Shown piece after piece: positions 1-57,896 of a stretch of 57,896 bases of DNA. The position numbers and the translations under genes are program-made. How positions within the stretch are numbered: the stretch's first letter is position 1; each line of letters opens with the position of its first letter. Under the pieces are notes generated by a model. It worked only from the letters and a program-made list of their open reading frames with translations, did not search any database and was not told where the DNA came from. The stretch lies in sequence record SRR31156797_7071, one strand, 5' to 3'.

Positions 1-639
1 GACCATGCTCGGCTGGGTGGATTCCCAGATAACGCAAGGGATGAGCATGAGTACTGCAAAGAAGGACATGAGGGTCATGACAGTGATCTGAGACAGTCCT
101 TCAGGTATTTTTCTAAGGATCAGGCTATAGACGGCAAAGCCCACTGCTGCCATCAGCATGAAAATGTCACCTGCGGCAAAATGCAGGCCGAGTAATTGCT
201 GAAGATCCCCGCCGGAAACAAGATAGAAGGACCCCATCAGGGCTACGGTACAGCCGATCCATGTGTTCATGGATTGTTTTTGGCCCAGCAGCGAAGATAT
301 GATGACAATAAAGATCGGTGAGGTTACCGAAATAAGGGAAAGGTTGATGGCTGAAGTTGTCTGGGCTGCAAAATAACTGAGCGGAGAGTATGCCGCCACG
401 CCGGTCAGTGCTGCTGCTATGATTTGGGGTAGAAATTTTTTAGCAACGGGCCATTCGCGTTTAACTCGTGGCAGTGTGAATGCACACAGGATGAGCAGGG
501 CCATAAACCAGCGGGTAGCACCAAGTGTCATGGGGGAAATTTCGCCCACTGCCAGTCTTGCGATAACAAACGCACCGGCCCAAAGCATTGTCGCAAGTAG
601 GGCACAGGCCATCCCGTAGTATCTCTTGTTCTTAAACAT
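1..639 (-). CDS. EamA/DMT family transporter (3' end runs off the window)
   Basis: Manual translation from ATG at 639 (RBS GGAGAG): MFKNKRYYGMACALLATMLWAGAFVIARLAVGEISPMTLGATRW...GDIFMLMAAVGFAVYSLILRK, a typical EamA repeat pattern. Absent from the ORF track because there is no stop in the window. Confidence 0.88.
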   Translation of the reverse strand, partial: MFKNKRYYGMACALLATMLWAGAFVIARLAVGEISPMTLGATRWFMALLILCAFTLPRVKREWPVAKKFLPQIIAAALTGVAAYSPLSYFAAQTTSAINLSLISVTSPIFIVIISSLLGQKQSMNTWIGCTVALMGSFYLVSGGDLQQLLGLHFAAGDIFMLMAAVGFAVYSLILRKIPEGLSQITVMTLMSFFAVLMLIPCVIWESTQPSMV

Positions 640-849
640 ACAGTCTCTCCCTTGATTGTTAAATCACCTCTTATGAATGCCGCAGTCTTTTATACTGCGA
701 CTGCCTCCACAAACACACTAGTGATGGTGCTGCCTTATACGTAATCAAACACCCCGTTTGCCCGTATTGAATTGCTACCTCCATAGCAATTGCTCTTCCC
801 TCGGCGGACACTGCATCAATCTGATTTGAGTATGTGTTGAGTCTCTTTG

Positions 850-865
850 AGCAAGTCATGTGCCA
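850..865 (-). promoter_or_regulatory. Sigma-54 (-24/-12) promoter for the EamA gene
   Basis: Minus strand reads TGGCAC-ATGAC-TTGCT, an exact match to the TGGCAC-N5-TTGCW consensus; a bEBP gene is adjacent. Confidence 0.85.
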
Positions 866-961
866 ACCAAAAGTTATAGTTTTCACTAAATAAAAGTTAA
901 GAATAATAGCATGTTAGCTAATATAACGGCTGTATGATCATTCAATCAATAAAAATATATT

Positions 962-1054
962 GAGTCGCAAGCGACTCGGTATTGAATAAACCCTTTGCTG
1001 GGCGGGTTTTTATAGATGGTGAGTCTATAATGACTCATGAGTCTGTAGTGACTC
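962..1054. promoter_or_regulatory. Three GAGTC-N6-GACTC palindromes (putative bEBP enhancer sites)
   Basis: GAGTCgcaagcGACTC 962-977, GAGTCtataatGACTC 1021-1036 and GAGTCtgtagtGACTC 1039-1054, about 100-190 bp upstream of the sigma-54 promoter. Confidence 0.75.
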
Positions 1055-1060
1055 GGTTTG

Positions 1061-2428
1061 CTAAGGCTTTGATTTGATATTGTATTTTCGAATCAGACGG
1101 GAGGCTCGTGACTGGCTGATCTTTAAGGCAGCGGCAACTTTGCGGCTGCTGCCGTGTTTGGTGACGGCGTCCATGACCAACTGCCGTTCTACTGTTTCCA
1201 AAGCATCATCAAGGCTGGCTGAGGAGGTAAGCGGTGAAATTGGGCTGGCTGTAGTTTCGTAGATAGAGGAAGGAAGATGGTCCATAGTGATGATCTCTTC
1301 CTCAACAGTCACCACCAGACGTTCCACAAGATGGGCCAGTTCGCGGATGTTTCCGGGCCATGAGTATTGGCAGAGCAGGTTTTGGGCGTCGGAGGAAAGG
1401 CGTTTGCCTTTGCCGTGTGTTTTTCCGTAGCGGTTGAAAAAGTAATGGAGTAGGGGGATCAGATCTTCCTGGCGGTCACGCAGGGAAGGTATGAGGATGT
1501 CGAAGACATTGAGCCGGAAATAAAGGTCCTGCCTGAAGGCTCCGGTTTCGACCATACGTTCCATGTTGCGGTTGGAGGCGGCAAGAATGCGTACATCGGC
1601 TTTAACTGGCGAAGAACTGCCCACAGGACGGTATTCAAGTTCCTGCACCGCATAGAGCAGTTTGGCTTGCATGGATAGGGGCAGCTCCGAAATTTCATCA
1701 AGAAAAAGTGTGCCGCCTTCAGCTTTAGCAATAAGTCCGCCCCGGGCTTTGGTGGCTCCGGAAAATGCTCCCTCTACGTGTCCGAAGAGTTCCGACTCAA
1801 AAAGTTCATGCGGAATTGCTGCACAGTTAACCACCACAAAAGGTTTGTCTGCCCGTTTGCTGTTGGCGTGGATAAATTTTGCCAGCAAACTTTTACCGCA
1901 TCCAGATTCGCCCAGAAGTAGGCAGGGGGCGCTGATGGAAGCAACCTTACGAGCAGCAATGACAGTCTGTTCCATCAATGAACTGCGATAGATCAGGTCT
2001 TCAGGCTTGGCAGCGGAAGGGTCTTCGTTGTTGGCAGTAAGTTCTTCAGGGTGGAGAATACGGCCTTCGTGGAAGTTATCACGAATGCTGAGCAGTACGT
2101 ATTCAACTTCCTGTTCGTTATCCAGCAGGGGGACTGCAATGGTCAGTACTTCAAGGCCCAGATATGTTTTCTGTTCCTGTTTAGCCGGGAGTTTTCTTTC
2201 ATAGACAAGAGGCAGGATGGGGCGGTCCCATGAATTGTGTTTGCTGACCACATCCCAGAAAGGCATGTTGATCATTTCCTGCTGGGTGAATCCGTAGTGA
2301 CGTTCACAGGCTTTGTTCACGTAGAGCATGCGATAGTTGTTATCGTAGATGATGATCTCATCATGCAGGTTGTCGATAAGTCTCGCAAATGTTCCGAAGT
2401 CTAGTCCGAAGTGTTCTGTCTTGCTCAT
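1061..2428 (-). CDS. PAS-domain sigma-54-dependent transcriptional activator (bEBP)
   Basis: N-terminal PAS; Walker A GESGCGKS; ESELFGH..GAFSGA; FLDEI; FRQDLYFRL; WPGNIREL; C-terminal HTH. Confidence 0.93.
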   Translation of the reverse strand: MSKTEHFGLDFGTFARLIDNLHDEIIIYDNNYRMLYVNKACERHYGFTQQEMINMPFWDVVSKHNSWDRPILPLVYERKLPAKQEQKTYLGLEVLTIAVPLLDNEQEVEYVLLSIRDNFHEGRILHPEELTANNEDPSAAKPEDLIYRSSLMEQTVIAARKVASISAPCLLLGESGCGKSLLAKFIHANSKRADKPFVVVNCAAIPHELFESELFGHVEGAFSGATKARGGLIAKAEGGTLFLDEISELPLSMQAKLLYAVQELEYRPVGSSSPVKADVRILAASNRNMERMVETGAFRQDLYFRLNVFDILIPSLRDRQEDLIPLLHYFFNRYGKTHGKGKRLSSDAQNLLCQYSWPGNIRELAHLVERLVVTVEEEIITMDHLPSSIYETTASPISPLTSSASLDDALETVERQLVMDAVTKHGSSRKVAAALKISQSRASRLIRKYNIKSKP

Positions 2429-2516
2429 GGTAAACTGTCCCGCATCTGTTGACTGTTAAAACTACCTGTAAATAGTTCTGGGGGCAGTAATAAGTCAAAT
2501 GGCTTTTGTATCAATG

Positions 2517-5500
2517 TTACAATTCCTTACGGCCAAGCTTCTCCATATCTGCAAGATATTGCGGTGACTGGTCCAGATAGAAGGCAAGGGCTTTGGAAAA
2601 ATGCTTGCCCACCAGACCGTCTACAAAGACTTGGCTGATCTCCTTGTGCCGTTTCAGAATCAGCTGTGAACGATAGAATATGAGCCATTCCTCACGGGAC
2701 ATGTTTTGCATAACAATGGCCAATGCTTTTCGTGAACGCGGCTGGTAAAGCCAAAAATACATGAGATCAAGGGCATTTACGATGATCAGTCTTTCAAGGT
2801 CTTGCGCTTCCTTGCTTAAAGTTCGCATCATGAGTTTCGGGCTTTGCAGCATTTCAAGTACATCTTCTTCGGGGAACATGAGGTCCAGTCTGGAGAAAAC
2901 CGAAAAGAGCTGAGCTATTTTGGTTTTGTATCCGGTAAGTCTGGCTTTGATGTTGGCCTGCCTGTCGGCGAGTCCTTCGATAAAGGCCGCAACTCCGTCT
3001 GATGCGAACTTAGAGATGATCGCTGCCCATTTTTGCAGGATTCCGGTGGCGTCCGGGATTCCAGCCATGCCCAGCGAGGCTCCGATCAGTCCGCTTAAGG
3101 CTACAGCTACGGGAATGGCGAGGATGGACCTGAAAAAGTTGCCCACAGTTGCTCCCTTGGGCAGTCCCCGGATGGCATTGTGGCTGGAAAGATAAATACC
3201 GTTAGCCAGTCCCATTACCGAATAGAGCAGTATGGGATCGGTGGCGGTGGTTATTCCGAAGGTGTTGTCCAGCAGCAGGGTTTTGATCAGATAATCCAGC
3301 AGGGGAACTGAGAATCCGGTGTAGAGCAGGGAGTCGGAAATGCGGCTCCAACTGACCAGCGAGTTCCATGGTAAAAGGGGAGAACGGCGCAAGCCTCCTC
3401 CGCCGAGAACCGACTGGATAATGTTGCGTGACCCGGTGATGGCAAACCAGATTACCGCACCGAAATAGGAAAGCAGCCACCAGTCCTTGGTCAGGTAAAA
3501 GGTCAGGAAAGCGGGGATAAAACCCAGCAGGACCTTGGCTGTATTTTTGATGTTGGTATTCAGGTAATTCCATGGCTTGCCCAGAGAATCTGCATTTTGT
3601 TTGCTTTCCTCGCTGTTGTCGGGCTGGATGTGCAGTCCGCCCAATGTGCCGATGTTACCCGGTTTGCCCGCATGTATCCTGAAGGAATCAAGGGTCCATT
3701 TTACCCGGCGCCCGCCTTTGTCTTCAGATAGACGGGATAGTTTGCGTCGGCTAAGGCCTACCTTGCTGTTGACACTCTTGGTCATCAGGGCACTGACTGG
3801 AATACGGTTTCGTCCTTCCCCGCAATTATTGCGGTAAAAAGGTTTGCGCGCCCGCGCCGGCAGAGTGTCCAGAACCACGAAACCCATGCCGTGTCTGTGT
3901 TCCGCCTGTCCGGTTGAGCCTGACCCGATGCGGGATTTCAGGCTGCGTTTGCGGTAGACAGTATGGAATTTTTCAAGATCTGAGAGAATGGCAACCAGCT
4001 CGGGCTTGCGCTTCTGCATGCCATTAAGGGATATTGTTTCAGAATCTGTTTTTAATTGTTCAAGCTGATCGTCATAATCATAAATGATTTCGCGGATGGC
4101 GCTTTTTAGGGTGATAACGCTATCTTCGTTGAGAGCCTTTTGTAGTCTGCCGATGAGTTTGTAATGCTTTTCCTGTCCGGTTAGCTGGGTTCCCTGTTCT
4201 TCGCCACTGGTTTCCTTGCAGACATCTTTGAGGTTGTAAGCCTCAATATGGGTGATCATGCCTCTGCCGTCATAAAGTAGTTCCAGTGTATCCTGTGCGG
4301 TGAGGTTGGCAAGGTTGAGGGTGAATTTAGAGCTGGAGTGAATACGCAGCAAACGGGTCATCAGTTCATTGATGTTGCAGCGCAGGAGTTCCGGAAGCTC
4401 AGTGTCTTTATGCGGCTCAGCCGGATCATGCAGCTGCGGGTTCTTTGCAGGGACCAGATACTCGGCAATGATTGTTCTTACGGTCAGTGCTCGGAGCAGT
4501 TCCTTTTGCTTCGGAGTGAGCAATGTCTCTTCTTTATCCTCAGCATACAGAGCTAGTTTATTGTGGATAAATCGTCCAAGATGCAGGATGGAAGGTTGTC
4601 CGGTGCCTACGAAATCAAGAAATTCATCCTGACTCAGCAGGGGGAGTTGTAAGTCCAGTTGTTTACCAAGGATATTGCGGTGCTTACTGTTAAATTCAGT
4701 GAGAACATCAAAAACATACTTTTGCTGATAACGGGAGACCTCTCTTCCTTGTTCAAAGAGTTCGATCACGCGCTCTTTTTCCATAAATTTATGGAAGGTG
4801 GAACTGTCGGAAAGTACGTTTGGTTCCCATGTGAAACGGACGAATTTGTCCCGGAAACGGGCTGACAGTTCAATGCCTACCCGGACCTTGATATCGAGTA
4901 TGCTGCCTGCTTCAAGTAGTTCAGCAATGACCTGCGGGCTTACGTAGTTATAGTAGACAACAGTGAGTTCACGGATGCCTTTGATCCATGCATCCATGAT
5001 CAGGTGGGTGGGGGATTTTCTACCCTTAGTATTGGCATCATGGACATGGTCGTCAAAGGCGTATTGATTCCATTCTTCCGGCATTTCAATCAGATGATAT
5101 TTTGCCAGTTCTTTTCTGATCTTGCGTGGATTTCCTGCTGAAACCATGCGAAAATCATGGGCCAGCTTGAGTCTGTTCAGCTCACTGTTGCCCGGCCGGA
5201 CCAGCTTTTTCATGATTTGCAGAAGGACCCGGGCCGTATTTTTGCGGTAAAATCCTGAAGAAGAGAGGAAGACTTCATCGCGCAGGGAGCGCAGGGCTTT
5301 AAGTCTGTCGTGGGCCATGCCTTTTTCAAAGCTGCCCAGCAGGCTGATAACAGCATAGGCAATGCGCAGCCCTTGCGGCGCGGCCATTTCCTTGATCCCG
5401 TGGGGATGCATGTATTCAACAAAAAGGGAGCGGAAAGCGCGGGATTTAGGACCACGCTTGAGGACGTCGTCAACAATCTGCAGCAGCTGATAGTCGAGCT

Positions 5501-5531
5501 TATCGAAGAAAAGAGAAGATATTCTGGTCAT
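2517..5531 (-). CDS. Large hypothetical protein: degenerate PHP-like domain plus C-terminal multi-pass membrane domain
   Basis: 1004-aa ORF. DDHVHDANTKG and VRVGIELS resemble PHP motifs; several hydrophobic helices lie at about aa 665-850. Confidence 0.7.
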   Translation of the reverse strand: MTRISSLFFDKLDYQLLQIVDDVLKRGPKSRAFRSLFVEYMHPHGIKEMAAPQGLRIAYAVISLLGSFEKGMAHDRLKALRSLRDEVFLSSSGFYRKNTARVLLQIMKKLVRPGNSELNRLKLAHDFRMVSAGNPRKIRKELAKYHLIEMPEEWNQYAFDDHVHDANTKGRKSPTHLIMDAWIKGIRELTVVYYNYVSPQVIAELLEAGSILDIKVRVGIELSARFRDKFVRFTWEPNVLSDSSTFHKFMEKERVIELFEQGREVSRYQQKYVFDVLTEFNSKHRNILGKQLDLQLPLLSQDEFLDFVGTGQPSILHLGRFIHNKLALYAEDKEETLLTPKQKELLRALTVRTIIAEYLVPAKNPQLHDPAEPHKDTELPELLRCNINELMTRLLRIHSSSKFTLNLANLTAQDTLELLYDGRGMITHIEAYNLKDVCKETSGEEQGTQLTGQEKHYKLIGRLQKALNEDSVITLKSAIREIIYDYDDQLEQLKTDSETISLNGMQKRKPELVAILSDLEKFHTVYRKRSLKSRIGSGSTGQAEHRHGMGFVVLDTLPARARKPFYRNNCGEGRNRIPVSALMTKSVNSKVGLSRRKLSRLSEDKGGRRVKWTLDSFRIHAGKPGNIGTLGGLHIQPDNSEESKQNADSLGKPWNYLNTNIKNTAKVLLGFIPAFLTFYLTKDWWLLSYFGAVIWFAITGSRNIIQSVLGGGGLRRSPLLPWNSLVSWSRISDSLLYTGFSVPLLDYLIKTLLLDNTFGITTATDPILLYSVMGLANGIYLSSHNAIRGLPKGATVGNFFRSILAIPVAVALSGLIGASLGMAGIPDATGILQKWAAIISKFASDGVAAFIEGLADRQANIKARLTGYKTKIAQLFSVFSRLDLMFPEEDVLEMLQSPKLMMRTLSKEAQDLERLIIVNALDLMYFWLYQPRSRKALAIVMQNMSREEWLIFYRSQLILKRHKEISQVFVDGLVGKHFSKALAFYLDQSPQYLADMEKLGRKEL

Positions 5532-5592
5532 GGCATGGAGTTGGTTCGGGGCTGGCAGAAGCCATAAGCCCCGTGCCTGACCCCGTGTCCGG

Positions 5593-6534
5593 TTAAATTT
5601 TATAATCAGTCAGCGTGCGCGCGGCCTCCGCGTAGAAATCAGTGAAGATTCCGTCAACTCCAGCTTTCGCAAGGGCTTTCCATTCTTCAGGCTGGTTAGC
5701 GGTATACACAAAGACAGCAAGATTGCGTGCATGTGCTTTTTCAATGAATTCCGGCAGAATGGTCAGGTACCAGAGGTTCACCGAAGTGGCATTCATTGCA
5801 GTGGCACTGTCCAGCAGTTCATCAGTGTAATAACGCCCGTTGAGGCAGTCCTTCAGTTCCTGACTGAGCAGACTGTGGATCTGTTGATCTTTACAAATTC
5901 TATCAAGAAGCTCCAGATTTTCCGCTAATACAGGAAAACGGGGCAGCATGTAGTCTTCATTGCCGTATGCGAAAAGCTCGGCAAAGTATTGCTCCGCTTC
6001 CGGTCCGGTTTTTTCCAGCAAAAGGTTCCGCCGTATGGCACCATCCAGCAGTGCAATTTGAGCCTCGGGGCAGACTTCGCGGAGAGCTTTCAGTTCCTCC
6101 CAGTTGAAAGAACTGACCAGCAGATCGGATACTGCAAGTTTTTCGACAGCAACGTATTCGTTAAACAATTCTCCGGCCTGTTTGCCGGTATTGTTGCCCT
6201 TTAATTCCATGTGGATTGCCGGACGCACGTCTGCTTTACAGGAAGCAAAGAAGTCAAAGACTTCAGCCAGAAATGGAATGCGGTCTTCACCTTGTGCTGG
6301 ATCACCAGCAAAGAGGGATTTCAGGGTGGCGGAATCCGTGCTGGAGACTTCTCCCTTGCCAGTAGAGACCTCTTCGAGGTCAAGGTTGTGGACGACCACC
6401 AATTCTTTATCTGCGCTGAGTTGCACATCAAATTCAATGGCCGGAACACCTTCGGAGGTTACTTTTTTAAAGGAACGGATGGTGTTCTGGTTATATCCGG
6501 GGTACTTACAGCCCCGATGGCCGATGAGTATCAT
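5593..6534 (-). CDS. Glycerophosphodiester phosphodiesterase (GDPD, UgpQ-like, cytoplasmic)
   Basis: IGHRG, QNTI, IEFDVQLSAD..VVVH, MELK, VSSFN, VYTAN, GVDGIFTD; no signal peptide. Confidence 0.92.
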   Translation of the reverse strand: MILIGHRGCKYPGYNQNTIRSFKKVTSEGVPAIEFDVQLSADKELVVVHNLDLEEVSTGKGEVSSTDSATLKSLFAGDPAQGEDRIPFLAEVFDFFASCKADVRPAIHMELKGNNTGKQAGELFNEYVAVEKLAVSDLLVSSFNWEELKALREVCPEAQIALLDGAIRRNLLLEKTGPEAEQYFAELFAYGNEDYMLPRFPVLAENLELLDRICKDQQIHSLLSQELKDCLNGRYYTDELLDSATAMNATSVNLWYLTILPEFIEKAHARNLAVFVYTANQPEEWKALAKAGVDGIFTDFYAEAARTLTDYKI

Positions 6535-6545
6535 TTAAAACTCCA

Positions 6546-7826
6546 CTATAGGATATTGGGTAGAAACATGACCACGGAGGGCATGTAAGTTACGATTACC
6601 AGAACAATGAGCAGGGCCAGAATAAAGGGCCATATCTCACGGCAGAACTCGCCCACAGTTGACCCGGTAATGGCGCAGGTCGTGAACATCATTGAGCCGA
6701 ATGGCGGCGTTATTCCCCCGATCATAATGTTTACGATCATGATCAGACCGAAATGAATAAGGTCAATACCCATGCCTTTAACCAACGGCACCAGCAGCGG
6801 GGCTACGATGATCAGCAGTGCTCCTCCTTCAAGGAACATTCCGAGAAACAGGAGTAGGAAGTTTATTACAACCAGAATGAGCCATGGGGATTCGGATATA
6901 GCCAGAATGCTTTTGGTCAACTGATGGGGAATGCGTTCCCAACTCATGTACTGTCCGAATACGGAGGCGGCGATAACGATCAGCATGACCGAGCTGGTGC
7001 CCAGAATGGTGTTTTTCATGATGATGGGAAAATGTTCCCATCTTAGTTGTTTATAAAAGAAAACTCCGATGATGATACAGAACAGCACGGCCATGGCTCC
7101 GGCTTCAGTGGGGGTAAATACACCGAAACGAATACCGGCGATGATGCCCAGCGGGAGTAAAAGACCCCAGATGGATTCGCGGAACTGTTTGAATATTTCC
7201 TTGCCGGAAGCCATTTTTTCGCGGGAAGGCTTGTAGTTTCTTTTCTTGGCAATGAAATGAACGGTGAGCATTAGTCCAAGGCACATGAGAAGCCCCGGAG
7301 TGTAACCACCGATGAACATTTTTGCTACTGAAACCTGTGCAATGAGAGCGTAAATTATCAAGTTGATGCCCGGCGGGATTACCGGGGCAATTGCAGATGA
7401 AGCGGCGGTGATGGCGGTAGCAAACGGCGCGCTGTATCCGCGTTTGGTCATTTGCGGGACAATGATCTTGGACTGCATGGCTGCGTCCGCGTTGGCTGAT
7501 CCGGAAATTCCACCCATAAGGGTGGAGAGCAGTACGTTAACCTGAGCCAGACCGCCGCGTAGGTGTCCGGTCAGTACTTCTGCCATCTTCATGAGAGCGG
7601 CGCTGATTCCTGAGAAGTTCATAATTTCTCCGGCCATGATGAAAAACGGAATGGCCAGCAAAGGAAAGGATGCGGTGGATGTAATGAACTTCTGTAGGAT
7701 AAGGTCAGGCGGTGTGCCGACATCGCCGAAAGTGAAATATGCAAGGCCTGCGGCCAAAAGGGCAAAAGCAATGGGAATACTGGTAAAATACAGCGCCATT
7801 ACAATGGTTACGGGAAATGTAAGCAT
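6546..7826 (-). CDS. dctM: TRAP transporter large permease
   Basis: FPLLAIPFFIMAG, GGISGSANADAA, IPPG, FTPTEAG and ITPPFG motifs; 426 aa, hydrophobic. Confidence 0.95.
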   Translation of the reverse strand: MLTFPVTIVMALYFTSIPIAFALLAAGLAYFTFGDVGTPPDLILQKFITSTASFPLLAIPFFIMAGEIMNFSGISAALMKMAEVLTGHLRGGLAQVNVLLSTLMGGISGSANADAAMQSKIIVPQMTKRGYSAPFATAITAASSAIAPVIPPGINLIIYALIAQVSVAKMFIGGYTPGLLMCLGLMLTVHFIAKKRNYKPSREKMASGKEIFKQFRESIWGLLLPLGIIAGIRFGVFTPTEAGAMAVLFCIIIGVFFYKQLRWEHFPIIMKNTILGTSSVMLIVIAASVFGQYMSWERIPHQLTKSILAISESPWLILVVINFLLLFLGMFLEGGALLIIVAPLLVPLVKGMGIDLIHFGLIMIVNIMIGGITPPFGSMMFTTCAITGSTVGEFCREIWPFILALLIVLVIVTYMPSVVMFLPNIL

Positions 7827-7830
7827 GATT

Positions 7831-8328
7831 CTACTCTCCTTCTTCTGCCTGTTTGCCGAAAAGTTTTCCTAAATCCTGATACAGGAAAGCCAGTGCATAG
7901 ACAGCCATCAGGGAGAAACCGACTGTAAGTGCCAGATTCACGTAAATGGCGGGAATATCGAGAACAGGGGTGCGTTTCAGCTTGTTTGCCTGAATGTAAA
8001 GAACGCTGAGATAGACGATGTAGCCGTTGATGATGAACATCATGAGGTCGATGACCACAGCAATGAATCTGCGCCAGACTTTGGGCCCTACCTTGCTGAT
8101 CATGTCAATGCCGATGTGCATTTTGTGGCGGTATGCAGCGGCGGAACCAACGAAAACGGACCAGATGAATGCGGTTGTAGCCACTTCTTCGGCCCAGAAA
8201 AGTCCGCCTTGGAAAAGATAGCGCAGCCCTACATTGACGATGACCACTGCAACGGTAATGCACAGAAAGAATCCGCTGAGCAGAAGGTCGAAATTTTTGA
8301 AAATAAATTTGGATGCTGTAGTAGACAT
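7831..8328 (-). CDS. dctQ: TRAP transporter small permease
   Basis: Four TM segments; LRY..WAEE; HIGID; lies between dctP and dctM. Confidence 0.93.
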   Translation of the reverse strand: MSTTASKFIFKNFDLLLSGFFLCITVAVVIVNVGLRYLFQGGLFWAEEVATTAFIWSVFVGSAAAYRHKMHIGIDMISKVGPKVWRRFIAVVIDLMMFIINGYIVYLSVLYIQANKLKRTPVLDIPAIYVNLALTVGFSLMAVYALAFLYQDLGKLFGKQAEEGE

Positions 8329-8344
8329 TATTCACCACCAAAAG

Positions 8345-8376
8345 CAGGGCATGGAAGCGCAGGCTCCCATGCCCTG
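8345..8376 (-). other. Intercistronic stem-loop after dctP
   Basis: CAGGGCATGG...CCATGCCCTG inverted repeat between dctP and dctQ, in a position typical of mRNA-stabilising or attenuating hairpins. Confidence 0.6.
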
Positions 8377-8386
8377 AATTAATTGT

Positions 8387-9388
8387 TTATCTCATTGCGT
8401 CGAGTTCTTTGAAGATAGACTGATAGATACCGGGAGTCATACCTTTCTGTTCTTTGTAGAGAGGCTTGAGAGCTGCGCGGAAAGCGTCGCCGTCAACTTC
8501 GTTGAACCTCACGCCGTAGGATTCCAGTTCTTTAACCACGCCGCCGTGCTGGGACTTGAGCAGGTTGACCATGTGGTTTGCACCATTGGTGAATTCATCC
8601 TGAATGATTTTCTGGTACTTGGCCGGAATATCGTTCCAAACCTTGGTGGAGATGTATACACCGCAGGTACCGAGGATGTGGCGGGTGTTGGCTACATTCT
8701 TGGTCGGGCCTTCGTATACTTTGGTGCCGATGTTGGTGAATTCGGAACCTTCGAGGCCGTCAACTACGCCCTGCTGTACTGCGGAGAGGGTTTCGCCCCA
8801 AGGCAGGGGAGTGGCAACCGCGCCCATGGCGGTGAGGGTGTCGATATATGATTTGGAACCGGGGGTACGGATTTTCATGCCTTTGAGATCAGCAGGAGTC
8901 TTGATTACTTTCTGGGTGATCAGGTTACGGAAACCGTAAATGAAATCGAGAGCGAGAATTTTGATACCCTGTTTTTCCGCTTCGGCTTGCATTTTTTTAA
9001 CGAGGTCGGACTGGGTCAGGGTGACGTATTCGTCAAAGCTGCGGTAAAGCATGGGAGCGTAGAGAGCTTTGAAGTCGGGAACGTAGTCGCCGATGAAAGA
9101 TGGGTCTTCAACAGAGATAAATCTGGCACCGCGAACAACCTGTTCCACGCCTTCCTTGTATGCGGGAAGCTGAGCCTGCGGGAAAGTCTGGATGTTGATA
9201 GCACCATCGGTTTTTTCGTAGATGGATTCAGATACAGCATCCATGGATTTGGAAAGCTGTTCAGCAGGGCTAAAAACGTGACTCAGTTTCAGGGTCAGTT
9301 TGTAGTCGTCCGCCATACACATTGTGCCCATGGACAGGATCAGAACAGCCCCTGCACAAAGCACGGAAAGGGTCTTCTTGAAGCTCAT
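8387..9388 (-). CDS. dctP: TRAP periplasmic substrate-binding protein
   Basis: Signal peptide; GFRNL, DLKGMKIRTP, PLPWGETLSAVQQGVVDGLE. Confidence 0.94.
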   Translation of the reverse strand: MSFKKTLSVLCAGAVLILSMGTMCMADDYKLTLKLSHVFSPAEQLSKSMDAVSESIYEKTDGAINIQTFPQAQLPAYKEGVEQVVRGARFISVEDPSFIGDYVPDFKALYAPMLYRSFDEYVTLTQSDLVKKMQAEAEKQGIKILALDFIYGFRNLITQKVIKTPADLKGMKIRTPGSKSYIDTLTAMGAVATPLPWGETLSAVQQGVVDGLEGSEFTNIGTKVYEGPTKNVANTRHILGTCGVYISTKVWNDIPAKYQKIIQDEFTNGANHMVNLLKSQHGGVVKELESYGVRFNEVDGDAFRAALKPLYKEQKGMTPGIYQSIFKELDAMR

Positions 9389-9454
9389 TTTAATCTTCCT
9401 CCTAAAGGTTCCTTACTTATCAGGATTACAGCAACAATTGCCGCAATCCTTTTG

Positions 9455-10492
9455 CTACTGTCTGTCCCCGCCATCCTCTGCTTCCGTGTTATGTTGGACG
9501 GCGGCAGTAGATTCGCGGACAACCAGTTTGGTCTCCATCATATGTTGTTCCGGTTTCTCCGGAGTTTCCATTCTTTGCAGCAGGAGTTCACAGGCTCGTC
9601 TTCCCATTTCATAGGCGGGCTGACGAATAGTAGTCAGAGCCGGGACCATGTATGAGGCTGTGGGCATGTCATCAAAACCCACGATAGACAGATCCTCAGG
9701 CAGAGATAAGCCCGCTTCCCGTGCTCCCTTGATTGCTCCGAGGGCAATGTAGTCGTTGGAACAGAAAACAGCGCTGGGCGGGGAGTCCTGTTTAAGGAGC
9801 TGTTTGATTGAGTCCCGTCCCCCGGAAAGGGAGTACTCGGTCTGGACCAGCAGCTCTTTGTCGTAGGAAATCTCATTGTCCTTGAGGCATTGGCGGTAGC
9901 CGTGCCAGCGGTGGTAAGACCTGTCAGTCACAGTAAAACTACCCGCGATCATGCCTATTCTACGGTGCCCCAAAGAAATAAGATGTTCGGTCGCAACGTA
10001 GCCGCCCCGGTAGTTATCAACACCAACGGCGGAAATAGGACCTCCCTTGACCGTGCTGAAAAGCAGAACAAAGGGAATTTTTTCATCCACAAGGGTCTTG
10101 ATTATTTCGCCCTTGGGATTGGTCGTGGTGATGATCAGTCCGTCCACCTGACTTTCACGCAATGCTTTTATCAGGCTTTCTTCCTGTGAAATTTTGTAGG
10201 ATGTGTTGCCGAGGATTACTTTAATTTGTTTTTCTTCGGCATATTCCTGAACTCCAAGGGTAGATTCAGCAAAGACAGGGTTGTTGATGTTGGGAATGAT
10301 CAGTCCGATGGTGTTGGACTTCTTGGTGGCGAAGCCGCGTGCGAGGGCATTGTATTTATAGTTGCACATCTTCATGGCCCGGAGAACTTTTTCACGGGTT
10401 TTTTCTCGCACAGTATCGGGTGAATTGATAACCCGGGACACCGTGGCGGTGGAAACTTGTGCTAAGCGTGCAACATCACGAATAGTACTCAC
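9455..10492 (-). CDS. LacI family transcriptional regulator
   Basis: TIRDVARLAQVSTATVSRVIN HTH; PEDLSIVGFDD; LTTIRQP. GTG at 10492 has a GAGG RBS and is preferred over ATG 10504. Confidence 0.95.
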   Translation of the reverse strand: MSTIRDVARLAQVSTATVSRVINSPDTVREKTREKVLRAMKMCNYKYNALARGFATKKSNTIGLIIPNINNPVFAESTLGVQEYAEEKQIKVILGNTSYKISQEESLIKALRESQVDGLIITTTNPKGEIIKTLVDEKIPFVLLFSTVKGGPISAVGVDNYRGGYVATEHLISLGHRRIGMIAGSFTVTDRSYHRWHGYRQCLKDNEISYDKELLVQTEYSLSGGRDSIKQLLKQDSPPSAVFCSNDYIALGAIKGAREAGLSLPEDLSIVGFDDMPTASYMVPALTTIRQPAYEMGRRACELLLQRMETPEKPEQHMMETKLVVRESTAAVQHNTEAEDGGDRQ

Positions 10493-10505
10493 AGACGACC
10501 TCATT

Positions 10506-10521
10506 ATGTAAACGTTTACAT
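10506..10521. promoter_or_regulatory. LacI-type operator (perfect palindrome)
   Basis: ATGTAAACGTTTACAT, with the central AACGTT typical of LacI-family operators, directly upstream of the lacI-like gene. Confidence 0.8.
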
Positions 10522-10663
10522 TTTGTTAGCAGCTTGTTAATAATTGTGTCAACAAAATTGATAAAAATTGAATTTTGTGCTTGTTTTTATTGAATTTTTG
10601 TCTTTTATGATTTCAAATATTAAAAGCTTGAAGTGACATTATGATCTCGCTAGTGTCATTCAT

Positions 10664-10679
10664 ATGTAAACATATACAT
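10664..10679. promoter_or_regulatory. Second LacI-type operator
   Basis: ATGTAAACATATACAT is 14/16 identical to the 10506 palindrome and lies just upstream of the RBS of the MBL-fold gene. Confidence 0.7.
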
Positions 10680-10692
10680 TAGGAAAAAGGAC

Positions 10693-11991
10693 ATGCCGAT
10701 GACTATCAGTGCTTTACGAAAGCTGACAGAACAGGTGCAACGTATTGAATATTGCGGGATGTATGTTGATTTGGTGCGTACTTCAGCAGGCACGGTGCGG
10801 GTCGGCAGTATGCCTGATGTTGCTAAATTTCTGACCGAGCATGGCTTTCGGGAGGAAACCGTTGTAGTGCCGCCGTGGGAGGTTTTTCTTTCAGGTGATA
10901 ATCGTACTGGAGAGGAATTTGTACTCTGGCAGGCTCAGATCAAGGGTGGTATCCTGAAGGAGTACGTTGGCTTGGAGCAGGATGTAGAACAGCTTCACCG
11001 TAATCTTGAGTGTATTTTTCCGTATTTTTTTGATGATAAAAATCTCAAAGTAGTGCGCAAGGACTGGCTCGGCAAATGGTTTCACTATAGTGTTGCTGAC
11101 CCCTGTTATCGCAAGGGCAGTCTGGAGATCTGCTGCGAAGGTGGCAATGTTGTTGTGTCAGATGACGGATCGGTTTTATATGACCGCAATGATTTTGCTC
11201 CTGCTGGAACTCCCGATAAAGAAATCGAAGCCCTGCTGAAAACTATTCCCAGAGATAGCAAATTTCGCGAAAATCTTGAAGTGATCCCCATCGGTTGTGG
11301 AAACGGGGTTCACGGCACGGTTGCTAATACCATTGTACGTTTCGGTGAATATGTGGTCTGGATAGATCCCTGCGGGTATCCGGCCCAGACCCTGGTCCGA
11401 CATGGAATCCATTGGGATGATGTAACCCACTGCCTATTCACTCATAATCATGAAGACCATGTGCAGGGTTTTACTGCCTGTATGCAACGGGCGCGTAAGT
11501 ATAACCGGAAGTTGAAGTTGATTCTTGCCGACAATGTTTTCCGGGTGCTGACAGATCTTTATTCTCCGCTTTTTCCAGACTTGAAAGAGTCTGTGGAGGT
11601 CTTTTCGTTGCAGCCCGGAACCCCGTTACAATTAGGCCCAATCCAAATAGACTGCCGCTGGAATCATCATATCCTGCCTTACGGAACTATTGGTCTTAAA
11701 ATATCCGCCGGAGGCAGGAGTTTTGGCTATTCCGGAGATACCAAGTACGACGAGGAGATCAATAAAATTCTGAACCGTGCTGAACTTGAAGCCGAGTGGT
11801 TCGGTTCCTGCGATCTTGTTTTTCATGAAATAGAATTTGATAATCCGGACAGTGTGCATTCCCATTGGAAGCAGATTGAATCTTTGCAGAGTAAAATCAA
11901 AGGCAAAGTACTTGGTTACCATTGTCCGTTTTTGGCTAACACTCCTGTCCCTTTGGCTGAGGAAGGGCGTTGTTATATTCTGAATGGCTGA
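10693..11991 (+). CDS. MBL-fold metallo-hydrolase (RNase Z/phosphodiesterase-like) with N-terminal extension
   Basis: THNHEDH (HxHxDH), NHH, YSGDT, FHE, VHSH and GYH motifs in the C-terminal half. Confidence 0.82.
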   Translation: MPMTISALRKLTEQVQRIEYCGMYVDLVRTSAGTVRVGSMPDVAKFLTEHGFREETVVVPPWEVFLSGDNRTGEEFVLWQAQIKGGILKEYVGLEQDVEQLHRNLECIFPYFFDDKNLKVVRKDWLGKWFHYSVADPCYRKGSLEICCEGGNVVVSDDGSVLYDRNDFAPAGTPDKEIEALLKTIPRDSKFRENLEVIPIGCGNGVHGTVANTIVRFGEYVVWIDPCGYPAQTLVRHGIHWDDVTHCLFTHNHEDHVQGFTACMQRARKYNRKLKLILADNVFRVLTDLYSPLFPDLKESVEVFSLQPGTPLQLGPIQIDCRWNHHILPYGTIGLKISAGGRSFGYSGDTKYDEEINKILNRAELEAEWFGSCDLVFHEIEFDNPDSVHSHWKQIESLQSKIKGKVLGYHCPFLANTPVPLAEEGRCYILNG

Positions 11992-12071
11992 TGTTCTGAA
12001 CATCTCTCAATTTGCGTATATTGCTATTTTGCATTAATTCCCGGTGTTCCCGTCATCCTCGAGACAATTAA

Positions 12072-12473
12072 ATGGAGAAATTTATGGATATCAATACACA
12101 TGAGCAAATAGACACCGCACTGTGTGGCGAGCCGGTCGCTGTGGCCGAGGGAAGCAGTGACGTCCGTCTTGAATGTACCCGGAACATGGCTGCCGATGCC
12201 AGCGGGCTGGTCCACGGCGGTTTTATTTTCGGTATGGCTGATTATGCGGCAATGCTTTCAGTTAACCATCCCAATGTTGTGCTGGCGGGCGCTGAGAGCC
12301 GTTTTTTGAAGCCTTCCAAGGTTGGTGATGTTCTTATTGCTAAAGCCAGCGAGCAGGAAAAGGATGGACGTAAGCATATCGTTAAAGTGGATGTGTCCTG
12401 CAACGAAGAAGTCGTTTTCAGCGGTACTTTCACTTGTTTTGTTACCAAAGAACATGTTCTGGCAGGAGCATAG
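12072..12473 (+). CDS. PaaI family hotdog-fold thioesterase
   Basis: GLVHGGFIFGMADYAA; FLKP..VGD. Confidence 0.88.
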   Translation: MEKFMDINTHEQIDTALCGEPVAVAEGSSDVRLECTRNMAADASGLVHGGFIFGMADYAAMLSVNHPNVVLAGAESRFLKPSKVGDVLIAKASEQEKDGRKHIVKVDVSCNEEVVFSGTFTCFVTKEHVLAGA

Positions 12474-12501
12474 TTTTTTTTCCGGCATAAGAGAATAATA
12501 T

Positions 12502-12541
12502 AAAAAACCCCGCAATGTGTGAATACATTGCGGGGTTTTTT
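12502..12541. terminator. Bidirectional rho-independent terminator
   Basis: AAAAAACCCCGCAATGT-loop-ACATTGCGGGGTTTTTT between convergent genes. Confidence 0.9.
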
Positions 12542-12554
12542 ATTGGATAGCGGC

Positions 12555-13631
12555 TTAGAGATTGTACAGATTCATGTTGGGAGTCAGGCTTAATTCCATG
12601 TCCGGTTTGATGTGTTCTTTGGCTAATCGGCGGACATCATCCATGGTCTTTGCCGTGGAAAACTTGGCCAGCAGGCTGTGTCCAAATCGAAAATTGGCCG
12701 CAAAATAGGCCATGAACAGCCGGAATCGTTTGATTCCCCGGATGGGATCGAACTCCTGTTCCAAGGCTGTGGCCAGACGCAGGATGTAGTCTTGAAAAAT
12801 AGTGTCATCTGGTGTGTAACCTGTTGTCCACTGGGCAAAGAGCCATGGTTGGGCCATGGCCATACGGCCTATGGACACGCCATCACAGCCTGTTGAGTCC
12901 AGCATATCCTGACAGTGTTGTGGGGTCGTCACATTACCATTGCCAAAGACGGGAATTGAGACTGCTTCTTTGATGTAGCGGATGTGGTCAATGAAGGGGG
13001 GGCGGGTGCGTTTGTCCGGGGCCACTCGCGGGTGGAAGACTAGACAATCAGTCCCTGCTTTCTCAAGCTCTTTGGCCAAGGCCACTGCCGGTCCGATCTC
13101 TTTGGACCAGCCGGTGCGAAATTTTACAAATACAGGAATGGACACAGCCTTTCGTACGGCTTCTACTATAGTCACAGCCTTATCCGGCGTCTTGAGCAGG
13201 GCAGCTCCGGCCTCGCGTTTGATCATTCCCCGTGCCGAGCACCCCATGTTAATATCCACGCCAAAGAACCCTTCGCGTTCCACGCGCTTTGCTGCAATCA
13301 CCAACTCTTCCGGTGTGGCACCCACTATTTGACATACCAAGCTGGGCAGTTCCCACTCGTGCCACCGAAAAACCGGGGATACTCTGGGGTTTTCTGTTGG
13401 CACGGCCTTGGCGTTGCACATTTCCGTAAAGGCTAAGCCACAGGAACCATAATGGGCCAGAACCTGACGGAAGGCGCTGTGGGTCAATCCGGCCATGGGT
13501 GCCAGCCACAAACGATTTGGAATGGTTTTTCCGCCAATGGTAATGGGGGTACTTAGTTGGGCCGCCAATTTAGGCAAGTGTTTTGGAATGGATTCGGTCA
13601 TATGATCAGCAAGACTGTTTTTCGGTGTCAT
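12555..13631 (-). CDS. tRNA-dihydrouridine synthase family protein (DusB-like)
   Basis: LAPMAG, FTEM, GVDINMGC, GAALL, VKFRTG, HPR, GNGNV, GVSIGR. Confidence 0.9.
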   Translation of the reverse strand: MTPKNSLADHMTESIPKHLPKLAAQLSTPITIGGKTIPNRLWLAPMAGLTHSAFRQVLAHYGSCGLAFTEMCNAKAVPTENPRVSPVFRWHEWELPSLVCQIVGATPEELVIAAKRVEREGFFGVDINMGCSARGMIKREAGAALLKTPDKAVTIVEAVRKAVSIPVFVKFRTGWSKEIGPAVALAKELEKAGTDCLVFHPRVAPDKRTRPPFIDHIRYIKEAVSIPVFGNGNVTTPQHCQDMLDSTGCDGVSIGRMAMAQPWLFAQWTTGYTPDDTIFQDYILRLATALEQEFDPIRGIKRFRLFMAYFAANFRFGHSLLAKFSTAKTMDDVRRLAKEHIKPDMELSLTPNMNLYNL

Positions 13632-13697
13632 GGGATGCTGACTTCCGTATCCTGTTGTTGCACAACGGGCAAGTCTTGAGATTTTGAAAAAAGTTTT

Positions 13698-13742
13698 CCC
13701 CCTTTCTCCGGCAGTGGAGAGCCTGCCGGAGGAAAAGGGGGG
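13698..13742 (-). terminator. Putative terminator after nhaB
   Basis: CCCCCTTTCTCCGGCAG...CTGCCGGAGGAAAAGGGGGG imperfect stem, followed on the minus strand by a T-run. Confidence 0.6.
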
Positions 13743-13765
13743 CCGTGCAGATACGGCGCGGCAGT

Positions 13766-15388
13766 TTACAGGAAGTAATTAACTGCCGCGAGTCCCGTCA
13801 GGGACATTGTGATGGTGTATGGTAATGCCAGCATTACCATCCGGCCATATGAGAGGCGAATGACCGGTGCAAGAGCGGATGTCAGGAGAAAGAGGAAGGC
13901 TGCCTGGCCGTTAGGGGTAGCCACACTGGGGATATTGGTCCCGGTGTTAATGGCAACGGCCAGTTTGTCGAAGTGGTGCATGATCTCAATGACTTTCGTA
14001 GCGGTTGCTTGAGGCATCCCTGCGACAACATCAACCCTCGCCAGGTGCGGGTCGGTAAGCTTTTCCATCAGAGCCTGACCGCTCATGCCGATGTCCGGGA
14101 TAGTTCCCAGCAGATGTATGAAGTGAAGTTTTGTTTCAGATATATAGACCGTGGCAACAAATACATTATCCGAGATTGCGGAGAGCAATCCGTTGGCAAT
14201 GTAGTATGCGGCAAGCTGTGCATGGCCCTGCAGGCTGAGCACGAATTCGATGATCGGGTGGAAGATTTCCTGATCATGGATCACGGCCACAATGGAGAAG
14301 AAGACCACCAGCAACGCAGTAAAGGGAAGAGCTTCTTCAAAAGCCTTACCCAGTTGATGCTCTTCGATGTAGCCGTTCATGGAAGTGAGGAAGATGATCA
14401 CTGAAAGTCCGATGATCCCTACCGCGGCAAGGTGAAAAGCCAATGCTACCACCAGCCACACCCCGGTCAGGGACTGGATGATCAGTCTCGTCTTTCCGTT
14501 CTGTCCCTGTTTTTCTTCCAATTTTACAGCTGTTTCAAGCAGGTGAGAGCGGATGTTTCCGGGCAGTTTTGCGCCGTATCCGAAGAGATGGAATTTCTCC
14601 ACAGTCATGCAGGTCAGCAGCCCGATTGCAAGTACGGGTAGGGATACAGGCATGACTTCCAGAAAGAATTCCACGAAATGCCAGCCCATTTCACCGCCGA
14701 TAAGCAGGTTCTGGGGTTCGCCCACCAGTGTGCAGACTCCGCCCAGTGCGGTCCCTACAGCTCCGTGCATCATCAGGTTGCGCAGGAAAGCCCGGAATTC
14801 TTTCAGGTCTGAGCGATTCTTTTCAATTACAGCTTGGTCGCTACAGAGGTCATGCTCGCATTGCATGGTCTTGCCGGAGGCAAATCTGTGGTAAATATTG
14901 TAGAAACTGTAGGCCACGGCAATGATGACCGCGGTAACAGTGAGTGCGTCCAGAAAAGCAGAGAGAAATGCTCCGGCAAAACAGAACATCAGCGAGATGG
15001 TTATTTTTGAACGGACTCGGACCAGAATGCGGGTAAAAGTGAATTGCAGGAATTCTTTCATGAAGTAGATACCCGCAACCATGAAAATAAGCAGCAGGAT
15101 TACTTCGAAGTTGTTCAATGCTTCGTGATATATGGTTTCTGTTGAAGTCAGGCCCATGACCACTGCTTCAATTGCCAGCAATCCGCCCGCAGGAAGGGGG
15201 TAGCACTTCAGGGCCATTGCCAGTGTGAAAATGAATTCGGCGATCAGCGCCCAACCCGTGATTTGCGGTCCGGCTGTATACATGAGTATGGGGTTGATGA
15301 CCAGAAAGGCCAGTATAACTTTCTTGTACCATTTGGGGGCATGGCCGAGGAAGTTGTTCCCAAGTGATTGCAGGAATGTCTGCTGCAT
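13766..15388 (-). CDS. nhaB: Na+/H+ antiporter NhaB
   Basis: [42 protein letters not shown] and [24 protein letters not shown] are NhaB signatures. Confidence 0.96.
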
Positions 15389-15417
15389 CAGAGTCTCCTT
15401 TTATTCTTTATGGAGTG

Positions 15418-17217
15418 TTAATAAAGTATCATCAGAGCGGAGATCATGACGGCCATATAGAGGAGGGTCATACCGGTCCCGGCCCGGACATAGTCGATGG
15501 TTTTGTAGCCTCCGGGGCGCATGATCAGGGCATTGACCTGATGTGTGGGCAGTACGAAGGTGTTCGAAGCTGCCACAGCAACGGTCAGGGCTGCGATGCG
15601 TGGATCTACTCCGGCATTTAAGGCCATGTTCATGGATAGCGGCACCAGCAAGACAGTTGCCCCCACATTTGAGGCCACAAGAGTGAAGAATGAAGTCAGT
15701 ATGCCTATAACTGTCAGCAGGGCTAATGCGGAGGGATGTCCCAGAGCAGCCATGATGGTATCGGCAATATATTTTGCGGCCCCGGTGTTTTCAAAGGCCA
15801 TACCTAACGGAATCAGCCCGCCGAGCAGGAATACGGTCATCCAGTCCACGGACTGGTAAGCCTCATCAATGCTCAAGACTTTGGTCAGGACCATGCCCAG
15901 TGCTCCGGTGAGCAGGGCGATGGATAGCTGGATATGTAAACCCAGGATCATGAACAGGGAAACCGCCAGCCACATGAGAGCCAGCTTTGCCTTACCTGTG
16001 CGCAGAATTTCGCCTTTTACATCTTCAGTGAAAACAAAGTCCGGGCGACCTTTGAGCATGTGGAACATTTCCCAGCGACCATGCAGCAGCAGGGCGTCCC
16101 CGGATTTAAGAGGAAGATCAGTCAGTCCGCTGATGAATAGTTTCTCGCCTCTGAAAACAGCCATAGGAGAAACTTGAAAGCGGTTGCGGATACCCAGTTC
16201 ACGAAGAGTCATGCCGACAAGTTCTGAACGGGGAGTTATAATACCTTCCATGATCCCGGCATTGTTTGGGGATAGTTCTTCTGCAAAAGTTTCGAGATCC
16301 TCTTTCAGGTCCCATCCATACTCTTTTGCCATGCTTTGAACGAATTCTTGGGGACCGACTACAGCCAGATGATCACCGGGCAGAATCTTTTCCAGTGCAT
16401 CAGGAGCTATTTTGTGGCTTTTACCTCTTTCGCGGGCAATGGCGACTACTGTTGAAAAGTAGATGGGCCGGAGTTCTAGGCCCATGAGATCATGATCACA
16501 TTCCCAGCTTTCGGGGACATGTATCTCATATAAAGAGCCGATGCCGCCGTAAGTGTTGGAAAGCAGTTCCGACATAGGGCCTGAAGTTTCATCCACATTT
16601 TTGCTGGGTAGGATGAAACGTCCCATAATGATGAAATAGATAAGTGCGGCAACGAGCAGGCAGATACCGATGGGGGTTACCCCGAACATTCCGAAAGGTT
16701 CGTAATGTTTTCCTCCTACAACCATGAGGTCGTTGAGCAGGATCAGCGGGCTGGAGCCGACAAGGGTCAGACAACCGCCGATGATGGCGCAGAAGCCCAT
16801 GGGCATGAGCAGCCTGCCCACCGGAACTCCGGTCTGGTTGCCGATACGTTTGGCCGCGGGAAGAAACAGAGCGGCGGCCCCTATATTTTGCATAAAGCCT
16901 GAAATAATGGCTACGGTCCCGGCTATGAGTGACATGATCCGGGTTTCACTTTTTCCGGCAAATTTGAGGATAACCCGGGCAAGGGAGTTCATTACTCCGG
17001 TCTTGTCCAGTCCGGCTCCGATAATGATAACCGCGATGATGGAGACAACAGCATTACTGCTTAAGCCGCTGATAGCCTGTTTAGGAGTGACAAGCCCGAG
17101 CAGGGGCAGCAAAACCATCATGATGATGCCGACTACGTCGACCCTCACCCATTCGAATATGAAAAGCAGCACCGCGAAAGCCAGCACTGCCATTACTAGA
17201 AGAATTTCTGGAGTCAT
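15418..17217 (-). CDS. SLC13/DASS family permease with TrkA-C domains
   Basis: RVDVV, GAGLDKTG, FMQNIGA, TLVGSSP, central RCK-C region, SNTFVLPTHQVNALIMRPGGYK. Confidence 0.9.
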   Translation of the reverse strand: MTPEILLVMAVLAFAVLLFIFEWVRVDVVGIIMMVLLPLLGLVTPKQAISGLSSNAVVSIIAVIIIGAGLDKTGVMNSLARVILKFAGKSETRIMSLIAGTVAIISGFMQNIGAAALFLPAAKRIGNQTGVPVGRLLMPMGFCAIIGGCLTLVGSSPLILLNDLMVVGGKHYEPFGMFGVTPIGICLLVAALIYFIIMGRFILPSKNVDETSGPMSELLSNTYGGIGSLYEIHVPESWECDHDLMGLELRPIYFSTVVAIARERGKSHKIAPDALEKILPGDHLAVVGPQEFVQSMAKEYGWDLKEDLETFAEELSPNNAGIMEGIITPRSELVGMTLRELGIRNRFQVSPMAVFRGEKLFISGLTDLPLKSGDALLLHGRWEMFHMLKGRPDFVFTEDVKGEILRTGKAKLALMWLAVSLFMILGLHIQLSIALLTGALGMVLTKVLSIDEAYQSVDWMTVFLLGGLIPLGMAFENTGAAKYIADTIMAALGHPSALALLTVIGILTSFFTLVASNVGATVLLVPLSMNMALNAGVDPRIAALTVAVAASNTFVLPTHQVNALIMRPGGYKTIDYVRAGTGMTLLYMAVMISALMILY

Positions 17218-17258
17218 AAGTATCCCTTTCGTCTTTGAAACAGCAATAAAATCCGGGA

Positions 17259-17870
17259 CTACCCGACCCTGAGTGTCGCTCGTGTGTATACTGGAATAGG
17301 TGCCACGGCATTTGGATTGCGGATAACATCTTCCATGACGTAGCGCAGTTCTTCGTCCTGATTGTGGAGTTCGGCCACAACGTAATCTTCGGCTCCTTGC
17401 TTTACAACGTGTGCGAACAGGAGACCGGCTTCCTCTGCCTTGTTGGAGAAATGAGAGATGTTTTTTGCGGATTGCGTACAGAAATCGCTGAAGTTCGAAC
17501 CCCGTTCATCAAGGTTCAATGCAATAAGGCTACTCTTGGTTCTGGCGGCCATTTCAACTGCGTAGTTCACTACTTTACCGGAAAAGGCGGCTCCTTTGCT
17601 TACCACAAGGATTTTTCCACCTGCACAGGTACATTCAGAAAGGTCATTAACCAATTCATTATTATCCTCTTGGGTCGTTTCTGTTTTTCCGTTGTTGGAT
17701 AAAAGGCGGTTGAATAAAGTGATCAAGAAAACCTCCTTCTCTTTGGGGGCAGCCAGAGTCTGATCCCGGTTGATGGCCCATGCACCAACATTACAGGTGT
17801 TGCATTGATTCGCTGCTTTTGTGGCATAAAAGCGTTCCAAAAGACCGATTACTCTTTGTTCTGTTGGCAT
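17259..17870 (-). CDS. Hypothetical protein, universal-stress-protein-like fold
   Basis: KILVVS...VVNYAVEMAARTKSSLIALN...HVVKQG resembles USP. A second in-frame start (TTG 17726) has its own RBS. Confidence 0.65.
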   Translation of the reverse strand: MPTEQRVIGLLERFYATKAANQCNTCNVGAWAINRDQTLAAPKEKEVFLITLFNRLLSNNGKTETTQEDNNELVNDLSECTCAGGKILVVSKGAAFSGKVVNYAVEMAARTKSSLIALNLDERGSNFSDFCTQSAKNISHFSNKAEEAGLLFAHVVKQGAEDYVVAELHNQDEELRYVMEDVIRNPNAVAPIPVYTRATLRVG

Positions 17871-17917
17871 GGTGCCTCCTGATTGTTGTTCCTTTCTTTG
17901 AATTTGTTCCCCTATAA

Positions 17918-17933
17918 ATCAATATCCATGCCA
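17918..17933 (-). promoter_or_regulatory. Probable sigma-54 promoter for the USP-like/SLC13/nhaB operon
   Basis: Minus strand TGGCAT-GGATA-TTGAT (GG intact, -12 GC changed to GA); an NtrC-type regulator is encoded upstream. Confidence 0.55.
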
Positions 17934-18006
17934 AGGCTTTTTTAGAGTATAAAACCTTTGAAAGCGGGTAGTTATGATATTTATGTTTTGAGGGAGTTTG
18001 GGCAGG

Positions 18007-18267
18007 CGTTACTATCTGCAACATTTTCGGGAGCAGAGTTGTTGATCTGACTGGAAAGGGCTTGAATCAGGGGAAGTGGAGGTGTTGCTTTTTGCAACAT
18101 GGAGAGTGTTTATTTTACCGCCTGATGGTGTGGATTACTTAATGTTCTAACGTAGGTTGATAATTTGAAAAACAATATTGGCTTTTAATTTTATGGGCTT
18201 AGCGTGTTTTGGGGAGATGTTGTGCTAAAATGTACAGAGTGGGTTTGAATTGTTTCAACATGCAACA
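18007..18267. promoter_or_regulatory. Three TGTTGC-N5-GCAACA-type sites (putative enhancer)
   Basis: CGTTACtatctGCAACA 18007-18023, TGTTGCtttttGCAACA 18083-18099 (perfect) and TGTTTCaacatGCAACA 18251-18267. Confidence 0.6.
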
Positions 18268-18373
18268 TTAACATGACTATATATTAATGATATTAAGCAG
18301 ATAGTGTGCGTGGATGTCCTGTGCACGGGAGTCCTGTTCAAATTATATAGGTAAATATTGTCCGGAGGACTCA

Positions 18374-18541
18374 ATGAAATGGGTTGGCAGGAAGAGTGCT
18401 GAGAACTCTCGTTCTGAAGAGAATGAAATTGATACCCGTGCCGGGCTGGAGAACGTAACTGAAAGTATGGCCGATGATATATACAGACGGGTGGAATCAG
18501 CCGACCTTCCTGCCTATTTTTTTGAAGCTGTTTTGACCTAA
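18374..18541 (+). CDS. Small hypothetical protein (55 aa)
   Basis: GGAGG 5 nt before ATG 18374; fills an otherwise non-coding gap; its stop overlaps the stop of the convergent gene. Confidence 0.4.
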   Translation: MKWVGRKSAENSRSEENEIDTRAGLENVTESMADDIYRRVESADLPAYFFEAVLT

Positions 18542-19881
18542 TTATCTTTTTCCAGTCCGAGTCGCTTCATTTTGCGCCACAGGGAAACACGGTCAATGCC
18601 GAGTATTTTTGCTGCCTGAGTCTTATTCCCGTTTGTAGCCAGCATGACCTTTTCAATATGATCGCGTTCAACTTCTTCAAGGGTTCGCAGTGGTTTGCTG
18701 CGGTCAATATTGCGGATTTCTTCGGGTAATAAATCCGGGGAGAATACAGTGCCCCGGGCCAGAGCCAATGCCCGCTGGGAAATATTTTCAAGTTCACGGA
18801 CGTTGCCGGGAAAGGAGTAGTTCATCAGGATGTCCAGTGTTTCCTGTGAAATTGTGTCGATGGACTGGGTTTTAGTTCGGTGTTTTTCCAGAAAATGACC
18901 GATCAGAACCGGAATATCTTCACGGTGTTCACGAAGAGGCGGCGCAGAGAGGGTGACTACGTTCAAACGGTAGAACAGATCCTGTCTGAAGGTTCCTTGT
19001 TCTACTTCCTCTTTCAAATTACAGTTGGTTGCGGATACGACCCGGATATTAACCGGGATTTCCTGAGTTCCGCCAACCCGTAGAAAATTTCTCTCCTGCA
19101 ATACCCGCAGAAGTTTGACTTGCATGTTCAGGGGCAGCTCGCTCATTTCATCGAAAAAGACCGTGCCGCCGTTGGCTACTTCCAGTATCCCTTTTTGTCC
19201 GCGCTGTGCTCCGGTAAAGGCTTCTCTCTCGTGTCCGAAAAGTTCCTTATCCATGAGTTCGGCTGTGAATGTACCGCAGTTGATAGCCATGAACCGTTCC
19301 TGTGAACGGGGGCTTAGCATATGAATGCCGCGGGCGATGAGTTCCTTGCCTGTTCCTGTTTCACCTTGAATGAGGACGTTACAGTCCATGTGCGCTAATT
19401 GTTCAATGGTCTTTTTCAGTTTGAGAATCTGGTCGCTTTGTCCCACTAAGGGGAAGTCCTGTTTTCCTTCCTCGAGAACCTGCCGCAAGCGTAAAACTTC
19501 TACGGAGAGAGCCTGCCGTTCAAGGGCGCTGTGGACTTGTGCGCGCAGTTCATCCAGATTGAGCGGTTTAGCAATGTAAGAGTGTGCGCCTTTTTGCATG
19601 GCGACAACAGCAGTATCGACTGTGGCATGTCCGGTGATGACTATTACTTGTGTTGCAGGCTGGATTTCTTTGATGTGGTCAAGCAGTTCGATACCATTAA
19701 TGCCCGGAAGCATAAGGTCGGTCAGCACCAGCTCAAATTCCTGTTTTCCGATTTTTTGCAGGGCTTCAGTGCCAGAACCCACCGCTGTAACGGCGTGACC
19801 TTCTGCGCTCATGACATGGGTAAGGTTATCCCTTGCAATGGCTTCGTCTTCAACAATGAGGATATTGGCGTGATTGATCAT
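18538..19881 (-). CDS. NtrC-family sigma-54 response regulator (REC-AAA-Fis HTH)
   Basis: ILIVEDE, LTDLMLPG, GETGTGKE, EAFTGA, FRQDLFYRL, GNKTQAAKILGI. Confidence 0.95.
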   Translation of the reverse strand: MINHANILIVEDEAIARDNLTHVMSAEGHAVTAVGSGTEALQKIGKQEFELVLTDLMLPGINGIELLDHIKEIQPATQVIVITGHATVDTAVVAMQKGAHSYIAKPLNLDELRAQVHSALERQALSVEVLRLRQVLEEGKQDFPLVGQSDQILKLKKTIEQLAHMDCNVLIQGETGTGKELIARGIHMLSPRSQERFMAINCGTFTAELMDKELFGHEREAFTGAQRGQKGILEVANGGTVFFDEMSELPLNMQVKLLRVLQERNFLRVGGTQEIPVNIRVVSATNCNLKEEVEQGTFRQDLFYRLNVVTLSAPPLREHREDIPVLIGHFLEKHRTKTQSIDTISQETLDILMNYSFPGNVRELENISQRALALARGTVFSPDLLPEEIRNIDRSKPLRTLEEVERDHIEKVMLATNGNKTQAAKILGIDRVSLWRKMKRLGLEKDN

Positions 19882-21293
19882 CTCTTGTGTTCCTTGTCGA
19901 GCGGCAGGGTAATATAAAAGCTGGTACCATCTCCCGGGTTGCTTTCTGTTCTGATGCTGCCCTGATGCTTTTCTATTATTCCGTAGACGATGTACAGTCC
20001 CAACCCGGTTCCCTGCCCGATTTCTTTGGTGGAAAAGAAGGGATCAAAGATGCGGTCCATAATTTCCGGGGACATGCCTTGTCCTGTGTCGTTGACCCTG
20101 ATGACGGTACTTTCTTTGTCCATAAAAGCGGTGACATTTATTGAACCGGGTTTGTCTTCAATGGCCTGCACGGCATTAATGAGCAGGTTGATGAAAGCTT
20201 CCTGTATTTTGTGGCGGTCAGCATGAATGACAATGTGTTCAGGAATTCCCATGGAAAGGGTGATGTTCGGTGGAACCTGACTGGATACGAGATCCATGGC
20301 AGATTTTATGACCCCTCCGAGTTCAACCGGTCCCGGCGTAAATTCGCTCTCCCGTGAGAACTCCAGTAGTCCTTTGACAATGTCCCGCGCGCGCAGGGTC
20401 TCCTGCATAATGTTATGCATCATCCTGTCTGCCAGATTGTCTTTACCTTTTTGGTTTTCCTCGAGTATCTGGCAAGAGGTGGAGATGTTGTTCAGGGGGT
20501 TGTTCAGCTGGTGCGCAATCCCTGAAGAGAGTGTGCCGATGGATGAAAGTTTCTGGGCCTGCACCAGCTGGCGCCGACGTTTGAGCAGCTGTTCGACCAT
20601 GGAATTCAAGGCGGCAAAGACCTGCTGGATTTCATCATGTGAATTCTTAATCGGCAGGGGGCTGAATGTCCCTTCCGATATTCTGCGGGTAGCTTCTTGA
20701 ACTTCGCGTAGCGGTTTGAGGATATTGGAGTTGAAAAACAGTACAAGGGCCATAATAACCCCGGCAATGCCGATCATGGACAGGGCTAGGTTGGAGCGCA
20801 GGTCGCGGTTAATGCTGAGGATATATTTACGTTCGAAGTTGGAGATGGTTTTGGAGAGAGTCACTATGGCTTGCCCGGTTTCACGAAGCTGATAGTTTAA
20901 GTCTTTATTTGTGCCTAACGGCTCTTTTGGGAGAGTTTCAAGTTGTAGCAACAGTTCACGGTATTGATTCAGGTTTGTTTTCAGCTTCTTGCCGCTTTGT
21001 ATTTTCTCAAGTTTGCTGAATTCTCCCATCAGTTCCTGTAAGAGATTGTCAGCCCGTTTAAGGTAGTCAAGGCCAAGGGTAAATAAGGCTGGGTCATGAT
21101 ATAGAAGATAGTTTTTTTCAATGCGGCGGACTTCAAGAATTAGATTGCTAAGGTCATCGCTGCGTTCAATCAGCAGAACTTCGTCTTCAAGCTGCAGGGT
21201 ATTTACATAGGAAAGTAAACCCAGACAGCCGAAGCAGATTGAAAAAATGATGATTCCGATGATGATTTTCTGGCGGATATTCAGCTTGAACAC
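19878..21293 (-). CDS. Membrane sensor histidine kinase (periplasmic domain, HAMP)
   Basis: Two TM segments; HAMP; H-box IAHQLNNPL; NLLINA; DTGQG; FDPFFSTK; GTGLGL. Confidence 0.95.
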   Translation of the reverse strand: MFKLNIRQKIIIGIIIFSICFGCLGLLSYVNTLQLEDEVLLIERSDDLSNLILEVRRIEKNYLLYHDPALFTLGLDYLKRADNLLQELMGEFSKLEKIQSGKKLKTNLNQYRELLLQLETLPKEPLGTNKDLNYQLRETGQAIVTLSKTISNFERKYILSINRDLRSNLALSMIGIAGVIMALVLFFNSNILKPLREVQEATRRISEGTFSPLPIKNSHDEIQQVFAALNSMVEQLLKRRRQLVQAQKLSSIGTLSSGIAHQLNNPLNNISTSCQILEENQKGKDNLADRMMHNIMQETLRARDIVKGLLEFSRESEFTPGPVELGGVIKSAMDLVSSQVPPNITLSMGIPEHIVIHADRHKIQEAFINLLINAVQAIEDKPGSINVTAFMDKESTVIRVNDTGQGMSPEIMDRIFDPFFSTKEIGQGTGLGLYIVYGIIEKHQGSIRTESNPGDGTSFYITLPLDKEHKR

Positions 21294-21405
21294 AGTAGTC
21301 CTCTTGTTTGTCAGGCATTTGCTGGCTCAGTATTTTTAATTTGTTGTGGTTGCCTAACTTACGACTACTGATTTGAAATGGCAATTGTGAGGGTTTGTTC
21401 TGATT

Positions 21406-21442
21406 TGCTTCTTGAGACCATTACACATGGTCTCAAGAAGCA
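21406..21442. terminator. 16-bp perfect inverted repeat downstream of the secreted phosphatase gene
   Basis: TGCTTCTTGAGACCAT-tacac-ATGGTCTCAAGAAGCA. Confidence 0.6.
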
Positions 21443-21469
21443 CTTAGGATTATTAGCAAATAGGTCGTG

Positions 21470-22834
21470 CTAATTTTGTCCTGCCCAGACGCAGGCATTT
21501 GGTTCTTTGTCCTTGCTCCAAGGATACAGGCAGGTTCCCTCCTGCTCCCCGGGGATGGTAGTTGTATCGGAGAAATCGCAGCTCAAGCTTGAATTCTGGC
21601 TACAATACCATTTAACTCCTTGAAAATAGCTTTTAACAGGGTTTTTGGGTGTGGTGCGTCCCAGCTTGCCATTAGTCGGGTCGGTGAAAATAGTTGTTCC
21701 GTATACATAGGCTGCATTAGTATTGTCCGACATCCTGTTCTTCAACAGGTAGGATATAGCCACTTCGCCAGTTCTATCCTCGCCCGCGCTGCAATGGAAA
21801 TACAGAACGTAAGGTACATTGTTTTTTTTGTTCATTATTGCGCTGATTTTATCAACCAATTCTGGGAGTTTACTGGAACTACCTCCACCATTTCCTTCTG
21901 TCAGCATCTGCCACCAGAGGAATTTGCCGGTGGAATTGGTTCCGGCAAGCGGGACGCTGCCCTTGTTTGGTTGGTAGGTCTGTGATGGGATATTCGAAGA
22001 GGTCCCGTTGAAATGAATGTACTCCGCTTTAAGCATAGGACCTTCACCCGTGTCGTTAATCAGGCTGATATCAATAAATACGTAGGAGTCCGGCAAAGAT
22101 TTGCCTAGTTGTGCCATGGATCTTGATTTTAAGGCAGCCAACACACCTTTCTGGTCAAATACCCATTTATTGTTTTTCATTACAGTAGGATGTGGGCCTC
22201 TGAATAAAAAGTTACCGTTTTTATAGTCCAAAAGGTATGCATGTCCATAGCTGGCTATTGCCGGGTTGCCTTCAACGCAACCTGAGTTAATCATTACGTA
22301 GCCGGACTGGGTATCTTTTTGGCTCGGAGTGGATAAATGCGCACATCCTGTGCAATTTTCTGAAGTGGATCTTACGGAACAGTCTTGGGCGTAGTCCCAG
22401 CCTTTGTTTCCGCCGACAATTTTGATCATGCAGGTGTAGGGTGATCCGGGAAATGATTGGTTAAGGGTGTTTACCTTCCAGATCGTACCATTTTGCATAT
22501 GAATGAACTTAGGGCCTGTCTGCACAGAATAAGTGGGGCCGAAGGTTCTGTCCGCTTTCACCAGACTGAATGATGTCGTCATGTTGTCGTAAAAAGTTTT
22601 ATTAGCGACCTTTGATACTGTTTTGCAGTTTTGTGCAGGTGAGACAAAGAAATTTACACAGTCTGTTGAATTGCCGACGCATTTTCCCTCAATTGAGCTG
22701 GTGCTTTTTAAGGCAGGTGATATCTCTTCTACTGCTTGGGAAAAAGAGGGTCCTGCTGCCATGAGAATAAGGGCAATAAATAAGCAGATGCCTAATAATG
22801 AAGGTAAAGAACTTTTTACTTTCCCGGCGTGCAT
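21470..22834 (-). CDS. Secreted cysteine-dependent (CX5R, PTP/DSP-like) phosphatase with Cys-rich N-terminal domain
   Basis: Sec-type signal peptide ending near SQA; P-loop YFHCSAGEDRTG; many paired cysteines; GGAG RBS. Confidence 0.82.
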   Translation of the reverse strand: MHAGKVKSSLPSLLGICLFIALILMAAGPSFSQAVEEISPALKSTSSIEGKCVGNSTDCVNFFVSPAQNCKTVSKVANKTFYDNMTTSFSLVKADRTFGPTYSVQTGPKFIHMQNGTIWKVNTLNQSFPGSPYTCMIKIVGGNKGWDYAQDCSVRSTSENCTGCAHLSTPSQKDTQSGYVMINSGCVEGNPAIASYGHAYLLDYKNGNFLFRGPHPTVMKNNKWVFDQKGVLAALKSRSMAQLGKSLPDSYVFIDISLINDTGEGPMLKAEYIHFNGTSSNIPSQTYQPNKGSVPLAGTNSTGKFLWWQMLTEGNGGGSSSKLPELVDKISAIMNKKNNVPYVLYFHCSAGEDRTGEVAISYLLKNRMSDNTNAAYVYGTTIFTDPTNGKLGRTTPKNPVKSYFQGVKWYCSQNSSLSCDFSDTTTIPGEQEGTCLYPWSKDKEPNACVWAGQN

Positions 22835-22869
22835 AGAAACTCCTTATCCTTAAAACGTTTACTAAACTG

Positions 22870-22913
22870 AGAGTGGTTGATGAATGTTTTGTGCCGCATT
22901 CATCAACCACTCT
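22870..22913. terminator. 17-bp perfect inverted repeat between the two secreted-protein genes
   Basis: AGAGTGGTTGATGAATG-ttttgtgccg-CATTCATCAACCACTCT. Confidence 0.6.
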
Positions 22914-22921
22914 GTTTGGAG

Positions 22922-24868
22922 CTATTGGGTTTTATTTGGTGTTTTTACCTGTTTCGTATTCGCTGGAGTCTTCCCTGTCTGCTGGCAATATTGCGAATTG
23001 TTTTTCGTGCATACATCATAGGGGACGCCTTGTCCCTTGGGGACTGGTTTGCAGTAGTTAAGTTGGGCAGTGGTAGCCACTCCTGTCTTGGCATTTAGTT
23101 TTTTTACCTCTTCCGGCTGGCAACTGTAGTCGAAGTTATCCTTCATACAGGCGAGGAGTGTGGAGTAGGATCCGTTATTTGCATCCGGCCGGCATTTGTT
23201 GTCGGCGAAAGCCCATTTTTGCTGCTTGTACGGCTGCTGCTCAGGAGGACCGGGGCAGAGGGTCACTTTTATAGTTGCTCCTGCCTTTTGGCAGATAGCG
23301 GTAGAAGCGTCATCGTTGAACTGCCATGCATAGGCGTCCGAACCTACAGCCTTTAAGTATTTCACGTAGTTGGTATAAGGTTTGCCTTTACCATTTGAGA
23401 GGGAAACCATGTCATATACTCCGGGAGTACCGAGGGGACCGACCGCACATTGCGGGCCGCCGCAACCGGGAGTGAGACAGGTTTCCGGGTCCTTGTCGGC
23501 ACCCTTGGCTTTCATGACGTTACAGGCATACCAGTCTGAAATGTTGGGCGGGTCTGTGGTTATCCCGGCACTTGCTGCAGTTGTGTCGGTATTTTTGTAT
23601 GGATCCTGACCTCCGGGAGGTTCAAGCCATTGTTCAGGGGCCATGCAGCCTGCCCGTCCTCTACTCTTAACATTTGAAACCTCAAGGCCGATGCCGGCAT
23701 CAAGTTGTTTGTTCGTGTACAGGGGGGAGTTACCTGCGATGGTTGTCTGGTCTTCCTTGGGGCAGTCGTAGAGGTCTGCCACTGCGGACATTTCCGTGAA
23801 GTTACAATCGTTCCCGTTGTCTGTGATTTCCATGGACATGGGAACGTTGAACCCTGAAACCATACTCAGGTCAAAGTAGTCTGTCGCACCCATGCATGTG
23901 CCGTCTGAGGGGTTTACGGTACATTTATTACTGTCTTCTCCAGTGTATGTGCAGCCTGCTGAATATTCAAACACGGTTCCCACGCCTGAACTTGCATGTC
24001 CCGGCAAACCGCCGATCACACAATTACCGGGCCAGTCAACGCCGGACGGGGGTTGTTCGCAGCCAAGCAATACTCCGAAGTTGGCTGAGGCAATTCCGCC
24101 GTCAGGCACCGAGATATCCATGCTTTCACCAAAAGTGATTTTCTTGCGGAACAACAGGGCTGAGGTCCTGTTCTGGGGATTGGCATACATTTTATCCATT
24201 TCGGCCAGTTCTGCTGTCTTATTCCAGAGCTTGGCATTGTAGAAGTGCTGCTTATCTGCTGCAGTAGGGGGAGTGAGCACGATATAGGCGTCATCCATGC
24301 AGTTGTTATGAATGGTGATGCGTTTTTGCCAAGTGGTTGTTTCGGTGTTGTCGCCGCATTTGCCTCCCGATGGTGCCGGATTGGGAGGTGTATATTTGTT
24401 CATCTGGCACCCCGGACTGAGATTCGTTCCGGGGTCGGGGAAAAGCATGGCAGCCTCGCAACCGGGATTGAGCGAAGTCTTGTTGCATCCGTGTGCAAAC
24501 TTCCAGCCGGAGGGGGTTATTTCGATATAGGTGCTGAGCTTTTGGTTGAAGTGGTCATTTTCTATATCCACTTTCCAGACGCCATGCTTCATATATTTTG
24601 TGACTGCCCCTGCATTAGGATTTTTATTATCCACGGAAAACACTTTCTGGGTGGAATTGCCGTTCATAGCGGAATAGGTGACTGTGCTGATCCAGTTTTG
24701 TGTGCCGCATGGGCCAAGGGCCATGGTAATTCCCGTGCAACTGCTGTCCCCGGAGTCATCGCAAAGATACTGGTTGCTGTCGGCCCAAGCTGTATTAGCA
24801 ATGCAGCAAAGGATAAAAAAACAGGTGGTTATGATGATACTATTTGTTTTAGTCCCGTTATTTTTCAT
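22922..24868 (-). CDS. Secreted thaumatin-like (PR-5/GH152-like) protein with Cys-rich N- and C-terminal domains
   Basis: Signal peptide ending AWA|D (start probably ATG 24868). Thaumatin hallmarks: RITIHNNC, TVFEYS, DYFDLSMVSGFNVPMSM, YVKYLK...DAYAWQFNDD, IKVTLCP. Confidence 0.82.
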   Translation of the reverse strand: MKNNGTKTNSIIITTCFFILCCIANTAWADSNQYLCDDSGDSSCTGITMALGPCGTQNWISTVTYSAMNGNSTQKVFSVDNKNPNAGAVTKYMKHGVWKVDIENDHFNQKLSTYIEITPSGWKFAHGCNKTSLNPGCEAAMLFPDPGTNLSPGCQMNKYTPPNPAPSGGKCGDNTETTTWQKRITIHNNCMDDAYIVLTPPTAADKQHFYNAKLWNKTAELAEMDKMYANPQNRTSALLFRKKITFGESMDISVPDGGIASANFGVLLGCEQPPSGVDWPGNCVIGGLPGHASSGVGTVFEYSAGCTYTGEDSNKCTVNPSDGTCMGATDYFDLSMVSGFNVPMSMEITDNGNDCNFTEMSAVADLYDCPKEDQTTIAGNSPLYTNKQLDAGIGLEVSNVKSRGRAGCMAPEQWLEPPGGQDPYKNTDTTAASAGITTDPPNISDWYACNVMKAKGADKDPETCLTPGCGGPQCAVGPLGTPGVYDMVSLSNGKGKPYTNYVKYLKAVGSDAYAWQFNDDASTAICQKAGATIKVTLCPGPPEQQPYKQQKWAFADNKCRPDANNGSYSTLLACMKDNFDYSCQPEEVKKLNAKTGVATTAQLNYCKPVPKGQGVPYDVCTKNNSQYCQQTGKTPANTKQVKTPNKTQ

Positions 24869-25095
24869 GCGGCCCCCCTGATCTGGATTGTGATAAAGCT
24901 GAAAAGACACAACACTACTATAAAACTATAGCAACTTGTTTGTGTCAAGTGGCAGAAAATATTTTGTCTGGTTCTACTGCATGCTTCAGGGTGGGGCGAT
25001 CTTGTAATTGTGAAAAGTAATCCATTAATTTTAGATGTCCGTGGACAAAAAATGTTTAATCTCCTATATCTATACTAAGAGTCTCAAAATGGGAG

Positions 25096-25491
25096 GTGGC
25101 AGTGAATTGTATACGTGGACTTAAATTTTACTTTCTTGGTTCAATGCAGAAGCTCGGATTATTTGCTGTTATTTCGGTATGTTTAGCGGCAGGTCCGTGT
25201 TTGGCTCAATCCTCCGACACTTCATCCGGCAGTGCTGGGAATGTCAGCGAGCTACTTGCTCCTTTGCAGGCCTTGCATGACGACCTTGCCAGAATAGAGG
25301 CTAAGCTGGATGCCTTTGCCAACGCCAAGTGGGAATATAAGATTCTGGTCCCAAATGTTCTGGAGAAATCAGGATTTGACCCATATAAACCCAACCTCGC
25401 TCCATTGGGGAAACAGGGCTGGGAACTTGTCACCTATTCGCCTGATGTCGGGTATATCCTGAAACGTAGAGTTGCTCCTGTTTCTAAATAA
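25096..25491 (+). CDS. Small exported protein, coiled coil plus DUF4177-like motif
   Basis: Hydrophobic signal ending CLA|Q; heptad LQALHDDLARIEAKLD; KWEYKIL...LGKQGWELVT. Exact start uncertain (GTG 25102 has a GGAGG RBS). Confidence 0.65.
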   Translation: MAVNCIRGLKFYFLGSMQKLGLFAVISVCLAAGPCLAQSSDTSSGSAGNVSELLAPLQALHDDLARIEAKLDAFANAKWEYKILVPNVLEKSGFDPYKPNLAPLGKQGWELVTYSPDVGYILKRRVAPVSK

Positions 25492-25505
25492 ACCGGGGAG
25501 CGCAG

Positions 25506-25994
25506 ATGGATTTTCAGCCTCAAAAGAATCTTAAGCATAAACCTGTTCGAAACGGGTTTACACTGCTGGAACTCATTGTGGTCATGGTCATCATGTCCAT
25601 TGTCATGGCTGTTCTCCTGCCGCGTCTCAGTGAACAACTTTTGGGCAATTCTCTGCGTGCCGCTGTTTCCGATCTTGGGGCCATTGCAACTTCGGCTCGA
25701 TTCAGGGCTGCTGATACAGGCAAGCAGCATGTTTTGGTCATTAATCAGGAAACAAGAGACCTGAAGCTTTTAAGCGGAGACAAGGGGGAGATTCTGACCC
25801 TGACCTCACTGCCTGCAAAGGTGGTTGTGGAAGATATGGAACTTTTGGGGAAATCTGTTTCAGGCCATGAAATGCGTATTACCTTTTATCCTCGGGGAAC
25901 AGCTACTCCTGCCCGTCTCAAGCTGGTTTCCGAGAAGCAGGAAAGCCTGCAATTGATTGTCGCCGGAGCTGATGGGGGCGTGTATGTGCGCTAA
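25506..25994 (+). CDS. gspH: T2SS minor pseudopilin GspH/FimT-like
   Basis: Prepilin cleavage motif G|FTLLE; ITFYPRGTATP. Confidence 0.85.
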   Translation: MDFQPQKNLKHKPVRNGFTLLELIVVMVIMSIVMAVLLPRLSEQLLGNSLRAAVSDLGAIATSARFRAADTGKQHVLVINQETRDLKLLSGDKGEILTLTSLPAKVVVEDMELLGKSVSGHEMRITFYPRGTATPARLKLVSEKQESLQLIVAGADGGVYVR

Positions 25995-26400
25995 ATCCTG
26001 CGACTGCGGTTTTACCTTGCTGGAGGTCATGGTTGCCATGGCTATCCTGTCCATCGGGCTGGTCGCAGTGGCTGGTGTTTATTCACAGGCCACCGCTTCC
26101 CTGTCGCAGGTGGAGGGGTATGAACGGGCCGGCATGGAAGCTGAAATGCGGCTGGCCTCTTTTCTTAATCAGGGAAATATCAAACCGGGAACCACTTCCG
26201 GGAAATGCGAAACCCTGCCGCATGGAAGATGGAAGATCGTAAGCAAAAAAGAGAGTGATTATTCCGGTGTGAGTCGGATTAAGATTACGGTACTTTTTTT
26301 CACTGAAGGTAGGGAACATGAATATGTTCTGGAGACTGCACAGGTTGAACAGATCCTGCCTGCGCAAAGCAAAACCCAGACAAAGGATAAGAAAAAATGA
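25984..26400 (+). CDS. gspI: T2SS minor pseudopilin GspI
   Basis: G|FTLLEVMVAMAIL; size and position; probable start ATG 25984. Confidence 0.82.
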   Translation: MCAKSCDCGFTLLEVMVAMAILSIGLVAVAGVYSQATASLSQVEGYERAGMEAEMRLASFLNQGNIKPGTTSGKCETLPHGRWKIVSKKESDYSGVSRIKITVLFFTEGREHEYVLETAQVEQILPAQSKTQTKDKKK

Positions 26401-26879
26401 GACCAGCTCTACGTTTGCAAATGTGCTTTTCCCGAATCCTGCTCTTTATCCTTTTGGGTGGGATTCTGGTCGGGTGTCAGCTCAAGTCTGACCCTATTGA
26501 TATCGGTTACCAGCCCATGGCCCGGCCTCTGATCGGACTTAAACTGAAGGTTGTCCAGAAGGAGATGCACGTTATCGAAGAGGAAGGGAAGGAGGAGTCC
26601 AACGAGGATCAGGATCGTGCCCTGCTGGTAATGGATTGTAAATCGGGTAGTCCGGCTCAAAAAAGTGGTGTTCTGCCCGGAGATATTCTTTTGGAAATTG
26701 ATGGTGTCCCGGTGCAGGGGATGCGGGATTCAACCTTCATCATGCAACGCAAGCGTCCGGGCGATAATGTTGCTTTGACCCTTTTCAGAAACGGTAAGGT
26801 TGTAAAATTGGGAATCTATCTGCCTATTGACGTCCCGGTCACCAAGGCGGTCAACACTACAAGCGGGGAGGCTTCTTGA
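26397..26879 (+). CDS. PDZ-domain lipoprotein embedded in the T2SS operon
   Basis: Lipobox LVG|C; SGSPAQKSGVLPGDILLEIDG...RPGDNVALTLFRNG PDZ signature; overlaps both neighbouring genes. Confidence 0.8.
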   Translation: MRPALRLQMCFSRILLFILLGGILVGCQLKSDPIDIGYQPMARPLIGLKLKVVQKEMHVIEEEGKEESNEDQDRALLVMDCKSGSPAQKSGVLPGDILLEIDGVPVQGMRDSTFIMQRKRPGDNVALTLFRNGKVVKLGIYLPIDVPVTKAVNTTSGEAS

Positions 26880-27304
26880 TGCATAAAGGAAGACGCGGTT
26901 TCACACTTATTGAGATGCTGGTGGTTATCGTGATTATCGGCGTGCTTGCAGCCATTGTGGCCCCAAGATTTTTCGGTAAAACCGACGAAGCCAAGGTTGC
27001 GGCGGCCAAAGCACAGATTGAGGATTTTTCCATGGCCTTGCAAAGCTATCAGTTGGACACAGGGGATTTTCCCACTACTCAGCAGGGCCTCAATGCATTG
27101 GTGGTGAAACCCACCACGCCGCCGGTTCCGGAGAACTGGCATGGTCCGTACATGAGCAAGAACACCATTCCAAAGGATCCGTGGAATAATCCGTACGTGT
27201 ACACCGCTCCCGGTAAGCACAGCCCGGATTTTGACCTGCTCAGTTACGGCAAGGACGGTAAGCCCGGAGGAACAGGTGATAACGCGGACATCACCAACTA
27301 CTGA
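26879..27304 (+). CDS. gspG: T2SS major pseudopilin GspG
   Basis: G|FTLIEMLVVIVIIGVLAAIVAPR; YQLDTGDFPTTQQGL; WHGPY; KDPWNNPYVY; SYGKDG. Confidence 0.96.
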   Translation: MHKGRRGFTLIEMLVVIVIIGVLAAIVAPRFFGKTDEAKVAAAKAQIEDFSMALQSYQLDTGDFPTTQQGLNALVVKPTTPPVPENWHGPYMSKNTIPKDPWNNPYVYTAPGKHSPDFDLLSYGKDGKPGGTGDNADITNY

Positions 27305-27863
27305 TCAAGGAGGTTTCACTCTTCTGGAATTGCTGGTGGCGATTACAATTGGATCGGTCGTTCTGACAGCGGTTTATTCGATTTTCGTCACAGCCACACG
27401 GGTGGAAAGGGGGGCACAGGCGGTACTCTCACCCATGCGGTCAGCTTCCTACGTCTTTAGCATGCTCGGCAGGGATGTCCACAATCTTGACCCGCTGTGC
27501 TCGGCTGCGGATATCAGTTGTAAGGATACTAAATGTCAGTTCCCCATTTTGGACGAAAAGGGAAAACGGATTTGGGTGCGTTATGTTCTGAAGGATAGCA
27601 TTCTTTGGAGGGAGCAGCGCAAGGATAAAAAGGGGAAGCCGGAAAAAGGAAAACCCATCGCAAAGATGGAACTTTGTTCCGGGGTGGTTAAAACCCGTTT
27701 CAAGCTCACTGGCAGGGGGCATGGCGGAGGGGGGAGTGCAGGGACCATTGCCGGTCCGGGAATGATCGGATTGGTTCTGGATTTTAAGGAAGGAGTTTCG
27801 CGACGGAGTGTTTTTCGGTCCCAGATTTTATTGGAAGTAACACCGCAGCAGAAGGCAGGCTGA
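27276..27863 (+). CDS. gspJ: T2SS minor pseudopilin GspJ
   Basis: G|FTLLELLVAITI. Probable start GTG 27276, with GGAGG at 27266-27270 inside the gspG 3' end. Confidence 0.8.
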   Translation: MITRTSPTTDQGGFTLLELLVAITIGSVVLTAVYSIFVTATRVERGAQAVLSPMRSASYVFSMLGRDVHNLDPLCSAADISCKDTKCQFPILDEKGKRIWVRYVLKDSILWREQRKDKKGKPEKGKPIAKMELCSGVVKTRFKLTGRGHGGGGSAGTIAGPGMIGLVLDFKEGVSRRSVFRSQILLEVTPQQKAG

Positions 27864-27867
27864 AAGG

Positions 27868-28890
27868 ATGCTTAAGAATGTGACCAGCCAAACGCAGGTT
27901 TTGGGTCAACAGGGATTTGCCCTGGTGATAACGCTGTGGGTCATGGCCATTCTGGGGATCATGGCGGCTTCGTTCTCTTATGAGGCTGTATGCGAAACAA
28001 AAGTGGAAAGCTGGAGCAGTCAGGATCGTCGGGCGTACAATCTGGCGCGTGGCGGTGTTCACAGGGCGGCAGGTATTATCAGAGAACATGCCCGCGACCC
28101 CGTACACAGCATTACAGATAAGTGGTTTTCCGGGAATGAATTTTACAAGGATATCAAGTTCGGTCCGGGATATTATTCCATTGTCCGTCCTGATTCGGGA
28201 GATATTAAAAAAGATAAAACAGGTAAGGACTCAAAGAAAAGCAAGAGAACGGAGTTATTGCAGTATGGCCTTACTGATGAGGAATCGCGTCTGAACATCA
28301 ATATTGCCACCATGTCCCAGTTGCAGGGGTTCCCTAATGTATCCAATGTGCTGGCTTCGAATATCATCCTTTATCGGACCAAGAAACGGGGCAAGAAGAG
28401 CAAAGAAGTTCCTCCGTCAGTGGCAATGGCTAAGGGGGTGGTCGACGGGCCGATTCGTAGTCTGGACGAATTGCTGCAAGTGAAGGGAATGACTCGTGAT
28501 ATACTGTATGGCCCTTCAGGCAGTGATAGCGGGATTGCCTATCATCTGACCTGTTTCTCCTCAGGCAAGGTGAACATCAATACTGCCGGGAAAGAAGTGC
28601 TCCATGCCGTAGGATTTACTACCGGACAGGTTCAGAGCTTGCTTGCTTACCGTCTTTCCGGCTGGAAGGGATTTGCGTCGGTGGATGCCGCTCTCAGCTC
28701 CTTGGCGGTGGCTTCGCAGAGTTCACATGTGGAACCGTTTTTAACCGTGCAGTCTAAAAATTTCAGCATGACCTGTCTGGCCGGGTTTGTTCCGGGCAAG
28801 CATGTTGAGCGTATTACAGCCAGGGTCAGTGTAGATAAGGACCAATTACGTTTTACCCGCTGGGAATCCAAATCCCTGCCGCGAATATGA
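27868..28890 (+). CDS. gspK: T2SS minor pseudopilin GspK
   Basis: G|FALVITLW (no E5); DEESRLNIN; SLDELLQVKGM; GKVNINTA. Confidence 0.9.
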   Translation: MLKNVTSQTQVLGQQGFALVITLWVMAILGIMAASFSYEAVCETKVESWSSQDRRAYNLARGGVHRAAGIIREHARDPVHSITDKWFSGNEFYKDIKFGPGYYSIVRPDSGDIKKDKTGKDSKKSKRTELLQYGLTDEESRLNINIATMSQLQGFPNVSNVLASNIILYRTKKRGKKSKEVPPSVAMAKGVVDGPIRSLDELLQVKGMTRDILYGPSGSDSGIAYHLTCFSSGKVNINTAGKEVLHAVGFTTGQVQSLLAYRLSGWKGFASVDAALSSLAVASQSSHVEPFLTVQSKNFSMTCLAGFVPGKHVERITARVSVDKDQLRFTRWESKSLPRI

Positions 28891-28903
28891 ACGGGGTTGT
28901 TCT

Positions 28904-30250
28904 ATGAATTTAAAGAAGTTGTGCAAAAGAATTCCTCTCCCCTGTCCCTTGGGGAAGAAATCCCGGACAGCCTTGGTGTTTGACGTGCAGGGCAGTTGCG
29001 CAGCTTCGCTTGAATATTCTCCCAAGGAAAAACAGTGGCGTCCCTTATCGCAATTACCCGCAAAGGAGAATCCTCGTTCCTGCACCATGGTGCTTCCATC
29101 GGCCATGCTTGCTTTGTGCCGTACTCCTAATCCAGCCAAGGAGCCAAAGGATGCAGTAGCAACTCTGGAGGCTGAAGCTGGTCAGCGTTTGTTCCGTTCT
29201 CTTGAGACTGGGGGCAGAGAGATCCGCAGTTACAACGGTGAAAAAGGGTTGAACGCAACTCTCGGTTGGATTTCCAACGAGTATCTTCATGAATGCCTGG
29301 AAACAGCAAAGAATATAGGGTTTCAAGTCACAGCCATTGTTGTACCTGAATTAGATCTGAAGGTTTCCGGACCTACTCTGCTCGTGTCCCGCGAAAACGG
29401 GAAAACCCGTTTATGCTGCATTTACAAGAATGTTCCCGTGATTTGGGAGGTGGTGCCGGATGAGGGACCATCTTTGGAAAGTGCACTGGGTGTGGTTCTC
29501 GCGGAGCTTGAGGCAGAAGAAAAGCCGAGGCCGGAAAAGGTGGTTCTTTGGATTTCTCCCGGCGGGTCCGGGGAACTGGATGCTATTACAGAGGTGATTG
29601 AAAAAGGGCTGCCCGGGATTCCGGTGGAGAATGTCCGTTCCCATGAAGATTTTTTGCCTCTGCTGCGTATGAGCCGCTTAAAAGGTTCATTTTATGAAAG
29701 TCTTGAAGAGTGGGAGCGCATTCCCCTTGCACCTAGAGATTATTTGCGTCCGGGGCTGGCGCTTGCGGGAGCTATTGCAGGTTGCCTGTTGCTTTTCTTT
29801 TCCGTGATCCATTTGAACACTCAGGATGCTAAGGTTCTTAAACAGGAAGCGCACAAGATTTTGTTTCTGGCTAAACGTACGGATCTGGTGACAATGGAGA
29901 TTAGGGAATATGTCCGCCGTAATAGAGATATTCTTAAATACACAGTGAAGAAACCCTTTGTTTCTCATGTGTTCCGTGATCTTGGGGATTCGGTTCCGGC
30001 TCAAGTTAAATTGGATAACATGCGGCTTGATCAATCCGGTAAGATTACTCTGCAAGGGGAGGCGAAAAGTGAAATCAGTCTGATGGCCTTGCTGGAGAAT
30101 TTGAGCAGCACAGAGATTTTTTCCAATGCCGTACTCGCTTCCATGAGCAAGCTGGATCATGGTCAGGGATTCCGTTTTGTGGTGGAGCTTGATTTTCCGG
30201 CTTGGCAAAGTTTTTTCAAACCCAAGAAGAAGCAGGGGGAAACGCAATGA
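28904..30250 (+). CDS. gspL: T2SS GspL/PilN-like assembly platform protein
   Basis: Large cytoplasmic N-domain, single TM, C-terminal PilN-like ferredoxin fold (VPAQVKLDNM..ITLQGEA..LENL..FSNA); follows gspK. Confidence 0.72.
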   Translation: MNLKKLCKRIPLPCPLGKKSRTALVFDVQGSCAASLEYSPKEKQWRPLSQLPAKENPRSCTMVLPSAMLALCRTPNPAKEPKDAVATLEAEAGQRLFRSLETGGREIRSYNGEKGLNATLGWISNEYLHECLETAKNIGFQVTAIVVPELDLKVSGPTLLVSRENGKTRLCCIYKNVPVIWEVVPDEGPSLESALGVVLAELEAEEKPRPEKVVLWISPGGSGELDAITEVIEKGLPGIPVENVRSHEDFLPLLRMSRLKGSFYESLEEWERIPLAPRDYLRPGLALAGAIAGCLLLFFSVIHLNTQDAKVLKQEAHKILFLAKRTDLVTMEIREYVRRNRDILKYTVKKPFVSHVFRDLGDSVPAQVKLDNMRLDQSGKITLQGEAKSEISLMALLENLSSTEIFSNAVLASMSKLDHGQGFRFVVELDFPAWQSFFKPKKKQGETQ

Positions 30251-31794
30251 ATGCTCTGCTTGCATCTTGGAACAAACTCGATCCGCGTGACCGCCGTGCT
30301 TTAGGTCTATGCGTTGTCTTCTTGGTTTCCGTGGTGCTTTACATGGGCATTCTGGCTCCTCTTGGAAACATGTATGAAGCCACGGTTCAGGAGCAGGTAG
30401 ATTTGAAACAGGAAATCCAGCTCAACACGCCTAAAGCTATGGTTTTACCTGACCGTGAAGCAAAATTGCGTCAGGTTAAGGGGGAATATGGATCTCTCAA
30501 ACGCCAGTTGGATCTAGTGGACCGCAGGGATTGGAGTGCTTCGGATATTTATAATGAAATCCGGGATTATGCGTCTATCACCGGGGTTGTTATCAAAGAA
30601 ATGCGCCCGTTGTCGCAAAAACCGAATGGTTTTTTGAGCAGTCAGCCCATGGATGTTACCTTTAGCGGTTCTTTTACAGCCATTGAGAAATTTATTTATT
30701 ATTTGGAGACCTCTCCTCAGGTTTTTGTTGTTTCGGAAATCTCATTGACGGGCAAGAGTGGTACCATGCATGGCGGTTTGGTGGTCAGTAAATATTCTAT
30801 TCCTGCCAAAGCTGACTCCAGGATGCCGGAACATGCAGTTAGTCTTGTGCTCTCCATGCCGCCATGGATCGGATATGCTCCTTTTGAAATCGCCCGTCAC
30901 AAGGGGTGGCTCCATGCAAACGGGACGCGCATCGAGTGCTATTTTTCAGAGCATGAAAAAACTAATTTTGAAAAATTATATGCCGGAGAAATTGACGGTA
31001 CTGCCACTCACGCTCTGGAACTTGTCCAGCTGCTGACCAGAGGAGTGGACCTGCGCATAGTGGCTCCCTTAGCGCAATTCAAGGCCGGGGATGCTCTGAT
31101 GGTGGCCGGGAATTCAGCTATCAAATCCGTGAAAAATCTGCGCGGGAAAACCGTTTTTCTGGAAACAGGCGGAACAGCCCATTATTTTCTGTATGAAGTT
31201 CTAAAAAAGAACGGCATGTCGCTCTCGGATGTTACAGTGAGTGATATGTCTCGTGACATCGTGGCTCAAAGCTTGAGAGCGGGACTTATTGAGGCGGGGG
31301 TCACCTTTGAGCCGTATGTGGGGCGATTGCAGAGGCAGCGCATCGCCAGATTGGTGGCAGGTCCGGAGGATGTGGATAATTGGAGTCTCCAGTTTTTGGT
31401 CCTGCGTGAAGATGCTTTGCCCGGCAATGGAAAAGCGGTTGAAGCCCTCATAAGCGGTTTTGCGCGTGCAGTGCACTGGTGGCGAAATAACCCTGATGAG
31501 GCCGTGCAGTTTCTGAGTGCCAACAACCCGCAAGGGGTTTCGCAGGAGACCATCAAGAAGGTTATGAAGAGTGTCCGGTTTCTTACTCCTGAAAAGGCGC
31601 GGGCTTATTTCTGCACCGAGCCGGAAGTGGACAACTCCATGGATGAGTATTTCAGGAAATATGAGAATTTTTTTAAGCAGGAGCTCGGATATAAAGTGGT
31701 TGTTCCCAAGGCAGATGTCCTTGACTGGCGATATGCCCGCAAGGTGTACAATTGCACCGCGCATGCAAACTCCACGAACGGAGTAGGGGACTGA
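30247..31794 (+). CDS. GspM/PilO domain fused to an SsuA/TauA/NMT1-like periplasmic solute-binding domain
   Basis: N-terminal WNKLDPRDRRAL, TM, coiled coil and PilO-like PMDVTFSGSF..FIYYLE; C-terminal WIGYAPFEIA, IKSVKNLRGKTV, AGLIEAGVTFEPY. Start ATG 30247 overlaps the gspL stop. Confidence 0.82.
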   Translation: MNALLASWNKLDPRDRRALGLCVVFLVSVVLYMGILAPLGNMYEATVQEQVDLKQEIQLNTPKAMVLPDREAKLRQVKGEYGSLKRQLDLVDRRDWSASDIYNEIRDYASITGVVIKEMRPLSQKPNGFLSSQPMDVTFSGSFTAIEKFIYYLETSPQVFVVSEISLTGKSGTMHGGLVVSKYSIPAKADSRMPEHAVSLVLSMPPWIGYAPFEIARHKGWLHANGTRIECYFSEHEKTNFEKLYAGEIDGTATHALELVQLLTRGVDLRIVAPLAQFKAGDALMVAGNSAIKSVKNLRGKTVFLETGGTAHYFLYEVLKKNGMSLSDVTVSDMSRDIVAQSLRAGLIEAGVTFEPYVGRLQRQRIARLVAGPEDVDNWSLQFLVLREDALPGNGKAVEALISGFARAVHWWRNNPDEAVQFLSANNPQGVSQETIKKVMKSVRFLTPEKARAYFCTEPEVDNSMDEYFRKYENFFKQELGYKVVVPKADVLDWRYARKVYNCTAHANSTNGVGD

Positions 31795-31797
31795 GCC

Positions 31798-32676
31798 ATG
31801 GGCATGGAAAAATATTTACATAAAACTGTGGCGGACGCTTTTTCCCGGTTGGCATTAATTGTCGCGGCTCTGACTTTGCTCGGCGCGCTGGTGATTCTTG
31901 CCCTGCCCGAGCCGCAGCCCAGAGCGGTGAATTATGTGGATGCCACGCGCGATCTCCCTCCGCCTAATCCGCTGACTTATCCCTATTATTCTTTTTTTAC
32001 CACCAAGCGTCGCCATATATTTAAGTACGGGCAGCTTAATCTGGTCCATCGCTCCTACAAACGCACGGCCCCGGCTCTGCCTCCCGGACCGGATGTATCC
32101 GGTCTCTCACTTATGGCGACTATGCCGGGTGCACGCAAGTCCTATGCAATCATCAGTGGAATTAATGGAGGGGCAAGTACTCTGGTTACCCTTGGGCAGA
32201 TGGTCAGGGAGAGCATACTTGTGGAAATTGCTTCCAATCATGTGACTTTGGCCCGAAATGATCAGAATGTCACACTGCCAATGAATACGGCCTGGGATGC
32301 GCAGGCTGATAGTCTGCTGAGTGAGTCCGGGATTACTAAGAGAGCCGGGACTTCCTATGCGCTTGCAGTACCTTCCGATGCTGATGTCAAAGGCGGCAAA
32401 GTAAGTATTAAGGGGTTGGGGGTGAACCTCAGTCCGCTGACTGAAATTGAGCGCAAAGATATGGGAATCCCCTCAGGGCGTGGGCTGAAAGTGGCCCGCG
32501 TGGTGCACAAGGATACCGGGCTGCTGCGGGGGGATTTGCTTCTGGCTGTGTCCGGCAGGCCCGTTGGCTCAATAGCGCAGGTCAGCGAGATATTAAAAAG
32601 TAAAATTGGCAAGGACGTGTTTCTGACAATTATTCGTAACGGAAAACCCATGAATGTGAACATGACGGTTCCCTGA
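31798..32676 (+). CDS. gspC: T2SS GspC-like protein (TM, HR domain, PDZ)
   Basis: One TM; LSLMAT...YAII...LVEIASNHVTL HR-like domain; C-terminal PDZ (GLLRGDLLLAVSG, IIRNGK); lies before gspD. Confidence 0.7.
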   Translation: MGMEKYLHKTVADAFSRLALIVAALTLLGALVILALPEPQPRAVNYVDATRDLPPPNPLTYPYYSFFTTKRRHIFKYGQLNLVHRSYKRTAPALPPGPDVSGLSLMATMPGARKSYAIISGINGGASTLVTLGQMVRESILVEIASNHVTLARNDQNVTLPMNTAWDAQADSLLSESGITKRAGTSYALAVPSDADVKGGKVSIKGLGVNLSPLTEIERKDMGIPSGRGLKVARVVHKDTGLLRGDLLLAVSGRPVGSIAQVSEILKSKIGKDVFLTIIRNGKPMNVNMTVP

Positions 32677-32731
32677 TTTTCAGGAAGAGCGAATAGGCTC
32701 ACATTTAGGAAAATATAAGACGAGAGAGTTC

Positions 32732-34336
32732 ATGATGAGACTTGCCCACTGCATACGATTGTTTGTCATTCTGGTAATGTGCTGCTCCGTTCCCTTAACA
32801 GGGGGCGTGGTAGGAACGGCCCATGCTGTGCCAAAAGGAAAAAATCTTATCGAAATAAACTTCCGGCAGACGGACATTATGGCTGTGCTGGAATTCTACT
32901 CGCATCTCATGGGCAAGACATTTATTCCGAATCCTGAACTCAAAGGTCCGGTGACGGTTATTTCACCGAAACCGGTGACTAGATTTGAAGCCCTTCGTTT
33001 GTTGTATTCCGTACTTGATATGAAAGGCTACACCCTAGTGCAGCAGAGCGGTTATTATAAGATAGTTTCTAAAAGTATGGCTGTGCATGAAGGGCTGAAT
33101 GTTGATTCCATCACTGTCGGTGGTGATCAGATGGTTACGGAAGTTATTATGCTCAAGTATCTGAAAGCAGCTGACGTGATAGCTGACTTTCGGCAGATTC
33201 TTTCTCCTGAAGGGTCTATTTTTTCAGGAAAGTCTAATAATTACATTGTGTTTACGGATACTGCCGCCAATGTGAACAAGATTAAGGAGTTGATCAGCCA
33301 CATAGATAAGCCCGGCTCACTGCCGTCCTCCAAGACTTATTCCCTACAGTACATTGAGGCCAAGACCGTGGCCCCGATGCTGACCAAGCTCTATACGGAA
33401 AAGGTGGGCAAAACTAATCAGGCTACTATTCAGATTCTTGCCATGGAGGAAACCAATTCCCTGATCGTGCTGGCCCCGGAAACCGTGCATGCGGACATTG
33501 CCAAAATCATATCTAAGCTTGATGTTCGCACCATGCAGGTCTCCATTAAGGCCTATCTTGTGGAGGTAACTCTGACAGATGAAACCAAGCTTGGTTTTGA
33601 GTGGATGTTCTCTACTAATGCGGACGGCACAGATCTTAAAGGTGCTTTGGATTTCGGCCATATATTCGATCCCAGCGGAATAACCAATGCAGCGCAGGAA
33701 GCCCTTAAATTTTCCATTATCAACTCTGATAATTTTAAGATGATGATGAACTTCTTTGCCTCGGACGATAGTTCGAGAGTGGTTTCTGCGCCGCATATTG
33801 TGGCTTTGGATAACCAGAAGGCTAGCATTGCCGTGGGGACTGAGATTCCCATTCTTAAATTGACTCAGACTTCTGTGACTTCCCAGCAGAATGTGATCAA
33901 GACATATGACCACCGTAAATTCGGCATGCAGTTGAATATTACCCCCACCATTGCGGAAAATCGTGATGTGACTCTCAAGATTGATCAGACCCTGTCGAGT
34001 CTGGTCACCGACGAGACTGACCCGGACAAGTGGCAGTCCACGGACCGTGCGGCTTCAACAACTGTGCTGGTCAAGGATGCCCAGACCCTTGTTATCGGTG
34101 GCCTTATGACTGTTAATAGTGGGCTGAACAAGAAAGGTGCTCCCTATTTGCGTGACATGCCCGTACTCGGGCCCTTGTTCGGTACTCAGGATGACTCTAT
34201 GACTAAGTCGGAGCTCTTGTTATTTCTGACTCCATACGTAATCGCCACACCGGATGAAGCTGATAATATGAGCGGACTGCGCAAGGCTCAGAGTCCCATG
34301 ACTGTGGACGAATTCGGCTTGATTTTCGATCTTTAG
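32732..34336 (+). CDS. gspD: T2SS secretin GspD
   Basis: INFRQTDI N0 domain; N-domain repeats; LD..QVSIKAYLVEV; APHIVALDNQKASIAVG; LVIGGL; ELLLFLTPYVI. Confidence 0.95.
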   Translation: MMRLAHCIRLFVILVMCCSVPLTGGVVGTAHAVPKGKNLIEINFRQTDIMAVLEFYSHLMGKTFIPNPELKGPVTVISPKPVTRFEALRLLYSVLDMKGYTLVQQSGYYKIVSKSMAVHEGLNVDSITVGGDQMVTEVIMLKYLKAADVIADFRQILSPEGSIFSGKSNNYIVFTDTAANVNKIKELISHIDKPGSLPSSKTYSLQYIEAKTVAPMLTKLYTEKVGKTNQATIQILAMEETNSLIVLAPETVHADIAKIISKLDVRTMQVSIKAYLVEVTLTDETKLGFEWMFSTNADGTDLKGALDFGHIFDPSGITNAAQEALKFSIINSDNFKMMMNFFASDDSSRVVSAPHIVALDNQKASIAVGTEIPILKLTQTSVTSQQNVIKTYDHRKFGMQLNITPTIAENRDVTLKIDQTLSSLVTDETDPDKWQSTDRAASTTVLVKDAQTLVIGGLMTVNSGLNKKGAPYLRDMPVLGPLFGTQDDSMTKSELLLFLTPYVIATPDEADNMSGLRKAQSPMTVDEFGLIFDL

Positions 34337-34350
34337 CCCCGGAAAGCACC

Positions 34351-35943
34351 ATGCAGGAAAATGAAATTAAACTCCTTCCGGCTACATTGTATGACCTTTC
34401 CTCCCCTGACAGGGCCAGAGGATGGTGGCAGCGGATAAGGCAGGACGGTGAGTCAGAACAGGAGGCGCTCATGCGTACTGCGGAGTTGCTTGGTCTCGAA
34501 TGGATGGAACTGGATAAGACTTATCTTGCCGAGCCGGGAGTGGTGCAGCTTGTGCCGGAAAGTTTTGCAAAGAACCATCTGCTGCTGCCTTTGGCAAAGG
34601 AGCAGGACGGAGTATTCCGGGTGGCAGTTGCCACGCCGTTTTTGGGTACTTCCGTTTCTGAAATGGAACAGGCCTTGGACATGACCGTGCACATGGTCCT
34701 CGCACCGGCGGATAATCTTGTTGACGCTTTGGAACGGGCTTATTCCGGTGAGGGCATGGAAGGAGTCTTTACCAGTCTGGATGATGACCTTGATTCCTTG
34801 GACGATGTGGAGGACTTGCGTGATATGGCGCAGGCCGCACCTGTGATCCGGCTGGTTAACAATGCCTTTCGAGATGCCATTGCTCAGGGGGCCTCGGATA
34901 TTCACATTTCACCCTATGAAGACGGTCTGGAAATACGTTTTCGGGTGGATGGCATTCTGCATGTGGTCAATACCGTGCCCAGAAAGTATCAGGCGGCCAT
35001 TATTTCCCGGATCAAGATTATGTCCAATTTGGACATTGCCGAGCGTCGTATTCCACAGGACGGCCGCATCCGTTTGAAGATGGAGCAGTCTGATTATGAT
35101 ATCCGTGTGGCATCAACACCGACTGTCTTTGGCGAAGGCGTGGTTATGCGTATTCTGGACAAGTCTTCCATCAAGGTGGATATCGCGGACGTGGGCTTTG
35201 AACCGGATATGCTCGAGATGTGGAAAAAACTCGTTCATCGGCCTCACGGTGCAATACTCGTGACCGGGCCGACCGGGTCCGGGAAAACCACCACGCTCTA
35301 TGCCTCATTGAATTACATTAAGTCCCCGGAATTAAAAATTATCACCACAGAAGATCCGGTAGAATACCAACTGCGTGGTATAGACCAAATTCAGGTCAAT
35401 CCCAAAGTAGGCCTGACTTTTGCGGCAGCTCTCAGGAGCATCCTGCGTCAGGATCCGGACGTGATTATGGTCGGGGAAATTCGTGATTTAGAAACTGCTG
35501 AAATTGCTATCCAATCTTCCTTGACCGGTCATCTCGTGCTTTCCACCCTGCATACCAATGATGCCCCCACAGCCATTACCCGTCTTGTGGAGATGGGTAT
35601 AGCTCCCTACCTTGCCGCCCCAACTCTGGCTGGAGCAATGGCCCAGCGACTTTTGCGCAGGCTGTGTACCAACTGCAAAAAGCAGGGTCCGGACGGTAAA
35701 TGGCAGGCCGTGGGCTGCGAGGTTTGCGATGGCTCAGGTTACAAGGGCAGGCTCGGAATATTCGAGTTGCTGATTAATACATCAGCGATCCAGACGCTTA
35801 TTCAGAATGGGGCCAGTGCTGCTGAAATTGGAGCCAAGGCACAGCAGGAAGGTATGCGCACACTGCTTCAGGATGGTCTTGCCAAGGCGGAAAGAGGGCT
35901 GACCACGGAAGAAGAAGTATATCGGATGGCTCAGGATAATTAA
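34351..35943 (+). CDS. gspE: T2SS assembly ATPase GspE
   Basis: ASDIHI, LDIAERRIPQDGR, GPTGSGKTTT, EDPVEY, LRQDPDVIMVGEIRD, STLHTN and two CxxC. Confidence 0.96.
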   Translation: MQENEIKLLPATLYDLSSPDRARGWWQRIRQDGESEQEALMRTAELLGLEWMELDKTYLAEPGVVQLVPESFAKNHLLLPLAKEQDGVFRVAVATPFLGTSVSEMEQALDMTVHMVLAPADNLVDALERAYSGEGMEGVFTSLDDDLDSLDDVEDLRDMAQAAPVIRLVNNAFRDAIAQGASDIHISPYEDGLEIRFRVDGILHVVNTVPRKYQAAIISRIKIMSNLDIAERRIPQDGRIRLKMEQSDYDIRVASTPTVFGEGVVMRILDKSSIKVDIADVGFEPDMLEMWKKLVHRPHGAILVTGPTGSGKTTTLYASLNYIKSPELKIITTEDPVEYQLRGIDQIQVNPKVGLTFAAALRSILRQDPDVIMVGEIRDLETAEIAIQSSLTGHLVLSTLHTNDAPTAITRLVEMGIAPYLAAPTLAGAMAQRLLRRLCTNCKKQGPDGKWQAVGCEVCDGSGYKGRLGIFELLINTSAIQTLIQNGASAAEIGAKAQQEGMRTLLQDGLAKAERGLTTEEEVYRMAQDN

Positions 35944-35967
35944 GCAAATTTGGCAACTGGAGCACCC

Positions 35968-37194
35968 ATGGCAAAGTTTACTTATACGGCTCTCAAAGAC
36001 GGTCAGCAGCTTTCCGGCGAGATGGAGGCTGCTGATGCCACTGCTGTGCAGCGCGATCTTTCCGGGCAGGGAATCAGGGTGCTGCGGGTGGTACGTAAGG
36101 ATAGCGGGCCGGGTGAAGAAAGTAGGGGTAAGGGAAAGAGTCAGTCCCTTTTCAGTAAACGTATCAGCTACAAGCAGGTAACGTCTTTTACCCGCCAGTT
36201 TGCCACATTGCTGGGGTCCAGCCTTCCTCTGGTGCGGGCGCTTTCATTCCTGCATGACCAGAACGCAAGCACTATGTTAGGAGAGGTCATAGGTACCATA
36301 AATTCCCGGGTACGTGAGGGTATGCCTTTGTCGCGGGCTTTGTCCGAGTACCCCAAATATTTCGATACCCTCTATGTTTCTCTGGTGGCGGCAGGTGAGA
36401 CTGGCGGTATGTTGGATCAGGCCATGGATCGGCTGGCCTTCATGCGCGAGGCTCAGGAGGATCTGCGTTCCAAGGTTTCCGGGGCTATGATTTATCCGGC
36501 GATCATGTTTATTGCCATGGTGGGGGCGATTATTACCATGATGTTGCTTGTAGTTCCAAGGTTCGCCCAAATGTTTTCCAGCATGGGCCAGAAACTGCCC
36601 ATTGCCACCCGATTGCTCATCGATATTTCGGACACATTGCAGCAGACATGGTGGCTGTTGCCGCTGTTTCTGCTCATCGCTGTCCCGACATGGAAAAAGA
36701 TTGGCTCCACCCCCGGCGGACGTATGCAGATTGATAGCGCTAAATTACAGATTCCGGCTTTGGGACCGATTGTTATTCAGGTTAGCATGGCCCGCTGGTG
36801 TCGTACTCTGGGAACTTTGATCGGTTCTGGTGTTCCACTTCTGACCGCGCTGCAATCAAGTGCTGGAGTTACCGGAAATGTGACTGTGGCAAAAGTAGTG
36901 GATAAAGCCACCGCTGAGGTCCGCGAGGGCAGCAAGCTGGCAACCCCGCTCAAGGAGAGCGGCATCATCCCGCCGTACGTTACTGAGATGATTTCCATGG
37001 GCGAGGAATCTGGTTCTCTGGATACCATGCTCGGAAAAATAGCAGAACACTACGAACGTGAAGTGGACCAGTTGGTCAAGAACCTCACTTCGCTTCTTGA
37101 ACCCGTAATGATTTTAGTCATGGGCGCGGTTGTCGGATTTATCGTAATGGCAATATTGCTTCCGGTATTTCAGATGCAGCTTATGGCGGGATGA
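35968..37194 (+). CDS. gspF: T2SS inner-membrane platform protein GspF
   Basis: FTRQFATLL, AGETGG, AMIYP, GEESGSL, LLEPVMIL; start ATG 35968. Confidence 0.95.
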   Translation: MAKFTYTALKDGQQLSGEMEAADATAVQRDLSGQGIRVLRVVRKDSGPGEESRGKGKSQSLFSKRISYKQVTSFTRQFATLLGSSLPLVRALSFLHDQNASTMLGEVIGTINSRVREGMPLSRALSEYPKYFDTLYVSLVAAGETGGMLDQAMDRLAFMREAQEDLRSKVSGAMIYPAIMFIAMVGAIITMMLLVVPRFAQMFSSMGQKLPIATRLLIDISDTLQQTWWLLPLFLLIAVPTWKKIGSTPGGRMQIDSAKLQIPALGPIVIQVSMARWCRTLGTLIGSGVPLLTALQSSAGVTGNVTVAKVVDKATAEVREGSKLATPLKESGIIPPYVTEMISMGEESGSLDTMLGKIAEHYEREVDQLVKNLTSLLEPVMILVMGAVVGFIVMAILLPVFQMQLMAG

Positions 37195-46469: not shown

Positions 46470-47873
46470 TCAATCTTTTTTAAAAAGGGAAGATTTCAGG
46501 TTGAATCTTGATAGCATCTTCTGCACTGCAACCCGGGAAAGTCCTGAAATGCGTGCGGCTTCTGAAACATTGCCTCCGGTGCTGGTCAAGATGTCACTGA
46601 TGTAGCTGCGACTGAAACTGTCCACCAGTTGCTGCTTGGCGTCTTTAAAGGACATGTCCGGTGCGGGAATATTTTCTCCTGCGGTGTGGATGGTGCCTTT
46701 TGCCATATCCACAGCCAGCATGGTTATGGATTCTCCAGTGCTGAATACAGCCAGCTTGCGCATGGTGTTTTGCAGTTCCCGGACATTTCCGGTCCAGTTC
46801 TGAGCGCTTAAATGTCCGATAACTGCCGGGTCCAGTTCTTTTTCCGGCAGCCCTAGTTCGAAGCAGGCTTTTTGGGCAAAATAACGGGCCAGCAAAGGGA
46901 TATCTCCGGTCCGTTGTTTCAGCGGGGGTAGATTTAATGGGAGTACATTCAAACGGTGATAGAGGTCTTCACGAAAAGTTTTTTCAGCCACCCGCCGGGG
47001 CAAGTCCTGATTGGTGGAGGCAAGGACCCTTACGTCTATGTTTTTGGAGCGGTCTGAACCGACAGGACGAATTTCGCCTTCCTGCAGGACGCGTAACAGC
47101 TTGGCCTGGGTTTCCAGTGGAACATCGCCGATTTCATCCAGTAGGATTGTCCCGCCGTCTGCGCGCATAAATAGCCCTTCGCGGTCATGGTCAGCACCAC
47201 TGAAAGCTCCTTTAATGTGCCCAAAAAGTTCGCTTTCCAGCAGATTGTCGGGAATAGCCGTGCAGTTGACGGTTACATATGGTCGTTCAGCACGTGAACT
47301 TAAATCGCGGACCATCCCGGCTACAAGTTCCTTGCCTGTGCCGGATTCTCCCATGATCAGAACATTATAGTCTGTGCGGGCCACAGCGCCGATGGATTGC
47401 TTCAGTTGCTGCATGACCGGACTCTGGCCCAGTAAGCGGTCCTTGCGCTGTTCAATCTGTTCCCGCAGCAGTCGGTTTTCTTCAAGCAGACGGCTTCTTT
47501 CCAGCCCCTTGCTGATGACCCGAAACAGGTTGTCCTGTTCAATGGGCTTGGTGACGAAATCATATGCCCCGGCCTTGAGGGCACCTACTGCGGTCTCCAC
47601 AGTTCCGTGCGCGGTGAGCATGACCGCGGAAAGTAAATTGTTTTGCGCAAGTGCGGTTTTCAAAAGTTCAAGCCCGCTCATCCCGGGCATCTGGAGGTCA
47701 CTGACCATCAGGTTTACCTGCTGTGACTTAAGCATAGCAAGTGCCTGCTCTCCGTTGAAAGCTGCGAGTACTTCATTCTCAGGGAAAGCCTCTTCAATCA
47801 GCCTTTTAATTCCCCGGGCAAAGTCTTCCTGATCGTCGACTATCAGTATTTTTTGCTGGTTTGTATCAACCAT
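46470..47873 (-). CDS. NtrC-family sigma-54 response regulator
   Basis: ILIVDD, SDLQMPG, GESGTGKE, GAFSGA, FREDLYHRL, GGNVSEAARISG. Confidence 0.95.
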   Translation of the reverse strand: MVDTNQQKILIVDDQEDFARGIKRLIEEAFPENEVLAAFNGEQALAMLKSQQVNLMVSDLQMPGMSGLELLKTALAQNNLLSAVMLTAHGTVETAVGALKAGAYDFVTKPIEQDNLFRVISKGLERSRLLEENRLLREQIEQRKDRLLGQSPVMQQLKQSIGAVARTDYNVLIMGESGTGKELVAGMVRDLSSRAERPYVTVNCTAIPDNLLESELFGHIKGAFSGADHDREGLFMRADGGTILLDEIGDVPLETQAKLLRVLQEGEIRPVGSDRSKNIDVRVLASTNQDLPRRVAEKTFREDLYHRLNVLPLNLPPLKQRTGDIPLLARYFAQKACFELGLPEKELDPAVIGHLSAQNWTGNVRELQNTMRKLAVFSTGESITMLAVDMAKGTIHTAGENIPAPDMSFKDAKQQLVDSFSRSYISDILTSTGGNVSEAARISGLSRVAVQKMLSRFNLKSSLFKKD

Positions 47874-50308
47874 TAATCATCCTTAGCATTCAGGGGGAAT
47901 TTCAGGGTGAACACGGCTCCGGACAATTCTCCTTTGTCCTCATTGCCGTTTTCCACTTCAATTGAACCACCGATGTCGCTCATAAAACCAAATACCACAG
48001 CCAGCCCGAGCCCGGAACCTTTGTTTACTTCTTTAGTGGTGTAAAACGGGTCGAAAACATATTGCAAATCTTCCTGCGCGATGCCGGGGCCGTTATCCAT
48101 AATCTTGAATACAACCTGTTCCGGTTCTTCCAGAGTGAGGGTGACTTTTAATCTGCCCTCATTTTCCGGCACTGCATCAAGGCCGTTTAAAAGTAGGTTG
48201 GCAACGATATGTTCAAGGGCCTGCGGTTCAACATTAAGTTTAGGAATTGATTCATCAAGATCAAGGTCTATTCTCGCCCTCTGTTTGTCGGCCTGAATGC
48301 GGAATACATCGGCTACTTCGCGGATAATGCCGGCAAACTCAGTTCCGGTTGCCGAGGAAACCTTGGGACGTGCAAAATTCAACAGATCTTTGAGCACGGT
48401 CTGGGCTTGTCTGGTGTGTTTGAGAATTACTTCAATATCTTCCGCACCCTGACCGTTGGCCCCTTTTTTCAAAAGTTCCGCATAGCAGAGAATGACACCC
48501 AGCGGATTGTTGATTTCATGAGCCAGTCCCGCGGAAAGTTTACCCACGGTTGCCATTTTCTCAGCCTGAGTCATCTGCGCCAGCATTTTCTTCTGGCTGG
48601 TTGTTTCATGGACGTAGACAACTACCCTGCGTTCATGAGGATTTTCCGCGTCGTGAATGGGGTAGATGTTGATGGCAAAAGAACGACCTTCCGGCAGGGA
48701 CACTTCCCGTGAAAGGGGTTCATTCATAAGTAGTGATTTAGAAATACCGCAATTAGCTGAATCGCCCGGTCCGTGGCAGAGCAGGCTGACAACCCCTCCG
48801 TCAGTGATGCAGCCTTCGGATAGTTCTTCCCCAAGTTTGCGGGCAGATTCGTTTGCTACAATAGGGGCTCCGGTTCCGTCGGCAAGAAGCAGCGGGTCGC
48901 TGATACCTTCAAAAATTGATTGCAGATTGGTGTTGTGGCGCACAATGCTGTTCAGGGCGGAAATGCTGTCCGCTGCAATTCCCAGCTGGCGTCCGATGGC
49001 CCGTAATACTATCCGGTCTTTTTCCCGGAAAGAAGAACCTTCTCGGCGGAAGAGGCAAAGCAATCCTTCGGCGCTTCCAGAGGAAGATTCCACGGGAATA
49101 TAGGCCCGGTCATCAAGGATGAGCGAAACTGAGTCTGTCAGTAGTTCCACCCAGTTGTCCGGGAGTTCCGGGCGTTCCGTATTTTCCGGTATAGAGTAGA
49201 AATTTTTGCTGGAAAAAGTACAGACATATGCCGTCCGTTCAAGATTGAACCGCTTGTGAATCAGGGGCAGGGCCACTTTCCAGAGTTCCGCCCGTGACTG
49301 GCTTAGGCTGGACCCGGCCAGCAGCTGGACAAAAAGCTCCACGTCAGACTGGCGGGCAAAGGCTTCCTGTTCCAGATCTCCGGTGCGTTCCTCGACCATC
49401 TTTTCCAGATTGGAGGCATAGTTCTGGAGTTTCTGGCGGGTATCAAACATGTAGTCGCTGAGTTTCTCAATGCCGCCGATCATTTCGCCTATTTCATCTT
49501 CCTGTTCCACCTCGCGGAACAGGGCCACTCCTTTTTCATCGCTGAAATTGCGGCGGAAGTTGGTGGTCAGAATGCGGATGTTGTTGGCTACGATACGCTT
49601 GAAAAGCATATTGGTGGCACCGAGATAGAGCAGAACTGCCAGCAGAAAGACCCCGATGTAGCTCATTATGGTGTTTTGAATGTGAGCCACGGATGCGCTG
49701 ACAGGCAAGCCCACGAAATCAATGCCCCCAACGCTGTCTGGAGTATGGTTGAATCCGCGGTTTCCGTATAGTTCAATCAATTCTACCGGAGCATCTTCGA
49801 TTTTACCGTGACAGCGCAGGCAGCTTTTTTTGAACACCGCAGGGCGGGCCATGATAAAGTTCTTTTCACCTTTGATGTTTTTATAGCCTTCCCAAAGTTT
49901 TTGCTCCGGGTTTTTTCGGAAATATTCAATCAGTTCCAGCTCAATTCCCTTTGCCTCATAGGCTGGGTTGCGGGATTTCTCAGCCACACGGCGGTAGGTG
50001 AAGCTTGAAGGTTCATTTTCATCACGGGCCATGATGTTGCGGGTTACAAACGAAGAGGACATGGCCTGAATGGTGAATTTATTCGGTAGCTCTTTATACA
50101 TCTGGGGCCGGAGCACACCGCGCACGTAATTCTGCACTGAATCCACCTGTCCGAAAACCATGCGCGCTTTTTCGCGTACAACGTTTTCAAGTACTTGGCT
50201 CATGTGCGTGGAAAAGCCCGCAAAAAGAACACCACCGATGACCAGAGAGGTCAGGATGAGGCTCAGTAGAAATTTGCTTTGAATGGAGTATGGTCTGGGG
50301 AGTTTCAT
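47873..50308 (-). CDS. Sensor histidine kinase with periplasmic c-type heme (DUF3365-like) domain, GAF/PAS-like region
   Basis: TM...YRRVA..SRNP...ARP..KSCLRCHG (CxxCH)...TM; H-box LAHEINNPL; DNGPG; GSGLGL. Confidence 0.92.
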   Translation of the reverse strand: MKLPRPYSIQSKFLLSLILTSLVIGGVLFAGFSTHMSQVLENVVREKARMVFGQVDSVQNYVRGVLRPQMYKELPNKFTIQAMSSSFVTRNIMARDENEPSSFTYRRVAEKSRNPAYEAKGIELELIEYFRKNPEQKLWEGYKNIKGEKNFIMARPAVFKKSCLRCHGKIEDAPVELIELYGNRGFNHTPDSVGGIDFVGLPVSASVAHIQNTIMSYIGVFLLAVLLYLGATNMLFKRIVANNIRILTTNFRRNFSDEKGVALFREVEQEDEIGEMIGGIEKLSDYMFDTRQKLQNYASNLEKMVEERTGDLEQEAFARQSDVELFVQLLAGSSLSQSRAELWKVALPLIHKRFNLERTAYVCTFSSKNFYSIPENTERPELPDNWVELLTDSVSLILDDRAYIPVESSSGSAEGLLCLFRREGSSFREKDRIVLRAIGRQLGIAADSISALNSIVRHNTNLQSIFEGISDPLLLADGTGAPIVANESARKLGEELSEGCITDGGVVSLLCHGPGDSANCGISKSLLMNEPLSREVSLPEGRSFAINIYPIHDAENPHERRVVVYVHETTSQKKMLAQMTQAEKMATVGKLSAGLAHEINNPLGVILCYAELLKKGANGQGAEDIEVILKHTRQAQTVLKDLLNFARPKVSSATGTEFAGIIREVADVFRIQADKQRARIDLDLDESIPKLNVEPQALEHIVANLLLNGLDAVPENEGRLKVTLTLEEPEQVVFKIMDNGPGIAQEDLQYVFDPFYTTKEVNKGSGLGLAVVFGFMSDIGGSIEVENGNEDKGELSGAVFTLKFPLNAKDD

Positions 50309-50447
50309 ATTATGCCGCCTGCTTAGAACAGTACAACCGGGACACCCGTTGTCAAGTCCGTGATCCTTGACTGTCGTTGTCTGTGGAGGGTATTGTCTTA
50401 TTAAATGGGGTGTTTTTTTTTAGATTGATTGTGAACAGGGGGGGCTT

Positions 50448-50792
50448 ATGAGCAGTTTATTCCAATTTTTCGCAGCAGTTATGGCTGGATTCATTACTGC
50501 CGATCTGTTTGTTCGGAGCTGGAACAGTTTTTTGGAATGCGCAGCGTCTTTGGTTCTCTTTGTTCAGAAAAAGATTTCGGCTAAAACATTTTTTTCCCGT
50601 GTGGGAAGTTCATTCCCCATAATAATTCTTTGCTTACTTCTCCTTATCCTTTCTTTTAAAGTGTATTTTTCCAAACTCGGATTTGGCCTCACAGAACTTG
50701 AGCAGTTAGGCTATTTTCTTGGAGCCGTACCCCGCACCGGATATTATCTGGTTTCAGCTAGCAAGGGCATTGATGCTATGTTTAAGCCTTAA
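50448..50792 (+). CDS. Hypothetical membrane protein
   Basis: 114-aa hydrophobic ORF filling the gap between flanking genes; G-rich RBS. Confidence 0.6.
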   Translation: MSSLFQFFAAVMAGFITADLFVRSWNSFLECAASLVLFVQKKISAKTFFSRVGSSFPIIILCLLLLILSFKVYFSKLGFGLTELEQLGYFLGAVPRTGYYLVSASKGIDAMFKP

Positions 50793-50819
50793 TAAAAGGT
50801 TTTGGGAGCCCCCGCGAGG

Positions 50820-51077
50820 TTACTCCGGGCCGGGGCCGTGGGGCAGATATTCCATGGAACTGCGGGCGTTGTGGTCAGCATGCCCCACTATTTCCACGTC
50901 CGTGTAGTAAAATTCACCTGTTTCAATATCCGATTCGATCACGAAATCTGCCAGTGTGCGGAAAGCCGGGGTTGTGTCTATGAGCATGGGACCGGCCACA
51001 AAGACCATGGCCCAGATTATGGAGCAGGTGGCGAAGAAAGAAACAATCCTGAAGCCGAGTGATTTATTTTCCATCAT
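50820..51077 (-). CDS. Small hypothetical membrane protein downstream of yeiH-like gene
   Basis: AAGGA RBS before MMENKSLG; one TM; IETGEFYYTDVE. Confidence 0.65.
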   Translation of the reverse strand: MMENKSLGFRIVSFFATCSIIWAMVFVAGPMLIDTTPAFRTLADFVIESDIETGEFYYTDVEIVGHADHNARSSMEYLPHGPGPE

Positions 51078-51145
51078 AAATTCCTTTTTAAGGGCGGAGG
51101 GAAGCGACTGGCGCCTCCCTCCTTGTGTGGGGTGATTTCGATTGT

Positions 51146-52897
51146 CTAGATTTTGGAAGTAATGTCCGGGAAGACCACGTAGAACATGAGGTAAGCCATG
51201 ATCAGGGTCAGGCACAGGTTGAGAGACTGACCGCATACGTAAAGGATGAGCGGCTTTCCGCCTTTGAAGTAGTGCTTAAGTTCGCGGAAGTTGGTTGCCA
51301 GTCCGATTGCTGCAAAGGAGAGGCAGAAGAACCAGCCGCGGAAGATGCGGGAGAAGCCGCGCAGCACGCCCTGATCGATCATGGTAAATCCGGCGTCGGA
51401 ACCAAGTGAGGAGTAGACGATGGAGAAGATTACGGATGCGGTCAGGAAGCCGAGCACGAATTTGGGGAAACGGTGCCAGATTTCCATGGCGTGTACTTTC
51501 TTTCCTTCAACAGCTTCAACCTTGGTGGCCCAGAAGATGGCGATACCGAATGCGGTCACACCGATAAGTACGTTCTGGATCATTTTGATGGTTGCTGCCA
51601 CGTAAAGGGCCTTTTCTGAAAGGAAGGCCCCGGCTGCTGCAACAGCCCCGGTGGCGTCGATGGTTCCACCCATCCATGCTCCGCCGAGAATAAAAGGCAT
51701 CCCGGTGCCCTTAATGATTGCGGGCATGACGATCATCATGATCGAAGTGAAGACAAGGGAAAGGCCGATTGCGAGAGTCAGCTCTTCCTTTTTTGCTTTA
51801 CAAGCTGCTGCAGCGGCAATTGCTGCGGAAGTTCCGCAAACAGACATATCCGCGGAGATGACCATGTTCAGGGTTTTGGATGGAACCTTGATGACTTTCT
51901 GACCGAAGATGAAGGTAGTGATCAGAACAACCGGGGTTACAACCCATGCTACAAAGATGCCGGGAATTCCGATGGCGACAACCTTGTTAAACAGAACTTC
52001 CGCACCGAGCAGAACCAGACCGGTTTTGATGAAAAATTCAACCTGCAGGGCTTTCTTGGCCCAGGTAGGAGTACCGATGGTGTTGGAGATGACCAGACCG
52101 ATGGCAATTGCCCATGCTGCGTATCCGATACCATACTGTTTCATGGTTGCCTGGTTGGCCATGAGGTATGAGACAATGGCAACGGCGAAAACCAATCCAA
52201 AACCCTTGAGAAAGGTTTTGGCGTCACCGTCGATGAAGCGCATACCTATTGCGAAGAATAATCCGAATCCGACCATGAGCGCCAAGAGAGACGGAATCAG
52301 GTTATAAGGCTTGTTCTTGATTTTCTTTTTGGCGGAGCTTTCTTTGGCGCGCAGTTTCAACCATGATTCAATTGATGCTGAAGCTGCGGTGTTCAGGCTT
52401 GCATCTTTGAATCCGGCCTGTTCCGCTTTCAGCTGTGCTGCGAAGGCGGCTGTTTTAGCAGCGGTAGCAGCAGCTTTGGTCTTCTCGTATTTAGGCATGG
52501 CTGCTGCGTTTTTAGCATCAGCCTGTTCCTGAGTCTGGATGAAAGCGTCCAGCGGGTTGGTGGTCCATTTTTTGGGCTTAGCCATAAAAGCTTTAATGGA
52601 TTTACCGACGGGCTGGTTCTTGGCCTTGATTTTTTCCTTGGCGGTCTGTGCTTCGTACCAAGCTACGGTTTTAAAGGGAGCGCGGGCGGCTTCCTCAGTC
52701 ATGATCGCGTTTTGCTTGGCGAACTTTGCTTCCATGTCCGCAGGCTTGTTGTTGAAAAAGATTATCGCGCCAACGGTCAGGATCAGGAATCCCAGCCAGA
52801 TGGCCCAGTAATCTTCTTTTTTCCAGAGGTCGGACCAAGAGCTTGAAGCCTTGTCGACCACTACTTCGCTGTTCTGCTTAGCTGCATTTTCTGCCAT
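51146..52897 (-). CDS. YeiH/putative sulfate exporter (PSE) family transporter with long soluble insertion
   Basis: [49 protein letters not shown]. Start ATG 52897 with GGAGG. Confidence 0.9.
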
Positions 52898-52966
52898 TTC
52901 TAACGTTCCTCCAAAAGTATTTTTCAAAACAGGCCGAGGCCTGCGTGTGTCCGTAGACATGCACTA

Positions 52967-52982
52967 GGCAAAAGGCGGGCCA
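52967..52982 (-). promoter_or_regulatory. Sigma-54 promoter for the yeiH-like gene
   Basis: Minus strand TGGCCC-GCCTT-TTGCC (GG-N10-GC), about 70 bp upstream of the start. Confidence 0.6.
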
Positions 52983-53227
52983 GAATTGCCCTTTGTTTAA
53001 GTGTGCGAAAACAAAGGAGTTGTTTTCGAGAGGGTGTTTACTTTGGCTTACAGTTGCTGTCTGTGGGGTGCAAAGCCCGGTTTGCAGTTTTCTTTTTGAA
53101 TAAGACTTATCTTTGTTTGCCGACGTGTGCATGTGTGCTATGCTTTTTTGAGCTCCAGTCTGATCATGTCTTTTGCAGGCAGCGTATCTATCTGATTTTC
53201 CGGCACGTATTCGAAAGCGGAGGAAGC

Positions 53228-54775
53228 ATGGAACTACTCGATTTAGGCAGGAAGCCTGTCAGTGAAGCAAAACCGGCAGGGGCAGATGCCCGTTATGAGC
53301 CGGAATACGATCTTTTGCAGCAGGAAATTGACAAGCTGGCCAGCGCCACTGCGGGAGGAGCGGTGGACTGGAAGCGTGTGGTCAAGCTTGGTTCCGCCAT
53401 TTTAAATAACAAGTCCAAGGATTTAAAAGTGGCCTCTTATTTGGGGGTAGGTCTTTTGCATCTTAAGGGTGTTGAAGGTTTGTCCGCCGGAGCCCAGCTT
53501 CTGTTCGATCTTATTTCCAATTTCTGGGATACCCTTTATCCTGCAAAAAAACGTATGCGGGGTAGGTTTGGAGCCATAAGTTGGTGGGTCGAAAATTCTG
53601 AAAAATTTCTCAAAAATTATGACGGAGCAGAGTTGCCCAAGGAAGTGGTGGACCTGCTGGATAAACGGGTTACAGATCTGGACGCGGTCTTGGCGGAAAA
53701 GTCTGAAGATGCTCCCATTCTCAGAGATTTGTCCGGCTATGTACACCGTCTTCCTGTAGAAGCTCCCCCTGAGCCGGAACAGCCGACTCTTGTTGCTGAA
53801 GGCCAGACTTCCGCCGGTTCCACTTCATCAGCTCCAGTTAGTTCTCCGGAGCAGGTTGCGGTCAGTGTGGGTAGTATCTCCTCTCCTGAAGAATGCTCTG
53901 CCGGGCTTAAAAGCGGTCTTTCCGCCCTCGCTCCTGTTTCCGAATATCTTCTTGCCAATGATCTCGCCGCAGCCGACGGTTACAGGGTGCGGCGCATGAT
54001 CGCGTGGACACCTATTTCTATTCTTCCTCCGGCGGAAAAAGGGCGAACCATGGTTCCTGCCCCGGACGGTCCGGTCAAAGATTCCATTGCCAGTCAGCTT
54101 AAGTCTGCTGATTTTGCCGGAGCCTTGCGTGAGGCCGAGTCTCGTGTCGGGGAATATCTTTTCTGGCTCGACCTGAGCCGCATGTCAGCAGAAGCTCTCA
54201 AGAGGATGGGTGAAAGCTACATCGCTGCGCTGACCGGTCTTGAACTGGAGACGCATTTTTTTGTGCAACGCTTGCCCGGTCTAGCTTCCCTGAGCTTCGC
54301 TGACGGCACTCCTTTTGCCGACCCCAAGACCCGTTCATGGTTGCAGTCCCTTGGCAAAACAGGAGCCAGCAATGTGGATGCTGATAGTGATGAAGTGGTT
54401 GAAATAATGGTCAAAGCCAATCAGCTTGCTGCGGATAAAAAAATATTTGAGGCAGTTTCACTTATTTGTGATAGGATCAATACATCTCCTTCCCTGCGCT
54501 CTGTTTTCAGATTGCGTTCCGGTTTGACCGGGTTGCTTACTGAGGAGGGGCAGGCCGGGGTGGCTCATGTGCATGCAGTTGAATTGCTGGAACAAATTGA
54601 AAGTTCAGGTCTTGCTGAATGGGAGCCGGAGCTGGCTTTGACCGGACTGCGGGTAGCCTACGAAGCGGTGGTTGCCGAGGGCGGACCGGATTCAGCAGCA
54701 AAGAGTATTGAGATTTTACAGCGTATCAGCAGGCTGAGTCCTGTTGAAGCGTTGAAGATAAACGGAGTTAACTAA
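53228..54775 (+). CDS. tssA: Type VI secretion protein TssA (ImpA N-domain, VasJ-like)
   Basis: G.DARYEPEY..L..EIDKL, VDW, SKDLKVA, FWDTLYP, FWLDL, LSFADGTPFAD, EWEP. Start ATG 53228 with GGAGG. Confidence 0.92.
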   Translation: MELLDLGRKPVSEAKPAGADARYEPEYDLLQQEIDKLASATAGGAVDWKRVVKLGSAILNNKSKDLKVASYLGVGLLHLKGVEGLSAGAQLLFDLISNFWDTLYPAKKRMRGRFGAISWWVENSEKFLKNYDGAELPKEVVDLLDKRVTDLDAVLAEKSEDAPILRDLSGYVHRLPVEAPPEPEQPTLVAEGQTSAGSTSSAPVSSPEQVAVSVGSISSPEECSAGLKSGLSALAPVSEYLLANDLAAADGYRVRRMIAWTPISILPPAEKGRTMVPAPDGPVKDSIASQLKSADFAGALREAESRVGEYLFWLDLSRMSAEALKRMGESYIAALTGLELETHFFVQRLPGLASLSFADGTPFADPKTRSWLQSLGKTGASNVDADSDEVVEIMVKANQLAADKKIFEAVSLICDRINTSPSLRSVFRLRSGLTGLLTEEGQAGVAHVHAVELLEQIESSGLAEWEPELALTGLRVAYEAVVAEGGPDSAAKSIEILQRISRLSPVEALKINGVN

Positions 54776-54820
54776 ACGGTTTGGACTGTTCCCAGAAACT
54801 TTTCAGCGGAGGTCTTGAAT

Positions 54821-55303
54821 ATGGCTAAAGAAGGTTCTGTAGCTCCCAAGGAGCGGGTCAATATTGTTTACAAGCCTGATACCGGAGACGCCAAGGAAGA
54901 GGTCGAGCTTCCTCTCAAACTGTTGGTGGTCGGTGATTTTACCCAGAAAGATGATGACCGCATGGTCGAGGACCGTGATCCGGTGAACATTGACAAGGAT
55001 AATTTCAACGAAGTGCTCAAGGCGCAGGATCTTGAACTGAACATGGGCGTTGATGACAAGCTCAGCGGTGATCCCGATGCACAGATGGCGGTCAAGCTTA
55101 AGTTTGAAAGTCTCAAAGATTTCGATCCGGACCGGATTATTAAGCAGGTTCCGGAACTGCAAAAACTTATGGAACTTCGTGAAGCCTTGAAAGCCCTGAA
55201 GAGTCCGCTCTCCAATGTACCGGAATTCAGGAAAAAGGTGCAGGAACTGGTCAAGGATGACGGCGCGCGCGAAAAGCTGCTCAAAGAACTTGGAATCGAG
55301 TAG
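54821..55303 (+). CDS. tssB: T6SS contractile sheath small subunit
   Basis: SVAPKERVNIVY, ELPLKLLVVGDF, DFDPD..QVPEL. Confidence 0.96.
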   Translation: MAKEGSVAPKERVNIVYKPDTGDAKEEVELPLKLLVVGDFTQKDDDRMVEDRDPVNIDKDNFNEVLKAQDLELNMGVDDKLSGDPDAQMAVKLKFESLKDFDPDRIIKQVPELQKLMELREALKALKSPLSNVPEFRKKVQELVKDDGAREKLLKELGIE

Positions 55304-55315
55304 GGGGGATGATCC

Positions 55316-56797
55316 ATGGCAGAAGAAAAACTTGAACAACAGCAGGCTGAGCAGTCAACAGCCGAAGTTTCGCTTCTTGATGATATTGTGGAGGCCACCA
55401 AGCTCAAGCCTGAAGACGAAGCTTATTCCGTAACCAAGGCAGGTTTGCAGGCTTTCCTTGAGGAAATGGTCAAGCCGGAACGTGAAGGAGCCAAGGTTTC
55501 CGGCAATCTCGTGGATGACATGCTGGCTCAGATTGATGCAAAACTTTCCTCCCAGATGGACAGCATTATCCACAATAAGGATTTTCAGAAAATGGAATCC
55601 TCGTGGCGGTCACTCAAATTTTTGATTGATCGTACCGATTTTCGGGAAAACGTACGCATCCAGATGATGAATGTTTCCAAGGAAGATCTGCTGGACGATT
55701 TTGACGATGCCCCTGAAATTACCAAATCCGGTCTCTATAAGCAGGCTTATACCGCGGAATACGGACAGTTCGGTGGACAGCCCTTCGGAGCCATTGTCGG
55801 TAATTATGATTTCGGTCCCGGACCGCAGGATATGAAACTGCTGCAATACACCGCCTCGGTTTCGGCCATGTCTCATGCGCCGTTTATTGCCGCTGCCGGT
55901 CCCGAGTTCTTCGGTATTGAGAAGTGGAGCGAGCTACCCAACCTTAAGGATCTCAAGTCCATTTTTGAGATGCCGCAGTACGCTAAGTGGAATTCATTCC
56001 GCGAATCAGACGATGCTCGCAATGTGGGGCTTACCCTGCCCAAATTCCTGCTCCGTCTTCCTTACGGCCCGGAAACTCTTCCGGCTAAAAGTTTTAATTA
56101 CCAAGAATCCGTATCCGACGGTGATGATGACTTCTGCTGGGGCAATACTGCATTCGCATTCGCCTCTAAGTTGACTGATTCATTTGCCAAGTACCGCTGG
56201 TGTGCAAATATCATCGGTCCGCAGGGCGGTGGAGCCGTGGAAGACCTGCCTCTCTATCAGTACGAGGCCATGGGTGCGGTGCAGACTAAAATTCCCACAC
56301 AGGTGCTTTTGTCCGAGCGCAGGGAATTCGAGCTTGCTGAGGAAGGTTTCATTGGCCTGACCATGCGTAAGGGTAGCGATAATGCTGCTTTCTTTTCCGC
56401 CAACTCCTGCCAGAAACCGAAATTCTTCGGCACCAGCAAGGAAGGTAAGGAAGCGGAGCTTAATTACAAGCTTTCCACCCAGCTGCCCTACATGATGATC
56501 ATGGATCGTCTGGCCCATTACATCAAAGTTATCCAGCGCGAAAATATCGGCACATGGAAGGAACGTGGCGATCTTGAGCGCGAACTTAACACTTGGATTT
56601 CTCAGTATGTCACCGAGATGGACAACCCCGCACCCAGTGTGCGCAGCCGCCGTCCTTTGCGTATGGCCAAGATTGAGGTCAGCGATGTGGAAGGCGATCC
56701 GGGCTGGTATCAGGTTTCACTGAAGGCCCGTCCGCACTTCAAGTATATGGGTGCTTCTTTCACCCTTTCATTGGTGGGCAAGCTGGAGAAGGAATAA
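55316..56797 (+). CDS. tssC: T6SS contractile sheath large subunit
   Basis: FQKMESSWRSL, EYGQFGGQP, HAPFIAA, FLLRLPYG, WGN, RLAHYIKV, RPHF. Confidence 0.97.
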   Translation: MAEEKLEQQQAEQSTAEVSLLDDIVEATKLKPEDEAYSVTKAGLQAFLEEMVKPEREGAKVSGNLVDDMLAQIDAKLSSQMDSIIHNKDFQKMESSWRSLKFLIDRTDFRENVRIQMMNVSKEDLLDDFDDAPEITKSGLYKQAYTAEYGQFGGQPFGAIVGNYDFGPGPQDMKLLQYTASVSAMSHAPFIAAAGPEFFGIEKWSELPNLKDLKSIFEMPQYAKWNSFRESDDARNVGLTLPKFLLRLPYGPETLPAKSFNYQESVSDGDDDFCWGNTAFAFASKLTDSFAKYRWCANIIGPQGGGAVEDLPLYQYEAMGAVQTKIPTQVLLSERREFELAEEGFIGLTMRKGSDNAAFFSANSCQKPKFFGTSKEGKEAELNYKLSTQLPYMMIMDRLAHYIKVIQRENIGTWKERGDLERELNTWISQYVTEMDNPAPSVRSRRPLRMAKIEVSDVEGDPGWYQVSLKARPHFKYMGASFTLSLVGKLEKE

Positions 56798-56880
56798 TTA
56801 GTCGAAAGAGTCCGGCTGTCGTACCCACGGCAGCCGCTGCAACGGTCAACCTTTAATCATGCATTTTGAGGAGAAGGGTT

Positions 56881-57363
56881 ATGGCACTTACTTCGTATAT
56901 GAAAGTAACAGGAAAGACTCAGGGACAGATCAAAGGCGATTGTACCCAGACCGGCGATAAAAAAGACACCATGCTCGTCTATGCGCTGGATCACAATGTG
57001 GAAATTCCCAAGGATACCCATACCGGCCTTCCCACCGGACAGCGTATCCACAAACCGTTCACTGTGACCAAGCACGTGGATAATGCTTCCCCCAAACTCG
57101 CTCAGGCCTGTTGTAAGGGCGAGCAGCTTACCGTTGAAATTGACCACTACCATATCGATCCCACCGGAATTGAAAAGAAATATTACACCATCAAGATGGA
57201 AGAGGCGATTATCGTCAACCTGCACAGTTACAAGCCTGTGACCTTCCTGCCCGACAACAAAGGCTACCATGACATGGAAGATGTCAGCTTTACCTATTCC
57301 AAGATTACTTGGACCTACGCTGACGGTAATATCGAATACACTGACGACTGGAAGTCTAGTTAG
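56881..57363 (+). CDS. hcp: T6SS tube protein Hcp
   Basis: YMKVTGKTQGQIKG, TGLPTGQRIHKP, SPKL, EDVSFTYSKITW; start ATG 56881. Confidence 0.96.
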   Translation: MALTSYMKVTGKTQGQIKGDCTQTGDKKDTMLVYALDHNVEIPKDTHTGLPTGQRIHKPFTVTKHVDNASPKLAQACCKGEQLTVEIDHYHIDPTGIEKKYYTIKMEEAIIVNLHSYKPVTFLPDNKGYHDMEDVSFTYSKITWTYADGNIEYTDDWKSS

Positions 57364-57367
57364 AACT

Positions 57368-57403
57368 AATATTCAGGACAGGGGAATCCCTGTCCTGAAT
57401 ATT
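57368..57403 (+). other. 16-bp stem-loop between hcp and tssE
   Basis: AATATTCAGGACAGGG-gaat-CCCTGTCCTGAATATT, directly abutting the tssE RBS; no U-tail. Confidence 0.65.
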
Positions 57404-57413
57404 GGAGGATATT

Positions 57414-57833
57414 TTGACCACACAGCGACTTCTTGAACGGATACGTTTCATGGAAGAGGACCCGGATTGGCGGGACTCTGCCGAACCGGGACAGGTGGTC
57501 AAGTCTGTGCTCGATTATCTGCGCATGATCCTGAATACCCGGCAGGGCAACGCTCAGATCGCCCCGGATTTCGGGGTCCCGGACTTTACTTCCATGATCG
57601 GTGCCACCGGGCTTGATGCTGTACGTTCCATTGAGGAATCCATGACCGAGGTCATTCTCAAGTATGAACCTCGGCTGGCAAATGTGAACATAGAGTTTGT
57701 ACCTATGGAGGATAATCCGTTGGCCTTGCATTTCAAGCTGCAAGCCAAGCTGGCCTTGGAAGGCCAAGACATGCCCGTAGTGTTCGAGACGGTCCTCGAT
57801 CCAGATGGCCAGATTTCAGTAAAAGATAACTAG
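57414..57833 (+). CDS. tssE: T6SS baseplate subunit TssE (gp25-like)
   Basis: LLERI, ILNTRQG, DFGVPDF, YEPRL; probable start TTG 57414 after GGAGG. Confidence 0.93.
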   Translation: MTTQRLLERIRFMEEDPDWRDSAEPGQVVKSVLDYLRMILNTRQGNAQIAPDFGVPDFTSMIGATGLDAVRSIEESMTEVILKYEPRLANVNIEFVPMEDNPLALHFKLQAKLALEGQDMPVVFETVLDPDGQISVKDN

Positions 57834-57896
57834 TAAGCCTAATCACACAAAGCGGCGAAGTCTTATTAAAAGTTTTTGAAGAGTCCAGAGAAACTT

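Follow-up and report, generated by a model that had tools for sequence, protein, structure and literature searches.

Why should two neighbouring exported proteins with unrelated catalytic domains begin with what looks like the same N-terminal domain, and why should they do so beside a type II secretion system (T2SS)? The question is raised by the 57,896 nucleotides of sequence record SRR31156797_7071 analysed here (the window), which come from a marine sulfate-reducing bacterium with a Maridesulfovibrio-like Desulfovibrionales locus type. There the genes of a phosphatase-like protein, P0001, and a thaumatin-like protein, P0002, lie side by side, and the first-pass annotation had proposed that both products carry an unrecognised domain directly after their signal peptides. 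The two genes and the parts of their products are as follows.

21470..22834, minus strand: gene of P0001, an exported phosphatase-like protein of 454 aa with 14 Cys (open reading frame and translation).
22733..22834, minus strand: putative Sec-type signal peptide of P0001, aa 1-34, ending ...SQA (basic n-region, hydrophobic core, small-x-small site).
22268..22696, minus strand: shared N-domain, phosphatase copy, aa 47-189, 8 Cys (hhalign E 2.2e-18; AlphaFold pLDDT 92.1).
21473..22267, minus strand: DSP/PTP-type phosphatase domain and Cys-rich C-terminal tail, aa 190-454 (Pfam DSPc and PDB profile matches).
21767..21796, minus strand: active-site P-loop HCSAGEDRTG (C-x5-R), aa 347-356 (residue conservation).
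22922..24868, minus strand: gene of P0002, an exported thaumatin-like protein of 648 aa from the ATG at 24868, with 31 Cys (open reading frame; 22 homologues).
24782..24868, minus strand: putative Sec-type signal peptide of P0002, aa 1-29, ending ...AWA (helix 10-23, low pLDDT in the model).
24398..24763, minus strand: shared N-domain, thaumatin copy, aa 36-157, 6 Cys (profile and HMM cross-matches).
24335..24397, minus strand: flexible linker rich in proline, aa 158-178 (model pLDDT under 50 across aa 162-168).
22925..24334, minus strand: enlarged thaumatin-like domain and C-terminal extension, aa 179-648 (Pfam, zeamatin alignment, Foldseek).

The two N-terminal regions are a homologous domain: P0001 aa 47-189 and P0002 aa 36-157 correspond, each following a putative signal peptide. 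Pairwise BLASTP of the two proteins recovers the alignment that had been drawn by eye, weakly (E 0.34, 21/86 identical), and the Smith-Waterman score of the two regions, 57 against a shuffled mean of 33.1 (sd 5.8), was reached by 5/2000 and 3/2000 shuffles. The comparison became decisive once relatives were added. With 10 phosphatase-side and 17 thaumatin-side segments as input, hhalign joins the two profiles over 118 columns with Prob 99.05 and E 2.2e-18; the match persists at E 1e-14 without three intermediate-looking thaumatin proteins, and the controls reached a best E of 0.058 over 20 column-shuffled profiles and 0.34 for a reversed profile. The HMMs are reciprocal (Z = 1e6): the phosphatase-side model matches 13/13 domain-bearing thaumatin rows and 0/10 of the remaining rows, and the thaumatin-side model matches 9/10 phosphatase rows. 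Within one genome the two copies are ~21% identical, and copies cluster by carrier family, not by genome. The shared domain is thus real, and its extent had been placed correctly, with the end cysteines at 22681 and 22277 (P0001 C52 and C186) and at 24763 and 24407 (P0002 C36 and C154).

Structure prediction agrees. The phosphatase N-domain is modelled as an all-beta fold of nine strands with a pLDDT of 92.1, and in the full-length model of P0002 (pLDDT 84.1; about 85 for the N-domain) the strands at 44-49, 61-69, 72-80, 89-94, 96-104, 109-118 and 121-124 follow an order that matches the phosphatase copy, so that both regions are predicted to form the same all-beta sandwich. The idea of a six-cysteine domain has to be narrowed: the thaumatin copy has six cysteines, the phosphatase copy has eight, and only four positions are family-wide across 48 distinct copies (in P0001 numbering C70, 83%; C152, 96%; C161, 96%; C186, 92%). 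In the same set C135 and C164 are gained and lost together (23 copies with both, 1 with a single one, 24 with neither), and the first two cysteines are uncommon (27-33% of copies). The signature of the domain is W...GW-x-[YF]-A-x-x-C; W119, W146 and A149 are conserved, perhaps as parts of the core and not as a binding site.

Is the domain already known under another name? It is a previously uncatalogued family, and the annotation's failure to recognise it has been borne out. Neither the N-region of P0001 nor that of P0002 is covered by any Pfam or NCBIfam family at E <= 1. When 19 domain members were scanned singly against Pfam at E <= 10, eight families were listed, each by one member, with a best E of 0.021 (PA-IIL at 0.066 and Laminin_G_3 at 0.078 are among these isolated matches); beyond them, no CBM, lectin or other Pfam family was matched in that scan. 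CBM20 and CBM48 gave no match, and PF19526, the Slr4-type S-layer C-terminal domain, was not among the matches in this comparison of sequence against family. Foldseek against the PDB returned nothing at E <= 1e-3 (best, the VHL beta-domain at TM 0.40), VIA-align against 48,161 PDB chains gave a best Z of 6.2 and none at Z 8, and an ESM Atlas look-up gave no usable match. The weak neighbours from Foldseek and VIA-align are mixed, comprising the SpaC pilus adhesin, DdCAD-1, VHL, a thaumatin-like xylanase inhibitor, NttC (a Legionella T2SS substrate), C2 domains and transthyretin, and their range of Z 4.8-6.2 is background for VIA-align. We also considered that the N-domain might be an internal repeat of the thaumatin fold and dropped the idea, the domain HMM giving only negative-score matches within the thaumatin part. 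Among the papers listed by our literature search, none joined Desulfovibrio with thaumatin, and none had a title about this T2SS locus.

The two carriers use the domain in different ways. P0001 has nine homologues, all with identical architecture. Its C-terminal part has the H-C-x5-R-[ST] P-loop of the PTP superfamily, judging from sequence; H347, C348, G351, D353, R354, T355 and G356 are invariant in 10/10 sequences, and the motif occurs in 24/27 phosphatase-family proteins, the remaining three being truncated fragments. Pfam DSPc matches at E 7.6e-5 and 23 bits, below the cut-off of 33.5 bits, and the P0001 profile finds DUSP10, viral PTP-2 and Ci-VSP in the PDB at E 1e-4 to 1e-2, with the DUSP10 and viral PTP-2 matches at about 1e-4 across about 60 residues. 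The N-domain is present in 27/27 phosphatase-family proteins, about 160-175 residues ahead of the P-loop and joined to the catalytic domain without a linker, and this spacing is kept whether the upstream part is a signal peptide or a lipobox-like start with pentapeptide repeats.

The C-terminal part of P0002, whose ATG start is consistent with 648-aa orthologues, belongs to the thaumatin family and has the thaumatin fold: Pfam Thaumatin (PF00314) scores 27.6 bits against a cut-off of 27.4, two thaumatin signature stretches align to zeamatin, and Foldseek finds about 27 thaumatin, osmotin and TLP entries (E 4e-7, target TM 0.60-0.70), with the domain much enlarged, at about 370 alignment columns against targets of about 205 residues. 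In this family the N-domain is optional, with 0, 1 or 2 copies. It is found in 13/23 aligned homologues (P0002 counted), eight full-length homologues begin straight at the thaumatin domain, and 4/13 domain-bearing proteins have a tandem duplication (P0015-17, P0022). The linker position varies as well, being occupied by a roughly 50-aa Pro/Thr/Lys-rich stretch in P0021 and by the second domain copy in P0015-P0017.

How widely is the domain shared? The family is very small: an exhaustive profile search of 1,835,955,588 representative proteins gave 22 matches: 15 in the phosphatase family, 4 in the thaumatin-like family and 3 partial ones in Big_13 repeat proteins. The annotation had suspected a polymorphic effector, with a conserved N-terminus before variable C-terminal domains. 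That reading fails because just two C-terminal partners exist, the profile search adding only the three partial Big_13 matches, and in the phosphatase family the domain is fixed. One N-terminal domain before differing C-terminal domains does recall the trafficking domains of polymorphic toxins and effectors, but those families combine many toxin types with immunity genes, whereas the present domain has exactly two partners, of which one is fixed. Among the 401 genomes of the order sample, 13 carry the domain; they are close relatives, so that counts drawn from them are not independent events. The domain occurs nowhere in genomes whose thaumatin-like gene is without it (0/4), and the phosphatase domain was not found in 5/5 genomes carrying such a gene. 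The domain-bearing thaumatin-like protein is thus confined to genomes of a lineage that also holds the domain-bearing phosphatase, a distribution that fits donation of the domain by the phosphatase gene to its thaumatin-like neighbour.

The surroundings of the two genes bring in the T2SS.

25096..37194, plus strand: T2SS locus, transcribed divergently from the P0001 and P0002 genes (Pfam).
37251..38093, plus strand: DsbA-like thiol:disulfide oxidoreductase at the end of the T2SS locus (Pfam Thioredoxin_4 and DSBA).
18538..21293, minus strand: histidine kinase and sigma-54-dependent response regulator, downstream of the phosphatase gene (Pfam).
22870..22913, minus strand: 17-bp perfect hairpin in the 87-nt spacer between the P0001 and P0002 genes (RNA fold of 22835-22930, minus strand).

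The T2SS genes run from a small exported protein through two pseudopilins, a PDZ lipoprotein, GspG, a further pseudopilin, GspK and GspL/PilN to GspM fused to an NMT1/SBP domain, GspC-PDZ, GspD, GspE and GspF, and the locus is syntenic in five related loci (L001, L002, L004, L005, L006). Full-length alignments of the phosphatase and thaumatin-like families were used to find such loci. In 12 genomes, gspM and the thaumatin-like gene are about 5.4 kb apart. The phosphatase gene adjoins it in the window and in G002, G003, G239, G348 and G395; in G004, G005, G234 and G006 the phosphatase gene lies between gspF and dsbA (G004 and G005 among them) or directly after gspF. There are thus two arrangements, both at the T2SS. 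In G006 the domain-bearing thaumatin-like gene is located away from the T2SS, a sign that domain and machine can be separated. A sigma-54 activator also adjoins the distant phosphatase homologues in L026 and L039; a search for sigma-54 promoters (TGGCAC-N5-TTGC, up to 2 mismatches) yielded 56 matches where 67 would be expected, and the relevant spacers were free of them. The hairpin is stable (-31.5 kcal/mol, z -5.8, 0/200 shuffles equally stable) and has no clear U-tract after it.

Overall, our tentative preference, held at slightly less than even confidence, is that the N-domain is a target-binding module resembling a CBM, which the thaumatin-like neighbour received from the phosphatase family. 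The fold, as predicted by the model, is a beta-sandwich, and the use is modular: optional, repeated and joined by a linker, which are habits of binding modules in secreted glycan-active enzymes. Like the CBM and X modules of secreted glycoside hydrolases, the domain is present, absent or duplicated among orthologues, can be followed by a Pro/Thr-rich linker, and is common to proteins of different catalytic families, which in the hydrolases act on one substrate; unlike them, it stands outside the CAZy and Pfam families and has only two carrier families in all data searched. Laforin, SEX4 and LSF2 are glucan phosphatases in which a CBM is joined to a DSP domain. P0001 likewise combines a predicted beta-sandwich module with a C-x5-R phosphatase of probable dual-specificity type, and LSF2 is among the weak PDB matches of its profile (E 0.17), but P0001 is exported and disulfide-rich. 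This architecture suggests a way of directing a phosphatase to a polymer through a binding module. Target binding had been one of the alternatives in the annotation, and the anatomy of the domain now favours it; against it stand the failure to match any CBM or lectin in sequence and the weak, heterogeneous structural neighbours. At the same time, the fixed position in the phosphatase family suits an integral structural role equally well, and the T2SS linkage also fits a secretion reading.

That secretion reading bears on T2SS substrate choice, a long-standing open question. It holds that the beta-sandwich carries a structural signal by which this T2SS picks two dedicated cargo proteins in the periplasm, with GspC-PDZ, the extra PDZ lipoprotein, the secretin and the pseudopilus tip as possible receptors; we regard it as unlikely. 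The thaumatin-like and phosphatase genes are the only non-machinery genes regularly at the T2SS locus, and a close GspM-SBP type of T2SS occurs in 12/13 domain-bearing genomes, with the domain in 12/12 genomes of that type, although these genomes are close relatives. There is precedent too. According to PMC7949064, loops of the Pel3 Fn3 domain are part of a composite T2SS signal; PelI and Pel3 of Dickeya and Pectobacterium resemble our proteins in having an N-terminal beta-sandwich beside a catalytic domain, but their signal is described there as composite over both domains, and Fn3 is a known family. VesB, a V. cholerae T2SS substrate, is recognised through its Ig-fold domain by the EpsC PDZ domain (PMC12369372); there as here, a T2SS-linked exoprotein has a small accessory beta-sandwich and the GspC has a PDZ domain, and the differences are that the VesB domain is C-terminal, that no sequence relation was seen, and that here a homologous T2SS has domain-less cargo. 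That T2SS, in G157, agrees with the one in the window in its PDZ lipoprotein, GspM-SBP fusion and GspC-PDZ, and in line with it, 135 nt upstream of gspE, is a thaumatin-like gene without the N-domain, which speaks against the domain being necessary for secreting thaumatin-like cargo. In G007, with the same T2SS type, the upstream exported proteins are PSD-like and S10 peptidase-like, unrelated and without the N-domain, and are other cargo candidates. Conversely, the domain is obligatory in phosphatases whose loci (L026, L039) show no T2SS gene within 9-10 kb. Nor would a secretion signal be expected to show tandem duplication or a long flexible linker. Also counting against this reading are the low identity (~21%) of the two copies of a genome and their grouping by carrier family. 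The T2SS link of both carriers rests on gene linkage, and co-folding of the phosphatase N-domain with GspC PDZ (aa 195-292) or the PDZ lipoprotein (aa 28-160), run without alignments and with an uncertain partner fold, scored 0.00 and says nothing either way. The annotation's secretion-tag idea is therefore weakened by G157, G007 and the T2SS-free phosphatase loci, while the tie of both genes to one unusual T2SS and DsbA locus stands; the N-domain is more likely an aid to binding a shared target than a general secretion tag.

There are two further explanations. The N-domain might be an integral structural or regulatory part of the phosphatase (a folding scaffold, the wall of a substrate channel or an autoinhibitory pro-domain), with the thaumatin-side copy a passenger of local duplication having little function of its own. 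Its invariable, linker-free place in the phosphatases speaks for this, and at least eight thaumatin-like homologues function without it, but we think it quite improbable: the cysteines and tryptophans are kept across thaumatin-lineage proteins only about 50% identical, and this retention, with the duplication, argues for selection; moreover, the domain is predicted to fold alone (pLDDT 92). Alternatively, the two N-domains might pair and unite phosphatase and thaumatin-like protein in one complex for secretion or for action; adjacency of the genes in six loci and a domain common to exactly these two proteins speak for this. This we consider very improbable, since G001, G198 and G303 have a domain-bearing thaumatin-like protein and no phosphatase match, and marine lipoprotein-type phosphatases have no thaumatin partner in view at their loci.

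Returning to the target-binding module, the pathway might run as follows. The N-domain is an extracytoplasmic module of about 125-140 residues, a predicted beta-sandwich with two family-wide disulfides and optional extras. A small family of DSP-type phosphatases, exported or lipoproteins, always carries it at the N-terminal side, and in Maridesulfovibrio-like Desulfovibrionales the thaumatin-like protein of the same T2SS locus has recruited it as well; there it hangs, sometimes twice, on a flexible proline-rich linker. Both proteins would likely pass by Sec to the periplasm, be oxidised by the DsbA of the locus and leave by the adjacent T2SS. Once secreted, we infer, the domain would most likely bring two activities, that of the C-x5-R phosphatase and that of a thaumatin-type domain with a glucan-binding or lytic function, to a shared substrate or surface outside the cell, such as a (phospho)glycan or a cell envelope.

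Regardless of its function, the N-domain is a clean new family to define, with about 20 clusters and four core cysteines, and its narrow distribution limits present interest. It is doubtful that it serves as a natural transferable cargo tag for one T2SS, its fold read by one of the two PDZ proteins of the locus, and we give little credence to the corollary that the thaumatin-like protein, having copied its beta-sandwich from the neighbouring phosphatase, turned into a better substrate of this machine or one that it handles differently. If true, however, these would be the first two non-homologous T2SS substrates with a homologous, genetically portable recognition domain, and the T2SS signal would be definable from sequence. 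To our knowledge, bacterial thaumatin-like proteins and secreted DSP-type phosphatases are both almost unstudied; a binding role for the N-domain would point to an extracellular target that the two have in common. That information for T2SS substrate choice can reside in accessory beta-sandwich domains is a recent finding (PMC12369372). In this context, the locus is a compact natural experiment, with one T2SS, two unrelated Cys-rich cargo candidates and one small shared domain, to which close relatives with 0, 1 or 2 domain copies add.

The genes for P0001, the exported phosphatase-like protein, and P0002, the exported thaumatin-like protein, lie together beside a T2SS locus:

21470-22834, minus strand: P0001 gene, 454 aa, including a phosphatase part of dual-specificity type
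22922-24868, minus strand: P0002 gene, 648 aa, its C-terminal part thaumatin-like
25096-38093, plus strand: T2SS locus of 12 genes, the last a DsbA-like gene, divergent from the P0002 gene
26397-26879 and 30202-31794, plus strand: PDZ lipoprotein and GspM-NMT1/SBP fusion (periplasmic), from Pfam

From their sequences we infer that both proteins begin with Sec-type signal peptides. Both are also rich in cysteine (31 residues in P0002, 14 in P0001), and the DsbA gene at the T2SS locus would suit such cargo. The T2SS itself is unusual in having a PDZ lipoprotein amid the pseudopilin genes, a GspM-NMT1/SBP-type fusion and a PDZ domain in GspC. Records titled Maridesulfovibrio sp. encode proteins 78-99% identical to those of the locus. 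The 87-nt spacer between the two minus-strand genes contains a perfect 17-bp hairpin (22870-22913, minus strand; -31.5 kcal/mol, z -5.8) with no clear U-run 3' of it; the hairpin may serve as a partial terminator, or as an mRNA-stability element, and so determine how much of the P0002 product is made relative to that of P0001. After the DsbA gene come genes for a PP2C-type phosphatase and a GT4 glycosyltransferase (38128-38943, minus strand), with no evident tie to the shared domain.

The domain shared by P0001 (aa 47-189) and P0002 (aa 36-157) is real. The first-pass annotation had placed both N-regions and spaced their cysteines correctly, and BLASTP of P0001 against P0002 recovers its alignment, albeit at E 0.34. 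The shuffle statistics that it proposed for this pair give a weak result when the two sequences stand alone, two sets of 2000 shuffles reaching their Smith-Waterman score of 57 five and three times. Homology becomes decisive once relatives are added, namely N-regions cut from P0001 with 9 homologues and from P0002 with 22. The phosphatase-side and thaumatin-side profiles align in hhalign over 118 columns (Prob 99.05, E 2.2e-18); E is 1e-14 when the intermediate-looking thaumatin-side P0019, P0022 and P0023 are removed, and 5.9e-13 with six close phosphatase sequences alone, against a best E of 0.058 among 20 column-shuffled controls and 0.34 for a reversed profile. With the database size set to a nominal one million, the phosphatase-side HMM matched 13/13 domain-bearing thaumatin-like proteins and 0/10 others, and the thaumatin-side HMM matched nine of ten phosphatases, missing only P0011.

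AlphaFold2, given a combined alignment of 19 sequences (A3), predicts an all-beta fold of nine strands for the phosphatase copy (pLDDT 92.1, pTM 0.86). In a full-length model of P0002 (pLDDT 84.1), the strands within aa 36-157 match that order and are followed by a short helix and a low-confidence linker (pLDDT below 50 at aa 162-168). The domain had been described as a six-cysteine pattern, a count that holds for the thaumatin copy; the phosphatase copy has eight, and across 48 distinct copies only four cysteines are general (in P0001 numbering, C70 in 83%, C152 and C161 in 96% each, C186 in 92%). C135 and C164 are present or absent jointly (23/1/0/24), and the first pair, C52 and C59, occurs in about 30%. 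Covariation predicts disulfides C152-C161, C70-C186, C135-C164 and C52-C59 in P0001. With W146 invariant, W119 conserved in 90% and A149 in 85%, the signature of the family, which includes the four core cysteines, reads ...W-K/R-V...G-W-x-[YF]-A-x-x-C-x(6-9)-C...G-C.

That the domain was unfamiliar holds up in the collections searched: neither Pfam nor NCBIfam has a matching model, Foldseek against the PDB returned nothing at E <= 1e-3, and the ESM Atlas yielded no usable match. VIA-align against 48,161 representative chains gave Z of at least 5 for 14 chains and of at least 8 for none, the top rows being mixed sandwiches (a pilus adhesin, DdCAD-1, VHL, a thaumatin-like xylanase inhibitor, the Legionella T2SS substrate NttC, C2 domains and transthyretin). 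Scores of this size fall in the background range as VIA-align is calibrated, and we take from them the term beta-sandwich alone. The shared domain is a new and very small family: the A3 profile finds 22 proteins at E <= 1e-3 among 1,835,955,588 representatives, assigned by Pfam and alignment as 15 of the phosphatase family, four thaumatin-like proteins (one a fragment carrying two copies) and three Big_13 repeat proteins. The Big_13 proteins were dropped as members, their match being confined to profile positions of about 39-95.

The two carriers hold the domain in different ways. A search in the other direction, from the catalytic part alone (P0001 aa 195-454), returned 21 proteins, and the domain is present in all 27 phosphatase-family proteins examined, ending about 160-175 residues before an HC-x2-G-x-DRTG loop that is found in 24 of them, the other three being truncated. 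Some phosphatase-family matches are more elaborate; the metagenome proteins P0011, P0036, P0041, P0045, P0046 and P0050-P0054 (loci L025-L034) are longer, at about 620-700 aa, and have, ahead of the domain, a lipobox-like start, about 150 aa of unassigned sequence and pentapeptide repeats. Among 23 aligned thaumatin-like proteins, two of them N-terminally incomplete, 13 carry the domain, four in two copies, and eight full-length proteins (P0026-P0033) begin straight at the thaumatin domain. With one fixed and one optional partner, and only these two, there is no variable-C architecture, and the polymorphic-effector idea of the first-pass annotation finds no support. Within the thaumatin signature stretch, the residue at P0002 aa 338 (window about 23855-23857; column 659 of the full-length family alignment) varies with the group: domain-bearing homologues (13/13) have Ser, Asn or Ala there, and six of eight domain-less ones have the Asp that zeamatin and a grape TLP also show (...IDGFN/VDGFN). 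This Asp forms part of the acidic cleft in TLPs.

In a maximum-likelihood tree the 48 copies fall for the most part into carrier groups. A clade with 100/100 support unites the Maridesulfovibrio-type thaumatin copies, P0019 and P0023 fall below that clade, and both P0022 copies sit on the phosphatase side, yet on long branches. Sharing of the domain is therefore old rather than a product of recent recombination between neighbouring genes; the window's own two copies are 21% identical.

Gene neighbourhoods bear on whether the domain belongs with the T2SS. Twelve genome loci that contain a thaumatin-like gene were compared (L001-L012). In L001, L002 and L004-L006, each of them titled Maridesulfovibrio sp., this gene carries the domain and is divergent from, and adjoins, the same T2SS; the L003 gene also carries the domain, with T2SS genes absent within 10 kb; and the six genes of L007-L012 are domain-less, with no T2SS gene in view. 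The phosphatase gene adjoins the thaumatin-like gene in the window and in genomes G002, G003, G239, G348 and G395, lies between gspF and dsbA in G004 and G005 with a matching position in G234, and directly follows gspF in G006 (the genome of L003), where the T2SS proteins share only 37-76% identity with those of the window. It is 1.6 Mb away in G237 and was not found in G001, G198 or G303. The G003 phosphatase gene (L004 12125-13584, minus strand) lies on the strand opposite the thaumatin-like gene and is broken into overlapping frames of 140 and 365 aa, which may reflect a frameshift or an assembly error.

Downstream of the P0001 gene are a histidine kinase and a sigma-54-dependent response regulator (Pfam). 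A sigma-54-dependent activator adjoins the phosphatase gene in the window (18538-19881) and in two distant loci (L026 7498-8859; L039 3176-5434), the distant activators being 38-40% identical to the window's regulator; this hints at conserved sigma-54 control, and a search of the window spacers turned up no consensus -24/-12 site.

Within a 401-genome sample of the order, 13 genomes have the domain and 14 a full-length GspM-SBP fusion. Twelve of the 13 have a close full-length version of that fusion (51-90% identity), and all 12 genomes with the close type have the domain, although these are close kin and represent a few evolutionary events, not 12; the exception, G082, has a fragmented assembly. 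Such co-occurrence, together with beta-sandwich precedents, speaks for the domain as a T2SS recognition module. It had been held that T2SS substrates generally lack a portable signal, which is partly out of date: the Ig-fold of VesB is a graftable, EpsC-PDZ-dependent T2SS signal (PMC12369372) and Fn3 loops of Pel3 belong to its T2SS signal (PMC7949064).

At the same time, two of the sampled genomes separate the domain from the apparatus. G007 and G157 hold a distant version of the window's T2SS, with a full-length GspM-SBP of 27-28% identity, a PDZ lipoprotein, a GspC-PDZ and the small first gene of the pseudopilin block, whose 131-aa exported product in the window (25096-25491, plus strand) is kept at the same place in both at 40-41% identity (L041 13140-13499; L043 11235-11591), has no Pfam match and yields a sub-threshold Sp36 match alone in NCBIfam. 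G157 has a domain-less thaumatin-like gene 135 nt ahead of gspE, in the same orientation; the domain HMM does not match it even at E 10. The genes before gspE in G007 encode exported phosphatidylserine-decarboxylase-like and S10-peptidase-like proteins that share nothing between themselves and nothing with the domain. Neither domain nor phosphatase was found in G007 or G157, although one five-genome search had no positive control among those genomes. Conversely, the distant domain-bearing phosphatases of L026 (metagenome, 16 kb) and L039 (G082, 14 kb) have no T2SS gene within 9-10 kb. GspG occurs somewhere in all of G007-G010 and G082, and mere presence of a T2SS therefore does not discriminate. 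The thaumatin-like protein is thus T2SS-linked whether or not it carries the domain, the phosphatase always carries it, T2SS in view or not, and the PDZ parts are not specific to domain-bearing cargo. Taken together, these observations lower the secretion-tag reading to an unlikely one that may still apply to the phosphatase. Somewhat less probable still is a domain integral to the structure or regulation of the phosphatase and a passenger in the thaumatin-like protein, and a heterodimer interface seems very improbable. A small remainder of the probability falls to something else or to a mixture.

We tentatively prefer a module, common to both proteins, that binds a ligand or a surface. In secreted enzymes, binding modules commonly fold independently, hang on a Pro-rich tether, recur in tandem and are optional, and it is these traits that lead us to this candidate, along with parallels on each side: the domain ahead of a C-x5-R phosphatase resembles the CBM-bearing glucan phosphatases, which likewise join a sandwich to a C-x5-R phosphatase, and thaumatin-like proteins are known beta-1,3-glucan binders. 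The binding and secretion readings are compatible with each other.
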